A stretch of 64,000 bases of DNA from Thermoanaerobaculia bacterium (lineage in GTDB: Bacteria > Acidobacteriota > Thermoanaerobaculia > Multivoradales > UBA5704). How positions within the stretch are numbered: the first letter of the stretch is position 1; each line of letters starts with the position of its first letter. A model generated the notes under the pieces. That model saw only the letters and a program-made list of their open reading frames with translations. It was not told the DNA's origin and searched no databases. The position numbers and the translations under genes were made by a program. Location: positions 11,809-75,808 of the forward strand of contig JBBSBW010000025.1 of the NCBI GenBank assembly GCA_038250865.1, in the 5' to 3' direction. This document shows positions 1-64,000 of the stretch, piece by piece.

Positions 1-715
1 GTCGTCCACCAGCTGAAAGCAGGTGCCGAGCGCCCGGCCATAGCGGGCAAGCACGGCCCCCGCTTCGGGACGGCAGGGGGGGATCAGGCTCGGCAGCGAG
101 CAGGCTGCGGCGAACAGGTGGGCAGTCTTCCGGTCGACGATCTCGAAATACTCGTCGCGGGTGAGATCCGCGGCACCGAGCCGCGCGAGCGCCAGCAACT
201 CCCCCTCGGTCATCTTGAGCGTCGCGTCGCACAGCCGCTGGACCGGTTCGAGATGGCCGTGCGAGAGCGCCATGCGCATCGCCGTGGTGTAGATCCAGTC
301 GCCCAACAAAACGGTCTGGTTGTTGCCCCAGAGATGGTTGAGCGTCGGCTGGCCGCGCCGGAGCGCGGCGTGGTCGATGATGTCGTCGTGGATCAACGTC
401 GCGGTGTGAATGAACTCGACCACCGCGGCGTAGGTGATCTCTTCCGGGCCGTCGTGGCCGAGCAGCCGGGCGCAGAGCAGCAGCAGGGCGGGACGCACCC
501 GCTTTCCCCCGCCATCGGCGATGTAGACGCCGGCCTGGTGGATGAACGGCACGTCGGAGCCTAAGTGGAGGCGGAACACCTCTTCGGTCGCGGCCAGCTT
601 GTCGGCGACAAGGCTTAAGAAACGGGCCGGCGAGACCGGCGGGCCGGACGCCGTTCGAGGAACGTCGCGGGCCAACGGATCGGCCGCCAAGTCGAGCAGG
701 TGAGGATCGGTCGCC
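1..715 (-). CDS. Polyprenyl diphosphate synthase (trans-isoprenyl diphosphate synthase family); 3' end runs off the window
   Basis: Minus-strand translation gives ...LIHDDIIDHAALRRGQPTLNHLWGNNQTVLLGD... and ...GTCFQLVDD at the window edge; these are the two DDxxD motifs of polyprenyl synthases. GTG start near 715, immediately after the stop of the next gene. Not in the ORF track because there is no stop in the window. Confidence 0.8.
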
Positions 716-743
716 ACGTCGGGGCCTCTCTTGGGTCTGCGGC

Positions 744-1412
744 TCAAAACTTCCGGATCGGATCGAAGGGGATGACCTGGACCAATCGTCCGGATTCGAA
801 TCGGTACGCGCGGCCGGCCTCGAAATACCACCAGGTCGACTCGCGCCGGTCGGGGTACTCGACGATCCGCACCTCTTCGGGCTGGCCCAGCTCGGCGAAG
901 ACCCGGCGCTCGTCGTCGGTCTTCACCTGAGTCTCAAACGAGCGGAGCTTGGCCAATCGATCGCCCTCGCGGATGATCACGGGGACGGTGACCACCCCGG
1001 CCTCCAGTTGGCGAACCGAAAGGCTCTGGCGCTCGAACACTTCGAACTTTTCTTCCTTGCCCCGGCGAATCGCCACGCCGGCTTGGAGCTCGAACCGGTT
1101 GAAGTACGGGTCCCAGGGCCAGGAGATCGTATACGACCCTAAAGCGTCGGTGCTCGCCGCGACCCGCCGCACCTCGTTCTCGCCGCGCCGCAAGCTCTTG
1201 CGTGAAGCTTCGAGCACGATGCGCAGACCAGCGAGCGGATGCCCCCCGGTGTCGGTCACCCTGCCGGAGATCGCCACGGGATCGCCGGTCGAGAGAGCGA
1301 AAGAGGTCGCCGGAACGAGGCTCGCCACGCAGCCCAAGACCAGGCTCAAGCCGCAGGCGAGCCCACGAACCGGGCGCACAAGATGCCCTCGGAGCGGGCG
1401 GAGGCTGCTCAC
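744..1412 (-). CDS. Secreted hypothetical protein with a carboxypeptidase-regulatory-like (CarbopepD_reg) beta-sandwich segment
   Basis: 222-aa ORF with N-terminal signal-like hydrophobic segment, then ISGRVTDTGGHPLAGLRIVLEA, typical of CarbopepD_reg domains. 4-nt overlap with the upstream yajQ-like gene. Confidence 0.55.
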   Translation of the reverse strand: MSSLRPLRGHLVRPVRGLACGLSLVLGCVASLVPATSFALSTGDPVAISGRVTDTGGHPLAGLRIVLEASRKSLRRGENEVRRVAASTDALGSYTISWPWDPYFNRFELQAGVAIRRGKEEKFEVFERQSLSVRQLEAGVVTVPVIIREGDRLAKLRSFETQVKTDDERRVFAELGQPEEVRIVEYPDRRESTWWYFEAGRAYRFESGRLVQVIPFDPIRKF

Positions 1413-1915
1413 AGCGAACGGTAATTGGTAAAGGTGAGTGGAACGTCCAAGACGTCCGGATCGAGGCCGCGCAGCATGGCGATCACGGTCTGCAGATCGT
1501 CGCGCGCCTTGCCCGAGACCCGCACGGTGTCGCCCTGAATCGAAGACTGGACCTTGATCTTCCGCGCCTTGATCTCGGCGACGATCTTCTTCGCGGTCTC
1601 GATCGGGATGCCCTGCTGGAAGGTGATCTTCTGCTTCGCCCGGCCGCCGCCCGAGGGCTCGACCTTGCCGTAGCGCGCCGACTTCAAGTTGATGCCGCGC
1701 TTGACCAGCTTCGTCTGGAGCACTTCAAGCGCCTGGGCGACGCTGAAATCGTCGGAGGCCTCAAGCACGATCTCCTCGCCTTCCAGCTCCAACGACGCCC
1801 CGGCATGCTTCAAATCGTACCGGGTGGAGATCTCTTTGGCGGCCTGCTGCACCGCGTTCTTGATCTCCTGAAAATCTACGGTGGAGACGATGTCAAAAGA
1901 GTTTTCGGCGGCCAT
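1409..1915 (-). CDS. yajQ: YajQ family (UPF0234) nucleotide-binding protein
   Basis: MAAENSFDIVSTVDFQEIKNAVQQAAKEISTRYDLK... is diagnostic of YajQ/UPF0234. The longer ORF upstream of this Met overlaps the neighbouring gene and is not needed. Confidence 0.85.
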   Translation of the reverse strand: MAAENSFDIVSTVDFQEIKNAVQQAAKEISTRYDLKHAGASLELEGEEIVLEASDDFSVAQALEVLQTKLVKRGINLKSARYGKVEPSGGGRAKQKITFQQGIPIETAKKIVAEIKARKIKVQSSIQGDTVRVSGKARDDLQTVIAMLRGLDPDVLDVPLTFTNYRSL

Positions 1916-1983
1916 GATTCGAGGGGGTCCTCTCGCGGAGGAAGTATACCCGCTTGCTTGTGCCAACGCGAACAAGCGGCTTC

Positions 1984-2676
1984 CTACCGCTCGTCGTCCC
2001 ATTTGATGCCGGAGGGCGCGGAGAAGGTGGTGCCGCGGCGGGGGATTTCGCGGTAGTCGGTCAGGTCGAAACGAGTCTGGTTCCCCTCGGAGTCGCGGTA
2101 GGAGAGCTGGACCAGGCGGCGGTTTCCGGCGGCGCCTTCGACGACCAGGATCGCATCTTTGATCGGCGAGATCTTGGCTTTCGGCGCGAGCGAGATCTCG
2201 ATCCGGCCGCCGTCGAGCGGCCGGGCCGCCGCCTTGTAGCGGGTTTTCAAGTCTTCGACCCCGAGCAGCAGCAGGTCGAGCCCCGGCTCGGTCTTGCGGT
2301 CGACGCCGTAGCGGCGCCCGGTCTTGTCCTTCGGATTCCAGGCCCAGGCGTTTCCGCCGCAGAGGAGGAAACTCTTCGGATACGGGTCGGAATAGTCCCA
2401 GCGCAGGCAGTCGGGGAGCGCGAGCGCGAGTTTGCCCGACTCTTTCTCGCCCGAGCTAAAGCCCGCCGGCACGTAGGTCTGGGTGAAAATCGCCTGCAAC
2501 GTTCCGGCCTCGACCAGATCGGCACGGACGGCGCGGAGAGACTCCCACGCATCGGGGCTCGGGGCGGACTCGCTTTCGAGCTGTTTCGGCTGGCGGTCTG
2601 GAGTCGGTTTCTGGGCCGAGAGGGTGGCCGGCGCGATCAGCGCCAAGATCAAAAAGAGGTGGCAACCTCGGGTCAT
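1984..2676 (-). CDS. LolA-like outer-membrane lipoprotein carrier / DUF-type periplasmic protein
   Basis: 230-aa product starting MTRGCHLFLILALIAPATLSA (signal peptide) with LolA-like length and composition. The ORF-track N-terminal extension (to 2829) is a spurious in-frame read-through. Confidence 0.6.
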   Translation of the reverse strand: MTRGCHLFLILALIAPATLSAQKPTPDRQPKQLESESAPSPDAWESLRAVRADLVEAGTLQAIFTQTYVPAGFSSGEKESGKLALALPDCLRWDYSDPYPKSFLLCGGNAWAWNPKDKTGRRYGVDRKTEPGLDLLLLGVEDLKTRYKAAARPLDGGRIEISLAPKAKISPIKDAILVVEGAAGNRRLVQLSYRDSEGNQTRFDLTDYREIPRRGTTFSAPSGIKWDDER

Positions 2677-2731
2677 CTGGTCTCCGTTCGGTCTCATCTT
2701 TAAGCTCACGGGCGGGTTAGACTGCCGCGCC

Positions 2732-4714
2732 GTGAGACGTCTGCTCGTTTCTTCTCGCTCCAAAGGTCGGGTCGCCTTTTTCGTCGGCGTCGGCCTTTGC
2801 GTCCTCGGCGTCCTCGGGCAGGCTTGCAAGCCGCGGACCGCAGCGGCTCCAGACGCCTGGGAGCGGGTCGATCTTTGGTCGTTGCGGCCGGAGGTCGAGG
2901 TTACCCCAGTCGCGAACCGATGGTTTCATCCGACGACCCCTAGAATCTCGTTTCTCGGCGCGGCCGAGGTGCGCGACATGTCGCGCGTGCCCGCGGCGCA
3001 GCTGGTCAACTTCCCCCACCGTCCCGCCGGGCAGATCCGGGCGATCGAACAGGTCGCGGCTTCGCGGGTCCGCTGGCGGGTGCGGCTGGGCAGGTCTCCC
3101 TACCTCTCGTTCGTGCCGCTCGGCTTCGAGCGGCCATGCGCGTGTAGCTTCCGGGTGACGGTGAGTCCCGCGGGTGGAACCGCCGCTCCCGTCGAGGTCT
3201 ACCGCGCCGAGGCGCCTCCCATCCGGACCTTCGCTCCGCCGACCGTGACAATCGACCTGGCGCGCTGGGCGCCTCCCGCGGTGGCCGAGGCGGATCTCCG
3301 CTTCGAGGTGCTCGGGACCGGCGAACGCTCCGGCGGAAAGCTTCCCGCGCTGCTCTGGGGAAGCCCCGCGGTCTATGGCCGGCAGGCCTTGCCGGCTCCC
3401 GCCACGCGTACAGCGGAGAAACGGCCGAACATCCTGCTCATCGGGATCGACACCCTGCGCGCCGAGGCGGTCGGCGCCTGGGGGAGGAAGCCAAGCGTCA
3501 CGCCCGAGATCGACGCCTTCTCCGCCGAATCCGACGTCTACTTGGACACCTACACCGCGTTCAATGTCACGAACCCGAGCTTCATCTCGATCATGACCGG
3601 TCTGTACGGCAAGAACCACGGGGTCTACGACCTGGTGACCCCCCTCCCGCGGACGCAGATCACCCTCGCCGAGCACCTGCGCCAGGCAGGGTATGCCACG
3701 ATGGCCATTCTCTCCGCGAGCCATCTTCAGGACGTCAATTCCGGGTTGGGCCAAGGGTTCGAAGAGATGACCCGGGCGGGCGAGCATTTCGCGGGCGAAC
3801 TGCCCGTCGACATGACGATCGATTGGCTCGCCGCGCGCGCGAATCCCCACCCGGACCCAAAAGCCCCGGCTGCTCCGCCGAAGCCGTTCTTCGTCTGGCT
3901 TCACCTGTTCGACCCGCACACCCCTCACACTCCGCCCGAACCGTTCGCTTCCGGCTACGAACCGAGTGCCCCGTCCGGCCTCTCCCCCATCGCCACCTGG
4001 ATTCCCTACCGGACGCCCGGACCGCGCGCGTTCGAGGAGCAGGTCTTGGGGGCGAACAAGGACCTGTATTACGGCGAGGTCGCCTACCTCGACCACCAAG
4101 TCGGCCGGCTGCTCGATTTCCTGCGCAGCCGGAACCTGCTCGACGACACGATCGTGGTCCTCGTCGCCGACCATGGCGAGAGTTTGGGCGAGCACGGCAT
4201 CTCGTTCCGGCACGTGGGACTTCACGACACCACCACCCACGTGCCGATGATGATCCGCTGGCCGGGCCGGGAGCGGACCGGCCGGGCGATCCACGGCCTG
4301 GTGCAGTCGATCGACCTGTTCCCCACCCTGCTCGGCGCTCTCGATCTGCCGATCCCGCCAGAGGACGGCGAAGATTTGGGCAAGCTCACCGGCGAGGGAC
4401 GCACCGGCCGCCGCGCGGTGTTCGCCGAGCACGCCGGGAAGCTGGGGCTGATGGTCCGGACCGCCGACTGGAAATACATCCTGTCGAGCGGCAACACCCG
4501 CTTCTTCCCCGATGGCGCTTCGCTATTCGACCTGCGCGCCGACCCGGGCGAAAACGTCAACCGCGCGGGCCAGGGTCTGCCGCAGGAGGCCGAGCTCGAA
4601 CGGCTGATCCAGCGCTTCCTCGCCGACCGGCGGGACCTGCCAAAACCGACAAAGCGCGGCGACCTCACCCCGGAGGAAGAGAGTCGCCTGCGCGGTTTGG
4701 GGTACGTGCGGTAA
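2732..4714 (+). CDS. Sulfatase-family (alkaline-phosphatase superfamily) lipoprotein with a ~230-aa N-terminal domain of unknown function
   Basis: GTG start gives MRRLLVSSRSKGRVAFFVGVGLCVLGVLGQAC (lipoprotein-type signal). Sulfatase N-terminal domain motifs NILLIGIDTLRAEAVGAWG and MTGLYGKNHG. The ORF-track start at 2483 overlaps the LolA-like gene and is rejected. Confidence 0.75.
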   Translation: MRRLLVSSRSKGRVAFFVGVGLCVLGVLGQACKPRTAAAPDAWERVDLWSLRPEVEVTPVANRWFHPTTPRISFLGAAEVRDMSRVPAAQLVNFPHRPAGQIRAIEQVAASRVRWRVRLGRSPYLSFVPLGFERPCACSFRVTVSPAGGTAAPVEVYRAEAPPIRTFAPPTVTIDLARWAPPAVAEADLRFEVLGTGERSGGKLPALLWGSPAVYGRQALPAPATRTAEKRPNILLIGIDTLRAEAVGAWGRKPSVTPEIDAFSAESDVYLDTYTAFNVTNPSFISIMTGLYGKNHGVYDLVTPLPRTQITLAEHLRQAGYATMAILSASHLQDVNSGLGQGFEEMTRAGEHFAGELPVDMTIDWLAARANPHPDPKAPAAPPKPFFVWLHLFDPHTPHTPPEPFASGYEPSAPSGLSPIATWIPYRTPGPRAFEEQVLGANKDLYYGEVAYLDHQVGRLLDFLRSRNLLDDTIVVLVADHGESLGEHGISFRHVGLHDTTTHVPMMIRWPGRERTGRAIHGLVQSIDLFPTLLGALDLPIPPEDGEDLGKLTGEGRTGRRAVFAEHAGKLGLMVRTADWKYILSSGNTRFFPDGASLFDLRADPGENVNRAGQGLPQEAELERLIQRFLADRRDLPKPTKRGDLTPEEESRLRGLGYVR

Positions 4715-4726
4715 TGGGACCCGCCC

Positions 4727-5584
4727 CTACTTCTTCGCGTGGTCGTAAAAGCCGCGGCCGCTCTTGCGCCCCAAGCGGCCGGCGAGCACCATCTGCTTGA
4801 GCAACGGCGGCGGGGCGAAGCGCTTTTCGCGGTACTCCTCGAACATGATGTCAGCGATGAAGAGGGTCGTGTCCAGCCCGACGAAATCGAGCAGGGTGAA
4901 CGGCCCCATCGGGTAGCCGCAGCCGAGCTGCATCCCCTTGTCGATGTCCTCGACCGAACCCACCCCCTCTTCGAGCGCGCGGATCGCGTCGAGCAGGTAG
5001 GGGACGAGCAGCCGGTTGACGATGAAGCCCGAGTTGTCGCGCGCCGCGATCGGCTCTTTGCCGACCTTCCGGGCGAACTCGAACGCTGCGTCGAACGCCT
5101 CGTCGGAGGTGAGGATCGTGCGCACCACCTCGACCAGCTTCATCACCGGCACCGGGTTGAAGAAATGGAGGCCTACGAAGCGGTCCGGCCGCTTCGTGCT
5201 CATCGCGAGCTGGGTAATGGTGAGCGACGAGGTGTTGGAGGCGAAGATCGCCTCAGGTTTGACGATCTCGTCGAGCGCCGCGAAGGTCTTCTTTTTCTCC
5301 TCGACGTTTTCGACGATCGCTTCCACCACCAGATCGCAATCGGCGAGGTCGGAAAACTCGGTGGTGCCGGTCAAGTTGGCAAGCGCCGCATCGCGCGCAG
5401 CCGCGTCGAGCTTCCCCTTCTCGACCGCCTTGCCGAGGGAGCCTTGGATCCGCGCGAGCCCCTTGTCCAGGAACCCTTGGTTCACCTCGCGCACCACCGT
5501 CGTACAACCCGCTTTCGCCGCAATCTCGGCGATCCCGGCGCCCATCAGGCCGCAGCCCAGGACGCCCACCTTCTGAATAGCCAT
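4727..5584 (-). CDS. hbd: 3-hydroxybutyryl-CoA / 3-hydroxyacyl-CoA dehydrogenase
   Basis: MAIQKVGVLGCGLMGAGIAEIAAKAG (NAD-binding), ASNTSSL and GFIVNRLL motifs. GGAGGA RBS 5 nt upstream of the ATG at 5584. Confidence 0.9.
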   Translation of the reverse strand: MAIQKVGVLGCGLMGAGIAEIAAKAGCTTVVREVNQGFLDKGLARIQGSLGKAVEKGKLDAAARDAALANLTGTTEFSDLADCDLVVEAIVENVEEKKKTFAALDEIVKPEAIFASNTSSLTITQLAMSTKRPDRFVGLHFFNPVPVMKLVEVVRTILTSDEAFDAAFEFARKVGKEPIAARDNSGFIVNRLLVPYLLDAIRALEEGVGSVEDIDKGMQLGCGYPMGPFTLLDFVGLDTTLFIADIMFEEYREKRFAPPPLLKQMVLAGRLGRKSGRGFYDHAKK

Positions 5585-5654
5585 ATCCATCCTCCGGAAA
5601 GAATCCGGGCAGCGCCCGGGGAGAGCGGACTCTACCCGGGCGACGCTCCGTCCG

Positions 5655-7406
5655 CTACTTTTTGGGCTCCGGCTCCGGCACCGGCGCCTCTCCGATGGCG
5701 CCGGTCGCCCCGGTCGCCCCGGTCGAATACCCCGCCCGGTCGGAGACCGCCCACATCGAATCGACCATTGTGAGGCCGTTGAAAATGCCGTTGCTCGATT
5801 GGAAGGTCTCGAGCGCGTTCGGATTCGGCGGGTTCGCCTGGAGATAGCTCGACGCCCGGCCGGCGTCCGGCTTCTGACCGGGGTTCAACGGCGGCCAGGC
5901 GGCCCGGTGGTGGCAGTTCATGCAGTTGGTGGTGATCGGGTGCGAGGCGGCCAGCTCGATATAGGGGTTGTAGGCGACCGGCCACGCCGGTCCTTTGGTT
6001 CCCGGGGGAACGTAATAGTTTTCGTTCCCTTGCTGCTGCGTCGTTCCGTACGTCGTGGTGATCATGTAGTTCTTGTACGTCGTGTCGCCGCCGGGCACCG
6101 CGTTAGGACGATGCTTGCAGTAACGGCTGCTGGAGGGATCGGTGCAGGCGAAAGCGTCCGGATGCCACCAGGCCGACTGGAAGGTCCAATCCGACTGCTC
6201 TTTGGTGATCATGTGCATGGCGACCAGCGCCAGCGAGTCGCCCGCTTGAAACGCTCGGTTGTAGGTCCAATAGGCCGAGGCGTCGAGGATCGCGCGGTCG
6301 CAGGTCGACAGCTTGCCCAGATCGATGTCCGAATATTTTCGGCTGTAAAAGCGGTCGAGGGTGACCCGATCGCCATCGTAGGAATTCGGGCCGAGCGGCT
6401 TGCCGTTGGGGTCGAGCACGCCGTAAAGGAATTGCACCCTTTTTCGGTCCGGCGGTCCGGGAGGGCCGCTGGAGATCGCGACCGCCCGGGTCCACAGGTT
6501 CTGCATCTCGAAGCCGGCGTATTTGCCGTCGGCCGGCGAACCCGGCTTGTTGGCGTCCCAATCCCAGATGGGCAGGGCGGTGACGCTGGTGTATGTGGTG
6601 CCGCCGCCCGCGACCGGCCAAAGCATGACCTTGAGGACGATCGACGTGGCGGGAAACTGCTGAATGCTCGTCGACGGGCTCGTCTTCGGTGGCAACTGGG
6701 AGTCGAGAGCCGCGGCGTTGTACAGGTTCTTCAGGAGGATGTTATTCAGCGCGGACTGGTTGTAGCTCACGGCCGCTACCATGATGTCGCCGTTACTCTG
6801 AAAATTCTGGCCGTCCTTGAGGTTGTAAAGCTGCGGATTGGTGCCGGGGATCCTCTGTAGACAGTCCTTATAATTGCGGTTGTTGACGATCGCTTGATTC
6901 ACGCCATAGATCGGTGCCGGGTTGTTGATCGCGCCCACCCCGCCGATCGCCGCGTTGGCCTGGTTCTTGGCGTTGAGCGTCACCGGACGCAGGACCTCGG
7001 GCGCGGCCTCTCCCCCTTCGGCCAGCGAAGGTTTCCAGGGGTTGTATTGGAAGGGGAAGGCTTGGGTCGAAGTCCCCCAAGTCCGCCAGGTGGGGTCCTT
7101 CGCCGCGTTCGCCGCCTGGTTCAGACCCGCGAACAGGCAATAAGCGTGGAAGCGCATCCGAGGGCCCTGTCCTGGAGTCACCCAAGATTGAATCGTGCCG
7201 GAAGACTGCGGATAGTCGAAACCCGCGGGAAACTGCGCGGTGGGAGGCGGGGTCAAGTTGTCGCAAGCCACCGGGTCCGCCACCCTTTCGACCTTGGCAG
7301 CGGGGGGAGCCTCCTCCGCAACCGGCGGAACGGATTCTTTCGGGGCACAGGCGATCAACACGGCAAAAGTCGAGGCCACGGCGGCAACGCGGAGCAGGGA
7401 ATGCAT
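5655..7406 (-). CDS. Large secreted lipoprotein of unknown function with a single C-terminal CxxCH motif
   Basis: 583 aa. N-terminal MHSLLRVAAVASTFAVLIAC (lipobox-like LIAC). Gln/Asn/Pro-rich. ...TTNCMNCHHRAAWPP carries a CxxCH heme-c-type motif about 90 aa from the C-terminus. Confidence 0.6.
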   Translation of the reverse strand: MHSLLRVAAVASTFAVLIACAPKESVPPVAEEAPPAAKVERVADPVACDNLTPPPTAQFPAGFDYPQSSGTIQSWVTPGQGPRMRFHAYCLFAGLNQAANAAKDPTWRTWGTSTQAFPFQYNPWKPSLAEGGEAAPEVLRPVTLNAKNQANAAIGGVGAINNPAPIYGVNQAIVNNRNYKDCLQRIPGTNPQLYNLKDGQNFQSNGDIMVAAVSYNQSALNNILLKNLYNAAALDSQLPPKTSPSTSIQQFPATSIVLKVMLWPVAGGGTTYTSVTALPIWDWDANKPGSPADGKYAGFEMQNLWTRAVAISSGPPGPPDRKRVQFLYGVLDPNGKPLGPNSYDGDRVTLDRFYSRKYSDIDLGKLSTCDRAILDASAYWTYNRAFQAGDSLALVAMHMITKEQSDWTFQSAWWHPDAFACTDPSSSRYCKHRPNAVPGGDTTYKNYMITTTYGTTQQQGNENYYVPPGTKGPAWPVAYNPYIELAASHPITTNCMNCHHRAAWPPLNPGQKPDAGRASSYLQANPPNPNALETFQSSNGIFNGLTMVDSMWAVSDRAGYSTGATGATGAIGEAPVPEPEPKK

Positions 7407-7552
7407 ATCGTTTTCTCCCGGTCACGGATTTTGCCGCAGCATAGCGTAATGGGCTGAGGGGAGGGCGCGCGGGGAGATCACGCCGCGAGGGATTGAAATC
7501 GCTCGCTTCATCTTCTCGTGGCGGCTAACTTAGAGGAAAACGCCTAACACTT

Positions 7553-7581
7553 TTGACGCAGCGCACACAGATGACTAGACT
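7553..7581 (+). promoter_or_regulatory. Putative sigma70-type promoter for the phd-vapC operon (would give a leaderless or near-leaderless mRNA)
   Basis: TTGACG - 17 nt - TAGACT, ending 6 nt before the ATG at 7588. Confidence 0.35.
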
Positions 7582-7587
7582 AGTCCG

Positions 7588-7881
7588 ATGGACATGACCG
7601 AGAAAACCGTTTCCGTCTCAGAGCTCAAAGCCCACCTCTCCGAGTGCCTCCGCAGGGTGAAGGATGGCGAACGTTGGATAGTTACCGAGCGCGGCCGACC
7701 AGTTGCCATTCTTGGCCCCTCCCCGAACCACGGCGACGATCTCGACGGGCTCGCTGCTGCGGGCGCAGTTCGCCTGGGGAGTCGCCGTATGCCTGCAAAG
7801 CTCTGGGATCTTCCTCAACCTGAAGACCCTGGCGACACCGTCCGCCGAGCGGTTCTCGAAGAGCGAGCTGGGGGATGGTGA
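7588..7881 (+). CDS. Phd/YefM-family type II antitoxin
   Basis: TVSVSELKAHLSECLRRVKDGERWIVTERGRPVAIL is the Phd/YefM fold signature. Overlaps the downstream PIN gene (ATGGTGA). Confidence 0.8.
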   Translation: MDMTEKTVSVSELKAHLSECLRRVKDGERWIVTERGRPVAILGPSPNHGDDLDGLAAAGAVRLGSRRMPAKLWDLPQPEDPGDTVRRAVLEERAGGW

Positions 7882-8333
7882 TTTTCTGGGATACCTCCGC
7901 CGTCGTTCCCCTCCTGGTCGCTGAGAGCACTTCGCCGGCCATCACCGAGTTGGCCCGCCTCACCACGCTTCTCGTCTGGTGGGGCACGCCGATCGAGTGC
8001 CTGTCAGCCATCGCGCGCAGGGAGGGCGAGGCGAAGCTCACCCCAGAGGGTGCCGACCAAGCGCGTCGGCGACTGACTCTTTTGCGTGAAAATTGGAGCG
8101 AGATCCTTCCTTCGGAACTTGTGCGCGAAAACGCCGAACGCGCTTTGCTGCGGCATCCGCTCCGAGCGGCAGATGCCTTACAGCTCGGAGCGGCGCTCCG
8201 CTGGGCCGAGAACAGCCCACGAGGTCATCGCTTTCACTCCTTGGACGACAGGCTGACCGAAGCAGCGCGCAAAGAGGGTTTCGAGCTGGTCGACGCAACG
8301 AACTTCATCGTCGAACACCCTGCTGACTCGTGA
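7875..8333 (+). CDS. vapC: VapC-type PIN-domain toxin
   Basis: MVIFWDTSAVVPLLVAES... and a conserved acidic residue pattern typical of PIN ribonucleases. Coupled to the upstream antitoxin. Confidence 0.8.
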   Translation: MVIFWDTSAVVPLLVAESTSPAITELARLTTLLVWWGTPIECLSAIARREGEAKLTPEGADQARRRLTLLRENWSEILPSELVRENAERALLRHPLRAADALQLGAALRWAENSPRGHRFHSLDDRLTEAARKEGFELVDATNFIVEHPADS

Positions 8334-8349
8334 ACTCTGATCGCCGCGG

Positions 8350-8748
8350 CTAGGGCAACGCCGGCAGCGAGTACTCGAAGTCGTACCCGTGCTTCCCACC
8401 TTCAATCAAGATGTGGAGGGTGCCGGAGATCCCCGCCAATTCGCCGGTGCCGGAATCGGGCACCACGTGTACCGCGAGGTCCGGCGTGCCGCGGGTCATG
8501 ATCCCGCGGTGATAGAGCGCGAACGTGCCTTGCCGCCCGGCGAGGGTGGCGGTCACCGTTTCGATAGCGACGTAGACCCCCGAACCCTCCGCGGCACCCG
8601 CGGTCAGCATCTGCCCGTTGCCGGTGCCTACGAGATCGCCGTGAAATTCTTTCTCGATCGACATGCGACCGAGGGTCGCGTCCTCCGCCGGACCGGCCAG
8701 CGGCAGCGGGTTGACCTTGACGTCGAATGCGCCCTTGGCGTGCTCCAT
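8350..8748 (-). CDS. DUF3224-family protein
   Basis: 132 aa, MEHAKGAFDVKVNPLPLAGPAEDATLGRMSIEKEFHGDLVGTGNGQM... Strong RBS GAGAGGAGAGGAAG before the ATG. The longer upstream ORF is rejected. Confidence 0.65.
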   Translation of the reverse strand: MEHAKGAFDVKVNPLPLAGPAEDATLGRMSIEKEFHGDLVGTGNGQMLTAGAAEGSGVYVAIETVTATLAGRQGTFALYHRGIMTRGTPDLAVHVVPDSGTGELAGISGTLHILIEGGKHGYDFEYSLPALP

Positions 8749-8962
8749 CTTCCTCTCCTCTCGGGGTGTCGTACGGCGTTCCCCTCCGTACAGTGGGGAT
8801 GCTATCAGGCGCACTTCAACCGGGATTTTTCGGCGCAGGGTCGGAAGATCATCCACGGAGTACGAGAAGGGATCGCGAGGCCGGCGACGGGACGAAGAGC
8901 AAGGGTTCGAATCACCGGAGGGCGACGACGGCGGGAGCGCCGACCGGCTAAGATGCCGTTCC

Positions 8963-9955
8963 ATGAACCGAGCACACCTTCTCGCCGGGGCGCTCGCGGT
9001 CGCCGCCTGGGTCGCACCGCTCGTGGCCCAAACTTCGGCGGTGGCTCCGGAGGCAACAGCCCAACCGACCGCCACACTTCAGATCACGCTGCTCGGTACC
9101 GGCAATCCGCGGCCTAGCCTGGAGCGATTCGGCCCGTCGATCCTGGTCGAAGCCGGCGCGCAGCGGGTGTTGATCGATGCCGGACGCGGCGCCTCGCAGC
9201 GGCTGTTCCAGATCGGCGGGCGCGATGCGTTGGTGAACATCGACGCGGTCTTCTTCACCCACCTGCACTCCGACCATGTGGTGGGCCTGCCGGACCTTTG
9301 GCTCACCAGCTGGATTTTCGGCCGCGCCAAGGCGCTCGAAGTGATCGGGCCTCCCGGAACGGCGGAAATGGCCGGCCATCTCGAACAGGCCTACGCCTGG
9401 GACATCGACGCCCGCGCCAAGGACGAGGGCCATCCCCGCGAAGGCGTTCGCCTGGCGGCGAAGAACGTGCAGCCGGGCGTCGTGTACGACCGGGACGGCT
9501 TGAAGGTGACCGCCTTCGCGGTCGATCACGGCAACCTTCTCAAGCCGGCCTACGGCTTCCGTATCGATTACCGAGGGCGTTCGGCGGCGTTTTCGGGCGA
9601 CACCCGATTCTTCGAGCCGCTCGTCGAGCAGGTCCAAGGCGTCGACGTGCTGGTCCACGAGGTGGTGAGCCCCGAGGTCGAACTCAAGCGCACGCTTGTC
9701 GAAGACCCGCACGCCGTGGAGGCGATCATCGCCCACCACACCACCCCCGAGCAGGCGGGCACGATCTTCAGCCGGGTCAAGCCGCGCCTGGCCGTCTATT
9801 CGCACATCGTCCCCTCGCCCACCACGGCGGAAGACCTGATCGGTCTGACGCGCCGCACCTACGCCGGACCGCTAGCGGTGGGCTACGACCTGATGACGAT
9901 CGTGATCGGCGACACGATCGAGGTCTATCCGCGAAAGACCACGGGCGACAACTAA
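8963..9955 (+). CDS. Secreted metallo-beta-lactamase-fold hydrolase
   Basis: Signal peptide MNRAHLLAGALAVAAWVAPLVAQ. MBL motif THLHSDHVVGL and later HxxD/H pattern. Confidence 0.8.
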   Translation: MNRAHLLAGALAVAAWVAPLVAQTSAVAPEATAQPTATLQITLLGTGNPRPSLERFGPSILVEAGAQRVLIDAGRGASQRLFQIGGRDALVNIDAVFFTHLHSDHVVGLPDLWLTSWIFGRAKALEVIGPPGTAEMAGHLEQAYAWDIDARAKDEGHPREGVRLAAKNVQPGVVYDRDGLKVTAFAVDHGNLLKPAYGFRIDYRGRSAAFSGDTRFFEPLVEQVQGVDVLVHEVVSPEVELKRTLVEDPHAVEAIIAHHTTPEQAGTIFSRVKPRLAVYSHIVPSPTTAEDLIGLTRRTYAGPLAVGYDLMTIVIGDTIEVYPRKTTGDN

Positions 9956-9969
9956 CCGGAGGTTCATAC

Positions 9970-10467
9970 GTGGCCTTGCCGACCGATTTGCTGAACGAAC
10001 TGGAAGAGATGCCGCAACAGTTGGAGCGAGCCCTTCGCCAATTACCGAGCGACCGGCTCGCCTGGAGTCCGGAGTCATGGGGCGGCTGTCCCAGCGAAAC
10101 GCTCTCGGCGCTCGAACAGGTATGCCACCTGCGCGACATCGAACAAGTCGGCTACCACCTGCGCATCCGGCGGATGCTGGACGAATCGAACCCCTCGCTC
10201 GAGTCCCTGGACAGCTACGAGATCGCCCAAGAGAGGCGCTACGGTTCCGACAACCTAGAAACAGCGCTCGAAGCCTTCCGCAGCGCAAGGCAGGCCACCG
10301 TCGAGCAGCTGCAAAACCTGACCGACGCTCAGCTCGCCCGAACCGGCGAGTTCGCCGAATACGGCCGGCTTACGCTACGGTCGCTGGTCCACTACCTGCG
10401 TAGCCACGACCAGCAACACCTGGCCGGAATCCAGTGGCTGGCGGGGAAGATCGCATCGCCCGAGTAG
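9970..10467 (+). CDS. DinB_2 / DinB-like (damage-inducible, four-helix bundle) family protein
   Basis: GTG start after a GGAGG RBS. LAWSPESWGGCPSETLSALEQVCHLRDIEQVGYHLRIRRML... fits DinB_2. Stop codon 1 nt before the tRNA-fragment repeat. Confidence 0.7.
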   Translation: MALPTDLLNELEEMPQQLERALRQLPSDRLAWSPESWGGCPSETLSALEQVCHLRDIEQVGYHLRIRRMLDESNPSLESLDSYEIAQERRYGSDNLETALEAFRSARQATVEQLQNLTDAQLARTGEFAEYGRLTLRSLVHYLRSHDQQHLAGIQWLAGKIASPE

Positions 10468-10468
10468 G

Positions 10469-10524
10469 GGTGCCGGAGGCGGGACTCGAACCCACATGAC
10501 CTTGCGGCCGAAAGATTTTAAGTC
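10469..10524 (-). repeat. attR-like partial copy of the 3' 56 nt of tRNA-Leu (direct repeat of 18071..18126; 4 mismatches)
   Basis: The minus-strand sequence GACTTAAAATCTTTCGGCCGCAAGGTCATGTGGGTTCGAGTCCCGCCTCCGGCACC matches the anticodon-loop-to-3'-end of the intact tRNA at 18072..18156 and lacks the 5' half. Confidence 0.85.
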
Positions 10525-11321
10525 TCGACACCGGAACAACCTAGCACAAGTGGGGAAAAACAAGCATAGGAAAACCTCAAGCGGGATAAGGGTTTTCTTG
10601 CGCCGGTGTTTTCTGGGCTGCTCTCATTTGTACCGTCTCAGGGGCACTCGAAAGGCACCTGCGGCACCTGAAAGGCACCTGGGAGGCACCCAGGGAATCG
10701 AGAGGAATCGGAACCCGGGGAAGGTATCCCGAGATCGGGAATCGCTCTCGACCACTGCCCAAGGGTGCCAAGAATGCCAAGGGTGCCAAGTTCTCCAAGG
10801 CACTGCGCGTGGCATCCTTGGCGCCTATCGGCTATGGGGCAAGCCCCGTGGAGCCATCGATCCGCCCAGAAGCGGCTAGTGGGAGGCGGAAGGGGGCGCG
10901 AGCGCCGGGGATAGGCTCGCGGGGACGACGAATGCTGCTCTGGCAGCGGAAGCAAAAGGCGGAGCAACCGGTTTCCCTTCCGGGTCATAGTGGGAACGGC
11001 GACGACGGTTCAAAGATGCTGGGAACCTCTCCCCCCTGGCGAATCGTCGCCACGGCGCGGACCTATCTCCAAGCGAAGCAGGGAGCTTTGGACATCGGCC
11101 CGCCTCTGTTTTGGAACGAATAGAGGCGCCGAAGCCCGCCGAGCTTGCGAGGCGAGCGTGCGTACCCCCCGGGTGGGGCTTCCTCTGCCCGACCCTCTCT
11201 TTCCTCATTTTCGCTATGCTTCTGGCGTTCAAGCGCGGCTAGGTCTGGCCACCGAACGCCGGTTCCCGTACCGGAGCGCCGCGCTGTTGTTCTCTTCTGC
11301 GGGGCGCCTTCGGGGGGTGCT

Positions 11322-12044
11322 ATGGCCAAGAAATGGTTCAGTGAGTGGTGGCAATCCTTCTCCCTCGGCGTGGGTGTCACCGTGGCGGTAGGCATTATCG
11401 CTGCCGCCTGGAAGTCTTGCCCCTACCTTTGGAGATGGCTACACGAAGGGGACGGAGAAGTAGCTCACCGGGCGGTTTTCATGTTGGCCGCACTACTCTT
11501 CTGTTTGGGGTTTTTTCAGTTCTTTAGGCCGCTGCGAGTTCGAGTAGTGCCAATACCAATCCCAGCGAATGAGACTCATCTGATAGTTCAAAACCTCGGA
11601 GGAATGAACGCATTTCGAGCGACGATTGAAATTCTGGAGATTCGTCTAGGTCTGGTCAAGCATAATCCTCGGCGAACCATTTGGAATCTTGGTTGGGCGA
11701 GAAACGAAGACCGCTCGAAATATCTCCAAGCCCACCAGAGCGGCAACCTAAATATAGCTACAGCATATGTTCGGCCTGCTCAGTATAGTCATGAAAGCTC
11801 TCAAATAGTCGGCGTTTATTTAATGCCGGCAAATGGCGAAGAGGGTGAGCTTGTTATGTATTCGGGAGATGTGGGCCAAACAGATATTGACATAAAGGTT
11901 ACCGTAATCTCAGATGATCCCAAGATAGTGTCATTTCTGTTACAACCTGTTCGCCCTTTCGTTGGACGTTTCACTATTAAGGGGAGCAAGGAGGACGGCC
12001 TTTCGATTCATCACTTCGTGCGCAAAAAGAAGACTAAGCCGTGA
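11322..12044 (+). CDS. Hypothetical membrane protein (2 N-terminal TM helices + ~170-aa soluble domain), island cargo
   Basis: MAKKWFSEWWQSFSLGVGVTVAVGIIAAAW ... FMLAALLFCLGFFQFF, then a soluble domain. Lower GC than the surroundings. The upstream ORF-track extension is rejected. Confidence 0.5.
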   Translation: MAKKWFSEWWQSFSLGVGVTVAVGIIAAAWKSCPYLWRWLHEGDGEVAHRAVFMLAALLFCLGFFQFFRPLRVRVVPIPIPANETHLIVQNLGGMNAFRATIEILEIRLGLVKHNPRRTIWNLGWARNEDRSKYLQAHQSGNLNIATAYVRPAQYSHESSQIVGVYLMPANGEEGELVMYSGDVGQTDIDIKVTVISDDPKIVSFLLQPVRPFVGRFTIKGSKEDGLSIHHFVRKKKTKP

Positions 12045-12170
12045 GCCGATCAGGGCTTCCGAGCAATCTCTGTTGCCATGGCCGGAGTGCAACGAAGCGC
12101 CGAGTGCATCCAAGTGAATCTGTAGCTCGCAACGAACAGGGCGACCACCGAAGGTTCCGACCCTCGCCGG

Positions 12171-13280
12171 TTAACTCTCCCCACCCGTCTTTGAGTCCCC
12201 CGGCCCTATTTGGGGCCATGTCCAACTGGAGGAGCCGGTGGGCCTGAAAGCCTTGAAACCGAGCTTCTCCTTTCCTCTCCAGAGTGTTCGCTTCGCCACC
12301 CCAGCCGCATTAGCCTCTTCAAGGATTTCAGCTGTTGGGCGCGGCCCGTCTGCGAGCGTCACGCGGAGGAAATCGATCGCTTCATCGAGCGCGCCCGGAC
12401 TTTCGGGCGTAGGTGAAGGGGCCGGCTCCGCTAGCAGATCGGCGGCTGTCAGATCGCTCTCTCCGTCTTTCCAGGCAAAGCTACCGGCGGAGTCGATCTC
12501 GAATTCAAGCGAAGCGGACTTGGTTGGTCCGATGTTCGACTTGTGAAGGACCAGCCCCGAGCGCGAACCATCGGGAGTGCGACCGACGAGCATTACCGTC
12601 CGCGCAATCGCCGTGAACGCTACGGAGCCCGAACCGCGATACCCGACCTTGGCACTTCCTCCGCCTTTGTTTAGGTGCCGAATAATGCAGACCGAGCAGT
12701 CATTGCGAGCCGCAATCTGAACAAGCAGCCCGACCGCTTCGCGTACGTGATTATCTCGGAACAGATCGACTTTCGACGGCAGTAGCGAAGTTATCGGGTC
12801 AACGAGAAAAAACTTTGCCTCGATCCGTTTGATTTCTGCTTCGATCAAACCCGCGCCGTGCGAGTCGAGAGTGAGTCCGGCACCCGCTTCGCAGTCGATC
12901 ACGTGGACGCGGGAGAGGTCCGCGCCCATGCCCTCCATACGTGGTCGCATGGTGTCGCCGGCTCCGTCTTCGAGCGACAGCAGAAGGCTTGAACAGGGCT
13001 CGAACGGTTCGGCGCCTGGCAGGCCATCTCCGCGCGAAAGTGCCGCAGCGATGGCGGCACCGATGAATGATTTCCCGCAGCCGGGATCGCCTTCAAGGAT
13101 CGAGAGCTTGCCTAGTGCCAAGCGAAATTCCCAGAGCCAGCGAATCGGCTCCGCAGTGACGGTATCGAGGGATCGCGCTAGGTGTGGGCAAGGTTCCACC
13201 TCCCCAAGGCACTGCTCGGACTCCGGGGCCGCCATAGTGGTTCGCGATCGTGCGGTTTCTCGGGCGGTGCATTTCGTCAC
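12171..13280 (-). CDS. AAA_25/RecA-like (RepA / P4-primase-associated type) replication ATPase with C-terminal wHTH-like tail
   Basis: Walker A LSILEGDPGCGKSFIGAA, Walker B FFLVDPITSL, CIIRHLNKGG... 4-nt overlap with the upstream HTH gene. Start may be the internal Met at 13235. Confidence 0.7.
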   Translation of the reverse strand: MTKCTARETARSRTTMAAPESEQCLGEVEPCPHLARSLDTVTAEPIRWLWEFRLALGKLSILEGDPGCGKSFIGAAIAAALSRGDGLPGAEPFEPCSSLLLSLEDGAGDTMRPRMEGMGADLSRVHVIDCEAGAGLTLDSHGAGLIEAEIKRIEAKFFLVDPITSLLPSKVDLFRDNHVREAVGLLVQIAARNDCSVCIIRHLNKGGGSAKVGYRGSGSVAFTAIARTVMLVGRTPDGSRSGLVLHKSNIGPTKSASLEFEIDSAGSFAWKDGESDLTAADLLAEPAPSPTPESPGALDEAIDFLRVTLADGPRPTAEILEEANAAGVAKRTLWRGKEKLGFKAFRPTGSSSWTWPQIGPGDSKTGGES

Positions 13281-13555
13281 TTCGAGCCCCGCTTAGCCCC
13301 GCCACCGTTGCGCGCGCTGATGATTTCGAAGAATTTGCCAGAATCGATGAGAACGCGGCGGCCGAGTCGTAAAAAAGCCGGTCCGAACCCGTTCGCGGGA
13401 ATCATGTTTCGCCGAACTCCGACAAGACGAGATCGAGGCTCGCAGTCAAAAATCAGGGCTCTCAGAGCGCTTTCAGAAAACGCCGGGTGCCGCTCAGAAA
13501 ACTGCCGCACGGTCAACAGGTCCGGGGTGGGGGTGTAGTTCTCTGCCACTGGCAT
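13277..13555 (-). CDS. Small HTH DNA-binding protein, AlpA/excisionase-like
   Basis: 92 aa, MPVAENYTPTPDLLTVRQFSERHPAFSESALRALIFD... AAGGAGG RBS directly before the ATG. First gene of a coupled pair with the replication ATPase. Confidence 0.5.
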   Translation of the reverse strand: MPVAENYTPTPDLLTVRQFSERHPAFSESALRALIFDCEPRSRLVGVRRNMIPANGFGPAFLRLGRRVLIDSGKFFEIISARNGGGAKRGSK

Positions 13556-13702
13556 TACCTCCTTGCTCCTAGGGGCCGAATGGCGCCCCGAGCTTGGCTT
13601 TCGAACTGCCCGCGGATTGCGGGACAATTCCTCCGAATGCCCGACTATGGGAGAACCTCGAAGCGGCGACAACTACAAGAACGTCCTTGCAGTTTTTTCG
13701 GC

Positions 13703-14416
13703 CTACGCCTTGGAGTGCTCTGGCGAATAGGTCGCCAGTACAGCGAGCATGGGCTCCGTTAGCGGAGGGAAAGGCACGGTACGCGCTGGAAGCTTCAGAG
13801 AAGGGGGAACCCGCCACAGCTCGGCCGACTTGATTAGCCGATGCTTCTCGACCGAGTGCCGGATTGCTTCCGCATAGGCTAGAAACTCCTCGAAGTGTTT
13901 TGAGACAAAGACAAAGGGATCGAACTGCGCAGGGTCTTGAGCGATATTTCTGGGTACACCGTGGGCATTCGCCAACGAGGAAACGGCAAGGTCGAGATGA
14001 GCCACAGGACGAAATCTCTTCCAAATATTCTGAAGAGTGGTCGGCGATGCGGAGCCAGGCTTTAATGTGGCAATGATCCCGAATGCGTGTTTGGCTTTCA
14101 TTTTCACCTGCGGATGGTGCTCCGCGGCACTGAGCAGGATCGCGAGAGTTGTTGTCGCTACCCAAGTACTCTGAACGGCTCGCTGCACATCCTCCTCCAG
14201 CACCTTCGGACCTGGCGCCGTCTGCAAGTAAGGGGCAAGGAATCCAATGGACGATAGGTCGAGGTTCTCCGGGTTCTTCAATATGCCCACAAGGTAACTG
14301 GCGACAAACTCTAAACGCGCTCTTTCGTCATCGGGGTAGGTCATAATCGCCAGCGTGAGCACGGGGGCCACTGAAGCCAGTTTTCCATCACGCCCGAGAA
14401 TTGGAAGCTCCGGCAT
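13703..14416 (-). CDS. Hypothetical protein (island cargo, low GC)
   Basis: 238-aa ORF starting MPELPILGRDGKLASV... No recognisable motif. Confidence 0.4.
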   Translation of the reverse strand: MPELPILGRDGKLASVAPVLTLAIMTYPDDERARLEFVASYLVGILKNPENLDLSSIGFLAPYLQTAPGPKVLEEDVQRAVQSTWVATTTLAILLSAAEHHPQVKMKAKHAFGIIATLKPGSASPTTLQNIWKRFRPVAHLDLAVSSLANAHGVPRNIAQDPAQFDPFVFVSKHFEEFLAYAEAIRHSVEKHRLIKSAELWRVPPSLKLPARTVPFPPLTEPMLAVLATYSPEHSKA

Positions 14417-14580
14417 ACGCACGCCCTCCCGCAAGTGCCCGCAAAGGACGAGGGAGATGCACGGCGGGCCGGTGCGGGGGCCGGCTATTCGGGGATCAGG
14501 CTAGCCGCGCGAGCTTGATTCTATACTGTCCCGCACAGGTGGGAATCTTGCCGGCGTGATTCAGCATAGGGAGAGATGCA

Positions 14581-15555
14581 ATGAGAACGGGAAAGCTCTT
14601 TCTTATTCTCGGCCTTTTCTGCGCACCACTCGGCGCGCAGTCTCCAAAGGATCGAGCAGAGAACCTCGGAACTTGTCTCTCGGGCAAGTACCCTTCGCTT
14701 TGTCGATATGAACTGCTTTCCCCGGAAGATCTCGCGCGTGCTAGAGGTGCCGAGAGGCTGCAAAATCTTGAAACTTGTCTGACGGGCCTCTACCCTAGCC
14801 TGTGCAAACACGGCTTGCTCTCGGCCGATGAGACAGCCCGGGTTGACGAAGCCGAACGCCGAGAGAACCTTAAAACCTGTCTGACGGGCCTCTACCCTAG
14901 CCTGTGCAAAAGGAGTCTCCTCTCACCAACCGAGCACGCCAAAGTAACAGAGGCTGAGCGAATTGAATACCTTAAAACTTGCTTGTCAGGCCAGTTCCCG
15001 TCACTGTGCGACCATTCAAGGTTGTCGGCGGAAGAACTGAGCCGAGCTGTTCAGGCTGAGCAGACAGCTGCTGCTGACAAGAAAAGCGAGAGCCAAAGGT
15101 CAGTCCAAGCACCTCGTGCGGCGCAGCCCTGCGAAGAAGGACATTGGATTGCCAGTATCTCCGACGATGGCGAGATCGTCATTCTGGACGATAGGAGCAT
15201 CTGGGAAGTCGATTCGCTCGGCACAATAGCCTCATCGCTATGGCTCCCATATACGGCGATCTTGGTTTGTGAAGGAAGACTCATTAACACTGACGACAAT
15301 GAAGTGGTGTCTGCCGAACGCATTGAGCCTGATTCCCGTCATTCAGGCAATGGCCGCCGATTTGAAGTTCAGGCTGCTATAGATGACGAGACTTTCGTTA
15401 TCAACGGTAAAATATTCAAGGCACAGACGGCCTGCTATGGAATTTCAAGGGGAGACGAGGTTCTCTTTGTTCAGGGAAACGCAAGCGTAGATTGCGCTAC
15501 AGCAGCCTTCGTGGTGCTACCTAACTCGGAGAAATGCGAGGTCTGGTGCGAGTAA
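14581..15555 (+). CDS. Secreted protein with four tandem ~30-aa Cys-containing repeats (TCL[ST]G.[YF]PSLC...) and a C-terminal ~150-aa Cys-containing domain
   Basis: Signal peptide MRTGKLFLILGLFCAPLGAQS. Repeats ENLGTCLSGKYPSLCRYELLSPEDLARARGAERLQ / NLETCLTGLYPSLCKHGLLSADETARVDEAERRE / NLKTCLTGLYPSLCKRSLLSPTEHAKVTEAERIE / YLKTCLSGQFPSLCDHSRLSAEELSRAVQAEQ. 33-nt exact DNA repeats at 14786 and 14879. Confidence 0.6.
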   Translation: MRTGKLFLILGLFCAPLGAQSPKDRAENLGTCLSGKYPSLCRYELLSPEDLARARGAERLQNLETCLTGLYPSLCKHGLLSADETARVDEAERRENLKTCLTGLYPSLCKRSLLSPTEHAKVTEAERIEYLKTCLSGQFPSLCDHSRLSAEELSRAVQAEQTAAADKKSESQRSVQAPRAAQPCEEGHWIASISDDGEIVILDDRSIWEVDSLGTIASSLWLPYTAILVCEGRLINTDDNEVVSAERIEPDSRHSGNGRRFEVQAAIDDETFVINGKIFKAQTACYGISRGDEVLFVQGNASVDCATAAFVVLPNSEKCEVWCE

Positions 15556-16020
15556 GACCGGCTATAGGGCGGGCACCCCTATGAGAATCCATTCCAGGCG
15601 CGTCTTTTTGCTCGTCCGCTGAGGGCGGAATAGGAGCAGGTGGTTTCGTTTCTCGGTCGGCTTCGGATCGGGTTAGGGTCGAAAAAACCTCTGCGAGTTG
15701 GAGTGGGGTCTCATGTTATCTGGGAGGCGGCGCCGAATCCGAACGGGGCGGGGGGGCACCTCGCGGAGTCGGTGGGCCTTGGACTTACCTATCCCCCGGG
15801 AGGGCAGTCGGCGAATTAGACGTGGGCACCCGGTCTCTGCTCGGCTCGATACTCGGGGAGCAGAGCGTCTCTTACCCGGCCACCTAATATACCTGCGCTC
15901 TCGACGCTCGCCGGGAACTGAGAATGCCAGATCAATAAGTCTTTTCCGCTCGTCCCCTCGCGCGTACTTCCTTGAGTCTGAGATCTTTTCCCGGCGCTCG
16001 TAGTCACGAGGGGGTCAGTC

Positions 16021-17151
16021 TCAGTTAACCGGAGAGTTAACCGTGGGCGCACCCGATCCGCCCCCGGCTTCCTTCCCTCCGAAGGGGCCGGCGATCGTCT
16101 CAGGATCAATCGGGCCGAATGTAGCAATCGCCGCCCGCTCGACCACCTGGCGCGCGCGGGTAGAGCCCAGGTGCGTATAGCGGGCAACCATCGCCAGGGT
16201 CTTGTGCCCGAGCAGCTCGCGCAGCTCGCCGAGCGTTCCGCCCGCTTCGAGAAACGCACTCGCGGCAAGGTGGCGGAGATCATGGAACCGGAGCCCCGGG
16301 AGCCCCGCGCGTTGGCAGGCCGACAGCCACGCCCTCCGCGGGAAATCCGGAAACCGATCCGGCGATTCCCCGGGGATTGCGAACAGGAACACCGTACCGG
16401 GGGCCAGCGCTTCGAGCCGGGCGCGAACGATCTCTAACGCCGGCCCGACAAGGTGCAGCCGGCGGCGGTCGCCGTTCTTCGTGTTCTCGGCGATGGCCAC
16501 GCCCCACGCGAGTTCAAGATCGCCGCGACGGAGCCCGAGTAGCTCGCCCTGGCGCCCACCGGTAGCGAGTGCGAGCGTAGCGAGATCGGCGAGCCTTGGA
16601 TCGACCGCCCGGCAGGCGGTGAGCAGCCGCGCCCGTTCCTCGCTCGATACCTTAGGGAGCCGTCCCCGTGGCTCCCGCGGTCGGCGCACCTTGCGGCAGG
16701 GGTTCGCCGAGATCAAACCCGCGTCGCGCTCGCAGTAGGAGAAGAACCGCGACAGGCTCGCCAGGAACCGAACGCGAGTCGCGGGGCCAAGGGGCTTGCC
16801 GCTTGGGGAGTCACCCTCGGCGAGTGCGCCGACCGCCGCCGAGATCTCGCGGGGTGTCACCCTTTCCAGGTCAATCCCTTTGAATCGATCGGTCCACCAT
16901 TCCAGCTTGCGGATATCGAGCGGACTCCGGAGAACCGCGGCACGATAGGCGGCGATCGCATTCTCGAAGCTCACGGGACCGCCAGCCGGTAGTTTCCCGA
17001 GCTTGCGCACCTCGGTCTCGACTTCCGCCGCCCATGCCTTCGCCTCTGCGAGGGTCGAGAACTGCCGCGCCCGGTCTCGGCCCGCGACGCGACACCGCGC
17101 GAGCCATGCAACGGTGCCGCCTTTGAGGAGTCGCTTTCGATATTGGGCCAT
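16021..17151 (-). CDS. int: Tyrosine-type site-specific integrase/recombinase
   Basis: C-terminal catalytic motifs ...HDLRHLAASAFLEAGGTLGELRELLGHKTLAMVARYTHL (R..HxxR..Y). N-terminal SAM-like arm/core-binding region. Downstream of and co-oriented with tRNA-Leu. Confidence 0.9.
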   Translation of the reverse strand: MAQYRKRLLKGGTVAWLARCRVAGRDRARQFSTLAEAKAWAAEVETEVRKLGKLPAGGPVSFENAIAAYRAAVLRSPLDIRKLEWWTDRFKGIDLERVTPREISAAVGALAEGDSPSGKPLGPATRVRFLASLSRFFSYCERDAGLISANPCRKVRRPREPRGRLPKVSSEERARLLTACRAVDPRLADLATLALATGGRQGELLGLRRGDLELAWGVAIAENTKNGDRRRLHLVGPALEIVRARLEALAPGTVFLFAIPGESPDRFPDFPRRAWLSACQRAGLPGLRFHDLRHLAASAFLEAGGTLGELRELLGHKTLAMVARYTHLGSTRARQVVERAAIATFGPIDPETIAGPFGGKEAGGGSGAPTVNSPVN

Positions 17152-17273
17152 GGTTCAGAGTCCTTTCCTCGTTCTAGGTTGCGCCCAAAAAGGAACAGGG
17201 GGCAACCGTGCCAAAGCCTTGGGTCCCGGAAACTTGGCATCCTTGGCACGCTTGGCACGGTTGCCCGAAAACC

Positions 17274-17486
17274 TCATGCGTCCGCCTCTGTGCTCGGGGT
17301 GGGGTGGGAGAAATACTTGCGGACGTAGACCCGCGCCAAGTCGCGGAGCCACGTCCCGACGTCCGGCCGGTTTTGGTGCTCGGCCATCGCTTCGAAGGCC
17401 CGCTGTTCGTCCGCACTGGTGACCGTGACCGGGTAACACTTTGGCCCGGTCGGCGGCGGTGGCGGTTCCTTCCTCGGTCGTCCCAT
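17274..17486 (-). CDS. Ribbon-helix-helix (CopG/MobC-like) DNA-binding protein
   Basis: MGRPRKEPPPPPTGPKCYPVTVTSADEQRAFEAMAEHQNRPDVGTWLRDLA: beta-strand then two helices. GGAGGT RBS 5 nt after the stop of the upstream ORF. Confidence 0.5.
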   Translation of the reverse strand: MGRPRKEPPPPPTGPKCYPVTVTSADEQRAFEAMAEHQNRPDVGTWLRDLARVYVRKYFSHPTPSTEADA

Positions 17487-17490
17487 GGCT

Positions 17491-17817
17491 CTAGACCTCC
17501 GCCATGCTGAGAACGCCCCGGGGCGATGCTGAGACCGTCACCAGCTCCCATAGGTCGCGCTCGGTCGGGTTCTCCGGCGGATCGGCGAGCCTCCAGAGCA
17601 CGAACCATCGGCCGAGCAGATACTCGACCCGGAGCCCTGCTTCCTCTGGCGTTCGGGTCTCGGCGAAGTCGCCCCGGGCGATCACGTCTACGATCGTGCG
17701 CGGATCGGGGCTGAAGTGTTCCTCGGCGATCCGATCGTAGAGCCGGCGGCGAGTCGCTTCGGAGTAGCGGGAAAGGTCCAACGGCGGGGACAGGATAGGA
17801 TTCTGGCGGTCGTGCAT
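17491..17817 (-). CDS. Hypothetical protein translationally coupled to the RHH gene
   Basis: 108 aa from MHDRQNPILSPPLDLSRYSEATRRRLYDRIAEEHF... No known motif recognised. Confidence 0.4.
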   Translation of the reverse strand: MHDRQNPILSPPLDLSRYSEATRRRLYDRIAEEHFSPDPRTIVDVIARGDFAETRTPEEAGLRVEYLLGRWFVLWRLADPPENPTERDLWELVTVSASPRGVLSMAEV

Positions 17818-18071
17818 GGGATTGTTCCCCTTGCTCGGCAAGGCGTCGGGGGAGGGCTGTTATCCCTTCTCCGGCGCCGTTTTTGTTTCAGGGGGGGCGG
17901 AGCCAATCTCCGCCGCCGTCCCTGTTCTGCGGGCGGCAAGTCGAAAACCGGATCGGGGGACCGCGCGGGGAGGCGGTAGTAAGACGCAATCCTTCCCTCT
18001 GCGGCACCTGAAAGGCACCTGGAAGGAAAAGCAGGGAGGGAAGGATTAGGCTAAGTGTATGAATCCAAAAG

Positions 18072-18156
18072 GTGCCGGAGGCGGGAATTGAACCCGCATG
18101 ACCTTGCGGCCGAAGGATTTTAAGTCCTCTGCGTCTGCCATTTCGCCACTCCGGCA
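18072..18156 (-). tRNA. tRNA-Leu (anticodon UAA), class II with long variable arm
   Basis: Minus-strand GCCGGAGTGGCGAAATGGCAGACGCAGAGGACTTAAAATCCTTCGGCCGCAAGGTCATGCGGGTTCAATTCCCGCCTCCGGCACC. 7-bp acceptor stem, anticodon loop CTTAAAA, 17-nt variable arm, T-arm GGGTT/CCCGC. Confidence 0.85.
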
Positions 18157-18261
18157 AGGAGGAAGGCGTGGAGGGATTGTAGGAGAGATGGCCGCCCCTG
18201 CGCCGAGTATCTTCAGAGAGCGCCCGCGCGGAGCTTCTCGAATGAGCCTCTACGATGAGGC

Positions 18262-19059
18262 ATGATGTCGCCCATGCGAACACCGATCTTCCAGGTTGAC
18301 GCCTTCACGACCCGCCGATTCGCCGGCAACCCCGCCGCCGTGATGCCGATGGCCGGCTTTCTGGCGGATGCGACGATGCAGGCCATCGCGGCCGAGAACA
18401 ATCTCTCCGAGACCGCTTTCCTGGTGCCCGAAGGGGGCGACTATCGTCTCCGCTGGTTCACGCCCGCCGCCGAGGTGCCGCTCTGCGGCCATGCGACGTT
18501 GGCCAGCGCCGCGGTGGTCCTGGAGCGCCTGGAGCCCGAACGCCGCCAGGTGGTCTTCCACACGGCGAGCGGGCCGCTCACCGTCCGCCGCGCCGAAACG
18601 GGTTACGTCATGGACTTCCCCGCCCGCCCCGCCGAGCCGGTCCCGACTCCGCCCGAGTTCAGCGAAGCGCTGGGCGTCGTTCCGCTCGAGGTCCGGGTCA
18701 ACGACTTCAACTACCTGGCGGTGCTCGACAGCCCGCAGATCGTGCGCAACCTGGCCCTCGATTTCGCGGCGATCACCCGCCTGGATCGCCCCGGAATGAT
18801 CGTCACCGCGGCGGGCGACGAGGGCTACGACTTCATCAGCCGCTACTTCGCCCCCGCCAAGGGAGTCCCGGAAGATCCGGTGACCGGCTCAGCGCACTGC
18901 GTCCTGGCGCCCTACTGGGCTCACAGGCTAAACAAGACGGAGTTTCGCGCCTATCAGGCCTCGCGGCGCGGCGGCGAGGTGGGCTGTCGGCTGGTTGGGG
19001 ATCGGGTCGAGCTGGCAGGGAGTTGCGTGTTCTATATGGAGGGGGAGGTGGAGGTCTGA
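18262..19059 (+). CDS. PhzF-family (phenazine biosynthesis-like) isomerase
   Basis: [24 protein letters not shown]...[21 protein letters not shown]...CGHATLASA is the PhzF/DAP-epimerase-like signature. Confidence 0.85.
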
Positions 19060-19138
19060 GGAGGGCTGTCGGGGTCGCTCCCAAGCGCCTGGGTTACACT
19101 GTCGCGACTTTAGACCCCAGAATCGAAGAGGAGGACGG

Positions 19139-21139
19139 ATGGACGCTCCCGAATCGAAGTCTCTTCCGGAGAACGCCTACCAACCGCTGGCCCCCGGCGA
19201 AACGTATTCGCCGATGGTGCCCGCTACCTCGGCTCCGCCCGAGGCGACCTGGCGGTCGGTCGGTTGGGGCCTGGCGCTCTGTATCTTGTTTACCGTCGCC
19301 TCGGCTTATTCGGGGTTGAAAGTCGGCCAGGTGATGGAGGCGTCCATCCCCATCTCAATTCTGGCGATCGGCTTGGCGCGGGTCTACTCGCGGCGCTCCA
19401 CGGTGCTTGAAAACGTCATCATGTCGGGCATCGGCGGCACTTCGGGCGCGATGGTTGCGGGCGCGATCTTCACCCTTCCCGCCCTCTATATCTTGAATCT
19501 CGACCCCCATCCGGTGCAGACGACGTTCATCTGCCTGGCGGGCGGCGCGCTCGGTGTGCTGTTCCTGATTCCACTTCGCCGCTACTTCGTGCGCGAGATG
19601 CACGGCCAGCTGCCCTATCCGGAGGCCACCGCGATCACCGAGGTTCTCGTGACCGGCGAGAAGGGGGGTTCGCAGGCTGCGTTGCTGCTCCAGGCCACGG
19701 GGATCGCGGCGGTTTACGACTTTTTCGTCACCACCTTCCAGGTCTGGAAAGAGACCCTCGATTTCCAGTTCATCGGGGTGGTGAAGGCGATCGGCGACAA
19801 GGCCAAGGCGGTGCTTCGGTTCGACGCGATCGCGTTCATCCTCGGCCTCGGCTACGTGATGGGCCTGCGCTCCTCAATGATCCTGTGCGCCGGGGGCGTG
19901 GTGTCGAACTTGGTGCTGGTGCCGTTGATCTGGATGATCGGCCGCCATTTCCCCGACGTGGTCTATCCGGGGACCAAAGCGATCGCCGAGATGTCCGCCA
20001 ATGAGATCTTCCGCAGCTACGTCCGGTTCATCGGGGTCGGCGCGATCGCGACCGCGGGGATCATCGGAATCATCAAGTCGCTGCCGATCGTGGTCGGCTC
20101 GTTCTCGATCGCGGCGCGCGCGTTTAGGAAGGGCGAAGATGCGAGCCAGGAGCGCACCGACCGCGACATCTCGGTGGGCCTCATGCTCGCCGGAGTGATC
20201 GTCTCGGCTCTTGCCGCGGGGATCTTCTTCAACTCGCTTGGCGCCTCGCTGCTGGTCGTCGTCATCGGCCTTGGGCTCACGCTCCTCTTCTCGTTCTTCT
20301 TTGCCTCGGTCGCGGCCAACGCCATCGCCACCACGGCGCGGAATCCGGTCTCCGGCATGACGATGCTGACCATCATCATTTCCTCCGTCGTGCTGCTCCG
20401 CTTCGGTCTCACCGGCACCACCGGCATGTTCTTCGTCATGGCGATCGCGGGCGTCGTCTGCACCGCGCTGTCGGTCTCGGGGCAGACGATCACCGACTTG
20501 AAGACCGGCTACTGGCTCGGCTCAACTCCCGCCACCCAGGAGAAGGTCAAGTTCTTGGGCGTGTTCGTCTCGGCAATCACCGTGGCGGCGACCATCATGC
20601 TGCTCGCCAAGGCGTTCCAGTTCGGCGAGGCGATACCGGGCGATCCGCGCCAGGTGCTGGTCTCGCCGCAGGCCTCGATCATGAAGGCGCTGGTCGAAGG
20701 CTTCATGAGCCACCAGCCGATCGCCTACATTCTGTTCGGCGCGGGCGCGATGATTGCGCTCGCGATGGAGATGCTCGGCGTGCCGGCGCTGATCTTCGCG
20801 CTCGGCATGTACCTGCCGCTGGAGCTGAACTCCCCCGCTCTCGTCGGCGGCTTCCTCGCCCATTTCATCGAGAAGCGCTCGCGCACCGTGGGCGGCGAGG
20901 GAGGGAGGTCGATGCGCGAGCGCGGCGTGATCATCGCCTCGGGCCTGATGGCGGGCGGCGCGCTCGGAGGGGTGTTCGGCGCGGCGTTCCGGCTGTTTCC
21001 CTGGTACTCGGAGGACAAGATCAAGCTGCCGTTCTACGACAACGACCCGGTGTCGCAATCCGTTTCGGCGCTACTCTTCATCGCCCTCTGCGTCTACGTC
21101 TGGGTGAGCGCCGTGCGCGAGAAGAAAGTGGCCAAATGA
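19139..21139 (+). CDS. OPT-family oligopeptide transporter
   Basis: 666-aa polytopic membrane protein with OPT-family length and composition. GAGGAGGA RBS before the ATG at 19139. The upstream ORF-track extension is rejected. Confidence 0.8.
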   Translation: MDAPESKSLPENAYQPLAPGETYSPMVPATSAPPEATWRSVGWGLALCILFTVASAYSGLKVGQVMEASIPISILAIGLARVYSRRSTVLENVIMSGIGGTSGAMVAGAIFTLPALYILNLDPHPVQTTFICLAGGALGVLFLIPLRRYFVREMHGQLPYPEATAITEVLVTGEKGGSQAALLLQATGIAAVYDFFVTTFQVWKETLDFQFIGVVKAIGDKAKAVLRFDAIAFILGLGYVMGLRSSMILCAGGVVSNLVLVPLIWMIGRHFPDVVYPGTKAIAEMSANEIFRSYVRFIGVGAIATAGIIGIIKSLPIVVGSFSIAARAFRKGEDASQERTDRDISVGLMLAGVIVSALAAGIFFNSLGASLLVVVIGLGLTLLFSFFFASVAANAIATTARNPVSGMTMLTIIISSVVLLRFGLTGTTGMFFVMAIAGVVCTALSVSGQTITDLKTGYWLGSTPATQEKVKFLGVFVSAITVAATIMLLAKAFQFGEAIPGDPRQVLVSPQASIMKALVEGFMSHQPIAYILFGAGAMIALAMEMLGVPALIFALGMYLPLELNSPALVGGFLAHFIEKRSRTVGGEGGRSMRERGVIIASGLMAGGALGGVFGAAFRLFPWYSEDKIKLPFYDNDPVSQSVSALLFIALCVYVWVSAVREKKVAK

Positions 21140-21179
21140 GCGGACTGATGGGCCAATCGAATGATAGGATCCAACGATC

Positions 21180-21728
21180 ATGACAGACGATCTGACAGCG
21201 AAGATCCTGGACGAGCTCGTTGCCCTGCGCCGCACGTCCGAAGGGGTGGAGGCCAAGCAGGACAATCTGCAGAGAGCCTTCGTGGGGTTGGAGGCGAAAT
21301 TTGAAGGGCTGGACGCGAAATTCGAAGGGCTGGACGCGAAATTCGGGGGGCTGGACGCGAAATTCGGGGGGCTGGAGGCGAAATTCGAAGGGCTGGACGC
21401 GAAATTCGAAGGGCTGGACGCGAAATTCGAAGGGCTGGACGCGAAATTCGGGGGGCTGGACGCGAAATTCGAAGGGCTGGACGCGAAATTCGAAAAGCTG
21501 GACGAGAAGCAGGACGACCTGCACCGCTACTTCGGCGTCGTGTCCGAGAGTCTCCGGACGGACATTCAGCAAGTTGCCGAAGGCGTGGCCTTGGCGAACG
21601 AGCGGCTCGATCGTCACCAAGAGGAAAACACTCGGGAGTTCTCCGAGGTCCGCTCGATGATTCGTCTTTCCTATACCGAGCTGGAGCGGCGCATCCGGAC
21701 GCTCGAAGAGCACGCGACCCCCAACTGA
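21180..21728 (+). CDS. Coiled-coil protein with ~11 perfect heptad repeats (AKFEGLD) encoded by a 21-bp tandem array
   Basis: MTDDLTAKILDELVALRR...EAKFEGLDAKFEGLDAKFGGLDAKFGGLEAKFEGLDAKFEGLDAKFEGLDAKFGGLDAKFEGLDAKFEKLDEKQDDL... followed by a helical C-terminal segment. Confidence 0.6.
   Translation: MTDDLTAKILDELVALRRTSEGVEAKQDNLQRAFVGLEAKFEGLDAKFEGLDAKFGGLDAKFGGLEAKFEGLDAKFEGLDAKFEGLDAKFGGLDAKFEGLDAKFEKLDEKQDDLHRYFGVVSESLRTDIQQVAEGVALANERLDRHQEENTREFSEVRSMIRLSYTELERRIRTLEEHATPN
21288..21512 (+). repeat. 21-bp near-perfect tandem repeat (~10.7 copies) inside the heptad-repeat gene
   Basis: ggacgcgaaattcgaagggct repeated with G/A variants (gggggg vs gaaggg). Confidence 0.9.
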
Positions 21729-21791
21729 CCCCCAACTGATCCCCAACTAGGGGCGCCGAGGTCATCGGGGAGGCACCGCCTCCCCGGCCGT

Positions 21792-24722
21792 TTACCGCAA
21801 TTTGAACCGCACCCCCAGCCGCAGGATGCGCGCTCCCAGAACCTCCAGCACGTGATCCGAGGTGTTGCGCCCGAGCAACGCCTGACGCTGGAGCACGGTC
21901 GAGCGGTTGAGCGCGTTGAAACAATCGAGGCTGACCGTCGTCGCGAGATCGCGGAAGCGAATCTCTTTCTGGATCCGCAGGTCGAGCACGTGGAGGTCGG
22001 GATACCTCGAAAGGTTCGAGGTCGCCGGCAGGTAGGTGAGGCGGCTCTCGTCGAGTTCCTGGCGGAACAGCTGCGCGGCATACCGTATCGGGTAGCCCTG
22101 GTGCCCCGTCGCCGAGGCGGCGAGGTCGAAGCCCCAGCGCCGCTCGGGGGCGATCTGCACCAGACCGGAGAGGGCGTACGACCAGCGGCTGTTCAAGAAC
22201 ACGTTCCCTTTGACCCCGCCGGGGAAGTTCGCCCCGGAAAGCACCTCGCTGCCGTCGATCACGCCGCCCGCGACCGAATCGGTCGGATCTTCATTTTCGG
22301 CGTCGGGAATACGCCAGCGCCAGTCCTGCACGCCGACGTTGCCGCGTAGCATCCAGCCGTGCCCGAGCCTTTTGTCGAGGGTGAGGAAGGCTCCCCGGTA
22401 TTCCTGCTCGCGGTCGCCGTTTTCGAGCCGGGCGCCGCCGCGCGTCGAGATCCCGTCGCGGAGCGTCCAGTACGGGGTCGCGAAGCTCCGCCCGTTCGGC
22501 AGCGTGCCCCGGAGGACACCCGCTTGTACGTAGTCATCGCGCCGGTGCGGCCGGCCGCGTACGCCAAGATTTTCCGGTGAGCGGGGGTCCGGATCGTCGA
22601 ACACCAGCAGCTCGCGCTCCAAGAGATTCGTCAGGCGCCGCCAGGTCACCCGCAGGCCGATGACCAGATCGGGACGGAGCGCGCGTTCTACGCCGAGCAA
22701 AAGCTCGTCGGTGATCGGCGCCCCTAGCTGCGGATCGATCTCGTTCGACACCAGCGGGCCGAAGGTGAACGGGTCGATGCCGCCCGAGGGCGGTCCCGCC
22801 GACTCGATCAGCTCGTCGGGCTCAAACGTCGGACCGCCGTTGTTGCTGGTGTAAAAGAAGAGGTATTGCTGCGTGGCGAACGGGCTGATAAATGCCGCCG
22901 TGTCGGTGCCGAGCTGATCGGCGTAGCGCGAATACGAGGCGCGCACGAGCGTGTCGCGCTCCTTGCCGAACGCCCAGGTCGCCCCGAGGCGCGGCACGAC
23001 GTTCCCCCATTCGAAACCCGCGTCGCCCCCCGGGATGGAAACCGCCGGCAGCAGGTCGGGGAAAGCGGGATTCGCGCGCACCTCGGTCGGCAGATTGCGC
23101 CCCCCCTGGCGGTCGTACCGCAGACCGGCGTTGAACGTCAGCCGGCCCACCGTCGCGGTGTCCGAGAGGAAGGCGTCGGCATAGCGGCCGCGGAAACGGA
23201 CCAGGCCGTCGCGGGAGAGCGAGGCGAACCCGTCGCAGCACTCCCAGCCGCCGCCGGGGGTCCGGCTGAGCGACGATTCGAGGGCCGTGCGGTAGCCGAC
23301 GCCGAAGCGCAGCTCATGGCTCAACTTCCGGGTATCGACGAACGCGCTTCCCTCCACCCGGGTTTGCTGCTGGGCGCGTTCGGAGCGGGTGAGGAAGAAG
23401 CTGTTGTGCCAGACCAGGTCGTCGTCGAGGACCGGCACCTGATCGCCCCCGGCGGGAACGAGTTGAAAGCCGCCGTTGACCCGCGAGGCGAGCACGGAGA
23501 GATTCAGCCGGGAACCGAACTGCTGCGCGTCTTCAAACTTCCAAGCGGTGGGCACGGGGCCGAATCGGGACTGGTTCCAGTCGGTCTCGGGCGGTCTTTG
23601 CGGACTTGCGCCGAAGCCCTGACGCGACTTGTCGTCGTGCCAGAAGAACAGGGTGGCCGAATTGCCGTCAGCGAGCTTCGCATCGAGTTTGAGGTTGCCG
23701 GCCGGCAGTTCGGTCGACTCGGCGAAGTCGTCGATCGTCCGCCGCTCGACCTTCGGATCGCCGTACGAGCCCCAGACCCATAGACGGTCGCGGAGAAGCG
23801 GCCCGCCCAGCTCGATCCCGCGATCGGTCAGACGCTCGACCCGGTTGCCGGCGTGGAACGCCGCCTGCGCGTGGTTGCGATTCCACGCTCCGGCCTGGCC
23901 GAGATCCTTCGCGTCGAAGTTGAGCCCCGAGCGCAGCGAGGAGTCCGAATAGAAGTAGCGCCCGCTCCCCCGCCAAACGTCGGTGCCGCGCCGGGTGACC
24001 AGGTTGACCACCACGCCGCCGGTCGAAATCGCCGCGTCGTTGCCGCCGGTCGTCACCTGAATCTCCTCGAAGGCGTCGAAATCGAACTGCCCCGGCGAGC
24101 TGCCGAGCGCGGTCATATCGGTGATCACCATGCCGTCGAGCGCCCAGACGGTCTGTTCGCCTGACGATCCCGGGCCGACGATTCGCGACTGGAGGCCGGT
24201 CTCCGTGCCGCCGACGTTCACGCGGTCGGCGAGCACCCCGGGGGTCGTCCGCAAAATCGCCCAGGGATCGCGCGTCGTGGGCACCGCGTCGAGTTCCTCC
24301 CGCACGACCGAAGTACCGGTCGAAAAGCGCCGCTCGTCGAGCGGCGGCGCCTCGGCCGTAACAGTCAGGGTCTCGCTTTCCGCGGGAGTCAACGTCACCT
24401 CCAGATCGACATTTCGACCGACGCCGATTGAAAGCTCGGGGACGGTAAACGGCGAGCGGCCGGCAAGGGTCACCTCCAGGCGATAGACGCCCGGAGCGAG
24501 GCCGAGGAAGCGAAAGCGCCCTTGGGCATCGCCGGTGCGCACCTCCGGTCCGCCGCCGCCCGAGAGGGTCGCGACCGCACCGGCCAGCGGCGCGCCCCCG
24601 GGATCGATCACCTTGCCATACAGGTTGCCGCTCCGAAGCTGAGCGGCGAGCGGCAGGGCCGAAGCCCAAAGTGCCACGGCGAAAGGCAAACAAAGTCCGA
24701 GCCGACGAAAGCGGAAGCGCAT
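21792..24722 (-). CDS. TonB-dependent receptor with N-terminal carboxypeptidase-regulatory-like domain
   Basis: Signal peptide, GKVIDPGGAPLAGAVATLSGG...GRFRFLGLAPGVYRL (CarbopepD_reg), then plug (TTRDPWAILRTTPGV) and a long beta-barrel. 976 aa. Confidence 0.85.
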   Translation of the reverse strand: MRFRFRRLGLCLPFAVALWASALPLAAQLRSGNLYGKVIDPGGAPLAGAVATLSGGGGPEVRTGDAQGRFRFLGLAPGVYRLEVTLAGRSPFTVPELSIGVGRNVDLEVTLTPAESETLTVTAEAPPLDERRFSTGTSVVREELDAVPTTRDPWAILRTTPGVLADRVNVGGTETGLQSRIVGPGSSGEQTVWALDGMVITDMTALGSSPGQFDFDAFEEIQVTTGGNDAAISTGGVVVNLVTRRGTDVWRGSGRYFYSDSSLRSGLNFDAKDLGQAGAWNRNHAQAAFHAGNRVERLTDRGIELGGPLLRDRLWVWGSYGDPKVERRTIDDFAESTELPAGNLKLDAKLADGNSATLFFWHDDKSRQGFGASPQRPPETDWNQSRFGPVPTAWKFEDAQQFGSRLNLSVLASRVNGGFQLVPAGGDQVPVLDDDLVWHNSFFLTRSERAQQQTRVEGSAFVDTRKLSHELRFGVGYRTALESSLSRTPGGGWECCDGFASLSRDGLVRFRGRYADAFLSDTATVGRLTFNAGLRYDRQGGRNLPTEVRANPAFPDLLPAVSIPGGDAGFEWGNVVPRLGATWAFGKERDTLVRASYSRYADQLGTDTAAFISPFATQQYLFFYTSNNGGPTFEPDELIESAGPPSGGIDPFTFGPLVSNEIDPQLGAPITDELLLGVERALRPDLVIGLRVTWRRLTNLLERELLVFDDPDPRSPENLGVRGRPHRRDDYVQAGVLRGTLPNGRSFATPYWTLRDGISTRGGARLENGDREQEYRGAFLTLDKRLGHGWMLRGNVGVQDWRWRIPDAENEDPTDSVAGGVIDGSEVLSGANFPGGVKGNVFLNSRWSYALSGLVQIAPERRWGFDLAASATGHQGYPIRYAAQLFRQELDESRLTYLPATSNLSRYPDLHVLDLRIQKEIRFRDLATTVSLDCFNALNRSTVLQRQALLGRNTSDHVLEVLGARILRLGVRFKLR

Positions 24723-25109
24723 GGATCCCCTCCTGGAAGTTGGAAACTACGTCGTCGAGGACGTTAGCTCCAGCTTGGAGAGCATGCGATTGTGTTGACG
24801 TGAAAGCGCCCGAGGTTGGGACCGCGGGCCGGTTTTGGAGGACCAACGAAGGCGCCGCTTCCGTCCTCTACCGCACCAGCTCAGCCACCCGCAAGCCGAT
24901 CACGGTCAACAGAGGGGGCGACGGTCACACCAAGCAGCACGAACAGACCGTGGCGGGTGACGCCGAGGCTATCAAACCCGCCGAATTCGAAGATCCATCC
25001 CAGGGCGTTGCCCTGGGCTACCGTGGGTAGCGCCGTTGGCGCTCAAAAACACCCACGCCCGCCTTTTGGGGCCGATCCGCCGCCAACGCCTCGGATAAAC
25101 TCCCCCACC

Positions 25110-26489
25110 ATGCACCCCTCGTTCCGCGTCGTTCCGTTCGCCCTCCTCCTCGCCCTCGCCGTTCCCGGGCATCTTTTTGCCCATGAGGAACCCGGCGTCT
25201 CGCCGATCCTCGCCGGGCCGATGGTCGGCCTGTCCGACGTCGGCGAGGTCGAGCTTTGGCTTCAGACCCAGCAGCCTGCGCGGGCGCAGCTGCGGTTTTG
25301 GCTCGCGGGGGCGGAGGTCTCCTCCCGGTTGTCGCGCGAAATCGCGACCACCGACGAGGGCGATCGGATCGCCCGGTTCCGTTTGGTCAACTTGGTTCCG
25401 GGGGTCAAGTACGAGTACGAGGTCTACGTCGACGGCCGGCGCGTGGGGCTTCCCTACGCCACCTCATTCAAGACGCAGGAGATCTGGCGCTGGCGCACCC
25501 CGGCGCCCGACCTGCGGGCGGCGTTCGGTTCGTGCGCCTACATCAACGATCCCGCGGCGGATCGACCCGGTCCGGAGTACGGCGGCGGCTACGAGATCTT
25601 CAACGCGATCCTGGCGCAGAAACCCGACCTGATGCTCTGGCTGGGCGACGACATCTACTACCGCGAATCCGACGTCGGCACCGAAGAGGGAATGCGCCGT
25701 CGCTGGGCGCGCGACCGGTCGATTCCGGAGCTGCAGCCGCTGTTCGGCTCGGTCCACCAGTACGCGATCTGGGACGACCACGACTTTGGCCCGAACGATT
25801 CGGACCGCTCGTTTTCCGGCCGCGAAACCTCGCTGCGCGTGTTTCGCGACTATTGGGCGAACCCCCAGTACGGCACCGCGGAGATTCCCGGCGTGTTCGG
25901 CCGGTTCATGTGGGGCGACGTCGAGTTCTTCCTCCTCGACGACCGCTACTACCGGACGCCGGACAACTTCCCCGACGACGCCTCGAAGCGCATGTTTGGA
26001 CGGGAACAATTGCGCTGGCTCGAAGAGGCGCTGGTCTCTTCCGACGCCACGTTCAAGATCGTCGCCTCCGGCAATCAGATGTGGAACCCGCTCGCATTCT
26101 ACGAGGCGCTCGGCCGCTATCCGGCGGAACAGCGCGAGCTGCGCGATTTCCTGGTGAAGGCGAAGATCCCCGGGCTGGTCTTTTTAACCGGCGATCGGCA
26201 CGAATCGGAGCTGCTTAAAGTGGACGTGCCGGGTCTCTATCCGTTCTATGAATTTACTTCGAGCCCGCTCACTTCGAGCATGGTTTCCTCGACCGACCGC
26301 GAAACGAACAATCCCGCCCGAGTGCCAGGCACCTGGGTGACCGACCGGCGCAGCTTCGGCCTGCTCGACGTCACCGGCCCGCCCGAGGACCGAATGCTGA
26401 CGCTGCGCGCGATCGACGCCAAGGGCACCGAGCTGTGGAAACGGGAAATTCGGGCGAAGGAACTTCAAGCGCCGGCCAGCGCAAAATAG
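25110..26489 (+). CDS. phoD: PhoD-family alkaline phosphatase / phosphodiesterase
   Basis: Signal peptide MHPSFRVVPFALLLALAVPGHLFA. PhoD metallophosphatase motifs LWLGDDIYY, YAIWDDHDFGPND, GDRHESEL. Confidence 0.85.
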   Translation: MHPSFRVVPFALLLALAVPGHLFAHEEPGVSPILAGPMVGLSDVGEVELWLQTQQPARAQLRFWLAGAEVSSRLSREIATTDEGDRIARFRLVNLVPGVKYEYEVYVDGRRVGLPYATSFKTQEIWRWRTPAPDLRAAFGSCAYINDPAADRPGPEYGGGYEIFNAILAQKPDLMLWLGDDIYYRESDVGTEEGMRRRWARDRSIPELQPLFGSVHQYAIWDDHDFGPNDSDRSFSGRETSLRVFRDYWANPQYGTAEIPGVFGRFMWGDVEFFLLDDRYYRTPDNFPDDASKRMFGREQLRWLEEALVSSDATFKIVASGNQMWNPLAFYEALGRYPAEQRELRDFLVKAKIPGLVFLTGDRHESELLKVDVPGLYPFYEFTSSPLTSSMVSSTDRETNNPARVPGTWVTDRRSFGLLDVTGPPEDRMLTLRAIDAKGTELWKREIRAKELQAPASAK

Positions 26490-26547
26490 CGAAAAGCAAA
26501 CGGCCGACCGACGCGTTTTCTGGAGTCGATTCCTTAAGTACAACGCC

Positions 26548-26880
26548 TCAGGCGTGATTCTTGATCGTCGTGCTCGAACCGTTCGTCTTCACCGAGGCGA
26601 TGCCGTTCTCGCAAGCGCCGGGCGAGGAATACATCTCGCTCGTGCCGATCACTTGATGGTTGCCGGCCCTGAGGTTGAAATAGGGCTTGCCATTGCTGGA
26701 AGTCTTCTGGACGAAGCGCTTGTCGTTGCCGCTGTTTTTCTGCACCGACGCGATGCCCTTGGACGCCGAGGAGCGCGACCGGTACAGCTCGCTGGTGAGG
26801 ATGATCTCTCCGTTACCCGCCTTCAACACGAAACGAAACTGACCGTCTTTGCTCTTGCTGAGCTCGAACCAACCGGACAT
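26548..26880 (-). CDS. YegP/DUF1508 (UPF0339) tandem-repeat family protein
   Basis: MSGWFELSKSKDGQFRFVLKAGNGEIILTSELYRSRSSASKGIASVQKN... and second repeat YFNLRAGNHQVIGTSEMYSSPGACENGIASVK. Confidence 0.8.
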   Translation of the reverse strand: MSGWFELSKSKDGQFRFVLKAGNGEIILTSELYRSRSSASKGIASVQKNSGNDKRFVQKTSSNGKPYFNLRAGNHQVIGTSEMYSSPGACENGIASVKTNGSSTTIKNHA

Positions 26881-26939
26881 CGCGGTCTCCTCCTAGGAAA
26901 GAAGTGGAACTTGACGCTAAAGCGCATCGAGCGGCGTTG

Positions 26940-27797
26940 TCAATGCGGCTTTTCGAACCGAGCCTCGAACATCTTGGGCCAGAGTTTGCCGGTGACGTAG
27001 AAGAACTTCTTCTCCGGGTTCCAGGCGATGCCGTTCAAGACCTCGGCGCCCGCCAGCCGCTCCTGCGGGGTGATCAGGCCCGAGGCATCGATCGAGGCGG
27101 TCACCTCGCCGGTCGCGGCGTCGATGCGCACGATTTCGTCGGTCTGGTAGACGTTGGCGTAGACCTCTGATCCGACGCACTCCAGCTCGTTTAAGTAGAA
27201 CACCGGCTGGCCGGCCCGGCGCACCGAGAGCCGGCCGGTCTCGGCAAACGTCGTGGGGTCGTGGAAGGTCAGCACGTCCGTGCCATCGCTCCGGACCAGG
27301 CGCTTGCCGTCGTAGCAGAGGCCCCACCCTTCGCCCGCGTAGTGAAACTCGGGGCCTTTGGCGAAACTCGCCAGATCCCACGAGAACGCGACGCCCTCGC
27401 GCCAGGAGAGCTGGAACAGCCGGGTTCCGGCGAGGGCGAGCCCTTCGCCGAAGATGTTGCCCGGCAGCGCCTCTTTGCGGAGCACCTTGCCGGTTGCAGG
27501 GTCGACCTCGCGCAGGTCCGAACGGCCGTATTGGCCGGCGCTTTCGTAGAGCTTGCCCTGGTACCAGAGCAGCCCCTGGGTGTAGGAGGCCGCATCGTGC
27601 GGGTGCGTTCCTAGCACGTGGACCCCGAGGTGCTCGATCGGCCGGGCGGGAGCGGCAACGACAAGTGGGGCTGCCGCGACAGGCCGGGGCGCAACGCTCG
27701 CTGGCGCCGTCTTACCGGGAGCGCTCGGCGCGCAGGTTCCGGAGAGCAACAGCAGCGGCAGAGCCCGGACGAGCGAGACCGCCAACGAGCTTGCCAT
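26940..27797 (-). CDS. Glutaminyl-peptide cyclotransferase (plant/bacterial-type beta-propeller glutamine cyclotransferase), secreted
   Basis: Signal peptide MASSLAVSLVRALPLLLLSGTC. YTQGLLWYQGKLYESAGQYGRSDLREVDPATGKV...EGWGLCYDGKRLVRSDG...LNELECVGSEVYANVYQTDEIVRID matches the bacterial glutamine cyclotransferase family. The 773-aa ORF in the track is a frame read-through antisense to the protease gene. Confidence 0.8.
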   Translation of the reverse strand: MASSLAVSLVRALPLLLLSGTCAPSAPGKTAPASVAPRPVAAAPLVVAAPARPIEHLGVHVLGTHPHDAASYTQGLLWYQGKLYESAGQYGRSDLREVDPATGKVLRKEALPGNIFGEGLALAGTRLFQLSWREGVAFSWDLASFAKGPEFHYAGEGWGLCYDGKRLVRSDGTDVLTFHDPTTFAETGRLSVRRAGQPVFYLNELECVGSEVYANVYQTDEIVRIDAATGEVTASIDASGLITPQERLAGAEVLNGIAWNPEKKFFYVTGKLWPKMFEARFEKPH

Positions 27798-27802
27798 AGG
27801 GG

Positions 27803-30397
27803 TCAACGCTCCCCTTCGAGCGAGCAGCCGTCGAGGGAGTCCGGCATCCCCTGGCCGAGCGCGCGACCGGCGGCCGGCTGGCCGATCGGCTGACCGGGCG
27901 GAATCTCCGGCGCCGATTCGACCGGCCGGTCGAGCGTTTCGGCACGGTGGAAGAACCGTTCGATCTCGCGCACCAGATGGCCGAAATAGGCGCGCTCCTC
28001 GGCCGGGTCGCTTCCCGGGATCGGCCGGCGCGCCAGGTTGGAAAGGGCCGCTTCGACCCGCGCCCTCACTCCCGTAGGAGCGGCAGGATTGCCCGCGAGG
28101 CCGATCAGACGCGCCACGGCGACCCCTTCGACCGTCCGTTGAATCTCCGCCAGGCGCGGCGAGCCGCCGCCGGAAAAACTCGCGGCGATGATTTTGTCCA
28201 TCACCTCTTCGAGGCCCGGTAACGACGGATCGCGGCGGTGCTGATCGACCAGGCGCGCGGCCCGTTCGGGCGCAAGCAGGTCGCTGAGGGCGAAATCCGC
28301 CGCGGTGGCCGCCGCGCCGAGCGGATCGAAGATCGGCGAGGAATCGCCGCGGAAGGTCTCGACCGATGCCCTCACTTCGGGGGGGCGCGGCGGCAGCAGG
28401 GCGAGGATCGAATCCGGCAGATCCAGCTCGACGGGCGCAATCGCCGAAAGCACCGCGGCGAGCGCCCGCCGTTGATCGACCGCCGGCACCGGCCGAACGG
28501 GTGCCTGGCCGTCGCCCGGCACGACGTATTCGTAGGTGGCGCCGCCGACGCTTTTCGCCGCCGCTTCGAGCTGATAGCGGGGGTGGAAGTAGACCGGGGC
28601 GAGGACGTCGTTGAGCAGGGCGAGCGGCCGGTCGGCGCCCAGGTTGCCGAGCCCGAAATGCGCCAGCGCGATCCGCCGCACCTTCACCGCATTTTCCAGG
28701 CCGGCGATCGGATCGGCGCCGTTGTCCCAAAGGTTCGCGAGCGGGTGGGACGAACCGAGCGGACGCGCGTCCTGATCGGAGAGGTAAACCATGCCGCGCG
28801 AGAGCGTCTCGGCAACGATTCCAGAAAGTCCCGCGTCCTCCTGCTCGGGCGTGAACTCCGAGTAGAGATACTTGATCGCCTGAATGTCCCAGGCGCCGAT
28901 CCCCTTCGCATAGGCGTCCGAAAGATCGAGGTCGCCCGTCGGGGTGACCTTCACCTGCGGCGCCGGGTAGTCCATCACCGAAGCCCGGCCGTAGGTCGAG
29001 GCGGCGAAGTTGTGCGACAACCCCAAGGAGTGGCCGACCTCGTGCGCCGCGAGCTGGCGAATGCGGGCGAGCGACAGCTGGATCGGATCGGCGGCCCCTC
29101 CGCTTCCGGTACCCGAGGCGCCGATCAGGCCCTCGAACAGCAGCCGGTCCTGGCGCACCCGCTGCGAACCGAGCAGGACGTGACCATTGATCATCTCTCC
29201 TGTGCGCGGGTCGATCGCGCCGCCGCCGTACGACCAGCCGCGGGTCGAGCGATGGACCCACTGGATCACGTTGTAGCGCGCGTCGAGCGGGTCGATGCCC
29301 TCGGGCAGCACCTCGACCCGGAATCCATCGATGAATCCCGCCGCCTCAAACGCCTCCTTCCACCAGCTCGCCCCTTCGACCAACGCGCTCCGCACCGGCT
29401 CCGGCGCGCCGTTGTCGACGTAGTAGACGAGCGGCTCTTTCACCTTCGAGCGCGCCGCGGTCGGGTCGATCTTCTGCAGCCGGTGGCGTGCGGCGAAGTT
29501 GCCTTCAAGCGGGCTCCCAAGCGGCACGGCGAAGTCGAAAAAGTCGACCGAGAAGTGACCCATCCGGGGATCGAATTTGCGCGGCCGAAACCCCGCATCC
29601 GGAAGGGCGACCAGCGACTGGTGGGCGGTGAGAGTGACGGCGCGATCCCCCTGCGGGCCGGGGCTCACCTCGCGGACGAGCGGGCCCGCGCCACTCGACT
29701 GGAAGGTCAGCAGCGCGGACAGCTCGACGTTCTTCTCGAACACCTTGCAGCCGTCGAGATCGACCGCGCTCCGCCCCGCATCGAGCGACCAGGAGCCTTG
29801 CCGTGCGACCGCCATCGTGGCCGCTGCGCCGTGCGAGTCGCGTAACAGGAAACCGGTAAGGTCGATCAACGTCCGGCCGTCTTTATCTTCCGCTTCGATC
29901 GGCGCGGCCCAGAGCACCGACGTGGCGAACGACTCGGCGACCGCCCGCCGTTCCGCCGGGTTGTCGGAGGGGACGAGAGCCCCGGCGCGGAACTGAAAGT
30001 TCGGCAGCTCGAACAGAATCCGGCCGCCGACGCGCCGGATGTCCAAAATCTGAGCATCCGAGACCTGGCCGCGATCGAGACCGACCGGATTCGAACCGAG
30101 CCCCGAGCCGAGCGATTCGACATAGAGATAACCGCCGACCCGGCCACCCGGACCGCTGGGAGCGGGCAGCACGAGCCAGACCTTGCCCGTCTTCTTGTCG
30201 AGATAGAGGTCGAGCAGGCCCGCGCGAGGGTCCAGGCCGGCGATCTTGGCAGCGACAGGCGAGGCCGGGGGAGACGCGGCGGGCGATACGGGAGGAGCGG
30301 TCTGGGCCGGAGGCGCCGCGGTGGCGCAGGCACCGCCCCCCAGCACGGAGAGAAGAACGGCGGCGGGAGCGAGGGATGGGAAAAGGCGTCGGACCAA
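27803..30397 (-). CDS. Secreted zinc-dependent metalloprotease (DUF4953/DUF5117-type, HEXXH)
   Basis: 864 aa, signal/lipobox MVRRLFPSLAPAAVLLSVLGGGAC, zincin motif LAAHEVGHSLGLSHNF, large N-terminal beta-rich region. Confidence 0.8.
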   Translation of the reverse strand: MVRRLFPSLAPAAVLLSVLGGGACATAAPPAQTAPPVSPAASPPASPVAAKIAGLDPRAGLLDLYLDKKTGKVWLVLPAPSGPGGRVGGYLYVESLGSGLGSNPVGLDRGQVSDAQILDIRRVGGRILFELPNFQFRAGALVPSDNPAERRAVAESFATSVLWAAPIEAEDKDGRTLIDLTGFLLRDSHGAAATMAVARQGSWSLDAGRSAVDLDGCKVFEKNVELSALLTFQSSGAGPLVREVSPGPQGDRAVTLTAHQSLVALPDAGFRPRKFDPRMGHFSVDFFDFAVPLGSPLEGNFAARHRLQKIDPTAARSKVKEPLVYYVDNGAPEPVRSALVEGASWWKEAFEAAGFIDGFRVEVLPEGIDPLDARYNVIQWVHRSTRGWSYGGGAIDPRTGEMINGHVLLGSQRVRQDRLLFEGLIGASGTGSGGAADPIQLSLARIRQLAAHEVGHSLGLSHNFAASTYGRASVMDYPAPQVKVTPTGDLDLSDAYAKGIGAWDIQAIKYLYSEFTPEQEDAGLSGIVAETLSRGMVYLSDQDARPLGSSHPLANLWDNGADPIAGLENAVKVRRIALAHFGLGNLGADRPLALLNDVLAPVYFHPRYQLEAAAKSVGGATYEYVVPGDGQAPVRPVPAVDQRRALAAVLSAIAPVELDLPDSILALLPPRPPEVRASVETFRGDSSPIFDPLGAAATAADFALSDLLAPERAARLVDQHRRDPSLPGLEEVMDKIIAASFSGGGSPRLAEIQRTVEGVAVARLIGLAGNPAAPTGVRARVEAALSNLARRPIPGSDPAEERAYFGHLVREIERFFHRAETLDRPVESAPEIPPGQPIGQPAAGRALGQGMPDSLDGCSLEGER

Positions 30398-30522
30398 GGG
30401 GTGTACCTCCTAGAAAACGGGCCGGGCGACTCTATCAGCGGCGCGTTTGACAGCGCGGCGGCCATTGGCCAGAATCGCCGAAATACCCTTCGACATCTTC
30501 CGACGTGCCGCCAGGAGATCGA

Positions 30523-31119
30523 ACCATGAAAATTCGGACCTGCACCCTCGCCGCCTTGCTGATCGCCATCCCCGCCATGGCGCAAAAGGACACCGTCCGT
30601 TCCGGTGCCGCCGCGACCCCGACGATCCGGGCGAGCGAGAACACGGTGATCACCTACACCGGAACGGTCCCGGCGATCTTCACCGGAGCGCTCGACGCTG
30701 ACGACACGACCTACAACCGGCCGGTCGGCGGCTGCACTACGCTCTCCGGCGTCGGCACCGCGGTCCCGGTCGATACGGTGACGATCACCAACAGCTCCCC
30801 CGGCACGGCGAACGTGGTGATCTTTTCGAGCCTGGTCGGCGGCGCGGTCTGCGGCGACGCGAACGACACCTTTTTTACGCTCTACAACGGCGCGTTCAAC
30901 CCGGCCTCGTCGCTCACCAACTGCGTGGCGGTCAACGACGACATCGCGGCTGCCGCCAACCGCTGCAGCACGCTCTCGTTCTCGATCCCGGTCGGCGAAA
31001 CGCGCACCGTGGCGGTCGCCGGCTTCAACAACGCGACGGACCCTACCGGCCTGTTCACCTACCAGATCAACTTCACCGGCACGACGCCGGTCGAGCTCAC
31101 CGACTATTCGGTGAACTAA
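30523..31119 (+). CDS. Secreted hypothetical protein
   Basis: MKIRTCTLAALLIAIPAMAQ signal peptide. Thr/Gly/Asn-rich 198-aa product. Confidence 0.5.
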   Translation, partial: TMKIRTCTLAALLIAIPAMAQKDTVRSGAAATPTIRASENTVITYTGTVPAIFTGALDADDTTYNRPVGGCTTLSGVGTAVPVDTVTITNSSPGTANVVIFSSLVGGAVCGDANDTFFTLYNGAFNPASSLTNCVAVNDDIAAAANRCSTLSFSIPVGETRTVAVAGFNNATDPTGLFTYQINFTGTTPVELTDYSVN

Positions 31120-32200
31120 GCGCGGCGGCCACGCCCTCGCACGCCGCCGGTTTATCGCGTAAGACGTCGCGTAAGACCTCGCGCAAAGCATCGAGCAGGG
31201 CGTCGAGCGCCTCGGGAGCGTGTTCTCCCATCCAGCAGATCTGGAGCCAGTTGCGCCGCACCAGGTAGCCGCTGCGGTAGGAGAGCAGGAACCCCTCACC
31301 CTCCAGCCGCTCGCCGAGGGCGAAGGCGTTCATCCCGGCGGGCGGCAGCAGCGTGAGAACCCAGGGCGCCGCGGTTTCCACCGGCGCCAGGCAAGAGAAA
31401 CCGAGCCGCTCGACGCGCGGTCGAAGATCCGCGGCCAGCCGGGCGCGCTGTCCGTCCTCCGTACCGCCAATCTCCAGCGCGGACCCAAGCGCCGCGAGCA
31501 GGTTGGACGACGCGGTAAACGGCACCCCGCCCTCGCGCGCCCAGAGCCCCAGATCGAGATAGCGCGGCAGGCGTTGCGACGGAGCGATCTCCTCTCGATG
31601 GAACACCAGGCCCAAGCCGGGATAGGCCGCGAGCCCCTTGCCCGAGGTGGCGGTCGCGAGCCAGGCGCCGGAGAGATCGACCGAAGCGTTTCCCACCGAG
31701 CTGATCGCATCGACGCAGAGTTTCGCCCCCCGCCCGCGAGCGAGATCCGCCAACCGGGGAAGGTCGTTCAATACGCCGGTCGAAGTCTCGCAGTGGACCG
31801 CCCAGATCCATTCGATCGGCTCTAGGGTCCGCGACGCCTCGTCGAGCGGCAACGGCTCGCCCCAGTCGGAGCGCAGGGAGGTGAAGGCGAGGCCGAACCG
31901 GCCGGCCTGCTCGATCAGCCGCTCGCCGAACTCGCCGTTGGAAAGCACCAGGCCGCGCCCGGGGAGGAGCGACAGCTGGGCGCCGACGGCATCGTTGGCA
32001 AGCGTTCCGGAACCCACCAGCAGCTGCACGTTCGGCAGGTTGACGAGAGTGCAGAGGCGACGCCGCACCTGGGCCATCTGCGCGTGGAAAGCGGCCGAAC
32101 GGTGGGAGATCGCCGGACCGGCGAACGCCCTCGAAACCTCAGGGTGCACCGGCACGGGACCTGGAAGAAACGAGACGCGGGCGTCCAAGGCGTCGCTCAC
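31097..32200 (-). CDS. Class V aminotransferase (AGXT / serine-pyruvate / 2-aminoethylphosphonate-pyruvate aminotransferase family)
   Basis: GTG start in a GTGA overlap with the upstream GNAT stop. SFLPGPVPVHPEV..., PLP-Lys region TSGKGLAAYPGLGLV. Confidence 0.8.
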   Translation of the reverse strand: MSDALDARVSFLPGPVPVHPEVSRAFAGPAISHRSAAFHAQMAQVRRRLCTLVNLPNVQLLVGSGTLANDAVGAQLSLLPGRGLVLSNGEFGERLIEQAGRFGLAFTSLRSDWGEPLPLDEASRTLEPIEWIWAVHCETSTGVLNDLPRLADLARGRGAKLCVDAISSVGNASVDLSGAWLATATSGKGLAAYPGLGLVFHREEIAPSQRLPRYLDLGLWAREGGVPFTASSNLLAALGSALEIGGTEDGQRARLAADLRPRVERLGFSCLAPVETAAPWVLTLLPPAGMNAFALGERLEGEGFLLSYRSGYLVRRNWLQICWMGEHAPEALDALLDALREVLRDVLRDKPAACEGVAAALSSPNSR

Positions 32201-32760
32201 GGCGCCCCTTCCCCAAGCTTCCTGGCCGAAGGCGCCAGGTCGTCCCAGGTGACGTACATCGCCCGATAGGGAGCCTTGGGGGTGCCGATCGGCGGCCCGA
32301 ACGTTTGGAACCCAAGATGGCGGTACAGCTTCCCCTGGCGCTCGGTGCCGGAGATTACCGCCAGATCGATCCCCTCGGACCGGCCGTGCTCGATCACGCA
32401 GCCCAGCAGCCCGCCGAACACCGCGCCTTGCCGCCGTTCTGGCTCGACGCAGAGCAGCCGGACTTCGCAAGCCCGGGCGTGAGGCGGCAGGTACGAGTCG
32501 AGATCCGGCACCTTGCCATCGAGCGAAAACGGCCGCTTCGAGGAGATCGCCACCATCCCGACCACCCGCTCTTCCGCCACCGCCACGAACGCGACGCTGT
32601 CGGCCAAGCGGGCATCGATCAGACGGCGGTCGGGCCGTTCGGCATGTTGCGGAATCTCTTCGGCAAAGGTTCGATGGTTGAGCCGATACACCTGATCAAG
32701 CTCCCAAGGCTCGGTCAGGCGCTTCCAGATCACACCGGGCGGGGCGGCGATCAGGCTCAT
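32197..32760 (-). CDS. GNAT-family N-acetyltransferase
   Basis: VAFVAVAEERVVGMVAI...RLLCVEPERRQGAVFGGLLGCVIEHGRSEG is the acetyl-CoA-binding motif region (R/Q-x-x-G-x-G/A). Confidence 0.75.
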   Translation of the reverse strand: MSLIAAPPGVIWKRLTEPWELDQVYRLNHRTFAEEIPQHAERPDRRLIDARLADSVAFVAVAEERVVGMVAISSKRPFSLDGKVPDLDSYLPPHARACEVRLLCVEPERRQGAVFGGLLGCVIEHGRSEGIDLAVISGTERQGKLYRHLGFQTFGPPIGTPKAPYRAMYVTWDDLAPSARKLGEGAP

Positions 32761-32829
32761 GGTCGGTCCCTCAGTATAGCCTGCCGGTTCCTTGTCGGAT
32801 CGACCGATTTGTTCTATAAATGGCCTGGA

Positions 32830-34035
32830 ATGCAGAGTTTCGCCATACCCCAACATCCCGTAGCCACCACCGACAAGCCATTTTCGTCCCTGGGGCTCTC
32901 CCCCTCGATCCTCAAGATTGTCGAGCAGATCGGGTTCCTCTACCCGACGCCGATTCAGTCCGAGGTCATCCCGCTCGCGCTCTCCGGACGCGACCTGATC
33001 GGCCTTGCCGCGACCGGCTCGGGCAAAACCGCCGCGTTCAGCCTGCCGCTCGCCGAAAGGCTCTCGCACGGCAAGGGCTTGCGCGGGTTGATCCTCTCGC
33101 CCACCCGCGAGCTGGCGCTCCAGACCAAGGCGTTCATGGACCTGTTCGGCCAGGACCGGCACCTCGACACCGCCTGCCTGATCGGCGGCGTCCGCATGGG
33201 GCCGCAGTTCGAGGCGCTGAAACGCGGTCCCGACGTGGTGGTCGCAACGCCCGGCCGCCTGCTCGACCACATCGAACGTCGAACCCTCAAGCTCGACGCG
33301 ATCGAAGAGCTGGTGCTCGACGAAGCCGACCACATGCTCGATCTCGGCTTTCTGCCGCAGGTGCAGGAGATCCTCTCCCTGCTGCCGAAGGAGCGTCACA
33401 CGATGCTCTTTTCGGCCACCATGCCGCCGCCGATCGAACGCCTGACCAAGATGTTCCTCTCCGATCCGCTGCGGGTGGACATCCTGCCCGAAGGGGGCGC
33501 CGCGACCGGCCTCACCCACCGGGTCTACATGGTGGCGGACGAAGACAAGAAGGCCTGCCTCTACGCGCTGCTCCACCTGAACCTCGGCCGGACCCTGATC
33601 TTCATCCGCCGGAAGAGCGACGCCGAGTGGCTGACCTCCGTCCTCGAACGCGAAGGCTTCAGCGTCGGAAGAATCCACGCCGACCTGACCCAGGGCCAGC
33701 GGGTCCTCGAACTAAAGAGCTTCCGCGAAGGCAAGACTCGAATCCTGGTCGCCACCGGAGTGGCAGGCCGCGGAATCGACATCCCGGAAATCGAGCACGT
33801 CATCCACTTCGACCTGCCCGAAAAAGTCGACGACTACATCCACCGAGCCGGCCGGACCGGCCGCGGAGCCATGACCGGCCTGGTCTCCTCGATCGTCACC
33901 TGGCAAGACAAGCCGACGATCAAAGAGATCGAGAGCACGATCGGCTTGGAGATCCCCCGCTGCACCCTGCCCGGCGTGGAACCGTGGGTGGAGCTGAAGC
34001 CGAAAACGACGATCCGGCGGCGGATGTTGCGGTAG
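32830..34035 (+). CDS. DEAD-box ATP-dependent RNA helicase
   Basis: Q-motif FSSLGLSPSILK, AATGSGKTAAF, PTRELA, DEAD (VLDEADHMLD), SAT, HRAGRTGR. Confidence 0.9.
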   Translation: MQSFAIPQHPVATTDKPFSSLGLSPSILKIVEQIGFLYPTPIQSEVIPLALSGRDLIGLAATGSGKTAAFSLPLAERLSHGKGLRGLILSPTRELALQTKAFMDLFGQDRHLDTACLIGGVRMGPQFEALKRGPDVVVATPGRLLDHIERRTLKLDAIEELVLDEADHMLDLGFLPQVQEILSLLPKERHTMLFSATMPPPIERLTKMFLSDPLRVDILPEGGAATGLTHRVYMVADEDKKACLYALLHLNLGRTLIFIRRKSDAEWLTSVLEREGFSVGRIHADLTQGQRVLELKSFREGKTRILVATGVAGRGIDIPEIEHVIHFDLPEKVDDYIHRAGRTGRGAMTGLVSSIVTWQDKPTIKEIESTIGLEIPRCTLPGVEPWVELKPKTTIRRRMLR

Positions 34036-34253
34036 GTCGTTTCCCACCCGCCAGCGTCGGCAAGCCCCACACACACACAAGCCGAGCCGTCCTCCCCCCT
34101 CGTCAGCCCGAGCGAGAGCGAGGGATCTGCGTGGGCGGGCGGCCTTGAATCCCTTCGCCGCCATGGGATCTGCGCCACCCGCCTCCCAGATTCCTCGCTC
34201 ACGCTCGGAATGACGGATGAAGGAACTCCCTTATTTCCGGGGTATCCTTCCCT

Positions 34254-34425
34254 TTATGTAGCTCGTCGCGAGAAATCCGTTTTTTTGAGGAACGCGATCA
34301 CCTGTTCGCGAGAAACCGTCGGAAAGCCTTCGAGGAAATCGTCGATCGACTCACCGGCCTCAATATAGTCGAGCGCGGTCTGAACCGGCACTCGCGTCCC
34401 AGTAAAAACGGGAACTCCTCCCATG
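34254..34425 (-). CDS. Short DUF433-family protein (orphan antitoxin-like)
   Basis: MGGVPVFTGTRVPVQTALDYIEAGESIDDFLEGFPTVSREQVIAFLKK matches the DUF433 core. 56 aa, in-frame upstream stop at 34459. Not in the ORF track (below the length cut-off). Confidence 0.45.
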
Positions 34426-34559
34426 ACGTCGGGACTACATAGAGACGGTCGGCTGCTTCATGGGCGAAGATTAGCGTCGAAGGACCAGCCCGCGCAACGC
34501 GAATGCTGGAGAGCAATGGCAAGAGCAGCTGGCGAGAGCACCGGAGAACAAACGACGCC

Positions 34560-34850
34560 ATGACGATTGAGATATCCGCCTACATCGAAGAGAGCCTTCG
34601 TGACCTCGCCGATCGCCAGGGCCGGGACATGCACGACCTAGTGGAAGAAGCCCTTCGAGATTACGTCGAGGCTGCCCACATCACAGACCCGACGAGCGCA
34701 GAGGTTGCCGAGACTCAGCTTGCACTACTCGGCGAGCTTAAGGGGATTCCGGAGTGGAAAGACGACGGTGACTCCAAGCAATTGGCGGGCGGCGAGCAGG
34801 CCACGGATGACGTAACTCCCCCCTTGACACCGCCCCCACCCCAGGGGTAG
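34560..34850 (+). CDS. Small RHH/CopG-like protein (putative)
   Basis: MTIEISAYIEESLRDLADRQGRDMHDLVEEALRDYVEAAH. The low-complexity C-terminal tail overlaps the antisense repeat ORF. Confidence 0.4.
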   Translation: MTIEISAYIEESLRDLADRQGRDMHDLVEEALRDYVEAAHITDPTSAEVAETQLALLGELKGIPEWKDDGDSKQLAGGEQATDDVTPPLTPPPPQG

Positions 34851-35408
34851 CGTTTCTTCCGTCATGTCCCGGTTCCGTCTCTCCGCTTTGCGGGGGGCTC
34901 CGGGGGAGTCGCTGGCGCTTTCCGTGATTCGATGGTTGTTGTCCGTCGCTTCGCGCAAACCGCTCGCCCATTCCTCCAGCCTGTCCGCCTTTTTCTGGAA
35001 GCCTTCCTCGGCTTCGCGGAAGCCGTGCGCGTTAACGCGGAACGTTTCCGCGGACTCGCAATTCGATTCCGCGAATCGGCGGACGGCTTTCGTGAATTGC
35101 CGGACGGCTTTCGCCGATCGCCGGAAGCCGTTCGACAGTTGCCGGACGCTGTCCGCCGCTTGCTGGAAGCTCTCCGACATTCGCCGGATGCCTTTCGACA
35201 TTCGCCGGATGCCTTTCGACAATCGGCGGACGCCTTCCGTCGATTGCTGGAAGGCGTCCGCGGATCGTCGCGGGCCTTCCACGGATCGCTTTTTCTTCCT
35301 GCCTACCACCGCTCGGCCACCGCCGACGGCCACGGATAATCCTCTTCCCTGTCCGCAACTCTCGCCCCGTGGCACCGCTCGGCGCGTGGCGCGTCGAGCC
35401 TCATTCAA
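34725..35408 (-). CDS. Possible repeat protein (9-aa units, ..KGIRRMS / ..FRxAxEx) encoded by a 27-nt imperfect tandem array; coding strand uncertain
   Basis: Minus frame gives FQQSTEGVRRLSKGIRRMSKGIRRMSESFQQAADSVRQLSNGFRRSAKAVRQFTKAVRRFAES... (amphipathic-helix-like). The plus frames are also open (ORFs 34864..35496, 34932..35339). Confidence 0.3.
   Translation of the reverse strand: MNEARRATRRAVPRGESCGQGRGLSVAVGGGRAVVGRKKKRSVEGPRRSADAFQQSTEGVRRLSKGIRRMSKGIRRMSESFQQAADSVRQLSNGFRRSAKAVRQFTKAVRRFAESNCESAETFRVNAHGFREAEEGFQKKADRLEEWASGLREATDNNHRITESASDSPGAPRKAERRNRDMTEETLPLGWGRCQGGSYVIRGLLAARQLLGVTVVFPLRNPLKLAE
34990..35290. repeat. 27-nt imperfect tandem repeat array (~11 units)
   Basis: ttgccggacggctttcg.. 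/ ttcgccggatgcctttcgaca units; two exact 27-nt copies at 35174 and 35201. Confidence 0.8.
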
Positions 35409-35422
35409 AAGGAGATACGACC

Positions 35423-35818
35423 GTGTCCTACAAGAACTTTGCCTCTTCCCTACTCTCCTGCGGCGACCTGCTCGCGGGTTTGCAAAAGAACCGTGAGGAG
35501 CTGCAGTTCCTCGTCGAAGCGACGGATCGCCTGGCCGCGAGCGTCACCGAAATGCGGGATCTGGAATCGCGCAAACAGCAGCTCCAGTCCGAGCTGGCGA
35601 TGGCGACCCATCGCCGTCAAGAACTCGAAGCGACGAGCGTCGACGAACACCGCCGGCTCGTTCGCATCCTGCAGGGGCATTTCACCCTCTACTCCGACCG
35701 CCTGCGGGAGTTCGGTCTGCGGCCGCGGACGAAGTCGGCTCGCAAAACCGCCACACCCGCACCGACCCCGCCTAAACTGGCGCCGACGAGCCCGACGGTT
35801 GCGGAAGCCGAGGCGTAA
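35423..35818 (+). CDS. Hypothetical coiled-coil protein
   Basis: GTG start after AAAAGGAGATACGACC. VSYKNFASSLLSCGDLLAGLQKNREELQFLVEATDRLAASVTEMRDLESRKQQLQSELAMATHRRQELE. Confidence 0.45.
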   Translation: MSYKNFASSLLSCGDLLAGLQKNREELQFLVEATDRLAASVTEMRDLESRKQQLQSELAMATHRRQELEATSVDEHRRLVRILQGHFTLYSDRLREFGLRPRTKSARKTATPAPTPPKLAPTSPTVAEAEA

Positions 35819-35865
35819 GGGGAACTACGTTTAGGGATATAGGGGCGGCAGCGCGGCGGCCGCCC

Positions 35866-38319
35866 CTATGTTTCTGAACCGCTTTGAGGCAATCCCGGAA
35901 TGGCATCCCAGCGCACCGGCACCGCCCGGCGGCGGTAGCCCCAGAGGCCATCGAGGCGCTCGGTGCCGGTGGTTTTTTCGAGCCCCTCGGCGACCATGCG
36001 AAAGGCTTCGACCACCCCGGGGACGACCAGGATGTGGCCGTTGTCGTCGCGCGGCATCTGCCAGCGGAAATCTTGCAGTGACCCCAGCTCCAGCATCGCT
36101 TCGCGCAGCTCGACGTAGAGCGCTCCCAGCCGCGCGGTGAGCGCCGCGAGGCCGCAGGTGGCGAAGAACGAATAGGGCTCGATCCGATCGATCGCGGAGA
36201 GAAGCTCTGGTTCGCCCTGGCAGCGGAAGACCTGCTCGGAAAGATCTTCCCGGTCGGTGCGCGCGGTGGTCAAGATCGCTCCAGGGCGGACATCTACGAA
36301 GCCGCCGGTCGCGAGGTGAAAGTCGCGAAAGTCCGCGAGCGTTCCGCCGCTTCCCCGTGCGTGACTCTGCTCAATGTGTTCGGCGATCCGGTCCGTTCCG
36401 TCGAACAGGATTTCAAACGGCGCAACAAAGAATCCCGTGCGCACGAAAGTGACCCCGTCCCGTTCGAAGACGATCGGCGAGCCGAGCGAGGGGATCGCCC
36501 AGACTGCCTCCAGGGCGCGGCGGAAAATTCGGCTCTGCGCCTGGTTTTTCTTGGGAAACAAGCCGCCATGGCGCCCGGGGTTCAAGACCGCGAGATCCTC
36601 TTCCGTGTCCGCGCCGACGAGGATCTGCATCTCACGCGCGAGGTCGGGCAACGGCCAATGGGCGAGATCCTCGAAGGTGAGCGGCTTGGACCGTTCGAGC
36701 AGGAAGCGCTCCGGATCGAAGCGGTCGAGATCGACGTACGGGTCGATCGCGTCGATGTCCACCGTGCGCAACCGATGGAGCAAGATCAGCAACGACAGGG
36801 CGTGCAGCTCCCCCTGGTGCTTGGCCGAGCCGAGATCTTGGAGCGCCATCGGTTCGAGGCCCGAAACCTGCGCCGCGAGCAGCGGCGGCTGATTCAGCAG
36901 GTCGAACACCTGACGCGAGTTGTCGGTCTCGGTGTAATAGCAGACGTTGTTCTCGGAAGCGGGAAACCAGGGGGCGTTGCCGTCGTCGCCCAGCACCCCC
37001 ACCGAGGCGAGGACCAGGGCCAGCTCGGAGGCACTCGCCACCCGCATCGTCCGATAGAGCGCGTCGGCGTTGGCGACGCTGAAGAAGCCGTTTTCGCCGC
37101 TTCGGATCGAATAGGCCGGACGGAGCGGCTCGCCCGCTTCGAAGAGCGCGCGGCCGGCAGAGGGATTTTCGAGCGGGACGGTGAGCGGCGGCGCCACGCG
37201 CACCATGTGGCGCACGGGTTTGCCGTCCGAACCGATTCTTTGGGCCCCGGGGAAGATCTCCTCCGCGGCATCGTGGATCAGGTGCGACGGCCGGGCGTGG
37301 AGCGGAATCGGCTCGCGCAGGCGAACCTCGTCGATGCCGATCGCGGCGGCGGTGATCAGGATCTTCAAGCCGAGCTGGCCGTACTCGTGGGCCAGCTCCT
37401 CGGCGAAGCGCTGCTTGTCGACCAGGAACTCGTCCTTCGCACTGTGGGCGAAGCCGAGCCGGATGCTCCTCTTCTTGCCGCTTTCCACCGAGCTTTCGTC
37501 GTACATCCCGCCGACCGCCGTGGTGTGGGCGATCAACACCTCGTCGGCCAGGCCGCGGACCTCGGCGAGGTCGTCGCGGAAGGACCCGACGAACGCCTCC
37601 TGAAGCTCGTCCCCCGCGTCGGCAGACGCGTCGAGGTGGCTCACCACCTGCCGCAGGTGGTGCTGGTGGTAGGCGATCAGGCTCGGGATCGGGATGCCTA
37701 GGGTGACCGAACGGAAGCGCCCCATCGCTTGGCCCTCGAAATGCTTTTCGAGGTAGCCGCGGAGAAAGGTCGCCACCGGCCGCGCCGCGCCGATCGCTTC
37801 GAGCAGCGTCGCGATCGGTTTTTGGCCGCCGCCGGGCGCCAGCTTTTCGATGAACGAATGGACGAAGGCGCGGCGCTCGTCGATCGCCACTTCCTGGATC
37901 GCGCCGAGACCCGGCAACACGTTCAGCCGGAAACGCTCGAAGGCGACGAACACGCCGCTTGCGGTGAGATACCCGGATCCGACCTTCCTGGGATGCAACG
38001 CTTCGCCGTGGCGCGTCTCGACGTAGCGGAACAGGCGCCGGGTGAAGGCCCGGATGTCGTCCCGGCCCAGGCCGGTCGCGAGCAGGATCGGCACGTCGTC
38101 CGCTCCGGGGGTGGCGACCGTCATCATCTCTTCGTACATCGAGAGCATTTGAAGCAAAGCCGTACCGCCGACCGCCCCGGTACCGCCGATGATCGCGTGA
38201 AGATCCCGCCACCGCTCGCCCGAACGCGCAGCCTGGGCCAGGCGCGGGCCGAGCCGCTGCTTCTTATAGCTTCGAGTCATAGAGGGGGCAACGTACTTCT
38301 CGCAACGGCTGCGCGTCAA
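35866..38319 (-). CDS. Large (817 aa) uncharacterised cytoplasmic protein with N-terminal Rossmann-like GGTGAVGG motif, last gene of the ECF sigma operon
   Basis: LHAIIGGTGAVGGTALLQML... near the N-terminus, then >700 aa with no motif I can name. TTG/ATG start in a 4-nt overlap with the anti-sigma stop. Confidence 0.65.
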   Translation of the reverse strand: MTRSRCEKYVAPSMTRSYKKQRLGPRLAQAARSGERWRDLHAIIGGTGAVGGTALLQMLSMYEEMMTVATPGADDVPILLATGLGRDDIRAFTRRLFRYVETRHGEALHPRKVGSGYLTASGVFVAFERFRLNVLPGLGAIQEVAIDERRAFVHSFIEKLAPGGGQKPIATLLEAIGAARPVATFLRGYLEKHFEGQAMGRFRSVTLGIPIPSLIAYHQHHLRQVVSHLDASADAGDELQEAFVGSFRDDLAEVRGLADEVLIAHTTAVGGMYDESSVESGKKRSIRLGFAHSAKDEFLVDKQRFAEELAHEYGQLGLKILITAAAIGIDEVRLREPIPLHARPSHLIHDAAEEIFPGAQRIGSDGKPVRHMVRVAPPLTVPLENPSAGRALFEAGEPLRPAYSIRSGENGFFSVANADALYRTMRVASASELALVLASVGVLGDDGNAPWFPASENNVCYYTETDNSRQVFDLLNQPPLLAAQVSGLEPMALQDLGSAKHQGELHALSLLILLHRLRTVDIDAIDPYVDLDRFDPERFLLERSKPLTFEDLAHWPLPDLAREMQILVGADTEEDLAVLNPGRHGGLFPKKNQAQSRIFRRALEAVWAIPSLGSPIVFERDGVTFVRTGFFVAPFEILFDGTDRIAEHIEQSHARGSGGTLADFRDFHLATGGFVDVRPGAILTTARTDREDLSEQVFRCQGEPELLSAIDRIEPYSFFATCGLAALTARLGALYVELREAMLELGSLQDFRWQMPRDDNGHILVVPGVVEAFRMVAEGLEKTTGTERLDGLWGYRRRAVPVRWDAIPGLPQSGSET

Positions 38320-39113
38320 GGCGTCAGCCGAAACTTGAGCGGCGGAGAGCCCGCGAGCCGCTTCCCCGCGGCGTCCTTCGCCTCGACCGACCAGGCGTAG
38401 ACCACGGCGGTTTGCAGCTTAGCCGCGGCCTCCGCGGGGAGGGTGAGCGGCGAGGCCTTGGCCGTGCCGCTCCAGATCTCCTCACCGAGCGGATCGACGA
38501 TCCGCACCCGGTAGGTGGCGGCCCCCGCGACCGCTTCCCATTCGAGCGCGGAGGGCGCTTGGGGCTGCTCCCCTTCCGGGCCGCGCAGCAGGACGGTCGA
38601 GCCGCGGTAGGTCTCGGCTCCCTGCGGCGGAGGGGGAAGCGCCGGCAGGTCTCGCTGGCGCAACTCGATCGCCAAGCCGATTCCCAGCGCGAGCAACGCG
38701 GCCAGGGCGAGGCCCCATCCCGCAAAGGATCGGCCCGGCCGGCGCACCGGCAGGCTCTGCGGAACGGCGACCGGCTCGCTCCTCTGCGCCGTACGGCCGA
38801 CCGGGAACGGCACGACGTTCGAACGGACGGGCGGAGCCTGCTGGCCTTGAGCCTCTTCGATCCGCCCGACGACGAAGGCCAGGTCCTCGTCCGAGACGTC
38901 GCCGGCATCGAAGGGGAGATCCCACAGGCCGGCCAGATCGCGCTCCGCCGCGCAGGCCGGGCAGGACGCGGCATGGGCTTCGATCCGCTGCCGTTCCGCC
39001 GCCGGCAGCTTCACCCACTCGGCTTCGACGAACAGCTTGGGCGCCGGGCACCCTTCCTCGAACGCTCCGCGCAGGTGGTCGGCGAACGTTTCTTCCCGAG
39101 GGTCACGGCTCAT
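38316..39113 (-). CDS. Zinc-finger-type anti-sigma factor, single-pass membrane protein
   Basis: N-terminal ...IEAHAASCPACAAERDLAGLW (HxxxCxxC), TM segment GWGLALAALLALGIGLAI, periplasmic C-domain. ATGA overlap with the sigma gene. Confidence 0.7.
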   Translation of the reverse strand: MSRDPREETFADHLRGAFEEGCPAPKLFVEAEWVKLPAAERQRIEAHAASCPACAAERDLAGLWDLPFDAGDVSDEDLAFVVGRIEEAQGQQAPPVRSNVVPFPVGRTAQRSEPVAVPQSLPVRRPGRSFAGWGLALAALLALGIGLAIELRQRDLPALPPPPQGAETYRGSTVLLRGPEGEQPQAPSALEWEAVAGAATYRVRIVDPLGEEIWSGTAKASPLTLPAEAAAKLQTAVVYAWSVEAKDAAGKRLAGSPPLKFRLTP

Positions 39114-39859
39114 GACGCGCTCCTTCCGGCGTTGCCCGCCTCGCGGCGGGCGAAACCCCCTTTGAGCTTGCGCAGGGCGGCGACGATATAGGCCTTGGCA
39201 CCCGATTTATTGGTCAGGCCGAGCACGGCGCCGATCCGGGGGAGGGTCAAACCGTGGACGTAATGCAGGATCAGGACCCGCGACTCCAGCGGCTCGAGGT
39301 CGTTCGTCACCGCCTCGCGCAGCCGAGCGTGAATCTCAGCGGCCTCGAGGTCGTCCGAGATCGCGGGCAGCTCGTCCGCCACCTCGGGCGCGCCCTCCTC
39401 GTCGAGCGACTGGGTCTTCCGGCGCGACTGGTATTCGGCGCGGTTGAGCGCAACGCTGCGGGTCACCTGGTAGAGCCAGGTCGAAAAGCGGCTGTCGCCG
39501 CGGAACGAGTCGAGCCGCGAATGGATGCGCAGGAACACGTCCTGCGCGACGTCGGCGGCCTCTTCGCGATCCCCCGCGATGCGCAGGCACCAGGCGGCGA
39601 CTTTCGGGCGGTAGCGCCGGTAGAGTTCGCCGAAACAGGCGTCGGCCGAACCCGGCTCGCGCCGCGCCCGGGCGATCAGCTCCTCGTCGCTCGCTTGGCC
39701 GAAGCTCAAGGCCGAACTCCGCGACGGCTGGTCGGTTCGGTGGAAGGAAGGGGCATCGGCGCGATCGGAACGGTAGGAGCGGGATCGCCGCCGGGGACGA
39801 CCCGACGGAGCCTGAAGCCTACTCGAAGAACGCGGCGCGGGGGGAGAGAGGGCGAGCAT
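39110..39859 (-). CDS. ECF-family RNA polymerase sigma-70 factor
   Basis: Region 2 ADVAQDVFLRIHSRLDSFRGDSRFSTWLYQVTRSVALNRAEYQ and region 4 LESRVLILHYVHGLTLPRIGAVLGLTNKSGAKAYIVAALRKL. The N-terminal ~60 aa may be an overcall. Confidence 0.85.
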   Translation of the reverse strand: MLALSPPAPRSSSRLQAPSGRPRRRSRSYRSDRADAPSFHRTDQPSRSSALSFGQASDEELIARARREPGSADACFGELYRRYRPKVAAWCLRIAGDREEAADVAQDVFLRIHSRLDSFRGDSRFSTWLYQVTRSVALNRAEYQSRRKTQSLDEEGAPEVADELPAISDDLEAAEIHARLREAVTNDLEPLESRVLILHYVHGLTLPRIGAVLGLTNKSGAKAYIVAALRKLKGGFARREAGNAGRSAS

Positions 39860-39887
39860 ACGTCCTAAGACAGCCCGGCGGCCTCAG

Positions 39888-39913
39888 CGGAACAGGAATC
39901 CCCCAGGCCGTTC
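39888..39913 (-). promoter_or_regulatory. Candidate ECF-type promoter (GGAAC - 16 nt - GTTCC) upstream of the ECF sigma gene
   Basis: Minus strand reads GGAACggcctgggggattcctGTTCCg, 30-55 nt upstream of the start codon. Resembles the GGAAC...GTC/CGT autoregulated ECF promoter architecture. Confidence 0.3.
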
Positions 39914-39989
39914 CGGCGCCGACGGAATCGGAGGCGTGGTGGGCTCGGCCCTGTTTCGTCACCTTTTGATGCGGACTCCGCCCCGGCTT

Positions 39990-40282
39990 TCAGGGCTCGA
40001 CGCCCAGCAATTCTCGAAACGATCCGAACGGCATCTTGAACCGTCGTGTTTCAAGGCTCGCCTTGTCAGCGTCCGCATCTTCTATATTGATCAGCCCTCC
40101 GCGAATCGCACGAATGTAGAGATCGGCAGTACCGATGATGCGGCGCTCCCCAATCCGGTTGACCGCCTCGCGCCAAAACCCCCGCAGAAATCCAATCTCG
40201 CCACATGGATCAAATTGATGAGGACATTGGCATCGGCAACAACGATCCGATACGGCCGAACTGTCATAGAGCCTCGGCTCAA
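39990..40282 (-). pseudogene. PIN-like nuclease gene (DUF4411-like) with a +1 frameshift in a G5/T4 run; coupled to the ImmA/IrrE gene
   Basis: Frame A (40282..40091) starts in a TTGA overlap with the ImmA stop and gives MTVRPYRIVVADANVLINLIHVARLDFCGG (PIN-like N-terminus). Frame B (to 39990) continues ...FWREAVNRIGERRIIGTADLYIRAIRGGLINIEDADADKA... Joining at ccccc/aaaa (40171..40183) restores ...LDFCGGFWREAV, which matches the FDxCPxFW motif of DUF4411. Confidence 0.5.
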
Positions 40283-41511
40283 AGGTCGCCGAGACCCACG
40301 TCATCAATCAGGCTGGCAATTCGATTTCGGTCGAATCCAAGCATTGATGCCAATTCATTGAGTTTCCCGCGCGATATCTCTTCTCGCCGAAACGCTTCCA
40401 GCGCGAGCCCCAAGATGCGATGTTGGAAACCGTCGCGACCTTCGGCAGTATCGGACTCCGCGAGGCCCAGATGCTCCGCGATCTGTTTGCCTCTACCTGA
40501 GTCGTCGAGAGCTTTCAAGCGATCGAAATCGCCTCTGGAGAGCAGCCGAAGGTTGCGTAGGCGATAGAGCGCGGCAATGCGGCTGACGCCGAAATGGTGA
40601 GCGAGCTGAATGACGTCGTAGAGCTGGACCACCTGGCTTCCGGGCGCCGTACGTCCTTCGGCCTCAAGACTATCGGCCCCGTCAAAGACATCGGCGTAGG
40701 TGCGGCTCGGCATTCCTTTTCCCAGGCCGGCGATGAATTGTCGGACGCCGTCTTGGGGCATCAATAAGCTGGCTCCAAAGGCGTTCGCCCGCACCTCGAT
40801 GAGGTTGTCGCTCTCGGAAGATCGGCTCACGAGGCCAAAGCGGTCTCGATCTGCAAGAACATGCGCATACTCATGGGCCAGAGAGAACCGACGCCTGAGG
40901 AGGTGGTGGCTCCGGTTGGCAACGACAAAGAATCCCACTGCTCGGTCGTTCAGAGTGAGCCCCGAAACATCGGCCGGAAGATCAATGACGCCTGTACGAA
41001 GGCCCTGCGTCTCCAGTAGCTCCCCGATGTCCGGAAGAGCTGCATCGCCGAGTCCGAGTCGCCGTCGTTCCTCCCCGGCGAGCCTTTCGCCTTGCTGGAT
41101 CGCCCCCCAACGGTTGGCGGGAAGCGGCATCGCGTAAGTCACCGTCGCCGCTACGCCCCGATCGATGCCGAGCAGAAACTCGAGGTTAGTGATCTCTCGA
41201 CCGAGAGTCATACATTCGCGCAGGGCGTCAGCTACCCCGGGCTGCGCCAAAACATCCGGTTGTGCGCGGAAAAGAGCTGCCAGCGAATCTGCTTCGTCAA
41301 AGGACTCCGAGAAAAAGCCGCGAATATCGCGACCAAAAAGGTGCGCGAGCTTGTCGAGCTCAAGGCTTGAGACGGAGCGATTGCCGGCCTCAACTTGAAC
41401 GACGGTTGGGCGGGAAACCCCTAGCTGCTCCGCAACCTGATCTTGGGTCAGGCGACAGGCCTCCCTCGCGCTTCGAATCCGGCGTCCGAGCTCTTGTTGC
41501 GTCACCAGCAT
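40279..41511 (-). CDS. XRE-family HTH fused to ImmA/IrrE-type (COG2856) zinc metallopeptidase domain
   Basis: N-terminal LVTQQELGRRIRSAREACRLTQDQVAEQLGVSRPTVVQVEAG (HTH_XRE). Central HEXXH: RRRFSLAHEYAHVLAD and downstream E. C-terminal helical region. Confidence 0.8.
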   Translation of the reverse strand: MLVTQQELGRRIRSAREACRLTQDQVAEQLGVSRPTVVQVEAGNRSVSSLELDKLAHLFGRDIRGFFSESFDEADSLAALFRAQPDVLAQPGVADALRECMTLGREITNLEFLLGIDRGVAATVTYAMPLPANRWGAIQQGERLAGEERRRLGLGDAALPDIGELLETQGLRTGVIDLPADVSGLTLNDRAVGFFVVANRSHHLLRRRFSLAHEYAHVLADRDRFGLVSRSSESDNLIEVRANAFGASLLMPQDGVRQFIAGLGKGMPSRTYADVFDGADSLEAEGRTAPGSQVVQLYDVIQLAHHFGVSRIAALYRLRNLRLLSRGDFDRLKALDDSGRGKQIAEHLGLAESDTAEGRDGFQHRILGLALEAFRREEISRGKLNELASMLGFDRNRIASLIDDVGLGDL

Positions 41512-41981
41512 CCTCCTTCCCTACACCGTCAGGGTCCAAGCTACAACCAGAAGAGGCCCCCGATCCGCGACTGACGTTAGTATTTCTTACTCGCCCCGTC
41601 AATCTAAGGCTTGCGACCAGACGGAACTCAGGGCAAAAAAGGCTCCCTTTTTGCCCGGACCGAACGAGATGTCCACCTCCAATGCGGCAAGAACAGGATC
41701 CTGAAACTTTCTGAAGCGATCGGGTCCTGTTCTTGGGCCCAGGCCGCACTATCGCTATTGAGGATCCCGTCCGTCTTTACGATCGGCGCGTGCGCTTGTC
41801 GCCCACTTCCGATCCGCTTTTGCTTTTTTCCCGGAAACCTACCGTTTCCGGTGGGTCGTCTTGGAATCGAGTTCGCTGCCTCGATCCCGCCGCTCGTCCG
41901 GGTCTCGATTCCTCATCGGGAGGGTCGGTCCTTTTTGGGCGGCGCCCAGATTCAGCGAAAATTGTTTGGAGGATTGGTCGA

Positions 41982-42821
41982 ATGCGGAACGGAAGCATGA
42001 AGTTTGCCCTGGCCTTGTCTTGCGGTGTATTGACGCTCGCCTCCATCGCCGCGAACGCGGCAGGCAGGAACCCGATCGTCTACACCCCGGCTCGCGGGCA
42101 CGAATCGAAGGTCGTCAGGGCCGTGAACCTGACCTACCACGGCGGACCGGTCATCACCTCGGCCAAGGTGGTCTACATCTTCTGGGGCGCGGCCTTTTGC
42201 ACCGGGGGTAGCGATCACACCTACGCAACGACCCTCCAGGCCTACCGGAACCAGTTCGGCACGACCCCGGAGTACAACACCATCACCCAGTACTCGGGCA
42301 TTCAGCTCGCGAACCTCGGCACCGGCAGCCCCGACCTGTTCGATTGCACGAACCCGGTGGCCAAGGTGACCGACGCCAAGGTCCAAGCCAAGGTCAATTC
42401 CTACATCGCCTCGTTCGGCTTCAACGCCAGCACGATCTACGAAGTGGTCATCCCGAGCACCTCGTACTCTTCGAGCGGCGGCAGCTCCTCGTGCGGCGGC
42501 CCGCACCTCTCCTACTGTGCGTACCACAGCTGGATCGGCTCCGGCGCGAACGCCACGAAGTACTCCATTCAACCCTATCCGAGCTGCTCCGGCTGCCAGG
42601 TTGCGGGTTGGACCTCGGTCCAAAACCAGGAGCACTTCGTTTGCCACGAGACCCGCGAAGCGGTGACCGACCCGACCGGCCTCGGCTGGTTCGACTCCTC
42701 GGGCGCGGAAGCCGACGACAAGTGCGCCTGGACCCCCTCGCCTTTCATCGGCACCGGCGGCTACGGCTATCAGTACCAGTGGTCGAACGCGGCGAGCGCC
42801 TGCGTGAAGACCGTTCCCTGA
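41982..42821 (+). CDS. Secreted hypothetical protein (Cys-containing, Ser/Gly/Thr-rich)
   Basis: MRNGSMKFALALSCGVLTLASIAANAAG signal. GGAGGA RBS. 8 Cys. No motif assigned. Confidence 0.55.
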   Translation: MRNGSMKFALALSCGVLTLASIAANAAGRNPIVYTPARGHESKVVRAVNLTYHGGPVITSAKVVYIFWGAAFCTGGSDHTYATTLQAYRNQFGTTPEYNTITQYSGIQLANLGTGSPDLFDCTNPVAKVTDAKVQAKVNSYIASFGFNASTIYEVVIPSTSYSSSGGSSSCGGPHLSYCAYHSWIGSGANATKYSIQPYPSCSGCQVAGWTSVQNQEHFVCHETREAVTDPTGLGWFDSSGAEADDKCAWTPSPFIGTGGYGYQYQWSNAASACVKTVP

Positions 42822-42850
42822 CCTGCACAAGCTGCGATGAAAGACCGAAA

Positions 42851-42881
42851 GCCCCGGCGGAGGAGCCGGGGCTTTTTGTTT
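42851..42881 (+). terminator. Rho-independent terminator
   Basis: gccccggc-ggagga-gccggggc followed by TTTTTGTTT, 30 nt after the stop of the secreted-protein gene. Confidence 0.75.
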
Positions 42882-42974
42882 GCAGCCGAAGTACCCGAAA
42901 GGTCGCCGCCTCTCCGACCGCCCTTCCCCCAAGTGTTACAATGTCATACGTCGTAACACGAAGCCGGAGACATC

Positions 42975-43400
42975 ATGTCCAGAAGCGCCATGCTCTCGAT
43001 TCGAATGCCCGATCAGACCCGGGAAGCGCTGGAAGCGACGGCCGAGGCCCGCGGGGAAACCCGCTCCGCCCTGATGCAGCGCTACATTGAGGAGGGTCTC
43101 CGGATGGACCGACACCCCGGCATCGTGTTCCGTCCCGGACCGGCCGGACGACGCCCCGGTCTGGCCGGGGACCCCGACGTTTGGGAAGTCGTGAGGGTAG
43201 TCCGGAACGTTGAAGCGGAAGGCGACTCGGCGATCACCGAAGCGGCGAAATGGTTGGGGCTTTCGACCGCCCAAGTTCGCATTGCCGTCGATTACTACGC
43301 CGATTATCCGGACGAGATCAACAGGTGGGTCGCGAGGCTCGACGCGCAAGCGGTCGCGGCAGAGGAACAGTTCAGGCGGCGCCAGGAAATTCTTCGTTGA
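42975..43400 (+). CDS. Fused RHH + DUF433 antitoxin-like protein
   Basis: SIRMPDQTREALEATAEARGETRSALMQRYIEEGL (RHH), then HPGIVFRPGPAGRRPGLAGDPDVWEVVRVVRNVEAEGDSAITEAAKWLGLSTAQVRIAVDYYADYPDEI (DUF433). Confidence 0.7.
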   Translation: MSRSAMLSIRMPDQTREALEATAEARGETRSALMQRYIEEGLRMDRHPGIVFRPGPAGRRPGLAGDPDVWEVVRVVRNVEAEGDSAITEAAKWLGLSTAQVRIAVDYYADYPDEINRWVARLDAQAVAAEEQFRRRQEILR

Positions 43401-43768
43401 AGCTGCTGCTCGACGAGCACTACCCGCCGATCATCGCTCACGAGTTAAGAGATCGAGGGCACGATGCCGTATCGGTCCAAGAGGTGCCGGCGCTCCGTGG
43501 GTTGACCGATCCGGACCTTTTCGCCGAGGCACAACGTCGAGAAAGAGCGATCCTGACCGAAAACGTCGCGGACTACCTGGCCCTGGACGCCGAGTACCGC
43601 AGCCGGCGTTTGTCCCATTGGGGTCTGATCCTCACGAGCAACCGAACCTTTCCCAGGGGACTGGCCGCGACACTCGGCGCCTTGGTGAAGGCGCTCGATG
43701 AACTGCTGGCCCAGATGGCTCAGGACGACCGGGACAGCAAAATCGCTTGGTTGCAGCGATCGAAATAA
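43397..43768 (+). CDS. DUF5615 (Mut7-C/PIN-like) putative toxin
   Basis: TTG start in a TTGA overlap with the upstream stop. LKLLLDEHYPPIIAHELRDRGHDAVSVQEV...AILTENVADY matches the DUF5615 N-terminal motif (LLLDENLP...L...GHD). Confidence 0.7.
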   Translation: MKLLLDEHYPPIIAHELRDRGHDAVSVQEVPALRGLTDPDLFAEAQRRERAILTENVADYLALDAEYRSRRLSHWGLILTSNRTFPRGLAATLGALVKALDELLAQMAQDDRDSKIAWLQRSK

Positions 43769-43848
43769 GGGTCAACGCCGCGGACGGCAAGCCTTGCCGC
43801 CCGCGATTTCGGCGGGCAATTTCTTCCCAGGCGGAGGCCAGCCGCCGC

Positions 43849-44400
43849 TCAGGCCCGTTCGTTCGGCTTCGTCACGTCGGGGACGTCCTCGCCGAGGGCG
43901 CTGGCGAGGTCCATCTGGTGCTCCTGCTCCTGCTTCAGGATCTCGCGGAGGTGCTCGGAGAGGGCGTATTCGCCCAGCTGCTCCGCTTGGCGGACGCGCT
44001 CGCGGTAGTTACGGATCGTCTCGTTCTCGTTGGCGAGGTCGAAGCGCAGCATGTCGGTGGCCTTGTCCGAAGTCTTGACCGGCTTCGGCGTCACCGTCGG
44101 CATGCCGCCCAGGTAATCGATCTGCTTGGCGATCTCGATCGCATGGGCCAGCTCTTCCCCGGCATGGACTTCGAGTTCCTTGGCGATCGTCATGTAGGCG
44201 GCCCCTTTGAGGACCTGGGAATAGACGACATAGGCGATGATCGCCTGAAATTCGCGGGCGAGGTCTTCGTTCAGCAGCTCGACCATCCGCTGGCGGGTGA
44301 TCGGGGCTTCGGTGTTCTGGTCTGGCGCGGGGGTAGATTTCGCGGTTTTGGCGGGCTTGGCGGGCTTGGCGAGTTTGGCGGGCTTGTTCTTCGTGGGCAC
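43849..44400 (-). CDS. Ferritin-like (Dps/bacterioferritin-like four-helix-bundle) protein with Lys/Ala/Pro-rich N-terminal tail
   Basis: GTG start 7 nt after AGAGGAGGAGCC. Tail VPTKNKPAKLAKPAKPAKTAKSTPAP, then ELLNEDLAREFQAIIAYVVYSQVLKG...EVHAGEELAHAIEIAKQIDYLGG (ferritin-like di-iron ligand pattern E..H / E..H). Confidence 0.7.
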   Translation of the reverse strand: MPTKNKPAKLAKPAKPAKTAKSTPAPDQNTEAPITRQRMVELLNEDLAREFQAIIAYVVYSQVLKGAAYMTIAKELEVHAGEELAHAIEIAKQIDYLGGMPTVTPKPVKTSDKATDMLRFDLANENETIRNYRERVRQAEQLGEYALSEHLREILKQEQEHQMDLASALGEDVPDVTKPNERA

Positions 44401-44504
44401 GATGGCTCCTCCTCTAAGACAGAGCATAGCTGCAAGATCCGGTCCGGGCAGAGCCCCCCGGTCGGACACTCGCCCGCGCGGCGGGTGGATCCCCGAGGGC
44501 CGGA

Positions 44505-45383
44505 TTAGGCGCACTGCATCAGGCGCACATAGCCATCCTCGAGCCCAGGCTTTGCCGGCTTGGCATCTGGAAAGCTCGCGGGCCGCGGCCCGACCAGCCG
44601 GTATTGGATGCCGTCGGCGAGATGCAGCATCGAAACGATGGCCAGCCCCGGCTCCGGCTCTTCGAGGCGCTGGCTCGTTGCGGTCCAGACGTGACCTTCG
44701 GCGGCTTCGATCAGCTGCGCGGGACTGCCGCGAAAGAGGATTTTTCCGCGGGCGAGCACCGCGAGATCGCGACAAGTCTGGCCGATGTCTTCGACGATGT
44801 GGGTGGAAAGAATCACCGTCCGGTCCGCCGCCAGATGAACTAAAAGGTTGCGAAAGCGAATGCGCTCCTCCGGATCGAGGCCCGCCGTCGGCTCGTCGAC
44901 GATCAGTATCCGCGGATCGTTCACCAGGGCTTGGGCGATACCCACGCGGCGCTTCATGCCGCCCGAGAAACCTTTGATCTTCCGGTCCGCCGCAGGGCCA
45001 AGAGCCACCATGTCCAGAACCTCTGCGACGCGCCGGGCTCGCTCGCGCGGCTCGTCCAGACCTTTCAGGATCGCCATGTAATCGACGAACTGCGCGGCGG
45101 AAAGCTCAGGGTACATCCCGAGATCCTGCGGCAGGTACCCCAGGATCGATTTGACTCTTCGCTTTCCGCTCTCCGTCCGCAGGTCGTGCCCGGCGACGCG
45201 GAGAGTGCCGCCGCTCGGGTTCACGATCCCCGCGAGGATGCGCATCAGCGTGGTCTTCCCCGCGCCGTTCGGTCCCAGCAGACCGAACATTCCGGAGGGA
45301 ATCTGAAGGTCGATGCCCGACAGGGCGCGGGCGGCTTTCTTACCGCGGCCATAGGTCTTGGTGAGACCGATAATTTCGATCAC
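44505..45383 (-). CDS. ABC transporter ATP-binding protein (ABC-2 exporter type)
   Basis: GTG start. VIEIIGLTKTYG, Walker A GLLGPNGAGKTT, signature FSGGMKRR, Walker B LIVDEPTAGLD, H-loop LSTHIV. The ORF-track N-terminal extension is rejected. Confidence 0.85.
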   Translation of the reverse strand: MIEIIGLTKTYGRGKKAARALSGIDLQIPSGMFGLLGPNGAGKTTLMRILAGIVNPSGGTLRVAGHDLRTESGKRRVKSILGYLPQDLGMYPELSAAQFVDYMAILKGLDEPRERARRVAEVLDMVALGPAADRKIKGFSGGMKRRVGIAQALVNDPRILIVDEPTAGLDPEERIRFRNLLVHLAADRTVILSTHIVEDIGQTCRDLAVLARGKILFRGSPAQLIEAAEGHVWTATSQRLEEPEPGLAIVSMLHLADGIQYRLVGPRPASFPDAKPAKPGLEDGYVRLMQCA

Positions 45384-45397
45384 TGGAGGCTCCCGAT

Positions 45398-46057
45398 CTA
45401 AAGGTAACGTTCTTGACGCCGTAGCAGTACAGAAGAGAGGCCGAGCAGGATCACCGCCCCCGCCAGAAGCACGCTTTGGTTTGCGGCCAGATCCCGATGG
45501 TTGGGGGAAAACACGCCCATGAAAAGGAACAGGTGCCGGGCGTTCGATTCGAACCACCCCTTCATCATCAATTGCACCAGCCAGACCCCGCCGACGCCAA
45601 AGGCGCCCGTCAGGGTCTGCGCCCCGGCTAGAGATCCGGCGCAACCCAAAGCCATCAACGCGAGCGTCGGCACCAGCCAGACGAGCTGAACGCCGAAGAA
45701 CCCGCCGAGCGGAGAAAGGTCGCCACCGAGCGCTCGGGAGAAGAGTTGAAAAGCGAGCGCACAGGCGGTCTCTACGATGAGGATCAGTCCCAAACGCGCG
45801 GCGAGCGTCCGCTCCGCCCGCACGGGAGTCGAGAAGAGCAACTCCAGCGCCGGATCGTCCAGGACGGCGTAGGCCGCGAGAATGCCGCCGATCAACGGCA
45901 CGATGAAGGCGAGATAGGCGCGCGCGATGCCGTAGCGGATCGCAGGGTTAGGGAGGATCGAGAGGATCACGACAAAGAGCGCCAGGAACGCGAGAGGAAA
46001 CCACAACACATCGCGCCGGTAGGTGAGCCAGGAGTACTTCCACGCCGCGCTCTTCAT
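45398..46057 (-). CDS. ABC-2-type transporter permease (membrane protein)
   Basis: MKSAAWKYSWLTYRRDVLWFPLAFLALFVVIL..., six hydrophobic segments. GAGGAA RBS. Confidence 0.6.
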   Translation of the reverse strand: MKSAAWKYSWLTYRRDVLWFPLAFLALFVVILSILPNPAIRYGIARAYLAFIVPLIGGILAAYAVLDDPALELLFSTPVRAERTLAARLGLILIVETACALAFQLFSRALGGDLSPLGGFFGVQLVWLVPTLALMALGCAGSLAGAQTLTGAFGVGGVWLVQLMMKGWFESNARHLFLFMGVFSPNHRDLAANQSVLLAGAVILLGLSSVLLRRQERYL

Positions 46058-46067
46058 CGTCGATTCC

Positions 46068-46862
46068 TCAAGCGCGCTCCGAACGGAATTTGAGCAGGCG
46101 TTCGAGCAGCACCAGGACCCCAAAGATCGCCGAAGCCAAAACCCCCAAGTTCAGCCACGCTTGAACCGGAGTGAAGTGCGCCGCCCCCTGGATCGAGAGA
46201 GATGCGGGAACGCCGAAGAAAGCCTGAAGAGCGAAGATGCCGCTCGGCGTGAGCAGCGTGCCGTTCAAGGTAGGAAAAAGAGCCGGAGGGATGAAGTTGG
46301 CCCAGAACCAATAGCCGACGAACAAAATCTGGTAGATGGGAAGCGGCATCACCATCGGACAGGCGAGCGAAAACGCCACGACGAAGGCGAACGCCGGAAC
46401 GGTGATCGCAAGAAACGCCGCCGGCAAGGCGAGCAGGATCGATACATCCGACTTGCCGAAGGTGGTCATCGCAACTCCGATCGCCATCACCCAAAGGAAC
46501 ACGGGAAAGAGCGACGACGCGAGAGCGCCGAAGTATTTCGCCCCGACGTAGCTCGAACGGGAAAGCGGGGTGCTCTCCTGAAGCTCTCGCACCCCAAGCC
46601 GAACGTCGCGCCTCATCCGATCCGCCGACAGAATCCCGGCCACCACCGGAAAGAACACGTTGACCGCGACCAGGAACCGCCCTGCCACCGACCAGACTTG
46701 GGCGCGCGAAATCACCTCACCTCGGATCATCTCGCCCAGGGGAGGAGGAGAAAACAACAGCACGGTGTAGAAGACGAACAGCAGGCCATAGGCCACCCAC
46801 AGCCCTCTGCGGCGAAGCGACATGCCGATTTCATGACGAAGGGCTCCGTTCCAGCGGGGCAT
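46068..46862 (-). CDS. Polytopic membrane protein, probable second permease subunit
   Basis: 264 aa with multiple TM helices. 10 nt upstream of the next permease. Confidence 0.6.
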   Translation of the reverse strand: MPRWNGALRHEIGMSLRRRGLWVAYGLLFVFYTVLLFSPPPLGEMIRGEVISRAQVWSVAGRFLVAVNVFFPVVAGILSADRMRRDVRLGVRELQESTPLSRSSYVGAKYFGALASSLFPVFLWVMAIGVAMTTFGKSDVSILLALPAAFLAITVPAFAFVVAFSLACPMVMPLPIYQILFVGYWFWANFIPPALFPTLNGTLLTPSGIFALQAFFGVPASLSIQGAAHFTPVQAWLNLGVLASAIFGVLVLLERLLKFRSERA

Positions 46863-46986
46863 CCGAAATCTCCAAGGAAAGAATCGCCGTCAGCGGCTGG
46901 TGGTCAAACGACGGCGGGGGCCGATTCTTACCTGGGGTCGGCCGATCGCGCGCGGGGGCGCCTCCTGCGCACCATAGAATGACCGG

Positions 46987-47367
46987 ATGAACGACCGACC
47001 GAACCCGCTCCTGCTGGGCAGCGCCGTCCTCTACTTCGCGGCGGCCCTGCCTCTCTTGTTCGCCCCCGACGAGCTGCTCAGCTACGCGGGCGCCGCGCCA
47101 TCGGCTCTGGATTCCGTATTGCTCCAAGTGATCGGCAGCGCGATCTTCGGCTTCGCCATGCTCAACTGGATGAACCGTTTTGGACCGATCGGCGGCATTT
47201 ACGGGCGACCGGTCGTCATCGCCAACTTTAGCCACGCCGCGATCGCGGCGCTGTCCCTGGGTCACATCGCGCTGCGCTCGGCTTTTTCGGCTCCGCTGGC
47301 GGTGGTCCTCGCCGCTTATGGCGTGCTCGCCGCGGCATTCGGTTTCAAACTTTTGGCCAGGCGTTGA
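46987..47367 (+). CDS. Small hydrophobic membrane protein
   Basis: 126 aa, four predicted TM helices. Confidence 0.45.
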   Translation: MNDRPNPLLLGSAVLYFAAALPLLFAPDELLSYAGAAPSALDSVLLQVIGSAIFGFAMLNWMNRFGPIGGIYGRPVVIANFSHAAIAALSLGHIALRSAFSAPLAVVLAAYGVLAAAFGFKLLARR

Positions 47368-47395
47368 GAATTCGGATCGTGGTGGCTCTTGCCAC

Positions 47396-49021
47396 CTAGC
47401 GGTTTCTTTGGAGCAGCCGGATCAGCTCGGAGTCTCGGTGGTAGACGTCCCGACCGAGCCGCAGCATGCCGTCGTCGTCGATCCAGGCGGTCCAGTAGGC
47501 GACGTGGACCTGGACGGTCTCGGGCAGCGGCACCAGGCGCTCCTTGCCGGCATCGATTCCGGCGCGGATCGCTTCCGGAGTCCACTTCGGATCGCCCCGG
47601 AACACCCAGACCGCCAGGTCGAACGGCTTCTCGATCCGAATGCAGCCATGGCTGAAAGCGCGCAGCGTCCGGCCGAACAGCGCAGGAGCCGGCGTGTCGT
47701 GCAGGTAGACGTCAAACCGGTTGGGGAAGACGAATTTGATTCGGCCCAGGGCGTTTCCCGGACCTGGGAGCTGGCGCAGCCGGGTGGCGGAAAGGACCCC
47801 GTACCTCTCGCGCCGCAGGTAGCCAGGGTCTTTCGCCGCCTTGGGGAGGATCTCCTCCACCGCGATCTTTTTTGGCACGTACCACGAGGGATTCAAGAGA
47901 ACGGCGTTCATGGCGCTGGAAAACATCGGCGTCTTGGTGAACGGCTTGCCGACGATGACCCGCATGTCGAGTGCGACGCGGCCCTCTTCGACCGCCTCCA
48001 GGCGAAACGCCGCGATGTTGACCAGGACATGGCGTTTCCCCAGGTCGTGCGGCAGCCAGCGCCAGCGCTCCAGGTTCGCCTCGATCTGCCGGACGTGATC
48101 TTCCGCCCGCTGATTCAGCTCGGCGAGCGTCGCCTTGCCCACCACCCCGTCGTCCGCGAGGCCGTGCCGCTCCTGGAAGCGGCGCACGCCCTCGGCCAAC
48201 ATCTCGTCGAACAGGTCCGGAACCAGGCTCGGCGGAAGAGGGGCAGCGGCATCGGCCTCCGCCGCCTCGGCAAGGCGAGCCCGAAGCGAGGCGACGCGCT
48301 CGCTCCGATCGCCCAGGCGAAGGGTCGGTCCCGGCGGCACGAGTTCGGGATCGCCGGCCAGGGCCAGCTCGCGGTAGCGATGGAGCGCTTCGCGCAGAAG
48401 TCGGTACGCCTTTTGAGGCGGCGTGAGGTCGGCCAGCGCGGCGCGGAGGCGGTTCGCGCCAAGCGCCGCTTCGAGCACCGCCGCCAGGTCGGCCGCATCC
48501 GGCACCAGGGCGCAGTCGGAGTAGATCGATTCTGGATTCACCTTGCCGTGTCGCAAATCCGCGGCGAAGGAGAGAAAGGCGTCGCTCAGCAGGAGATCCA
48601 GATCGGCGCGAGAAAGAGCCTCCGGGTTGACCCGAACCGCCTCGACGAAGGCTCGAAGCTGAACGACTCGATAATCCTCGGACCGGAGTCCCTCGTCCCC
48701 CGCCGCATCGAGCGCCGCGAGCAGATCTTCGACGATCGGCAGGGGGCCGCGATCGTCGCTCCAGGCCGGGCTGAACCCGCGGCGATCGTAGAAGCATGCG
48801 AGGTCCGGGGCGGCGCGAAACCGCCGGCCTTCGATTTCCAATTGGGGCCTAGACCTACCGACGGAGAGGCGAGCCCGCAGGATGATCGGAACCCGCTCCG
48901 AAACCGGCGCTTCCTGGCCTACGAGACGAAGGCTCGACGGCCCGGCGAGTGCAAGTGCGGTAAGAGCGAGGATCTGGACGAGGATCTGAACGTAGCGGGT
49001 CCGAGCGGGCCGAGTCTGCAC
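47396..49021 (-). CDS. L,D-transpeptidase (YkuD/YcbB-like) with peptidoglycan-binding domain
   Basis: FQERHGLADDGVVGKATLAELN (PG_binding_1) and catalytic RAFSHGCIRIEKPFDLAVW (HGCIR motif). Confidence 0.8.
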   Translation of the reverse strand: MQTRPARTRYVQILVQILALTALALAGPSSLRLVGQEAPVSERVPIILRARLSVGRSRPQLEIEGRRFRAAPDLACFYDRRGFSPAWSDDRGPLPIVEDLLAALDAAGDEGLRSEDYRVVQLRAFVEAVRVNPEALSRADLDLLLSDAFLSFAADLRHGKVNPESIYSDCALVPDAADLAAVLEAALGANRLRAALADLTPPQKAYRLLREALHRYRELALAGDPELVPPGPTLRLGDRSERVASLRARLAEAAEADAAAPLPPSLVPDLFDEMLAEGVRRFQERHGLADDGVVGKATLAELNQRAEDHVRQIEANLERWRWLPHDLGKRHVLVNIAAFRLEAVEEGRVALDMRVIVGKPFTKTPMFSSAMNAVLLNPSWYVPKKIAVEEILPKAAKDPGYLRRERYGVLSATRLRQLPGPGNALGRIKFVFPNRFDVYLHDTPAPALFGRTLRAFSHGCIRIEKPFDLAVWVFRGDPKWTPEAIRAGIDAGKERLVPLPETVQVHVAYWTAWIDDDGMLRLGRDVYHRDSELIRLLQRNR

Positions 49022-49090
49022 GGCCTCAAAGTGGCACTTTCCGCATCCGCGCGCTACACCCTGCCGGGTGGGAAGGGAAAACGGTCCTCT

Positions 49091-49549
49091 CTATCGTCCG
49101 CGCAACGCCCGACTAACCACCCGGTCGAGCGCCACGGCGAACGACTGCCGGTCTTTCGGCCCATAGGGGCGCGGCCCGCCGCCCACCATCCCGGCGCTCC
49201 GCAGCTCGGTCATCAGGTCGCGCCCGGCCAGCTTTTCGCCCACGTTGTCCTCGGTGTACTCCAGGCCGCGCGGATCGAGGACGAAAACCCCCTTGTCGAC
49301 CAGCCGCGCGGCGAGCGGAATGTCCGCCGTCACCGCCACATCCCCCGCCTCGGCATGGTCCGCGATGTACTGATCCGCCACGTCGAGCCCTCCCGCCACC
49401 CGGACGGACGAGACGTACGGATGATCCCAAGGAGCGGACAGCGGCTGATTGGCGATCAGGAGCGTCTCGACCTTCAGGCGTCGCGCGAGGCGAAACACCA
49501 CGTCTTTGACGTCGCGAGGCGCGGCGTCGGCATCGATCCAGAGCTTCAA
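49091..49549 (-). CDS. YaiI/YqgE-like UPF0178 (DUF188) family protein
   Basis: TTG start. LKLWIDADAAPRDVKDVVFRLARRLKVETLLIAN... is the UPF0178 N-terminal signature. The in-frame ORF-track extension to 50440 runs through the repeat array and REP elements and is rejected. Confidence 0.65.
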   Translation of the reverse strand: MKLWIDADAAPRDVKDVVFRLARRLKVETLLIANQPLSAPWDHPYVSSVRVAGGLDVADQYIADHAEAGDVAVTADIPLAARLVDKGVFVLDPRGLEYTEDNVGEKLAGRDLMTELRSAGMVGGGPRPYGPKDRQSFAVALDRVVSRALRGR

Positions 49550-49639
49550 GAGGGAAATCCAGAGGGCGACGTGAGATAGCTCATCGGTGAGGGGAGGATA
49601 TCCGGCCCGAGCTGAGGGCTCAATCGGCACGCCCCTTAA

Positions 49640-50120
49640 AGCAGCATGTCGGAACTGGTGTGCGAGGTCCAGGGACCGGTGCTCGGCTTCTCGCACCTGC
49701 TGTGCGGGCGCTCCGGGACCGCTAGGCAGAATGCCGGAACCGGTGGGCGACCTCCCGGCACCGCTTCGCAACATGCCCAAACTGCCGGGCGGCGTCGCGG
49801 CACCGCTTCGCAACTTCCCCGAGGTGCTGGGCGGCATCCCGGCACCGCTTAGCAACGTACCCGAAGTGCTGGGCGGGATCCCAACACCGCTTGGCAGGGT
49901 GCCCGAAGCGGTGTGCGGCCTCACGACACCGGTGCGCAGAGCGCCGGAAGGGGTGGACGGCACCTGGAGACAGGTGCGCCGAGTGCGCGAAGTGGTGTGC
50001 AGCGTCTCGGGACCGGTGCGCGGCATGTCGGAAGGAGTGCGCGGAGCCGGTAGACCGGTTCGCGGAGCCGGGAGAGCGGAGGGCGGATCCCGGAGAGCGG
50101 TGCACGGGATCTGCCCAGCG
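49640..50120. repeat. Degenerate 39-bp tandem repeat array (~12 units), open in three frames
   Basis: Units such as caccgcttcgcaacatgcccaaactgccgggcggcgtcgcgg / caccgcttcgcaacttccccgaggtgctgggcggcatcccgg / caccgcttagcaacgtacccgaagtgctgggcgggatccc... Confidence 0.8.
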
Positions 50121-50227
50121 GTGCGCGGTACCGAGGAAGCACCCCCGGGACCCGACGAACCGCTTACGCGACGCCACCCAGCGGGCTCGCGCACCGAAAC
50201 ATCCCTCGGGAGCCTCTGATCGCCCCC

Positions 50228-50283
50228 AGTTTGGAGTGCGCCGACATGTCGGCGCTTTGGTCGCGGCGACGTGTCGCCGCAGG
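50228..50283. repeat. REP-like palindromic element, copy a (variant)
   Basis: tttggagtgcgccgacatgtcggcgc...ggcgacgtgtcgccgc. Confidence 0.6.
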
Positions 50284-50339
50284 CCGGGCAAGCAGTCCCG
50301 ATTCCAAGGAGTTCTTCTAGGCCAGGTCTTCGTGCTTCG

Positions 50340-50410
50340 GGAGCGCCGACGCGTCGGCGCTCGGAAAGCGGCGACACGTCGCCGCACTCCAAGGGGTTTA
50401 CCCCTCCCCG
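50340..50410. repeat. REP-like palindromic element, copy b
   Basis: gcgccgacgcgtcggcgc (18-bp perfect palindrome) + tcggaaagcggcgacacgtcgccgcactcc + gggg-ttta-cccctcccc. About 90% identical to copy c. Confidence 0.7.
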
Positions 50411-50472
50411 ACCGCCGAGAACAACGCCGGCCGAGGTCAAACCCCTCGACCGGCTCCGCCTAGTGGCCTGGT

Positions 50473-50625
50473 CTAGGTCAATTCGCAGGTGGCGGTGTTG
50501 GTCTTACAGTTGTTCGAACATCCACATGACGCACCCGCAGATGCACCCTGAACGACAATGGCGGTCTCCGTGCTCAAGGCGTACAGCGTCTCGCGTCCCA
50601 ACTTGATCTTCATCGACTTTTTCAT
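50473..50625 (-). CDS. 50-aa Cys/Ser/Thr-rich peptide with double-Gly-like leader (candidate RiPP/bacteriocin precursor)
   Basis: MKKSMKIKLGRETLYALSTETAIVVQGA | SAGASCGCSNNCKTNTATCELT. AAGGAGAGGG RBS 5 nt before the ATG. Leader LSTETAIVVQGA resembles the LSxxELxxIxGG/GA motif. Core has 4 Cys, 4 Ser, 4 Thr. Confidence 0.5.
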   Translation of the reverse strand: MKKSMKIKLGRETLYALSTETAIVVQGASAGASCGCSNNCKTNTATCELT

Positions 50626-50779
50626 CGCCCTCTCCTTTGAAAGATTCCCCACCTCCAGTCGTCGAGGCCCGATCTCCCGACAAGCACGCCTCGCCAGGTA
50701 GGCCAAACTCGCAACTAAAAGCGGATCATCAAAGAAGGTGCGCAGAGGGAGCGAATGCGAGCCGAACATGGGACTCCCC

Positions 50780-50858
50780 AAGTTTGGAGTGCGCCGACGC
50801 GTCGGCGCTCGGAAAGAGGCGACACGTCGCCGCACTCCATAGGGCTTATCCCTCCCCC
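50780..50858. repeat. REP-like palindromic element, copy c
   Basis: tttggagtgcgccgacgcgtcggcgctcggaaagaggcgacacgtcgccgcactccatagggcttatccctcccc. Confidence 0.7.
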
Positions 50859-52411
50859 GCCGCCCGTGCCCGTTCGAGCCGGGTTGCTTCATCGTGACCT
50901 AGGGTGCGCGCGGCCAGCAGGAAGAAACCGAGCGCGATCACGTTCGCGATCAGGGCGAGCGAGAGGGCGACGCGCAGATCTCCGGTCGCCATGCTCAGGC
51001 GGCCGATCGTGTAGGGACCCATGGCGAGGCCGATCAGGGTGTTGACGAGGAGGAACGCGGCCGAGGCCATGGCGCGCATGCGGGGGAGGACGAGATCCTG
51101 GATGGTCGAGGTGCCGGGGCCAAGCCAGAGGGCGGAGGCGGCGTAGAGCGGCAGGGCGAGGCAGAGGGCGATCGTCTTGTTCGGCGTCCAGGCCACGGCG
51201 AGGACGAGAGGAATGACGAGAACCGCGTTCATCATCCCGACATGGAGCCGCCCGCGGGGCGAGGTCCGCCGCAAGCGGTCGGCGAGCACTCCTCCCGAGG
51301 TCACCCCGATCCATCCCCCCAGCGCGGCAGCTCCGCCGACGATCAGCCCCAGTTGGTCGAGCGGCATGCCGTGGACGCGGGCGAAGAACGGCGCGAGCCA
51401 AAAGCCGAAGCCGTAGCCGTTGAAAGAGAGGAACGCAAAGCCGAGGATCGAGTAGATCATCGAGGGGGTGCGGAAGATCAGCGCCGCCGCCGGCCGATCG
51501 CGTAGAGCGAGCGACTGCCCCCACGAGACCGCGGCGTAGAGGCCCAAAGCGAGCGAGGCCCATTGCGCCGGGTTGCCGAAGGCGCTGGTGAGCAGGAACG
51601 CCGCGCCGATCAGCGCACCGGCCGCCCCGATGTTGGCGGCGATCATCGTGCCCGAAGCGCCGAGACGGACGAGGTTCCAGATCGTAAACGGCGGGATCAC
51701 CGAAGAGAGCTCGGCCAGAAACGCGGGGAGCGGCTTCGGCCCGGCGGCGCTTACCAAACCGTCGCTGATGCCCCGTTTCGGTTCGCGCAGCGAGGCCGCC
51801 CAAAGCGCGAGCGGAATCCCGGGAAGTCCGACGAGGAAGAACGCCGCCTGCCACCCATGGAGCCCGAACGGCGCGCCGCCTGCGGCGCCCCCTGGGAACG
51901 CCAGATCCCAGCGATTGACCACCAAGCCGCCGAGGAACAGACCGAGGCCTGAACCGATGTAGATGCCGCTCGAATAGATCGCGAGCACGGTCGCCCGTCG
52001 GGCGCGGGGGAAGTAGTCCGAGAGAAGAGAGTAAGCGGCCGGGGAGGCGCTCGCCTCGCCGACCCCGACGCCGACTCGTGCGAGTGCGAGCTGAGCAAAG
52101 GAGCGGGCCATTCCCGAAACCGCGGTCATGACGCTCCAAAAGCCGAGGCCGATCGAGATCAGCTTGCGGCGATCCCAGACGTCCGCCAGGCGCCCGAGCG
52201 GCAGGCCGAACAGGGCGTAGAACACGGCGAACGCGGTGCCGTAGAGATAGCCGAGCTGCGCATCCGTGGCGCCCAGATCGGCTTTGATCCGTTCGGCCAG
52301 GATCGACAGGATCTGGCGATCGAGGAAATTGAAGACGTAGACCAGCACCAGCACCGCGAGCACGTAGCGCGCGTACGGCCCGCCGATTTCGTCTCTCTTG
52401 TCTTCCGCCAT
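50846..52411 (-). CDS. MFS transporter
   Basis: 521 aa, 12-14 TM. MAEDKRDEIGGPYARYVLAVLVLVYVFNFLDRQILSILAER (MFS motif region). GAGGAGAGGGAG RBS. Confidence 0.85.
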   Translation of the reverse strand: MAEDKRDEIGGPYARYVLAVLVLVYVFNFLDRQILSILAERIKADLGATDAQLGYLYGTAFAVFYALFGLPLGRLADVWDRRKLISIGLGFWSVMTAVSGMARSFAQLALARVGVGVGEASASPAAYSLLSDYFPRARRATVLAIYSSGIYIGSGLGLFLGGLVVNRWDLAFPGGAAGGAPFGLHGWQAAFFLVGLPGIPLALWAASLREPKRGISDGLVSAAGPKPLPAFLAELSSVIPPFTIWNLVRLGASGTMIAANIGAAGALIGAAFLLTSAFGNPAQWASLALGLYAAVSWGQSLALRDRPAAALIFRTPSMIYSILGFAFLSFNGYGFGFWLAPFFARVHGMPLDQLGLIVGGAAALGGWIGVTSGGVLADRLRRTSPRGRLHVGMMNAVLVIPLVLAVAWTPNKTIALCLALPLYAASALWLGPGTSTIQDLVLPRMRAMASAAFLLVNTLIGLAMGPYTIGRLSMATGDLRVALSLALIANVIALGFFLLAARTLGHDEATRLERARAAGEG

Positions 52412-52524
52412 CTCCCTCTCCTCACAGATCCGAGCCCCGGAGGATTGCGCTGCGGGCGGCGCTCAAAACTCGCCCTTCGGGCTCAAACAGTTTCGCGCCG
52501 TCCTCGCGCAATCTTCCGGGGCTC

Positions 52525-53538
52525 TCAGAGAATGAACGCAGTACCGGCCTGGTTGTAGCCGACGCCCGAGCCGAGCAGCACCACCAAGTCGCCCGGCCCG
52601 GCCTTGCCCGCTTCGAGCGCGTCGTGGAGCGCCATCGGAATGCAGGCCGAGCCGGTGTAGCCCCACTTTTCCATCACCATGTGCGCTCGCTCGACGGGGA
52701 CCCCTAAGTCGGCCATGACGATCTCGATCGACGGCTTCCTCACCTGGGTGAAGATCCAGAGCTTCACCTCATCGAGCGCGAAGCCGCCCTCTTGGGCCAG
52801 CTTTCGTGCGAGACGCGGCCAACCTTCATGGTTCACCTCGGCGGGATAGCGCTCGTACGACTTGACGGTCGTGCGCCCCGCTTCGATCGCCTCCACTGAG
52901 GCCGGCTCGACCGTGCCGCCCGCAAGGATCGCCCACCGGCGGGCAAAGGCGCCGTCGGCCTGGAACGCCGCGGCGACAAACCCGGGAGAATCCCCCGCGA
53001 CCAAAACCGCCGCGCCCGCGCCGTCGCCATAAAAAAAACGCGTCGGTTCGTCCGGTGCCGCGAGCCTCTGCATGAGGTAGGCGCCGACCACCAGCACGAC
53101 GTTCAGGCTTGGGTTCGAAGCGATCATCCCGGCCGCCGCGGCGAGGCCGGTTGGAAACGAGGCACAGGCACAGCCGACATCGAAAGTTCCCGCGTTCATT
53201 GCGCCGAGCTTGTGCTGGAGCACGACCGAGGTCGCCGGGGTGATGTAGTCCGGCGAATCGGTACCGAGCACGATCAGGTCGACTTCTTCTGGCTGCTTCC
53301 CCGCCCGGTCGAGCGCCTGACGCGACGCTTCGAGCGCGAGATCCGAAGTCGCTTGGGTCTCGCGCGCCCAATAGCGGCGGACGATGCCGGTCGAGGCTTG
53401 CATCTTGTCGACGTACTCGGGCGCGGTCGCCGCGAGCATCGTCCGCAGCTCGTCGTTGCCGACCTCGCGCTCCGGAAGATACATACCGGTCGAGGCGATG
53501 CGGGCGTAGCGTGCGGGTCGGACCGAGGATTCGATCAA
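52525..53538 (-). CDS. KAS-III-like (FabH/OleA/thiolase-superfamily) condensing enzyme or acyltransferase
   Basis: TTG start in a TTGA overlap. ARIASTGMYLPEREVGNDEL, active-site Cys DVGCACASF, C-terminal GYTGSACIPMAL. The usual His in the HQAN position appears to be replaced (IFTQVRKPS). Confidence 0.75.
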   Translation of the reverse strand: MIESSVRPARYARIASTGMYLPEREVGNDELRTMLAATAPEYVDKMQASTGIVRRYWARETQATSDLALEASRQALDRAGKQPEEVDLIVLGTDSPDYITPATSVVLQHKLGAMNAGTFDVGCACASFPTGLAAAAGMIASNPSLNVVLVVGAYLMQRLAAPDEPTRFFYGDGAGAAVLVAGDSPGFVAAAFQADGAFARRWAILAGGTVEPASVEAIEAGRTTVKSYERYPAEVNHEGWPRLARKLAQEGGFALDEVKLWIFTQVRKPSIEIVMADLGVPVERAHMVMEKWGYTGSACIPMALHDALEAGKAGPGDLVVLLGSGVGYNQAGTAFIL

Positions 53539-54449
53539 GGAGGGCCGTCCAGGGCCTCTGCCGCCGGTTTCGCGGCGGGCTCGGCAGGTGGCTTCTCCGG
53601 TGTCTTCTCCGGTGTCTTCTCCATTGGGATCGCCCGCTCGACCGCGCTCTCGATCCGCGCCGCCGCGTCGTCCGGATGTTCGATCACGAAACCGTGAGAG
53701 GCACCCGGGACGACCACCAGTTGAGAGCCCGGGATCGCCTTTTGCAGCTCTTCGGAGAGCGGCACGGGAAACGTGACGTCTTTTTCTCCGGCGATGATCG
53801 TAATCGGCGTCACCGGCACGCGGATCTTCGCGAGGTAAGGCGCCAAGTTCATGGTCTCCAACGCGCCGAGGATGGCATCGACTCCCGCGAACCAACCTTT
53901 GGGAAGCGCGGCCACCTGTTTGCGCCGGAGCGGCAGCACCTCCTTGTTCGCCTCGATCCACTCCGGCGAGTAGGTGGTCGGCACGATCGTATCGAGCACC
54001 TTGCCGCCGTCACCTCCCGCCATCCCCTCCTGCGCGAATCGGCGCAGCAGCTTCGTCCCCTCGACGTTTTCGGGGCTCAATCGCGCGGTTGAGTTGAGCG
54101 CGACGACGGAGGCGACCCGATCCGGGTATTCGGCCGCCATCACCAGCGCCACCAGTGAGCCGAACGAGGTCCCGGCGATGTGCGCTTTCCGGATTCCCAA
54201 CTCGTCGAGCGCCGCCACCACGTCGCGCGCGTGGCCGGCGAGATCCTTGGGCGCCGGTGCTTCCGGCGTGATCGGCGATTGGAGCTGGCCGCGGAAGTCG
54301 AGCAGGATCACGCGATATTTGCCGCGCAGCTTCGCGGCCACCGGCTCCCAGTGAAACGTCGTCATCATCCCGCCGTTCAGTAGGACGATCGGGTCGGCGG
54401 CCGGGTCTCCTTGGACGACGTAGTGGATCGCGGGTGGTGCGTCGATCAT
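53535..54449 (-). CDS. Alpha/beta-fold hydrolase
   Basis: IVLLNGGMMTTFHWEPV, nucleophile elbow IAGTSFGSLVAL, ...PGASHGFVIEHPD. Lys/Pro/Glu-rich C-terminal tail. Confidence 0.8.
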   Translation of the reverse strand: MIDAPPAIHYVVQGDPAADPIVLLNGGMMTTFHWEPVAAKLRGKYRVILLDFRGQLQSPITPEAPAPKDLAGHARDVVAALDELGIRKAHIAGTSFGSLVALVMAAEYPDRVASVVALNSTARLSPENVEGTKLLRRFAQEGMAGGDGGKVLDTIVPTTYSPEWIEANKEVLPLRRKQVAALPKGWFAGVDAILGALETMNLAPYLAKIRVPVTPITIIAGEKDVTFPVPLSEELQKAIPGSQLVVVPGASHGFVIEHPDDAAARIESAVERAIPMEKTPEKTPEKPPAEPAAKPAAEALDGPP

Positions 54450-56017
54450 GAGGCTTCTCCTCCGGTCGGATCCTTCAAGTAGCGCTCGCGAAGCTCACCT
54501 TTGACGACCTTGCCGTACGCGGTGCGCGGCAAAGCATCGACGAAGACGAACACGCTTGGATGTTTGTAGCGGGCAAGGCGGCTCCCGAGAAACTCTAACA
54601 GCTCTTCCCGAGTCGGCCGGCGCTCGCCCGCGACCAGGAACGCCACGCCCGCCTCGCCCCATTTTTCGTCCGGCACGCCGATCACCGCGGCGTCGCGCAC
54701 CAGAGGGTGCAGCAGCAGCTCCCCTTCGATCTCGGCCGGATAGACGTTGACACCGCCGCGGATCAGCAGATCCTTGGCGCGCCCGGCAATCGTGTAGAAG
54801 CCGTCCGCGTCGCGCCGAGCGAGGTCGCCGGTCCGCCACCAGCCGTCGGCATCGAGCGCCTCTGCCGTCGCTTGCGGGTTGCCCCAATAGCCGAGGGAGA
54901 CGTGCGGACCGCGAAGGCACAGCTCGCCCACTTCGCCGTCCGCAACCTCGAAGCCTCTCGCATCGATCAGCTTCCCCTCCGTAAATAGTAGCGGCTTGCC
55001 GATCGATCCTGCTTTCGCGATCGACTCCTCGACCGTCATCGTAAAGCAGTTGACCCCCACTTCCGTGAGGCCGTATCCCTGCTTGAACACGATGCCGCGC
55101 TCCTGGTAGCGGTCGATCAGAAAGCGCGGCAGCGGCGCGCCGCCCGAGACCAGCCAGCGCACGCTTGAAAGATCCGCCGTCGCGAAACTCGGGTGTTCGG
55201 AAAGCCGCTCCCAGATCGTCGGCACGCCGAGCACCACGGTGCAACGATTCCGCTCGATCGAGGTCCAGATCTCTCCGGCATCGAACCCCGAATGAAGGAC
55301 AATCGTGCCGCCGATCGTGACGATCGGCACCAGAAACGCGAACAGTCCGCCCGCGTGGTAGAGCGGCAGGAAGATGGGCGTCACGTCGTCCTCGCGCAGC
55401 TGCCAGGAGACGGCCGTGTTATAGCCGTTCCACAGCACCTGGCGGTGCGGGATCATCACGCCCTTCGGCTTGCCCGTGGTGCCGCTGGTGTAGAGGAGCG
55501 CCCAGAGATCTTCGGGCTCGAGCTTTTCCGGCTGGAACGGCGCTTCGGCAAGCGCGGCGATTTCGGCGATTGCAGCCGGGAGGTCGATATCGTCGGGGCG
55601 CGCTTTCGTGTCGGCATCGAGCGCCACCGCGGTGAGCAACGGCGCGAGGTTCGCCAACTCTCGAACGTGCTCGGCGTGGTCGCCGTCGTAGAGCAGGACG
55701 TCGAGGCCGCTGTCTTGGATCACATGGGCGATCTCTGCCGCGGTGAGCCGGGTGCCGATCGGCACCAGCACCGTGCCCGCCTTGGCGCAGGCGAAGAAGA
55801 CGTCGAGGAACTCCACCCGATTGGCGGACAGCAGGCCCACGCGATCGCCTTTTGCGAGGCTGAGTCGCTCGCGCAAAACCCGTGCGGTCTGGTTTGCCCG
55901 GCGATCGAGCGCGGCGTAGGTGAGCCGCTCCGCCCCGGGCGTCTCCGGCACGGTGACCAGCGCGAGCTTCTCCGGCGTCAGCCGGGCGCGCTCACCCAGG
56001 AGATCTCCTGCGATCAC
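54446..56017 (-). CDS. ANL-superfamily AMP-dependent synthetase/ligase (fatty-acyl-CoA ligase / OleC-like)
   Basis: GTG start in a GTGA overlap. A3 YTSGTTGKPKGV, A5 GYGLTEV, A7/A8 WRTGDLARRDADGFYTIAGRAKDLLIRGGVNVYPAEIE, A10 PRTAYGKVVKGEL. The ORF-track N-terminal extension is rejected. Confidence 0.85.
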   Translation of the reverse strand: MIAGDLLGERARLTPEKLALVTVPETPGAERLTYAALDRRANQTARVLRERLSLAKGDRVGLLSANRVEFLDVFFACAKAGTVLVPIGTRLTAAEIAHVIQDSGLDVLLYDGDHAEHVRELANLAPLLTAVALDADTKARPDDIDLPAAIAEIAALAEAPFQPEKLEPEDLWALLYTSGTTGKPKGVMIPHRQVLWNGYNTAVSWQLREDDVTPIFLPLYHAGGLFAFLVPIVTIGGTIVLHSGFDAGEIWTSIERNRCTVVLGVPTIWERLSEHPSFATADLSSVRWLVSGGAPLPRFLIDRYQERGIVFKQGYGLTEVGVNCFTMTVEESIAKAGSIGKPLLFTEGKLIDARGFEVADGEVGELCLRGPHVSLGYWGNPQATAEALDADGWWRTGDLARRDADGFYTIAGRAKDLLIRGGVNVYPAEIEGELLLHPLVRDAAVIGVPDEKWGEAGVAFLVAGERRPTREELLEFLGSRLARYKHPSVFVFVDALPRTAYGKVVKGELRERYLKDPTGGEAS

Positions 56018-56796
56018 GTGCCGATCACCAGACCGCCGTCGACCGAAAGCACGGCGCCGTTGACGAAGCTCGCGGCGTCCGAGGCCAGCCACAGATAAGC
56101 GGCGGCGACCTCTTCGGTGCGGCCGAGGCGGCCCAGAGGGGTCTTTCCCGCGATGCCGTCGATCACCTTCCGCGGCATCTTTTCGACCATCTCGGTGGCG
56201 ATATAGCCGGGGGCCACGGCGTTCACCCGGATGTTGTAGCGGCCCAGCTCTCGCGCCCAGGTGCGGGTCATCGCGATCACGCCCGCCTTGGTCGCCGAGT
56301 AGTTGGTCTGGCCGAAGTTGCCGTAGAGCCCGACGACCGAGCTGGCCGAGAGGATCACCCCGCCGCCCTGCTCGATCATCCCCGGCACCACCGCCCGCGT
56401 GGGCAGGAAGACGCCGCGCAGATTGACCGCCAGCACGGCGTCGAAATCGATCAACGGCATCGATCCCACCAGCGCGCCCTCTTTCCATTTAGCTAGCTGC
56501 GCATCACGGGTGATGCCGGCGTTGTTGATCAATACGTCGATCTGCCCCTCCCGGGAGAGCGCCCGTTCGACCGCCGCGGTCACCTCCGCTTCGAGCGAGA
56601 CGTCCACGCAATCGAAAACCGCCGCGCCGCCCGCCGCTGCGATCTCCGCGACGGCCGCCTCCCCCGCTTCCACCGAGCGATCCCACAGCACCAACCGCGC
56701 GCCCTCGGCAGCGAAGCGCAGCGCCGTGGTCTTGCCGATTCCTGCGGCGCCCCCGGTGACGATCACCACTTTCCCGGCCAGTCCAGTCTCGATCAC
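56014..56796 (-). CDS. Classical short-chain dehydrogenase/reductase (FabG-like)
   Basis: VIVTGGAAGIGKTTALRF (TGxxxGxG), NNAG, YSATKAG (YxxxK), PG..AT. Confidence 0.85.
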   Translation of the reverse strand: MIETGLAGKVVIVTGGAAGIGKTTALRFAAEGARLVLWDRSVEAGEAAVAEIAAAGGAAVFDCVDVSLEAEVTAAVERALSREGQIDVLINNAGITRDAQLAKWKEGALVGSMPLIDFDAVLAVNLRGVFLPTRAVVPGMIEQGGGVILSASSVVGLYGNFGQTNYSATKAGVIAMTRTWARELGRYNIRVNAVAPGYIATEMVEKMPRKVIDGIAGKTPLGRLGRTEEVAAAYLWLASDAASFVNGAVLSVDGGLVIGT

Positions 56797-56869
56797 AAAT
56801 CAATCCTTTGAAGGAAAGGCGAATGCCGCCGCCAACCGCGACGGCATCCGCCGAGATGCAATATAAAGC

Positions 56870-59152
56870 CTAGAAGAACTTGTAGTCGATCGTCGCGAGC
56901 ACCGTCCGCGGCGCGCCGTAGGAGCCGACCAGAATGCCGAGCGCCGGGATGTTGTAGCCGTTGGTCACGTAACCTTTGTCGGCCAGGTTCTTGCCGTTGA
57001 TCCCGAAGCGCCACTTGGCGTTCGGCGACAGCCAGCCGATCGAGGCGTCCCACAGGCTGAACGACGGCTGGATGATCGGCAGCAGCGGCTGGCCCGGACG
57101 GCCGGGGTACGGTCCGCCTTCGTTCGTCAACACCGAGTCGTCGCGATAGGAGACGCCGACCGAACCGGTGATCAGGCCCTTGGAGATCGGGAAACTCAAG
57201 TTGGCGTGGAGTGCGCCGGTGAATTCCGGAGCGTTGGTGATCACCTGGGTGTCGACGAATCCGTCATGGTTCGCATCCAGGAAGTCGTCGGGTTTGGCGG
57301 AGAGGTAGCTGACGTTGCCGACCAGCCGAAGCCAGCTCACCGAATGCGGCGAGCCGTCGAACTCGACCTCGACCCCCTTCATCGTCGCGTCGCCCGCGTT
57401 GATGAAGTTTCCGAAGAAAGCGTCTTCCACTCCGTCGCCGTTCGAGTCGTAGGCGGTGAAGGTACTGACCTGAATATCCTTGTACTTGCCCCAGAACGCC
57501 GCCGTGTTCAACACCAACTGACGATCGAAAAGAACAGTCTTCAAGCCGACCTCGGCGACGTCGAGCACCTCGTCTTTGAACGGCAGCGCCGAGGCGGGAA
57601 AGACCGTCGCCTGAGCGCGGACGTTGAAGCCGCCGCTCTTGAAGCCACGGGAGAGGGTGACGTAGGCGAGCACGTTCGGATTCACCTGATAATCCAATCC
57701 AAGCTTCGGCGCCAGTGAGTTGAAGGTCTCGGTCTTGTCGTAGTTGGATGTCACCGCGTTGACCACGGTGAAGGTGTCGTTGGTGAAACCGCGGTTCAAC
57801 GCGATGCCGTTCTTTTTCTCGCGCGTCGCCCGGAGGCCGAGGTTCAGCCGCAGCTTCGGGTTCAGCTGGTAGCTGCCATCGCCGAAGAGCGCGATCGAAT
57901 CGGTGTTGGTCTCGCCTTCGGTGGTGCCGAAGATCCGGTTCAAGAAGATGTTCTTGACCAGACCGCCCGCCTTGCCCTTGAAGTAATACGCGCCGAATAC
58001 TCCCGTCAGTTTGCCGCCGTCGTCGTAGTTGAGCTGTAGCTCTTCGGAGGTCTGCTTGTCGAAGTAGGTCGCGATGACGTCGGTGATTCGTGCCGGAGTG
58101 GTGTCGAAGTCGATGTTGTTGTCCGAGTCGGACTTGCGATGCGCGGTGATCGACTTGAACTGCCATGGGTCGCTGATCTTCCAACTGACGACGAGCGACG
58201 TACCGTCGGCGTCCGTGCTGTTCTTGGGCGCCAAACCGCTTTCGGTGTCAAAATTGTTCGAGAGCGGCGGGCAGGTGCGGCCGAGGAACAGCGGGCAGAG
58301 GGGGTTCGCCGCCAACCGGCGATAACCTTTCGGTTCCGCGCTGTCTTTGGTTTTATCGTAACTCACCTGGACCTTCACCCGGTCGGAGGCGAGCCAATCG
58401 AGCGCGGCGCGAACCGCCTGGGTGTCTTTGTCCGACACGTCGCGGCCGGTCAGCTGGTTGGTGCCGTAGCCATCGTGCTTCAAGGCGGCGGCGGCGATCT
58501 TCGCGCGCAGCTTGCCGGGGATCAGAGCGCCCGAGACGCTCGCGCGGAAATCTTCGTTCGAAAAGCTACCCGGCGAGATCGACAGCCGGCCGTCCAACTT
58601 GTCGGTCAGCTCGCGGCTCACGTACTTGATGGCCCCGCCGATCGTGTTCTTGCCGTAGAGCGTCCCCTGCGGCCCGCGCAGCACCTCGATCCGCTGCACG
58701 TCGTAGACGTCGAGCAGCGCCCCCTGCGGCCGGGCGATGTACACGTCGTCCAAGTAGAGTCCGACGCCGGGATCGACGCCCCAGAGCGGATCGGCCTGGC
58801 CGATGCCGCGCATGAACGCGGTGAGCGTGGTCGTCTGGTTGCGCCCTTGATAGATCGACAGGTTTGGCACTGAGGATTGCAGCTCGGAGATGTCCGACGC
58901 GGCAGTCTCCTGAAGCGCTTCGCCGCCGACCACGGTGACGGCGACCGGTACCTCTTGTACGTTTTCTTCGCGCTTCCGGGCGGTGACGATGATCTCGTCG
59001 GAGACCGTCGGCGTCTCGTCATCGGCGGCTTTCGCCTCGGGCTTCTCCTCGGCGGCCGGTTCGCCGGCGGGCGCCTGAGCGAGCGCCGGAACGCTCCACA
59101 GAACGAGCCCAGCGAGGATCAAATACATAAAAGACCTAAGTCGACGATTCAT
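56870..59152 (-). CDS. TonB-dependent outer-membrane receptor
   Basis: Signal MNRRLRSFMYLILAGLVLWSVPALA. TonB-box/plug DEIIVTARKREENVQEVPVAV...VLRGPQGTLYGKNTIGGAIKY. C-terminal ...TIDYKFF. ATGA overlap with the TetR stop. Confidence 0.85.
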   Translation of the reverse strand: MNRRLRSFMYLILAGLVLWSVPALAQAPAGEPAAEEKPEAKAADDETPTVSDEIIVTARKREENVQEVPVAVTVVGGEALQETAASDISELQSSVPNLSIYQGRNQTTTLTAFMRGIGQADPLWGVDPGVGLYLDDVYIARPQGALLDVYDVQRIEVLRGPQGTLYGKNTIGGAIKYVSRELTDKLDGRLSISPGSFSNEDFRASVSGALIPGKLRAKIAAAALKHDGYGTNQLTGRDVSDKDTQAVRAALDWLASDRVKVQVSYDKTKDSAEPKGYRRLAANPLCPLFLGRTCPPLSNNFDTESGLAPKNSTDADGTSLVVSWKISDPWQFKSITAHRKSDSDNNIDFDTTPARITDVIATYFDKQTSEELQLNYDDGGKLTGVFGAYYFKGKAGGLVKNIFLNRIFGTTEGETNTDSIALFGDGSYQLNPKLRLNLGLRATREKKNGIALNRGFTNDTFTVVNAVTSNYDKTETFNSLAPKLGLDYQVNPNVLAYVTLSRGFKSGGFNVRAQATVFPASALPFKDEVLDVAEVGLKTVLFDRQLVLNTAAFWGKYKDIQVSTFTAYDSNGDGVEDAFFGNFINAGDATMKGVEVEFDGSPHSVSWLRLVGNVSYLSAKPDDFLDANHDGFVDTQVITNAPEFTGALHANLSFPISKGLITGSVGVSYRDDSVLTNEGGPYPGRPGQPLLPIIQPSFSLWDASIGWLSPNAKWRFGINGKNLADKGYVTNGYNIPALGILVGSYGAPRTVLATIDYKFF

Positions 59153-59841
59153 GACGGACCTCCCTTTTTCGGTCGAAGATTTTTCGCGGCGCCGAGACCT
59201 GCGGGCCGCTTGATTGGATCGATGCGAGGCAGCAGGCCGAGCCTTAGGATGCGGCAAAACTCGGCGACGGCGGTTTTCGAATCGAGGCCGAGGTGCATCG
59301 GCACGCCGAAGCATTTCTCGACCGTGAAGTAATAGAAGAACCAGCGGGTGGCCATCATCACGCCGAACAGCGGGCTCGGCTCGCCCAACTCGCCGCGCTC
59401 CTGGCGCTCTTTCAGGTTGTCCTCGTAGGTGGCGGAGAAACGTTCCGCCATCCGCCGGTAGAACTCGTGGATATGCTTGCCTTTGAACTCGATGACGTCG
59501 ATGTAGATCAAGAGGATCGAATGCGAGTTGCGGTCGACCACCTGTTCGATCGCCGCCGCCAGCTCTTCAAGGTCGTCGGGGAATCGATTCGCGGCAAAGA
59601 CTTTGTTGAGCGGCAGCTCGGGATCGGTCAGCTCCTGCCAGTAGTGATCGATCAAGACCGCGAGGATCTGCTCCTTGCCGCCGAAGTGGTGGTAGAGGTT
59701 GCCCACCGACAGGTTCGACTTCTTGGCGATCTGACGCATCGTGGTGGCGCGAAACCCCTGGCGCGAAAAGAGCGCCAACGCCGCCTTCAATACCTTCTTG
59801 GTCGCCGCGTCGCTGCGGTCAGCCTGGGTTCTTTTGCGCAT
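59149..59841 (-). CDS. TetR/AcrR-family transcriptional regulator
   Basis: MRKRTQADRSDAATKKVLKAALALFSRQGFRATTMRQIAKKSNLSVGNLYHHFGGKEQ is the TetR HTH signature. Confidence 0.8.
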   Translation of the reverse strand: MRKRTQADRSDAATKKVLKAALALFSRQGFRATTMRQIAKKSNLSVGNLYHHFGGKEQILAVLIDHYWQELTDPELPLNKVFAANRFPDDLEELAAAIEQVVDRNSHSILLIYIDVIEFKGKHIHEFYRRMAERFSATYEDNLKERQERGELGEPSPLFGVMMATRWFFYYFTVEKCFGVPMHLGLDSKTAVAEFCRILRLGLLPRIDPIKRPAGLGAAKNLRPKKGGPS

Positions 59842-59921
59842 CGTCCCTCGCGCCTGATTCCCGAACGAACGTTCGGTTTGTTTTGCGCGGATCGTAGGGA
59901 CGCCCCGCCGGCCGGTCAAGC

Positions 59922-59975
59922 CGCACTGCGGCGTAATCTCTTTGGAGTGCGGCGACGCGTCGCCGCTTTCCGAGG
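59922..59975. repeat. REP-like palindromic element, copy d (partial/variant)
   Basis: tttggagtgcggcgacgcgtcgccgctttccgagg shares the ggagtgcg / cgacgcgtcg / ttccgag modules with copies a-c. Confidence 0.55.
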
Positions 59976-60004
59976 ACCGACGAAACTACCGCCGGCAACA
60001 GGCC

Positions 60005-61012
60005 TCAATCGAATAGAAGGAGTCGCTCCTCGATCCACGCCCGTATTTCCGAAGAACACCCGATCCGTTTTAGCACCTGCCGAAACTGCTCCCGGTACCG
60101 CTCCTCGGCCAGGTAGTGATAATGCAAAAGGATCGGCGCCGAGCCCTCCTTGAGCGGCCACGATCGACCGGGGTCGACCAACAGGTGGAGCGGGATGTTG
60201 TACCGCTCATCGTAGAGAACGACGTCGGAAGTCTTACTCCAGATCGCGACGGAGAGTGCGGCCTGGCTCGATCCCCACCACTCGCTCGCCGCACGCCCGA
60301 CGAAACCGGTGGAGGCCAAGATGTCGAGCGCCGCGCCGGCCCACGGCCGCAGCTGGATCGCCCGCGATGCGAAGAAGACCTCCCGCGTCCGTTCAAGAAT
60401 CCCGAGATCGCGCCGGACGACGGAGAGTCCGCCGTTGTAGGAGGCGCGGATCGACACGCCGTCGATCGTCGTCGCCAAGCGCGGCAGGCGGGCGAGGTCG
60501 ATGCCGCCGAACGAGCAGATGCGCGCCCAATAGGCGTCCAGCGGATCGCCCTCGCCGCTCGAAGCCGAGCCTTTGAGGTCGACCGGGCGGACCCCGGCGC
60601 CGGCTCGCGCGAAGACCGGTTCGCCCACCACCACCATGTCGGTATCCAGCAAGACGAGGTAGGGACTGGGAGAGAATCTCTCGGCCCAGGCACCGGCGAC
60701 GATGCGATTGATCGAACCGTAAGCGCTCGCGGTCTCGTTCAGCGGCTCGGCGACATAGGTAACGTCGAGCGCTTCGAGGCGCGACCGGACCGTCCGCCCG
60801 AGCGCGAGATGAGGCCGCGGCGAGATCGCAAGAATCGGAGCGTTCCGGTAACGGCCGCCGAAGGTCCGCAAGCTTTCGCACAAGAGAAGTGCCTGAGGCG
60901 CGAGGCGATTCGCTTCAACGCAGATCAGGAACGAAACCTCGTTCTCTAAGAGCGAGTCGTCGAAACTCGGCGCGGCGATTTCTCTTCCACCTATCATCTT
61001 CGGGTGGAGCAT
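60005..61012 (-). CDS. Hypothetical protein, possibly nucleotide-diphospho-sugar (GT-A-like) transferase fold
   Basis: 335 aa. ...SPYLVLLDTDMVVVGEP contains a DxD-like motif preceded by a hydrophobic strand. Confidence 0.4.
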   Translation of the reverse strand: MLHPKMIGGREIAAPSFDDSLLENEVSFLICVEANRLAPQALLLCESLRTFGGRYRNAPILAISPRPHLALGRTVRSRLEALDVTYVAEPLNETASAYGSINRIVAGAWAERFSPSPYLVLLDTDMVVVGEPVFARAGAGVRPVDLKGSASSGEGDPLDAYWARICSFGGIDLARLPRLATTIDGVSIRASYNGGLSVVRRDLGILERTREVFFASRAIQLRPWAGAALDILASTGFVGRAASEWWGSSQAALSVAIWSKTSDVVLYDERYNIPLHLLVDPGRSWPLKEGSAPILLHYHYLAEERYREQFRQVLKRIGCSSEIRAWIEERLLLFD

Positions 61013-61053
61013 AATCTCGCCCCGCGTCGGGTGGTCCTTTTTCGGAGGAATTC

Positions 61054-62226
61054 ATGTCGTACCCGTTGGTCATCTGCGGCATGCACCGCTCAGGAACCTC
61101 GCTGGTCGCAAGCGTGCTGCAAAAAGCCGGTCTCGCGATCGGCTGCGAGGCGCCGGCCCCCGGTCTTGGCAATCCGCGCGGCCACTTCGAGGACCCGGAT
61201 TTCCTGGAACTGCACGAAGAGATGCTCGCCGCGGAGGGTGAGAGCTGCTTTTCGATCGGCGAAAACTTCGTCCCGCCGGTGGACGGCAAATTCGCCCGGC
61301 GCGCCGAGGAGCTGGTCGCGGAGCGGCGCGCGCTGCCGCTTTGGGGATGGAAGGACCCCCGCACCTGCCTGTTTCTCGATTTCTGGGAAACGATCCTGCC
61401 GGAGGCGCGCTATCTCTTCCTCTACCGCCGCCCGATCGACGTGGCCCTTTCCCTCTGGCGAAGGAACGGCGACCTGGAGCTGCGCGAGGACCCTTGGCGG
61501 ACGATCCGCTCCTGGGAGGCCTACAACCGCCGCCTCCTGGAATTCCGTGACCGCCACCCGGAACGCTGTTTCCTGGCGCAGGTGCCCGCCCTCTCCGCCG
61601 ACCTGGGCGGCTTGGTACACCGCCTGCGCGAAGAGCTTCAACTCCCGCTCGACGCGGTTGCCCTGGCCGAGGTCTACGCCCCCGAAGAGCTGACGCCCCA
61701 GGCACCGTCGAATTCGGCCTGGGAGAGCCTGATCCCCGAGGCCCTGGATTTGTACCGCCGCCTCGATCGGTCCGCGAACCTGGCCGAGCAGAAACCGCCC
61801 GAGGCGGGCGCGGAAATCCCGCCGCCCACCGCCCGCGACCTGGCCCTGCTGCGCGCGAGCGAAACGCTGCTCTACGTGCTGTTGGAAAAATGCGACCGTG
61901 AGGGAACCGCCGCCACGCCCACGCTCGAACAGCGCAAGGCTTACCACCGCATCCGGATGGAGGACGAAGCCGCGGTGGCGCTCGAATTCACCCTGGAGAC
62001 CGGTCCGCCGCAGGTCGGGGAGTTGACCGCCGCCCTACTGCGCGAACGGGAGCGGATCAAGGAGTTGATCGAACACCTGATCGAAGAGCGCGAGCGATGC
62101 GCCGCGGCCGAAGAGCGCGCCGCGGAGCTGGGTCGAACGATCTACGGCATCGAACGGTCGTGGAGCTTCGCCCCGATCCGCGCCTGGTGGTGGCTGAGAA
62201 GCCGAGGGGGCGGGTCGAAAGGGTAA
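61054..62226 (+). CDS. Sulfotransferase-family protein
   Basis: MSYPLVICGMHRSGTSLVASVL is the PAPS 5'-phosphosulfate-binding loop (..RSGT[ST]). Later ...RR..D...S..RRNGD region. 390 aa. Confidence 0.65.
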   Translation: MSYPLVICGMHRSGTSLVASVLQKAGLAIGCEAPAPGLGNPRGHFEDPDFLELHEEMLAAEGESCFSIGENFVPPVDGKFARRAEELVAERRALPLWGWKDPRTCLFLDFWETILPEARYLFLYRRPIDVALSLWRRNGDLELREDPWRTIRSWEAYNRRLLEFRDRHPERCFLAQVPALSADLGGLVHRLREELQLPLDAVALAEVYAPEELTPQAPSNSAWESLIPEALDLYRRLDRSANLAEQKPPEAGAEIPPPTARDLALLRASETLLYVLLEKCDREGTAATPTLEQRKAYHRIRMEDEAAVALEFTLETGPPQVGELTAALLRERERIKELIEHLIEERERCAAAEERAAELGRTIYGIERSWSFAPIRAWWWLRSRGGGSKG

Positions 62227-62371
62227 CGACCGGGGCTCTTCCGCAGGGGACAGAGATTGCAGGAGCGCCGCTTGCCCTCCCCTTCGCTCTGCCTTACCCT
62301 TCCTCGCGACGCCCTCCCCCTAAAAAGTTACGCACCACCGCCGGCCCCCCGGCCTGGAAGGATCTTTTCCA

Positions 62372-62983
62372 ATGAGCGACCTTTCCGAGACGATCGCCGA
62401 AGCGGTAGACAGCGCCGGGGACGACTCCGGCTTCTCCCTAAACTCCGTGATCGCCCTGATGGTGGCTCTGATCGCGACGTTCATGGCGGTCTGCAACATC
62501 AAAGACGGAAACATCTGCCAGACCATGGCGCAACAGCAGGCGAAAGCCGTCGATTCCTGGTCGTATTACCAGGCTAAGAGCATGAAGCAGAACCTCGCGG
62601 AGAGTGTGCTCGACCAACTAACCTTCCAGAAGGAATCCACCGGGGAGCACCTCTCTCCCTCGATCGCGATCCTCCTCGACCAGAAGATCGAGACCTACGC
62701 GGCCAAGGCGAAGAAATACGGCTCGGAAAAGGACGAAATCAAAGCCCAGGCCGAAGCCGCGGAGGCCGAATACGACCGCCTGGGTGTCCACGACGACCAG
62801 TTCGACATTTCCGAAGCCGCTCTTAGCATCGCGATCGCCCTGCTCGGCGTGAGCGCCTTAACCCGCAAGAAATGGCTCGTCTATCTCGCCCTCTTCTTCG
62901 CACTCAGCGGCCTGTTCTTCGGCATGGCCGGCTTCCTGGGCTGGAATTTCCACCCGGAGGCGGTGGCTAAGGTTTTGACGTAG
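62372..62983 (+). CDS. DUF4337-family membrane protein
   Basis: LNSVIALMVALIATFMAVCNIKDGNICQTMAQQQAKAVDSWSYYQAKSMKQNLAE... and C-terminal TM ALSIAIALLGVSALTRKKWLVYLALFFALSGLFFGMAGF. Confidence 0.65.
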   Translation: MSDLSETIAEAVDSAGDDSGFSLNSVIALMVALIATFMAVCNIKDGNICQTMAQQQAKAVDSWSYYQAKSMKQNLAESVLDQLTFQKESTGEHLSPSIAILLDQKIETYAAKAKKYGSEKDEIKAQAEAAEAEYDRLGVHDDQFDISEAALSIAIALLGVSALTRKKWLVYLALFFALSGLFFGMAGFLGWNFHPEAVAKVLT

Positions 62984-63100
62984 AGGCGGTTCTCATTGCA
63001 CCCAAAACGCCGACGAGACGCCGACGGTCCCAGGGAGAGCCTTCCAAGAAGAAACTTCAAGCCCTCCTGAGGCGTAGTTCACCCCAGGAGGGCCTCTGCG

Positions 63101-63298
63101 ATGTGGACGTTCCTGGCCTGGTTGATCCTCTTCTTGCTCTGCTGGCCGCTCGCGCTGCTGGCTTTGGTGCTTTATCCGTTGGTGTGGCTGATCTCACTGC
63201 CGTTCCGGATTCTGGGCGTCACCCTGGAGGCGGTCTTCGAACTCCTCCGCGCGATTCTCTTCCTACCCGCCAGGGTTCTAGGGGCACGACGGGCTTAG
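63101..63298 (+). CDS. Small hydrophobic membrane peptide (65 aa)
   Basis: GGAGGG RBS. MWTFLAWLILFLLCWPLALLALVLYPLVWLISLPFRILG... Confidence 0.45.
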   Translation: MWTFLAWLILFLLCWPLALLALVLYPLVWLISLPFRILGVTLEAVFELLRAILFLPARVLGARRA

Positions 63299-63360
63299 CG
63301 CTTGCCGGTTCCGAAGCGGAAGAGTTGTTGCGTTCCAAACCGCCTCTTAAGCTGCGAACC

Positions 63361-63756
63361 CTATAGAAGGGTCAGCGCTACGCGCTCGGCGGCGAGAGCG
63401 TTCTGTAGCAGGATGATGGAGGCGAGTGCTTCGCGCTTGATTCCAAGGCCGAGGAAGCCAGTAACTAACTCGTCAATTAGCGGCCGTAGGTCCTGGATGC
63501 GGCCCAGGCGCAAGAGCAGAACGCTATAGTCGAGAGTAACCAGAGCCGCGTGATACTGCATCCCAATAGCAGCGAACGACTGGCGTACGGAAAGATAGTT
63601 GCGTTCCGCAATAGACCAACGTTCCAGGCCGGCGGCTATCTTGGCTTCGATCCAGGCTAACTTTATGCGACTAGTTTCCCCGAAATGACCCTCCAGGTAG
63701 GGTCTTAGCGTTCGCATCATTTCGTCGGCGAATTCAAACCGGCCCAAGTCGACCAT
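63361..63756 (-). CDS. Hypothetical protein
   Basis: 131 aa from MVDLGRFEFADEMMRTLRPYLEGHFGETSRIKLAWIEAKIAAGLERW... Helical. No motif. Confidence 0.4.
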   Translation of the reverse strand: MVDLGRFEFADEMMRTLRPYLEGHFGETSRIKLAWIEAKIAAGLERWSIAERNYLSVRQSFAAIGMQYHAALVTLDYSVLLLRLGRIQDLRPLIDELVTGFLGLGIKREALASIILLQNALAAERVALTLL

Positions 63757-64000
63757 ACGACCCCCCAGAGTCGGGACAAACACACGGCGCTCGATGGGCT
63801 TCTCGTGCGCGCCAAGCAGCTGGACGACGAAGAGGAGCAGTTGCTCGGCCGCCTACGGGAGACCACGGCGCAACGCCGCGAATTGACCGCCGAAGGCTCC
63901 CGCATCCGGCGCGAGCTGGGGGCGGTACTCCAAGCGCATTATGGCTTCGACAACGAGCGGCTGATTCAGTTCGGAATTCGTCCGCAGGCACGCTCCAAGA

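Follow-up and report, generated by a model that had tools for sequence, protein, structure and literature searches.

The commonest class of genomic island in the Islander survey combines a 3' tDNA fragment with an attP centered on the anticodon (PMC4383910). In islands of this type (Williams 2002; Hudson et al. 2015, PMC4383910), an intact, regenerated tRNA gene lies beside the integrase gene, a 3' fragment in the same orientation marks the far end, and the block of identity extends from the anticodon stem-loop to the 3' end of the tRNA ("A" attP), the new 3' half being supplied by the element. The locus described here has the same features and the same integration logic; what is new is its gene content. 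A narrow literature search found no described tDNA island of the Islander type in this host class.

PICMI of the Vibrionaceae comprises 6.1 kb and six genes with an int/alpA/prim core (PMC10803314). PICMI and the element reported here are alike in size (about 6 kb) and gene number (about six), in a core made up of an integrase, small regulator(s), and one replication protein, in a small accessory gene near int, in lacking capsid-remodeling and packaging genes, and in having a circular or concatemeric form. They differ in that PICMI integrates beside fis and replicates with a DUF3987/DUF5906 primase, whereas our element lies in a tRNA gene and carries an AAA_25 protein and no AlpA Pfam match. 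Their proteins are unrelated, and their host phyla differ. PICI, cfPICI, and P4-like satellites likewise have a tyrosine integrase, are inserted in a tRNA gene in the case of P4, and place a small gene in the HTH position just upstream of a primase-helicase-type helicase gene. In contrast, our element is about half their size, has none of terS, capsid, ppi, sid, psu, and delta, contains no recognizable primase domain, and has no identified repressor. The tycheposons of Prochlorococcus (Hackl et al., bioRxiv 10.1101/2020.12.28.424599) share with it tRNA-specific tyrosine recombinases, helicase/primase genes, exchangeable cargo, an integrase type that tracks the targeted tRNA, exchange of integration and replication modules between members, and the absence of self-transfer machinery. 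Our element is smaller and belongs to a different phylum, the likeness is one of described features, and its proteins have no annotated relatives.

Results

The DNA analyzed was a 64-kb stretch (the window), and the closest available relative of the element's host is named as a Thermoanaerobaculia (Acidobacteriota) MAG. The sole tRNA found in the window by ARAGORN is an intact tRNA-Leu(UAA) on the minus strand at 18071-18155 (Rfam tRNA, 60.1 bits); the original prediction had recognized this gene but placed it one base too high (18072-18156). Its 3' part, at 18071-18126, is repeated directly at 10469-10524 on the minus strand, with 52 of 56 positions identical (93%) and a spacing of 7,602 nt in the repeat search, confirming the four mismatches counted earlier. 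A blastn-short search with the tRNA returned these two copies alone in the whole window, with a runner-up match of 11 nt. This rejects a chance repeat, as well as a tRNA pseudogene cluster at 10469-10524, which had been proposed as the alternative to be tested.

The tRNA at 18071-18155 is chimeric. Its 5' 29 nt are chromosomal, and its 3' 56 nt (the attL core) were supplied by the element, a stretch that begins two bases ahead (5') of the anticodon loop and runs through the 3' end. The copy at 10469-10524 is the displaced native 3' fragment, corresponding to tRNA-Leu(UAA) positions 30-85, and constitutes the far-end att (attR in the orientation of the tRNA). The integrase gene thus adjoins the regenerated tRNA, and the native 3' part has been moved 7.6 kb off. 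The T-loop is TTCAATT in the intact chimeric tRNA versus TTCGAGT in the displaced fragment, and the displaced fragment joined to the 5' 29 nt (a reconstructed attB) is still recognized by ARAGORN as tRNA-Leu(taa). The fragment begins one base after the stop codon (TAG, 10465-10467) of a 166-aa ORF. This flanking gene, originally called dinB-like, does belong to the DinB_2 superfamily (PF12867, 4.7e-15), but this is a different family from DNA polymerase IV, and the label is rejected in that sense. The GC content of the element is 0.601, versus 0.643 and 0.658 in the flanks. The expected low GC of the cargo was found for the cargo and replication genes (orf240, 0.49; orf324, 0.53; orf237, 0.56), whereas the integrase module is host-like (0.66 to 0.68).

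Related loci bear on the same interpretation. A sister element in another genome (L082) also uses tRNA-Leu as its site, is bounded by the same 56-nt repeat, shares the OPT gene on its tRNA-proximal flank (86% nucleotide identity), and matches the core segments at 81 to 91% nucleotide identity. A 6,411-bp contig (L094) has an exact 55-bp terminal overlap, located upstream of int and outside the att core, which indicates that it is a circular assembly. By ARAGORN it lacks a full tRNA. Its single 56-nt core (5434-5489) is flanked by the far arm and the int-side arm and, like an attP, connects both ends of the element. The contig could derive from a tandem array instead of an episome. Its attP T-loop, TTCGACC, is that of the int-proximal tRNA of L082, and the contig is a mosaic of an L082-type integration module (98 to 100% amino acid identity) and an L089-type replication module (79 to 84%). 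L089, the fourth member, has the layout of the window element and is targeted to tRNA-Lys(UUU); L089 and L091 show identical gene order next to tRNA-Lys(ttt) and a repeat of 70 nt beginning at the anticodon stem. In the nearest relative genome (L002), tRNA-Leu is uninterrupted and has the T-loop of the window's displaced fragment, TTCGAGT; this genome differs on the 3' side of the tRNA and has a 2.2-kb insertion of its own with a second degenerate tRNA copy. No exact empty site, with an uninterrupted tRNA between the same DinB_2 and PhzF flanks, was found among the related sequences. The sole independent assembly of the far-end junction (L111) is in the occupied state, and neither an attP nor an attB junction of the window's own element was seen.

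The recurrence in independent genomes, the circular contig, and the tRNA-Lys relative support site-specific integration, and together with the 56-nt repeat and the uninterrupted tRNA in L002 they bear out the predicted insertion into the 3' part of tRNA-Leu with attL and attR. We conclude, with a probability of roughly 0.9, that a site-specific integrative element of 7,602 bp as one core-to-core unit (7,658 bp with both cores) occupies a chromosomal tRNA-Leu(UAA) gene here.

The conserved gene order is orf108-orf70-int followed by orf237, a small HTH-like ORF, and the AAA_25 gene, plus two variable cargo positions. The tyrosine integrase was correctly predicted at 16021-17151 on the minus strand (PF00589, 1.4e-19; phrog_1 integrase, 1.2e-54). 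At 376 aa, it has the same length as the integrases of L082 and L094, to which it is 91% identical. A sub-threshold Arm-DNA-bind_4 match lies at residues 31-48 (E, 0.08), and both integrases examined show one. Upstream of int on the same strand lie orf70 (17274-17486) and orf108 (17491-17817). orf108 is the most conserved small core protein (70 to 73% identity to its orthologues in L082, L089, and L094); its 24 homologues have only Acidobacteriota and Thermoanaerobaculia as named sources, and its AlphaFold model (pLDDT, 82.5) gave no significant match in fold comparison. orf70 (63 to 76% identity across elements) has a beta-alpha-alpha pattern. The ribbon-helix-helix (RHH) label given to it previously was not upheld by Pfam, PHROG, NCBIfam, or PDB-profile searches, none of which returned a match; a weak pairwise hhalign alignment with a weak NikA/TacA-like RHH protein (P, 43%; E, 2.5e-4) leaves an RHH DNA binder as a possible, unproven assignment.

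The AAA_25 (RecA/DnaB-like) ATPase, a putative replicative helicase, is encoded on the minus strand at 12171-13280 (PF13481, 3.5e-22), starting at 13280 (GTG) or 13235 (ATG, 354 aa, as called in L088), and is 90% identical to its L082 orthologue. It matches the C-terminal halves of the PHROG families "DNA polymerase/primase" and "primase/helicase," and many homologues, of 500 to 640 aa, carry a PrimPol, Toprim, DnaB_N, or RepB-primase domain at the N terminus. Judged by these homologies, it is the helicase/ATPase part of primase-helicase-type proteins. The family assignment in the original prediction of an AAA_25/RepA-like replication ATPase stands, but no primase domain was detected in this protein or elsewhere in the element. 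Directly upstream and possibly overlapping is a 92-aa ORF (13277-13555, minus strand), kept in all four elements with 67 to 84% identity. It had been labeled AlpA-like HTH, for which no match was obtained in Pfam, PHROG, NCBIfam, or PDB-profile searches. A weak hhalign alignment (E, 0.05) with an HTH_17 protein, itself encoded upstream of an AAA_25 homologue, makes it an unproven candidate for an AlpA/HTH_17-like regulator or excision cofactor. orf237 (13703-14416, minus strand) is predicted to be all-alpha and shows 62 to 77% identity in L082, L089, and L094 and 49% in L092, where the context is different; it is represented by 336 clusters in a 50%-representative library. None of the orf237 fusions checked had a Pfam domain, and its AlphaFold model was unusable (pLDDT, 45).

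The cargo differs between L082 and the window at two positions. The first holds orf240 (11322-12044, plus strand), the most GC-poor part of the element, with a product of about 240 aa that contains hydrophobic segments; L082 has no counterpart to window positions 11158-12163. The second holds orf324 (14581-15555, plus strand; 324 aa), whose translation begins with a signal-peptide-like segment, continues through four Cys-containing repeats of 34 aa, and ends in a C-terminal domain, and whose DNA contains four copies of a 102-nt unit (14658-15000); L082 has an unrelated 185-aa ORF in its place. Neither orf240 nor orf324 matched a family in Pfam, PHROG, NCBIfam, or PADLOC.

The far arm (10525-11321) is noncoding, with no ORF kept across members. 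Positions 10469-10821 are 86% identical to the L082 far arm, and the equivalent arm abuts the core in circular L094. The far arm probably carries the P-arm of attP, and it is a possible site of a replication origin. It contains a cluster of GGCACCTG on the plus strand (10639-10686; exact at 10654, 10663, and 10674, with other copies degenerate), putative arm-type sites of the integrase. A plus-strand pair at 17999-18026 (18003 and 18014), 45 nt off the 3' end of the tRNA and 96% identical to 10659-10686, forms the putative P' arm sites. There are 11 exact copies of GGCACCTG in the 64 kb, versus 1.9 expected, and 5 of the 11 are in the two element arms; the positions in both arms are kept in L082 and L094. 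L089, whose integrase is just 58 to 60% identical, has two copies of ATGGTCCAC at both arms instead. A second motif, TGCCAAG-NN, forms a tandem array with a 9-bp period (10757-10792, plus strand; 3 to 4 units) that is kept in L082, L094, and the tRNA-Lys element L089, and a putative operator upstream of int (17200-17266), in which three units (17233-17257, minus strand) lie within a 15-bp perfect inverted repeat (17200-17214/17252-17266). The latter arrangement is also present at the start of L094, in L082, and in L089. All four occurrences of the pattern TGCCAAGNNTGCCAAG in the window are inside the element, with 0 expected; both kinds of arm motif exceed chance expectation. The far-arm array is a putative binding site for an element-encoded regulator or excision factor.

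These data also bear on a reading of the region as the degenerate remainder of a prophage or of a larger island, now fixed and immobile in the chromosome, which we consider very unlikely. In its favor are the mostly unannotatable genes, the finding of just the occupied state for this genome, and two extra substitutions in the displaced fragment relative to every other copy, both of which retain pairing as G.U; the insertion may be old. Against it, all six core ORFs are intact and of orthologue length, the same compact layout is found at two different tRNAs and in circular form, fragments of structural genes are absent, and neither of the two arm-site clusters nor the anticodon-loop region of either core is disrupted.

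Profile searches of the element ORFs found no capsid, packaging, relaxase, coupling protein, T4SS, or other conjugation genes, in agreement with the original prediction of a small, non-prophage element. Cell-to-cell transfer would therefore be helper-dependent, the element being possibly a minimal phage satellite or one mobilized otherwise.

A PICMI- or PICI-like minimal satellite, a reading that we consider possible but less likely than not, would remain in the chromosome until infection by a helper tailed phage and would then be excised, replicated by the AAA_25 protein, and packaged in helper capsids without capsid-remodeling genes of its own. The size of 6 to 7.6 kb and the set of integrase, small regulators, replication ATPase, and few unknowns resemble PICMI (PMC10803314), and the relative L094 provides a circular or concatemeric form. 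The tailed-phage contig L096 (50 kb), which encodes capsid, portal, and tape-measure proteins, carries homologues of orf108 (52% amino acid identity) and orf70 (68 aa; 70% over 44 aa), with 67% nucleotide identity over 610 bp, and a 4-kb scaffold from human fecal virus-like particles (L112) consists of an integrase and an AAA_25 protein only, 31% identical to ours. However, the satellite hallmarks (AlpA Pfam, DUF3987/DUF5906 primase, terS, capsid, ppi, sid, psu, and delta) are absent, PHROG matches are limited to int and the AAA_25 protein, and no TGCCAAG array occurs within the 20 kb of L096 examined. Searches of IMG/VR with the attP pattern, orf237, and orf108 returned nothing, and the integrase and the AAA_25 protein have only distant relatives there (at most 40% identity). 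The genes held in common with phage may reflect just a shared gene pool.

Alternatively, an integrative mobilizable or "hitcher" element could move by conjugation, vesicles, or transformation, with an unrecognized oriT and a relaxase in trans, in the manner of cargo-type tycheposons or oriT-only islands. Distant AAA_25 homologues (42% amino acid identity; L084 to L086) have an HTH_17 gene before them and a NikA-like/MobC relaxosome-accessory gene after them, orf70 shows a weak alignment with a NikA/TacA-like RHH protein, and the two cargo slots and the module swapping of the present family resemble features described for tycheposons (bioRxiv 10.1101/2020.12.28.424599). We regard this as doubtful, given the missing relaxase, coupling protein, and T4SS families and the presence of the orf108-orf70 homologues in a phage and not in a conjugative element.

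Discussion

In the integrative element proposed here, strand exchange would take place in or near the anticodon loop, with a putative N-terminal arm-binding domain of the integrase contacting the GGCACCTG repeats in both arms; the repeats change along with the integrase in the tRNA-Lys relative. The product of orf70 or of the 92-aa HTH-like ORF may bind the TGCCAAG arrays of the far arm and of the region preceding int, and such binding would govern both int expression and recombination direction. The excised circle would be replicated with the aid of the AAA_25 helicase-type ATPase, with priming by orf237, the host, or a helper. Two positions would hold exchangeable cargo genes.

With no hallmark of PICI or IME found, the element would work like helper-dependent elements without being assignable to either group. 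On the basis of the orf108/orf70 homologues in a tailed phage, a phage helper is the leading, if unproven, candidate. Judged from its sequence relatives, the element is one of a small group of 6- to 7.6-kb elements with six core genes, a family that had not been named before. Its integration is of the ordinary kind, and the novelty is the element family itself.

Integration into tRNA-Leu(UAA)

The 7.6-kb element is a textbook integration, with a tyrosine integrase gene, a tRNA whose 3' half has been replaced and a displaced tRNA fragment that marks the far end. The only tRNA that ARAGORN calls in the 64-kb window is tRNA-Leu(taa), at 18071-18155 (minus strand), and the call is backed by Rfam (60.1 bits). 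The original prediction had recognized this gene, with coordinates one base too high. A repeat search of the window identified a 56-nt direct repeat, 10469-10524 versus 18071-18126, in which 52 of 56 positions are identical. In the orientation of the tRNA, the repeat extends from G30, which lies two bases 5' of the anticodon loop, to the very 3' end of the tRNA. The integrase gene (16021-17151, minus strand; PF00589, 1.4e-19; phrog_1, 1.2e-54) is situated between the tRNA and the fragment, and the XerC/XerD and integron models of NCBIfam score far below cut-off (66 bits versus 335). The repeat and the position of the integrase bear out the proposal of an integrase-mediated insertion into tRNA-Leu. 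The tRNA gene and the fragment have the same orientation and lie on the same replicon, which is the Islander criterion for a tDNA island. In the Islander survey, a 3' tDNA fragment was present in 3,760 of 3,919 islands and an anticodon-centered attP in 2,083 (PMC4383910); the integration architecture of our element is that of the commonest class in the survey (PMC4383910).

The far repeat copy might alternatively have belonged to an independent cluster of tRNA pseudogenes. Only the two copies were recovered when the window was searched sensitively from end to end with the tRNA, the next best match being 11 nt long, and as no third tRNA copy or fragment occurs anywhere in the window, this explanation was rejected. 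The fragment begins one base past the TAG stop codon of a 166-aa ORF. This ORF, previously labeled dinB-like, is a member of the DinB_2 superfamily (PF12867, 4.7e-15) and is not DNA polymerase IV. Upstream of it and outside the element is an MBL-fold gene (8963-9955, plus strand; positions 3829-4821 of L111, an independent assembly of the far-end junction), with precomputed Pfam matches to Anti-Pycsar_Apyc1 (PF23023) and Lactamase_B and a signal-peptide-like N terminus.

The GC content of the element is 0.60 versus 0.64 to 0.66 in the flanks. The lower GC, which had been claimed for the cargo genes, is due to the cargo and replication genes (0.49 to 0.61); the integrase module is host-like (0.66 to 0.68). 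In sum, the finding is correct and well delimited.

Native and incoming tRNA halves and the uninterrupted site

The gene adjoining the tRNA is PhzF-like and most similar (91% aa identity) to a homolog in L002, a metagenome-assembled genome named Thermoanaerobaculia bacterium, which harbors an uninterrupted tRNA-Leu(taa) and no integrase. The 3' 56 nt of the L002 tRNA agree with the displaced fragment of the window at 54 of 56 positions and have the same T-loop, TTCGAGT, whereas the T-loop of the intact tRNA-Leu of the window is TTCAATT. The fragment at 10469-10524 therefore represents the native 3' end, and the 3' half of the intact tRNA arrived with the element. At the remaining two differing positions of the fragment, C has become T, so that a G.U pair stands in place of G-C. 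ARAGORN still recognizes a tRNA-Leu in a reconstructed attB made up of the 5' 29 nt and the fragment. These native and incoming halves form the pattern predicted by integration with exchange near the anticodon loop; the crossover is predicted to fall within this loop, CTTAAAA.

L002 is an imperfect empty site. Its flank on the 3' side of the tRNA differs from that of the window and contains an AraC-type gene, and it carries a 2.2-kb insertion upstream of the tRNA, with a TIR_2 gene between the tRNA copies. An exact empty site, with the flanks of the window and no element, was not found with PhzF and DinB_2 protein lookups and a genome-contig scan; the PhzF lookup gave no contig, and the single close relative obtained from the scan, L002, is not collinear with the window in its flanks. 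The DinB_2 lookup yielded only the occupied state of the far-end junction, in L111 (Logan SRR19962010), its sole independent assembly, which matches the window at 100% identity. Of the empty-site comparison that had been proposed, the uninterrupted tRNA-Leu was thus obtained in L002, but with non-collinear flanks, and no element-free contig with the flanks of the window.

The region 6946-9290 of L002 (JBBRUC010000158.1) contains two tRNA-Leu(taa) copies 2.2 kb apart, one intact (6946-7031) and one full-length but degenerate and without an ARAGORN call (9163-9250). The TIR_2-domain gene lies between them (8049-8891, minus strand; PF13676, 2.4e-13). Behind each copy lie the same upstream flank and a small membrane ORF of similar type, and no integrase is present. 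The pair looks like a segmental duplication or another type of insertion on the 5' side of this tRNA.

In both the window and L002, a PhzF-family gene (window 18262-19059, plus strand) is located between the tRNA and an OPT transporter gene. It is absent from L082, a genome with a sister element in the same tRNA-Leu, where the OPT gene is about 130 nt from the tRNA (L082:2448-2581). On the other side of the tRNA, the genes differ in all three genomes: DinB_2/MBL in the window, AraC-type in L002 and DUF2541/BrnT in L082. Both sides of this tRNA are therefore variable.

A family of elements with exchangeable modules

Related loci, reached via the AAA_25 protein and orf237, show that the element is one of an undescribed family found in four versions, in a lineage whose closest named relatives are Thermoanaerobaculia. 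The L082 element (GCA_031404815.1) is 6.06 kb long and shares its target, tRNA-Leu(taa), with the element of the window; the OPT transporter gene on the tRNA side is also that of the window (86% nt identity). Its gene order is orf114-orf70-int ... orf237-HTH92-AAA_25, HTH92 being a 92-aa ORF, and it is closed by the same far arm and 56-nt repeat as in the window. The core segments of the two elements are 81 to 91% identical in nucleotide sequence. The segments 14511-15683 (orf324) and 11158-12163 (orf240) are extra or different in the window relative to L082 and thus mark cargo positions. Three further loci (L089, L090 and L091) have the gene order of the window beside tRNA-Lys(ttt). This element is 7.5 kb long and has a 70-nt direct repeat that likewise starts at the anticodon stem.

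The fourth version, L094 (GCA_964494545.1, CAZBRN010000049.1), is a contig of 6,411 bp that begins and ends with the same 55 nt, a signature of circular assembly. This 55-nt overlap is situated upstream of int, outside the att core. The contig harbors all of the core genes and one 56-nt core (5434-5489), with the far arm on one side and the int-side arm on the other; no full tRNA was detected by ARAGORN. The L094 element is mainly circular, or in tandem, in its sample. The attP junction that had been suggested as a check is accordingly seen in this relative, as a single core between the two arms; none was observed for the window's own element. The L094 core has the same T-loop, TTCGACC, as the int-proximal tRNA of L082, indicating that the int-proximal 3' half is element derived. 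The integration module of L094 is of the L082 type (98 to 100% aa identity), whereas its orf242-HTH-AAA_25 module is of the L089 type (79 to 84%), with an AAA_25 protein only 37 to 39% identical to that of the window. This mixture of identities indicates that modules are shuffled between members of the family.

Two repeat systems in the att arms

The arms of the element contain two repeat systems, GGCACCTG and TGCCAAG with a 9-bp period. Three direct copies of GGCACCTG are located at 10654-10681, about 130 to 185 nt from the far core, and two at 18003-18021, 45 nt from the end of the tRNA. There are 11 exact copies in the window versus 1.9 expected, and 5 of the 11 are in these two arm clusters. 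The clusters occur at the same positions in L082 and L094. In L089, whose integrase is 58 to 60% identical, the equivalent positions in both arms hold two copies of ATGGTCCAC. Both integrases have a sub-threshold match to Arm-DNA-bind_4 at residues 31 to 48. GGCACCTG and ATGGTCCAC change along with the integrase, as is typical of arm-type integrase sites, and are putative sites of this type.

One TGCCAAG array occupies 10757-10792; a second, in inverted orientation, spans 17233-17257 within a perfect 15-bp palindrome immediately upstream of int. Zero are expected by chance in the window. The arrays are retained in L089 despite the change in integrase sites, and the protein that binds them is therefore probably either a host factor or one of the small conserved proteins. 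No such arrays were found in 20 kb of L096, a tailed-phage contig, or in the more distant orf108 contexts. Two other observations concern regulatory signals. A reading of the TTGGCAC repeats as sigma-54 promoters was rejected by eye, as the spacing does not fit, and a scan for promoters and terminators gave counts not above those in shuffled sequences.

Replication module, small core proteins and cargo

PHROG and Pfam scans covered all eight ORFs of the element and gave matches only for the integrase and the AAA_25 protein. Among the proteins for which profile searches had been recommended, these two had matches and the HTH candidate had none. The AAA_25 ATPase (12171-13280, minus strand; PF13481, 3.5e-22) aligns to the C-terminal (helicase) halves of the PHROG families "DNA polymerase/primase" and "primase/helicase." Many of its homologs are 500 to 640 aa long and have N-terminal PrimPol, Toprim, DnaB_N or RepB-primase domains; no N-terminal domain of these types is present in the protein from the window. 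In phage and plasmid records, its more remote relatives carry the annotation "AAA family ATPase," "AAA+ ATPase domain protein" or "DNA primase/polymerase." In three loci with distant AAA_25 homologs (L084:9431-13265, L085 and L086; 42% aa identity, 418 aa), an HTH_17 gene precedes the AAA_25 gene and a NikA-like/MobC gene follows it. The L084 neighborhood, with CHAT, DndB-like and Prok-E2/ThiF/JAB/Patatin genes, has the look of a defense island.

The 92-aa ORF upstream of the AAA_25 gene is conserved (67 to 84%) and has no profile match. It had been labeled an AlpA-like regulator, and orf70 a ribbon-helix-helix (RHH) protein. Neither label was upheld by Pfam (E≤5), PHROG, NCBIfam and PDB profile searches, all of which were negative. 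Pairwise hhalign comparisons are suggestive: the 92-aa ORF aligns weakly (E 0.05) to the HTH_17 protein at the same position beside a distant AAA_25 homolog, and for orf70, which shows a beta-alpha-alpha pattern and has no hit among Pfam and PDB profiles, the partner is a weak NikA/TacA-like RHH protein (P 43%). For orf108, a confident model was predicted that has no significant structural neighbor. The source names of its 24 homologs are only Acidobacteriota or Thermoanaerobaculia, and three distant contexts (L103, L105 and L109) are chromosomal or other islands.

The orf237 protein (13703-14416, minus strand) belongs, together with proteins P0119-P0267, to a family of 336 clusters in a 50% representative library (exhaustive profile search, E≤1e-3), none annotated. 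The family includes proteins of 440 to 590 aa with the domain at the C terminus, and a Pfam domain was found in 0 of 10 of these long fusion relatives. The AlphaFold model of orf237, from a 5-sequence alignment, is unusable (pLDDT 45). One family member, 49% identical, lies in a different island (L092) with SymE toxin, HTH_31 and NikA/TacA-like genes.

The cargo ORFs, orf240 (11322-12044, plus strand) and orf324 (14581-15555, plus strand), had no match in Pfam, PHROGs, NCBIfam or PADLOC, and a role as defense genes was rejected on the zero PADLOC matches. The product of orf324 (324 aa) has a signal-peptide-like N terminus and no family match, and the gene is present in this element only. It contains four copies of a 102-nt repeat (14658-15000) encoding a 34-aa Cys-containing unit with a consensus of roughly ENLxTCLTGLYPSLCxxxLLSxxExAxVxEAER.

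Comparison with known elements and transfer between cells

The element lacks the testable hallmarks of PICMI, PICI, P4 and prophages. PICMI, the minimal phage satellites of Vibrionaceae (PMC10803314), have an AlpA regulator (PF05930/PF12728), whereas no small ORF of the element has a Pfam match at E≤5; they have a DUF3987 (PF13148)/DUF5906 (PF19263) primase, whereas the only replication-type match here is AAA_25 (PF13481); and they integrate beside fis rather than in tRNA-Leu(UAA). The terS, ppi/rpp, capsid, sid, psu and delta genes of PICI, cfPICI and P4-like elements are absent. Unlike a prophage, the element has no virion structural or lysis genes in its 7.6 kb and is too small. It is similar in layout to minimal satellites (PICMI) and to cargo-type tycheposons, the latter likeness being one of functional layout alone. 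The element is best called a tDNA-integrated, replication-competent, helper-dependent island.

No capsid, terminase, relaxase, coupling-protein or secretion genes were found in the element, so that its transfer depends on something else. One possibility, to which we assign a probability of about one in four, is that the elements are the first phage-satellite family described in Acidobacteriota: as minimal satellites of 6 to 7.6 kb, devoid of packaging and capsid genes, they would rely for induction and packaging on L096-like tailed phages, which have the orf108-orf70 regulatory pair in common with them, and they would carry small membrane or secreted cargo proteins from one soil Thermoanaerobaculia host to another. 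Consistent with this, homologs of orf108 (52%) and orf70 (70%) are adjacent on L096, a 50-kb contig that encodes capsid, portal and tape-measure proteins, with 67% nt identity over 610 bp, and a 4-kb scaffold from human fecal virus-like particles (VLPs), L112, consists of just an integrase and a distant AAA_25 protein. However, searches of IMG/VR with the attP pattern, orf237 and orf108 came back empty, and those with the integrase and the AAA_25 protein reached only remote homologs (40% identity or less); none of the PICMI-defining markers (AlpA, DUF3987/DUF5906 primase, fis) is present. Mobilization by other routes is a slightly less probable means of transfer; NikA/MobC genes at the distant AAA_25 loci point in this direction, but no relaxase, MOB or T4CP family match was obtained in the element with Pfam, PHROG and NCBIfam scans.

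L096 and L112 have further features. In L096 (Logan SRR22868772; 1-20339 examined; tape measure, capsid and portal identified by precomputed Pfam), the orf108 and orf70 homologs are within a cluster of small early-type genes and are followed by an 82-aa gene related to orf153 of L092. In L112 (MT839806.1, 1-4018, "Bacteriophage sp."), the integrase (Arm-DNA-bind_4 and PF00589) is followed by the AAA_25 gene, whose product is 31% identical to that of the window. Similar records of 4 to 6 kb (MT839393, MT839352 and MT837713) exist, and these may represent minimal int-plus-helicase elements in VLP preparations.

The value of the element is descriptive: with it, a compact and recurrent element family is defined for Thermoanaerobaculia (Acidobacteriota), a soil lineage that has received little study. 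Of the six core genes of the family, four have no annotated relatives. Its att arms are clear and hold two distinct repeat systems, a circular form is supported by evidence, integration and replication modules are swapped between members, and the target switches between tRNA-Leu and tRNA-Lys with a matching change in the arm sites. With no helper, the element would be one more small island among many with an unexplained transfer route. If a helper phage is found, the idea of the minimalist satellite would reach beyond the Vibrionaceae.

Follow-up and report, generated by a model that had tools for sequence, protein, structure and literature searches.

A small mobile island in the genome of a Thermoanaerobaculia bacterium carries a gene for a cysteine-rich tandem-repeat protein, which raises the questions of whether the repeats belong to a known family, whether the array is young, and what the protein may do for its host. 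The gene lies in the window analyzed here, a stretch of 64,000 nucleotides of contig JBBSBW010000025.1 (assembly GCA_038250865.1). The ORF list placed it at 14581..15555 (+), from an ATG start through the stop codon, encoding 324 amino acids. A Shine-Dalgarno-like sequence (AGGGAGAG) is located at 14568-14575, 5 nt 5' of the ORF, and a terminator scan was negative. The gene product, an exported repeat protein with 342 homologues at E<=1e-3, consists of a Sec-type leader, four 34-residue repeats, a capping helix with a linker, and two beta domains containing two and four cysteines, in this order. The sequence-only reading of this DNA had described a secreted protein with a signal peptide. Indeed, the leader sequence MRTGKLFLILGLFCAPLGA/QS resembles a Sec signal, and a hydrophobic leader (median length 27 aa) was found in 111 of the 114 full-length relatives. 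The putative signal peptide, as read from the sequence, covers residues 1-19 (14581..14637, +), with cleavage predicted after LGA.

To define the repeat unit, we used a repeat search on the DNA, and found four copies spaced exactly 102 nt. The unit is therefore 34 residues in length and not about 30 as first read, and the four copies and the two cysteines spaced by eight residues in each copy were read correctly, with C-x8-C beginning at residues 32, 66, 100 and 134. Repeat 1 (14647..14748, +; Cys32/Cys41) was delimited by the 102-nt register and the invariant C, G, L and C columns; repeat 2 (14749..14850, +; Cys66/Cys75), repeat 3 (14851..14952, +; Cys100/Cys109) and repeat 4 (14953..15054, +; Cys134/Cys143) follow in the same register. 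The segment at 15055..15129 (+) encodes a capping helix to about residue 173 (AF2 helix 150-173) and then an Ala/Lys/Ser-rich linker of low confidence (pLDDT 56 for residues 171-180).

The AF2 model had a pLDDT of 87.7 for the full protein and of 94.5 for the repeat module (pTM 0.78). In the modeled repeat module, five long helices are linked by 13-residue loops, each repeat contributing one helix of about 21 residues and then a 13-residue return loop. In this predicted fold, the N-terminal half would form a rigid four-unit alpha-solenoid, in which each 34-residue unit would be a helix (L[ST]xxE...V..AERRENLxTC) followed by a loop (LxGxYPxLCxxxx), and the invariant Asn may link adjacent units. 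Within each repeat, the Cys at the helix end is most likely disulfide-bonded to the Cys in the loop, so that the loop would be stapled to the helix. The invariant Cys pair in each unit, the leader, and the even number of cysteines from the first repeat on (in 114 of 115 members; 10 in the short form and 14 in the long form) are all compatible with such disulfides. Since the near-invariant positions of the repeat (A, E, E, N, L, C, L, G, Y, P, L, C, L, E and V) stand beside variable positions that are spread along the helix, conservation of the repeat appears to be structural rather than catalytic.

Beyond the repeats there are six more cysteines (C184, C230, C285, C305, C319 and C323), as had been noted before; the region that was taken for a single domain of 150 residues is actually two separable beta domains. 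Domain a (residues 184-249; 15130..15327, +) is a small beta domain with the Cys184/Cys230 pair (AF2 strands 185-247, pLDDT about 90) and the motif GHWI...DGxIIxLEDGSxWEVD...LWLP...C..LINTDD. It also occurs as a stand-alone protein and within other fusions and architectures, and there are cytoplasmic-looking forms without a leader and without the Cys pair. Domain b (residues 259-324; 15355..15552, +; AF2 strands 260-323) has four cysteines that are invariant in the alignment of relatives and ends in VWCE. It was found only in the long architecture and is missing from the relatives of about 255 residues. One disulfide would hold domain a, and two would hold domain b. Five other proteins (L025, L033, L034, L035 and L039) have an N-terminal beta domain, whose suspected homology to domain b was dropped after hhalign gave a probability of 5% over 15 columns. 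When the C-terminal domains were compared using Foldseek, there were only weak SH3-like or TnsB-barrel matches, with a TM of about 0.5 to a fynomer of 58-61 residues (E about 3).

The two identical stretches of 33 nt in the array had been taken as a sign that it is young or under concerted evolution. The identity holds, and the tracts lie at 14776-14808 in repeat 2 and 14878-14910 in repeat 3, so that the positions first given (14786 and 14879) were off by 10 and by 1. Because only 35 of the 69 nucleotides outside the tract are identical between repeats 2 and 3, the perfect run is not a chance event (about 1e-4 by our own estimate). Tandem Repeats Finder did not report the array, since its DNA copies are only 50-68/102 identical. 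In the close relatives P0002, P0003 and L008, repeat 3 reads AGT[FY][PA][TS]LC, and repeat 3 of the window carries TGLYPSLC of repeat 2. It appears that a small local gene conversion in this lineage, with repeat 2 as the donor and repeat 3 as the converted copy, was the only recent event in the array. A fast-evolving array of the surface or adhesin type, homogenized by concerted evolution, would also account for the 33-nt tract, and for the near-identical repeats of a Nitrosomonadales protein (L021) and of P0121, P0122, P0129 and P0171, and for the range of 2-9 copies across the wider repeat family. On the other hand, the copy number is fixed at four within the orthologous group of the window gene: among the matches listed, about 120 relatives of acidobacterial (Acidobacteriota) or betaproteobacterial (Betaproteobacteria) origin, nearly all carry exactly four repeats with a 34-residue spacing. 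Each repeat position is also conserved individually across phyla, with position-specific signatures kept among members less than 60% identical, and the nearest neighbors of repeats 1-4 fell on the diagonal in 76, 57, 83 and 73 of 115 cases. Furthermore, the DNA identities among the four repeats are otherwise 50-58/102. As the relatives nearly all have four repeats with these signatures, the array does not appear to be young, and concerted evolution as its main history is very unlikely.

No model in Pfam, NCBIfam, PHROG or PADLOC fits the repeat, in agreement with the initial impression that it is not a known domain, and a literature search on the motif strings returned nothing relevant. Pfam matches to CsoSCA_C (25/46 members), DUF3195 and PRONE were rejected as repeat noise, those inspected individually being below the cut-off, short and located on the repeat. 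A Foldseek comparison of the AF2 model, proposed earlier as a check, matched no structure in PDB or BFVD, with no match below E=0.1. Clear homology to Sel1, TPR or adhesin repeats was likewise looked for and was not found.

Among known families, the Helicobacter cysteine-rich proteins HcpB and HcpC, of the Sel1-like repeat (SLR) family, are close in design, as they are exported proteins of short helical tandem repeats, tethered by one disulfide per repeat, that serve as binding scaffolds (PMC3851747). The window protein is also exported, with helical tandem repeats and a Cys pair in each repeat that would form a disulfide, and in a Terracidiphilus protein (L038) eight Sel1 repeats replace the Cys-pair repeat module ahead of domain a. 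TPR has the same period of 34 residues, serves as an interaction scaffold, and co-occurs with the Cys-pair repeat in some proteins (P0237). Nevertheless, six members listed in full had no Pfam match to Sel1 (PF08238) or TPR at E<=10, neither family was among the 25 shown for 46 members, and no Hcp or SLR chain appeared in the PDB sequence searches or the Foldseek lists. The predicted unit has one long helix and a return loop per 34 residues, instead of the alpha/alpha hairpin of the Sel1 superhelix or the helix A/helix B hairpin of TPR, and it is further distinguished by its intra-unit C-x8-C pair and invariant Asn. That the protein is a divergent Sel1-like or TPR-type member of the Hcp kind is therefore very unlikely. 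DUF1311/LprI (PF07007) is another exported helical domain with a Cys pair, and P0076, a relative, bears the name 'DUF1311 domain-containing' in one source; however, LprI lacks the tandem 34-residue periodicity, and Pfam gave no match at E<=10 for P0076, P0063, P0103, P0049, P0123 or the window protein. The Cys pairs could also be functional redox or metal sites rather than structural staples, as suggested by the four evenly spaced C-x8-C pairs, often with a His after them (LCxH), and by the periplasmic location. Yet the His position is variable (entropy 1.7-2.1 bits), a CxxC-type motif is absent, thioredoxin and metal domains gave no match, and because the two cysteines of variant repeats are spaced as C-x5-C or C-x6-C, a staple fits better than a defined site. 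Redox or metal sites are thus improbable, if slightly less so than an Hcp-type protein.

The only PDB sequence matches of the repeat were TAL effectors (TALE), with E=3e-16 for the single protein and 6e-33 for the family profile, which would make the 34-residue units divergent TALE homologues that might bind nucleic acid. The period is exactly the 34 residues of the Xanthomonas TALE repeats, the junction PxLCxxxxL[ST]PE (TALE PVLCQAHGLTPEQ) and LET are in common, none of 100,000 natural 34-mers outscored TALE against the single-unit HMM, and family members were found in Ralstonia and Cupriavidus. However, the unit HMM aligned only the 14 residues of the junction motif, at 6.8 bits per copy, with the remainder of the unit unaligned, and each matched stretch scored just 5-13.5 bits (i-E 0.3-160). 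The low E-values would arise because the score of the 14-residue motif is summed over the near-identical TALE repeats. Indeed, tandemized shuffled or natural 34-mers reached 63-68 bits, 0.07-0.4% of the tandemized null 34-mers equaled TALE against the four-repeat profile, and a junk-like tandem array of 68 residues (P0233) scored E=4e-34. The match thus appears to be an artefact of repeat amplification, and it illustrates how a 14-residue motif, once repeated in tandem, can yield HMMER E-values of 1e-16 to 1e-33. In addition, BurrH (4cja/4cj9), a true TALE-like protein in the PDB set searched, gave no match at E<=10, Pfam TAL_effector matched 1 of 46 members (at 0.004), and Foldseek against dHax3 returned E=3.1, a TM of 0.12 and an rmsd of 14 A.

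The published definition of TALE-like proteins leads to the same result. These proteins have tandem repeats of 33-35 residues with conserved Val7, Gly14 and Leu29 (X6VX6GX13LX4-6), two alpha helices per repeat with a base-specifying loop between them, and one or more hypervariable base-specifying residues amid conserved positions (de Lange et al. 2015, PMC4787788). The length of the four units agrees. In contrast, the HMMER alignment placed G14 and G15 of TALE opposite E and R of the near-invariant AERRENL and V7 opposite a gap, the Leu before the second Cys is the sole match (to L29), and at no position of the unit is a V followed by a G seven residues on. In the AF2 prediction (pLDDT 94.5), a single unbroken helix of about 21 residues spans the expected site of the RVD loop, with no two-helix hairpin, and the unit has no Gly-Gly loop. 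There is also no hypervariable pair: the entropy profile has no isolated hot spot, with variable positions at 3-4, 8, 12, 17, 20-23 and 26-34. Finally, TALE are delivered by type III secretion, whereas the window protein has a Sec leader, and its repeats number just four. Membership in the TALE family was rejected on the shuffled and natural-window nulls, the unit alignment, the BurrH control, Foldseek and the published definition together; this reading is largely refuted and is the least likely of those weighed here. The chance that the junction motif and the 34-residue period nevertheless reflect true common ancestry, with the exported repeat as a sister or source lineage of the Xanthomonas TALE repeats, is hardly greater. 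If true, an exported repeat that is widespread in soil Acidobacteriota and Burkholderiales (Ralstonia and Cupriavidus among them) would give a lead to where TALE, so far of unknown origin, came from.

In a wider search, the repeat was found in 675 protein clusters at E<=1e-3, with 2-9 copies. Its fusion partners include PG_binding_1 (7/76), TonB_2, Trypsin_2, Peptidase_C14, NAGPA and FGE-sulfatase, as well as PEGA, FliL, SH3_3, Sel1 and TPR. A few partners are usually cytoplasmic (T5orf172/MUG113, DnaJ and Pkinase), and the proteins with these partners may be membrane-spanning. Judging from these fusions, the repeat appears to be a widespread, uncatalogued module from which envelope proteins of bacteria are built, and in which it would be reused for interactions. 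Both the 34-residue Cys-pair helical repeat and the beta domain of about 65 residues are uncatalogued, and both are common among bacteria of soil and freshwater; as each is predicted with high confidence, they could now be curated as families and taken to structure determination. Once the ligand of the repeat is known, hundreds of proteins could be annotated, including the PG-binding, TonB-type, protease and other envelope fusions.

The island that carries the gene is 7.66 kb in length, with an integrase inside and direct repeats of 56 nt at both ends. It is inserted in a tRNA-Leu(TAA) gene (18071..18155, -), the 3' 56 nt of which (18071-18126) form the proximal direct repeat; at the distal boundary (10469..10524, no strand assigned), the 3' half of tRNA-Leu is present a second time as a displaced copy, 52/56 identical (93%) in the direct-repeat comparison. 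A tyrosine integrase (16021..17151, -; Pfam Phage_integrase 1.4e-19, phrog_1 1.2e-54) is located beside the intact tRNA gene, and a replication-type ATPase (12171..13280, -; AAA_25, primase/helicase-like; Pfam 3.5e-22) matched PHROG DNA polymerase/primase families. The GC content is 0.55-0.60 within the island and about 0.66 outside. The gene is thus on a mobile element, as had been supposed, and the integrase, the flanking direct repeats that stem from the 3' end of a tRNA gene and the deviant composition are those of other tRNA-integrated islands. Nothing is unusual here; the island is small, at just 7.66 kb, and holds three cargo genes that lack annotation. PHROGs and PADLOC gave no match for the repeat-protein gene or the neighboring cargo genes. 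Homologues elsewhere are in other mobile or variable regions, and no conserved gene partner or common island backbone was found across the homologue loci examined. The repeat-protein gene is a stand-alone cargo of this tRNA-integrated island.

Beyond what was observed directly (the gene, its repeats and their conservation, the island, and the non-membership in known families), we propose, with a little more confidence than doubt, that the protein is a Sec-exported, non-enzymatic and disulfide-stapled binding scaffold of the cell envelope. In the proposed model, the predicted solenoid would serve as the binding scaffold, and one or both beta domains would provide a binding or anchoring site for a second partner, within the periplasm or the cell wall. 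The island gene would probably give its host an accessory benefit at the level of the envelope, such as neutralizing an incoming protein that targets the cell wall. Because PADLOC and PHROGs were silent, it is the genomic neighborhood that points to such a protective role. In Ralstonia and Cupriavidus, the homologues adjoin genes for LprI-type (weak matches) and PDZ exported proteins.

The open reading frame at 14581-15555 (+) starts with ATG, follows a Shine-Dalgarno-like AGGGAGAG that ends 5 nt upstream, and encodes a protein of 324 residues whose N-terminus, MRTGKLFLILGLFCAPLGA/QS, reads as a typical Sec leader. A repeat search found four DNA copies at an exact spacing of 102 nt; the protein repeat is therefore 34 residues long, and not about 30 as the sequence-only reading had it, while its count of four copies stands. 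The C-x8-C motifs start at residues 32, 66, 100, and 134, and the six further cysteines it had noted past the repeats are C184, C230, C285, C305, C319, and C323. The feature is real, and in outline its earlier description was correct. The DNA copies are identical to each other at 50-58 of 102 positions, with the exception of repeats 2 and 3 (68/102), which share a perfect 33-nt run (14776-14808 and 14878-14910; the earlier 14786 and 14879 were slightly off). At this divergence, Tandem Repeats Finder on the window did not report the repeats of this gene.

Among 5.8 billion clustered proteins, 342 relatives were found at E<=1e-3, and not one has an informative name. In nearly all of 120 relatives among the matches listed, the C-x8-C motif occurs exactly four times at 34-residue spacing, either in a long architecture of about 325-338 residues (leader, four repeats, domain a, domain b) or in a short one of about 255 residues (leader, four repeats, domain a). 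Members were found in the Acidobacteriota (Holophagales, 63% identity; Thermoanaerobaculia, Terriglobales, Acidobacteriaceae) and the Betaproteobacteria (Ralstonia, Cupriavidus, Ramlibacter, Curvibacter, Sulfuricella, Rhodocyclales, Nitrosomonadales, Usitatibacter). When members less than 60% identical were compared, the best match of repeats 1 to 4 had the same index in 76, 57, 83, and 73 of 115 members, and each index has its own consensus across the family. Thus, the four-unit array is old and fixed, and the earlier suggestion that it is young does not hold. Repeats 2 and 3 are the most alike pair across the family (mean 61%). In the window, repeat 3 carries the TGLYPSLC of repeat 2, and the closest relatives (proteins P0002 and P0003 and locus L008) have AGT[FY][PA][TS]LC; the 33-nt tract is the product of a short gene conversion. 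Repeat homogenisation does occur in some lineages of the family: in a Nitrosomonadales MAG (L021, 5941-6678), repeats 2 and 3 differ at one residue and repeats 3 and 4 at three.

Searches of Pfam, NCBIfam, PHROGs, and PADLOC with the window protein gave no match. A Pfam scan of 46 members gave only sub-threshold, repeat-driven matches (CsoSCA_C, DUF3195, PRONE), with a TAL_effector match in 1 of the 46. A 'DUF1311' label given to one relative (P0076) by one source was not reproduced in the Pfam search.

When the window protein was searched against PDB sequences by phmmer, only TAL effectors were found (PthA, E=3e-16), and the family profile matched TAL effectors at E 6e-33. Taken stretch by stretch, the match amounts to 5-13.5 bits each (i-E 0.3-160), and the total score adds up overlapping registers of TALE repeats that are nearly identical. 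With an HMM for the single unit, trained on 466 units, alignment was limited to PsLCkhslLtpeel against PVLCQAHGLTPEQV (6.8 bits per copy); the other 20 residues of the unit, including the RVD loop region, had no alignment to TALE. With the four-repeat HMM, shuffled TALE units tandemised five times reached up to 63 bits (0.1-0.4% match the score of the real unit), and natural 34-mers tandemised five times reached 68 bits (0.07-0.11%). With the unit HMM, 0 of 100,000 natural windows reached TALE, and the gap is small (23.2 vs 23.5-29.4 bits). How far repeats inflate scores is shown by P0233, a junk-like tandem array with a 68-residue period: its match to the module profile (E=4e-34) is a clear false positive from repeat summation. 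This 1511-residue protein, of low complexity and probably translated from satellite-like DNA, owes its score to 22 weak 'TCLxxxYP' copies.

BurrH, a bona fide TALE-like protein in the PDB copy searched, was matched by TALE repeats at 1e-105 and by the repeat family not at all at E<=10. TALE-like repeats are defined by Val7, Gly14, and Leu29 together with two helices and a loop between them (PMC4787788). In the window repeat, Gly14 fails and only L29 has a counterpart, and the predicted helix is continuous where the loop would be. Unlike TAL effectors, the window protein carries a Sec leader, and its repeats number only four. Because BurrH is unmatched, the alignment covers only 14 residues, the nulls reach 63-68 bits, and the published definition fails, we rejected TALE membership: the two repeats have a helix-capping junction motif in common, and homology is not demonstrable. 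The window repeat is a cautionary case on repeat-inflated E-values.

AF2 models had a mean pLDDT of 87.7 for the full protein (46 sequences; repeats 95-98) and a pLDDT of 94.5 with pTM 0.78 for the repeat module alone (30 sequences). Each unit is predicted as a single helix of about 21 residues that runs from L[ST]xxE to TCLxG; the 13-residue loop after it contains two single-turn helices (YPxLCxHxLL), and the disulfide geometry is inferred. A fifth helix caps the array, and two beta domains follow (strands 185-247 and 260-323). Foldseek with the full model found nothing significant in PDB (best E=0.14, TM about 0.1) or BFVD (best E=0.11). With the repeat module, the top PDB match was the TAL effector dHax3 (E=3.1, match probability 0.03, TM 0.12/0.06, rmsd 14 A), which comes from the amino-acid term and not from shape. 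The unit geometry, as predicted, has no PDB counterpart. The repeat protein lies outside the TALE, Sel1/Hcp, TPR, and LprI families, and the repeat is uncurated and widespread, belongs in general terms to the 'helical solenoid scaffold' kind, and would be well suited to family curation and structural studies.

When 1.84 billion representatives were searched exhaustively by HMMER, the module profile matched 675 clusters at E<=1e-3; 363 of them pass E<=1e-10 and 139 pass E<=1e-30. Copy number is 2-9, and the array is often C-terminal. Pfam on 76 longer representatives found mostly envelope-associated partners: PG_binding_1 in 7, T5orf172/MUG113 in 3, Sel1, NAGPA, and Peptidase_C14 in 2 each, and Trypsin_2, TonB_2, FGE-sulfatase, PEGA, FliL, SH3_3, DUF3761, TPR, Pkinase, DnaJ, and Bflower in one each. 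A membrane-anchored architecture with 4-6 Cys-pair repeats at the C-terminus recurs in P0124, P0126, P0127, P0134, and P0180 and seems to constitute a separate, unannotated family; from the N-terminus, it has a GFxGLSSLVSDVD motif, a transmembrane segment, and a conserved IRYCLAE...DRFN..V.DYNSRC...YR region, with a PG_binding_1-like segment before the repeats in all except P0127. Variant units with C-x5-C or C-x6-C occur in P0193 and, at a length of 32 residues, in L038. In L038, a Terracidiphilus MAG locus, a protein with five such repeats (NVQACGYGIGQCDEGLLSPAEAAQVSVVRHRM, C-x6-C; ~1483-2480, +) lies about 2.3 kb upstream of a Sel1-plus-domain-a protein (4750-6231), so that the repeat variant and the C-terminal domain are neighbours on separate proteins. 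The variant protein and the unrelated P0123 both carry the recurring motif G(Y)YR(R/G)(D/N)GTYV(R/Q)G(H/Y)YRS at the C-terminus, after the repeats.

Domain a (GHWI..V..DG.II.LEDGS.WEVD..D...S.LWLP...I..C..LINTDD.E.V.A) is a separate, widespread orphan domain. Its profile found 268 relatives, which with few exceptions are short proteins annotated as 'hypothetical', with no match among PDB sequences and no NCBIfam or Pfam model. It occurs alone behind a leader (84-120 residues; Dyella, Oleiagrimonas, Legionella gratiana, Rhodoferax, and others), behind eight Sel1 repeats (Terracidiphilus, Sel1 E=6e-54), behind a different beta domain, in some cases with a PG_binding_1-like segment (21 bits, slightly under the cut-off), and without leader or cysteines in Planctomycetes, Cyanobacteria, and Mycobacterium. 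The stand-alone copies, too, are found in variable regions, close to ParE or inside a GmrSD/reverse-transcriptase/helicase cluster. Domain b, with four invariant cysteines and a VWCE end, is confined to the long architecture.

An exported, oxidised protein is supported by a leader in 111 of 114 members, an even number of cysteines in 114 of 115, and the loss of cysteines from the leaderless forms of domain a. Conserved residues are of the structural kind (Asn, Gly, Pro, hydrophobics, Cys), with no catalytic-looking constellation seen in the family conservation. The module behaves as an interchangeable scaffold: L038 has a Sel1 array in its place, and many envelope domains have the module appended. 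Taken together, export and oxidation, structural conservation, and module reuse point to a reading in which the window protein would be a periplasmic binding scaffold stapled by disulfides, and its beta domains would be partner-binding or anchoring modules.

Homologues are set in a Ralstonia island (integrase, resolvase, AAA_15/21, Mrr; LprI-type and PDZ exported proteins adjoin), beside HNH and resolvase genes in Cupriavidus, beside KAP NTPases and IS66 in Ramlibacter, and, in Acidobacteriaceae, among clustered hypothetical genes and a DnaD/HTH_36 gene. From this recurrent location, the window island included, we infer an accessory role that is possibly envelope-protective. In the Burkholderiaceae Ralstonia mannitolilytica (L004, 4106-9028) and Cupriavidus necator (L057, 5899-8759), a short-form homologue follows a divergently transcribed Xre-type HTH gene and the genes of one or two exported LprI-type proteins (weak matches), together with one for a PDZ or a YbjN-like protein. 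The segment is part of an island that also encodes resolvase and HNH or Mrr nucleases, and its exported proteins may be regulated together as a block.

The window gene itself is cargo of a 7.66-kb tRNA-integrated island, together with two other unannotated genes. GC falls from about 0.66 in the window to 0.55-0.60 at 11-16 kb. The stretches at 10469-10524 and 18071-18126 form a 56-nt direct repeat (93% identical), the second copy being the 3' half of tRNA-Leu(TAA) (18071-18155, -). The island encodes a tyrosine integrase (16021-17151; Pfam 1.4e-19, phrog_1 1.2e-54) and an AAA_25 primase/helicase-type ATPase (12171-13280; Pfam and PHROGs matches). The other cargo genes, at 13703-14434 (-, 243 residues) and 11145-12044 (+, up to 299 residues, with a hydrophobic segment), had no Pfam, PHROGs, or PADLOC match, and tblastn found no relative of either in the homologue loci. 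The island backbone was not common to any homologue locus compared. The host genes on either side are ordinary: a PIN-domain protein (7875-8333, +; weak match) and a metallo-beta-lactamase-fold protein (8663-9955, +), and a PhzF-like protein (18262-19059, +) and an OPT oligopeptide transporter (18995-21139, +). The displaced tRNA fragment follows immediately on a DinB-family gene, which ends at 10467. Just inside both ends of the island lies a second direct repeat (28 nt, 96% identical; 10659-10686 and 17999-18026), and a 9-nt tandem CCAAGGGTG/CCAAGAATG (10759-10794) lies near the distal end; both may be integrase arm sites or att-region remnants.

Follow-up and report, generated by a model that had tools for sequence, protein, structure and literature searches.

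Whether an ECF sigma factor gene, a zinc-finger anti-sigma gene and a large uncharacterised ORF that follow one another on the minus strand form a three-gene regulatory system is the question raised by one locus of the window, that is, the whole stretch of 64,000 nucleotides of Thermoanaerobaculia DNA that was analysed (Table 1). The original prediction placed all three in a single transcription and translation unit joined by ATGA and TTGA overlaps, with the large protein as an obligate third gene. The three ORFs are present where it placed them, and the ATGA overlap of the sigma and anti-sigma genes is real in the window and retained in relatives. The three-gene ECF system itself is not real; it seemed to exist because the genes adjoin by chance and one start codon was called wrongly. 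The reading that we prefer, with a probability of roughly three in four, is that adjacent independent modules meet here, namely a probably autoregulated ECF/anti-sigma pair, a separate large gene and an ImmA-PIN insertion; it builds on what each gene encodes, on two conserved promoter-like footprints, on the positions of the start codons and on the pattern of synteny and indels.

Table 1. Position and description of the features at the locus (window coordinates)
Feature	Coordinates	Strand	Description
Large-protein gene	35866..38280	minus	804 aa from ATG; uncharacterised conserved family
GGTGAVGG dinucleotide-binding motif, N-terminal	38164-38193	minus	Invariant in family
Promoter-like footprint of large gene	38290..38319	minus	-35 TTGACG (38319-38314), 18-nt spacer, -10 TACGTT (38295-38290), ATG 9 nt downstream
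Anti-sigma gene	38316..39113	minus	Pfam zf-HC2; ATGA overlap with sigma gene
ECF sigma gene	39110..39859	minus	Sigma70_r2 and TIGR02937 matches
ECF-type promoter-like element TGTTCC(39894-39889)-N13-GGCTGTCT	39868..39894	minus	GTCT ends at 39868; ATG 9 nt downstream
ImmA-PIN insertion, outside the unit	39923..41623	minus	ImmA/IrrE-HTH gene 40279-41511 and short PIN-like ORF 40091-40282

The sigma/anti-sigma pair

The predicted identities of both partners were borne out. The sigma factor matches PF04542 (Sigma70_r2) with 59.6 bits (cut-off 24) in the Pfam scan and TIGR02937 (sigma70-ECF), a whole-protein ECF-type model, with 89.9 bits against 42.9 in the NCBIfam scan; the separate region-4 Pfam models stay slightly under gathering (21.8 vs 24.1 and 21.6 vs 25.7), and no NCBIfam equivalog reaches its cut-off. 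Region 2, region 4 and the ECF-type whole-protein match place it in group 4 of the sigma-70 family (ECF), and its cognate anti-sigma gene adjoins it and is presumably co-transcribed. The anti-sigma matches PF13490 (zf-HC2; 23.8 bits vs a cut-off of 22.2 in the Pfam scan) and carries an H47-x3-C-x2-C motif, the zinc-ligand residues C22, H47, C51 and C54 being invariant in 26 homologues, so that it shows the combination of H-x3-C-x2-C motif and zf-HC2 domain with conserved ligands that marks class I ZAS proteins. A single TM helix (residues 131-149, KD 2.11) accompanies a small, Trp/Tyr-rich extracytoplasmic domain of ~100 aa with no Pfam match. The protein is a conventional ZAS-type (zf-HC2, CHCC), single-pass membrane anti-sigma factor, predicted to bind zinc and the sigma. 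RsrA, by comparison, is a soluble anti-sigma factor, unlike the membrane-bound protein found here.

The pair resembles DdvA-DdvS of Myxococcus xanthus, with which the ZAS domains of RslA, RsiW and ChrR have been compared (PMC11506125), in its ECF sigma with sigma2 and sigma4 regions, in an anti-sigma made of an N-terminal CHCC zinc finger, one TM helix and an extracytoplasmic sensor domain, and in overlapping genes behind a conserved promoter-like element that suggests autoregulation. It differs from DdvA, which has a TPR-CHAT domain, in the short Trp/Tyr-rich domain noted above, and its signal sensing, zinc binding and proteolysis are proposed by analogy.

The promoter-like element TGTTCC-N17-GTCT is invariant in the window, five close relatives and three distant sigma orthologues (L090-L092), and the window contains it once where 0.02 occurrences are expected, which suggests a promoter serving autoregulation. 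The palindromic GGAAC-N16-GTTCC promoter proposed originally exists at 39889-39914, and only half of it stood: the conserved GTTCC half-site is part of the -35 element of TGTTCC-N17-GTCT, relatives do not share the GGAAC half, and the palindrome is only weakly beyond chance (one found, 0.12 expected, with 9 of 100 shuffles reaching one).

An in-frame ATG lies 9-10 nt past the -10-like GTC in all nine loci, with the extension ORF open in each, and this position, 9 nt in the window, implies a leaderless long sigma isoform of 249 aa from ATG 39859. On our reading of the alignment, every indel in the extension spans a multiple of 3 nt, and a GGAG followed by TTG or GTG is invariant; in the window the GGAG (39720-39717) precedes TTG 39709, the possible start of a short form of 199 aa, which is the length that gene callers give the sigma in relatives. 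These conserved signals suggest a second, shorter isoform. Two-isoform ECF sigmas with N-terminal extensions are known, namely sigmaR/sigmaR' of Streptomyces coelicolor and SigH (ECF12), as well as the BldN pro-sigma (ECF121) (PMC7826278). As in these, an upstream in-frame start would give a ZAS-regulated sigma a variable N-terminal extension (23-64 aa), and a second conserved start signal lies at the boundary of the core sigma; unlike in these, the extension is Arg/Ser/Pro-rich and poorly conserved, and the isoforms are deduced from sequence conservation.

If the pair works like characterised ones, the CHCC zinc domain in the cytoplasm would hold the sigma until an envelope signal at the extracytoplasmic domain leads to inactivation of the anti-sigma, probably by regulated proteolysis. 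The freed sigma would then transcribe its own operon from TGTTCC-N17-GTCT, the pair being bicistronic and probably autoregulated, in line with the general ZAS/RIP mechanism and with ECF autoregulation (PMC11506125, PMC7826278).

Start and promoter-like footprint of the large gene

The TTGA overlap, which had been taken to couple the large gene to the anti-sigma gene, does not hold a start codon. Homologues of the large protein are ~805 aa long and begin at the position of ATG 38280, and TTGAC and the ATG are separated by 38, 39 or 40 nt depending on the relative, a spacing that does not preserve the frame; both observations lead to rejection of the TTG. The gene most likely starts at this ATG, as its homologues suggest.

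Both the anti-sigma stop codon and the proposed TTG start fall within the -35 box of a promoter-like footprint, two invariant blocks around a variable spacer in seven loci, including one that lacks the sigma/anti-sigma cassette (L007). TTGACG-N18-TACGTT is found at a single place in the window, 0.00 occurrences being expected, and a TAnnnT box 8-10 nt ahead of the ATG recurs in the 46-48% clade. A consensus scan reported no sigma-70 promoter upstream of the gene, TACGTT matching TATAAT at three of six positions; there is no SD sequence ahead of the ATG, and no ECF promoter motif precedes the large gene in L007 or L014, two loci that include the cassette-less relative. The footprint is consistent with a large gene that has its own promoter and a leaderless ATG, and the gene would be transcribed separately, as a stand-alone member of its family. 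A scan of the interval between the two genes, which are on the same strand with a 35-nt gap, found no terminator-like site on the gene strand, so ECF-driven read-through into the large gene is possible or even likely, yet not required.

The large protein and its family

The large protein belongs to a family of at least 839 homologues in at least eight phyla, all from MAGs and none with a Pfam domain, with 55-60% identity between Acidobacteriota and Actinomycetota members. The 137 representatives at 50% clustering share one architecture, as do all full-length relatives (745-863 aa), so the protein is not a fusion of known enzymes, one of the two cases that the original prediction had named as its own refutation. 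The prediction was right, too, that most of the protein carries no nameable motif (Pfam, NCBIfam, PADLOC and PHROG scans gave nothing), that the protein is cytoplasmic, with no TM segment or signal peptide predicted, and that IIGGTGAVGG lies near the N-terminus, its glycines being invariant across the family. No recurrent Pfam match was found at E<=5 in 38 aligned members, and an HMM search against 1.84 billion representatives did not connect the protein to any known family, all matches being members or fragments.

The AF2 model (pLDDT 77) has an N-terminal beta1-loop-alphaA-beta2 unit with Rossmann-like alternation of strands and helices. The structural comparison originally proposed gave weak SDR-like similarity and no confident fold match: the best Foldseek matches were SDR enzymes at E>=5e-3 and TM 0.25-0.4. 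PDB profile searches with two family alignments gave nothing better than E 0.12, with SDRs at about 0.6 and no significant family-model match. The invariant GGTGAVGG on a Rossmann fold, in the alignment and the model, agrees with the TGxxGxxG-type glycine motif of SDRs, and the N-terminal strand, GGTGxxGG loop and helix resemble the SDR fold including NmrA/HSCARG (VIFGGTGAVGG vs VVFGGTGAQGG in HSCARG). Unlike SDRs, which have 250-350 aa, the protein has ~800 aa, with no YxxxK among its invariant or near-invariant residues (T253/T254, H279 and K289 are catalytic candidates) and ~480 further residues that match no known structure; modelling the C-terminal part (residues 321-804) by itself gave a poor result (pLDDT 57) and no fold match. 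Two specific candidates were rejected, an extended SDR via GalE (hhalign 5% over 26 columns, the Gly loop only) and TubZ/tubulin/FtsZ (TubZ/RepX at E=0.6, with neither FtsZ nor tubulin in the 50 best Foldseek matches).

Most plausibly the protein is an NAD(P)(H)-binding enzyme, cofactor binding being suggested by the glycine motif. A bolder proposal, which we advance tentatively and consider rather doubtful as a whole, is that it founds an undescribed enzyme family, with a divergent SDR-like NAD(P)-binding domain (Thr/His/Lys replacing Ser/Tyr/Lys) and ~480 residues of a fold without solved relative, spread in soil bacteria of at least eight phyla (MAGs only so far) and secondarily brought under envelope-stress control in this lineage by ECF-promoter read-through.

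Genomic linkage and competing readings

Among about 80 surveyed loci of the large-protein family, a sigma/anti-sigma pair adjoins the large gene only when the encoded protein has 84% identity or more; the cassette is absent in an 83% relative and in all loci at or below 60%, and more than 70 family loci are without the pair. The cassette behaves as a clean 1.6-kb indel between the same flanking genes, and its adjacency to the large gene is kept in all seven distinct clade members, whose large proteins are 84-97% identical. The neighbourhood conservation expected of an obligate third gene is thus limited to one narrow Thermoanaerobaculia clade, and orthologous pairs without that gene were found: in L090-L092 (sigma 57-60% identical) the pair adjoins a secreted ~340-aa protein and a TPR-CHAT protein. 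Obligate linkage of the large gene and the pair fails in both directions, and their association would be a lineage-specific juxtaposition behind the cassette. No neighbour is common to the whole family; a bacterial microcompartment with aldehyde dehydrogenase was discarded as a conserved neighbour, being present in one genome only.

The ImmA-PIN module, which the original prediction counted into a 5.6-kb block, is an unrelated insertion. It is missing from a 97% relative (L010), where the flanks are joined within 14 nt, and the 2-kb interval that holds it (40001-42000) has a low GC of 0.588; its ImmA/IrrE-HTH gene matches Peptidase_M78 and HTH_3 in Pfam and RmrA in PADLOC (3e-23).

The strongest rival to independent modules, which we see as possible and distinctly the less probable, is lineage-specific regulatory capture, in which the large gene keeps its own promoter and ECF read-through brings it genuinely into the envelope-stress regulon, hence the persistent adjacency. 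The missing terminator-like site, an anti-sigma stop within, or <=~50 nt from, the -35 box, and the arrangement retained across the clade point this way; but in so shallow a clade shared ancestry alone predicts persistence, a long transcript with no SD before the ATG may be poorly translated from this internal start, and L007 does without the cassette.

It is unlikely that the large protein is a redox enzyme for thiol/peroxide stress, e.g. an NAD(P)H-dependent reductase acting with a peroxiredoxin, which would make its placement after a ZAS anti-sigma meaningful. The invariant GxGxxG-type motif and the weak SDR and NmrA/HSCARG similarity fit such a role, as does a peroxiredoxin of Bcp type, apparently a selenocysteine enzyme, that is encoded downstream on the same strand in 10 Actinomycetota loci and is the immediate neighbour in 7 of them. 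This association, however, is limited to one phylum-level clade with other shared synteny, no peroxiredoxin neighbour occurs in the window or in other clades, neither CxxC nor YxxxK is conserved among the invariant residues, and the membrane-anchored anti-sigma points to an envelope rather than a cytoplasmic redox signal.

Very unlikely is the tricistronic operon, with the large protein as a dedicated obligate third component, either output enzyme or co-regulator. The common strand, the short gap free of terminator-like sites and the seven loci with adjacency speak for it, but comparative data have largely refuted it already, given the family loci without the pair, the sigma orthologues with other partners, the footprint conserved without the cassette and the TTG that is not a start. 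ECF groups are defined by >50% conserved genomic context (PMC7826278), and the large gene as third gene falls short of this in L090-L092 and the >70 family loci.

A STAS/SpoIIAA-like antagonist module at residues ~680-725, engaged in partner switching with the neighbouring pair, is highly improbable and was rejected, for the SpoIIAA match in two profile searches (E=0.9, then 0.12) and the beta-alpha-beta-alpha pattern of the AF2 model there are set against an hhalign probability of 11% over 45 columns, no Pfam STAS match at E<=5 in 38 members, a family overwhelmingly unlinked to sigma factors, and ZAS anti-sigmas that are not SpoIIAB-type kinases.

With independent modules as the preferred reading, a false lead, the three-gene ECF architecture, is removed, and the remaining gains are modest. 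They comprise an ECF promoter motif with clear limits (TGTTCC-N17-GTCT), sequence evidence pointing to leaderless and dual-start expression of the sigma in Thermoanaerobaculia, and orthologous sigma pairs that adjoin a TPR-CHAT protein. The sigma/anti-sigma pair is of an ordinary stress-response type; the large protein represents an unstudied family, strongly conserved, multi-phylum, unannotated and mostly without structural relative, which makes it a reasonable target for structural genomics.

Linkage of the large gene to the sigma cassette

The original prediction joined an ECF sigma gene, a zinc-finger anti-sigma gene and an 817-aa open reading frame into a single unit, with the large gene as its obligate third member. 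All three open reading frames (3/3) lie on the minus strand at the predicted coordinates, the identities assigned to the first two are borne out by domain matches (see table) and, for the anti-sigma, by the motif H47-x3-C51-x2-C54, and the ATGA in which the sigma stop overlaps the anti-sigma start is present in the sequence. The obligate status of the large gene fails on grounds that the original prediction itself named as refuting, orthologous pairs without it: in three loci (L090-L092) the anti-sigma is 40-46% and the sigma 57-60% identical to those of the window, and the 800-aa gene is absent. The order sigma, anti-sigma, large gene is kept in relatives at 88-91% identity but not in the relative at 83%, and the neighbours of homologues at 57-59% identity (n=3) are unrelated. 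Among the loci searched with tblastn (the best 80 of 167), every one in which the pair adjoins the large gene has a large protein at least 84% identical (L008/L013, L009, L010, L011, L012 and the truncated L062). In the 83% relative (L007), nucleotide synteny reveals both flanking genes with the 1.6-kb cassette missing, and homology picks up again at the anti-sigma stop (window position 38321). When flanking ORFs were clustered all against all, no neighbour proved common to the whole family, and such synteny as there is was clade-specific. The three genes do not form a real system, and the linkage of the large gene to the sigma pair, judged from these sequence comparisons, is lineage-specific.

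The proposed extension to a 5.6-kb block including the upstream ImmA-PIN module fares no better. In the 97% relative L010, window 42877-41624 aligns to locus positions 5097-6346 and window 39922-34816 to 6360-11447; since these alignments adjoin, about 1.7 kb at 39923-41623 is absent there. The module is a low-GC insertion (GC 0.588 in the composition window 40001-42000, which holds most of it, vs 0.64-0.70 in neighbouring windows). Its 410-aa ImmA/IrrE-HTH protein combines Peptidase_M78 and HTH_3 and resembles PADLOC RmrA (3e-23). The PIN-like ORF, IVVADANVLINLIH, appears to be cut short, and a 105-aa ORF that overlaps it in a different frame points to a frameshift.

Features of the window and of related loci (locus coordinates where a handle is given)
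Feature	Position	Strand	Remarks
ECF sigma	39110-39859	minus	249 aa; Sigma70_r2 59.6 bits, TIGR02937 89.9 bits
zf-HC2 anti-sigma	38316-39113	minus	265 aa; zf-HC2 23.8 bits (cut-off 22.2)
Large ORF	35866-38319	minus	817 aa if read from TTG; carries IIGGTGAVGG
PIN-like ORF	40091-40282		63 aa
-10-like element to ATG, sigma gene	39868-39859		
-10-like element to ATG, large gene	38295-38280		
21-nt tandem repeat	35074-35236 (array up to 35067-35278)		7.8 copies; periods 42 and 84 also scored
tRNA-Leu (anticodon TAA)	18071-18155	minus	sole Rfam/tRNA match in window
Sigma-pair region, L090	5390-10276		
Sigma-pair region, L091	5273-10526		
Sigma-pair region, L092	5390-9035		
Peroxiredoxin, L003	10479-10949		TGA at 10608
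Peroxiredoxin, L019, L020, L025, L026, L027, L031, L032, L034, L055			
~215-aa ORF, L061	7316-7963		
BMC-shell protein and aldehyde dehydrogenase, L001	5573-7687		

The sigma/anti-sigma pair

The pair belongs to an already known type of system. The anti-sigma has a single strong transmembrane helix (residues 131-149), all four of its zinc ligands are invariant among 26 homologues, and its extracytoplasmic domain has a conserved core of W192, Y201, R202, W214, Y239 and W241. The model established for ZAS anti-sigmas of the transmembrane kind, which is adopted here, has sigma2 and sigma4 bound by a CHCC zinc domain; once a signal has caused the extracytoplasmic domain to be removed, intramembrane proteolysis sets the sigma factor free (PMC11506125). 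By analogy, the CHCC domain of the window's anti-sigma would bind sigma2 and sigma4 of its partner, and a signal would trigger removal of the extracytoplasmic domain and then intramembrane proteolysis, releasing the sigma. Autoregulation of their own operon is common among ECF sigmas (PMC7826278). Downstream of the pairs in L090-L092 lie a gene whose ~340-aa product lacks Pfam matches and has an N-terminus resembling a signal peptide and, after it, a convergent gene for a TPR-CHAT (caspase-like) protein of 841-867 aa, a neighbour that recalls published TPR-CHAT/ECF links, namely DdvA-DdvS (PMC11506125) and craspase.

Upstream of the sigma gene, TGTTC[CT]-N13-GGCTGTC and an ATG exactly 9 nt past it are invariant in an alignment of six relatives, among which the GGAAC half-site of the promoter originally proposed is not conserved. 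Found once in the window vs 0.02 expected, the motif recurs with identical geometry upstream of the distant orthologues in L090-L092. If it is read as -35 TGTTC, a ~17-nt spacer and -10 TGTC, it has the geometry of an ECF promoter. In 9/9 loci this ATG is in frame and the ORF open into the sigma core, with an N-terminal extension of 23-64 aa whose indels, in our reading of the alignment, are all multiples of three; these features uphold the predicted 249-aa start and support an mRNA with no leader or nearly none. An invariant GGAG 7-8 nt 5' of an invariant TTG/GTG at 39709, the start of the 199-aa sigma chosen by gene callers, suggests a second, shorter isoform, and the two putative starts are comparable to sigmaR/sigmaR' (summarised in PMC7826278). 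For the sigma gene and the large gene alike, the ATG lies exactly 9 nt past a conserved -10-like element, which suggests that this Thermoanaerobaculia lineage may commonly use leaderless mRNAs.

Start and surroundings of the large gene

Two invariant blocks, CCTTGACG and AGTACGTTGCCC, form a putative promoter ahead of the large gene in seven loci, including the cassette-less L007, with a spacer that varies from 17 to 18 nt between them and the ATG next; the two-block pattern occurs once in the window vs 0.00 expected. The TTG originally taken as the start falls within the -35-like box, and the alignment of homologues, of ~805 aa, begins at an ATG 13 codons into that ORF. Because the TTG-to-ATG distance is 38, 39 or 40 nt among relatives, the intervening stretch is non-coding; the gene most likely starts at ATG 38280 (804 aa). 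The -10-like TACGTT matches TATAAT at 3/6 positions, and a consensus scan called no sigma-70 promoter at the large gene. The 46-48% Thermoanaerobaculia clade has a TAnnnT box 8-10 nt 5' of the ATG, and Actinomycetota members have instead a TAGACT box followed by a leader containing an SD. No terminator-like site was found by consensus scan on the gene strand from anti-sigma to large gene, and transcriptional read-through from the cassette is plausible.

Several neighbours are confined to particular clades. Ten Actinomycetota loci have a Bcp/PrxQ-type peroxiredoxin gene downstream of the family gene and co-directional with it (directly adjacent in 7). Where the peroxidatic-Cys codon is expected, 10/10 have an in-frame TGA, FPKAFTxG[TGA]; gene callers split the gene, and a stem-forming GGGGTTC...GA[GA]CCCC past the TGA is conserved in the nine loci whose DNA was inspected; the product looks like a selenocysteine protein with a SECIS-like hairpin. 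A ~215-aa ORF is conserved in the 46-48% Thermoanaerobaculia clade (L061 plus about 18 further loci); most of these have it right next to the family gene on the upstream side, several at a distance of 0.2-3 kb. Its product has zero Pfam matches, a stretch resembling a signal peptide ~30 residues in from the mechanical start, and LSAHGDP...LLQSCDTG, reminiscent of a caspase/CHAT-type His-Cys dyad. In one Blastocatellia genome (L001), and in none of the other loci examined, co-directional genes for a BMC-shell protein and an aldehyde dehydrogenase are found directly upstream. Downstream of the large gene in the window, the 21-nt tandem repeat lies in overlapping ORFs encoding heptad-like repeats such as RRMSKGIRRMSKGIRRMS.

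The large protein and its family

The large ORF has zero Pfam, NCBIfam, PADLOC or PHROG matches, and neither a transmembrane segment nor a signal peptide is predicted. A word-indexed search returned at least 839 homologues, every one annotated hypothetical and none with a precomputed Pfam domain; identity between Acidobacteriota and Actinomycetota members is still 55-60%. Searched exhaustively by HMM, 1.84 billion representatives yielded 137 clusters and no link to any known family. Since full-length members measure 745-863 aa (the remainder being fragments) and no known family was reached, the protein is not a fusion of two known enzymes, an artefact that the original prediction had considered.

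The AlphaFold2 full-length model is usable (pLDDT 77.4, pTM 0.72), and Foldseek against the PDB gave only weak matches to SDR and extended-SDR Rossmann enzymes (~300 columns, E>=5e-3, target TM 0.25-0.4). With a profile of a more divergent family alignment (31-55% identity), the HSCARG/NmrA Gly-loop came up at E about 0.6, and hhalign against GalE aligned the Gly-loop alone (5% probability). Invariant residues in that alignment are G32-G-T-G-A36, G39, T69-G70, S200, Y204, H252-T-T254, G257-G-M259, H279, K289, S394-G-E-N-G398, Y409, E419, H488-Q489, H493, D663, R665, R717, R761, E765, K769, E774 and Y782; YxxxK is absent among them. Modelled separately, the C-terminal part is poor (pLDDT 57) and has zero structural matches, which suggests that it is packed onto the N-terminal domain and that no relative of solved structure can be detected for it. 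TubZ and SpoIIAA (hhalign 11% for the latter) were weak, unsupported leads. From the invariant motif and the weak fold similarity, the best-supported statement is that this cytoplasmic protein binds a dinucleotide and is probably an NAD(P)-dependent enzyme.

Scanning the species genomes of GTDB turned up 167 stretches that encode the family. The best 80 of these all come from MAGs, with zero cultured isolates, and span Thermoanaerobaculia, Blastocatellia/Pyrinomonadaceae, Actinomycetota, Myxococcota, Planctomycetota, Armatimonadota, Longimicrobium, Vulcanimicrobiota and Bacillota; in some MAGs the gene is present twice (L048/L052, L039/L046, L033/L050). The large protein represents an unannotated but real, widespread and stand-alone family.
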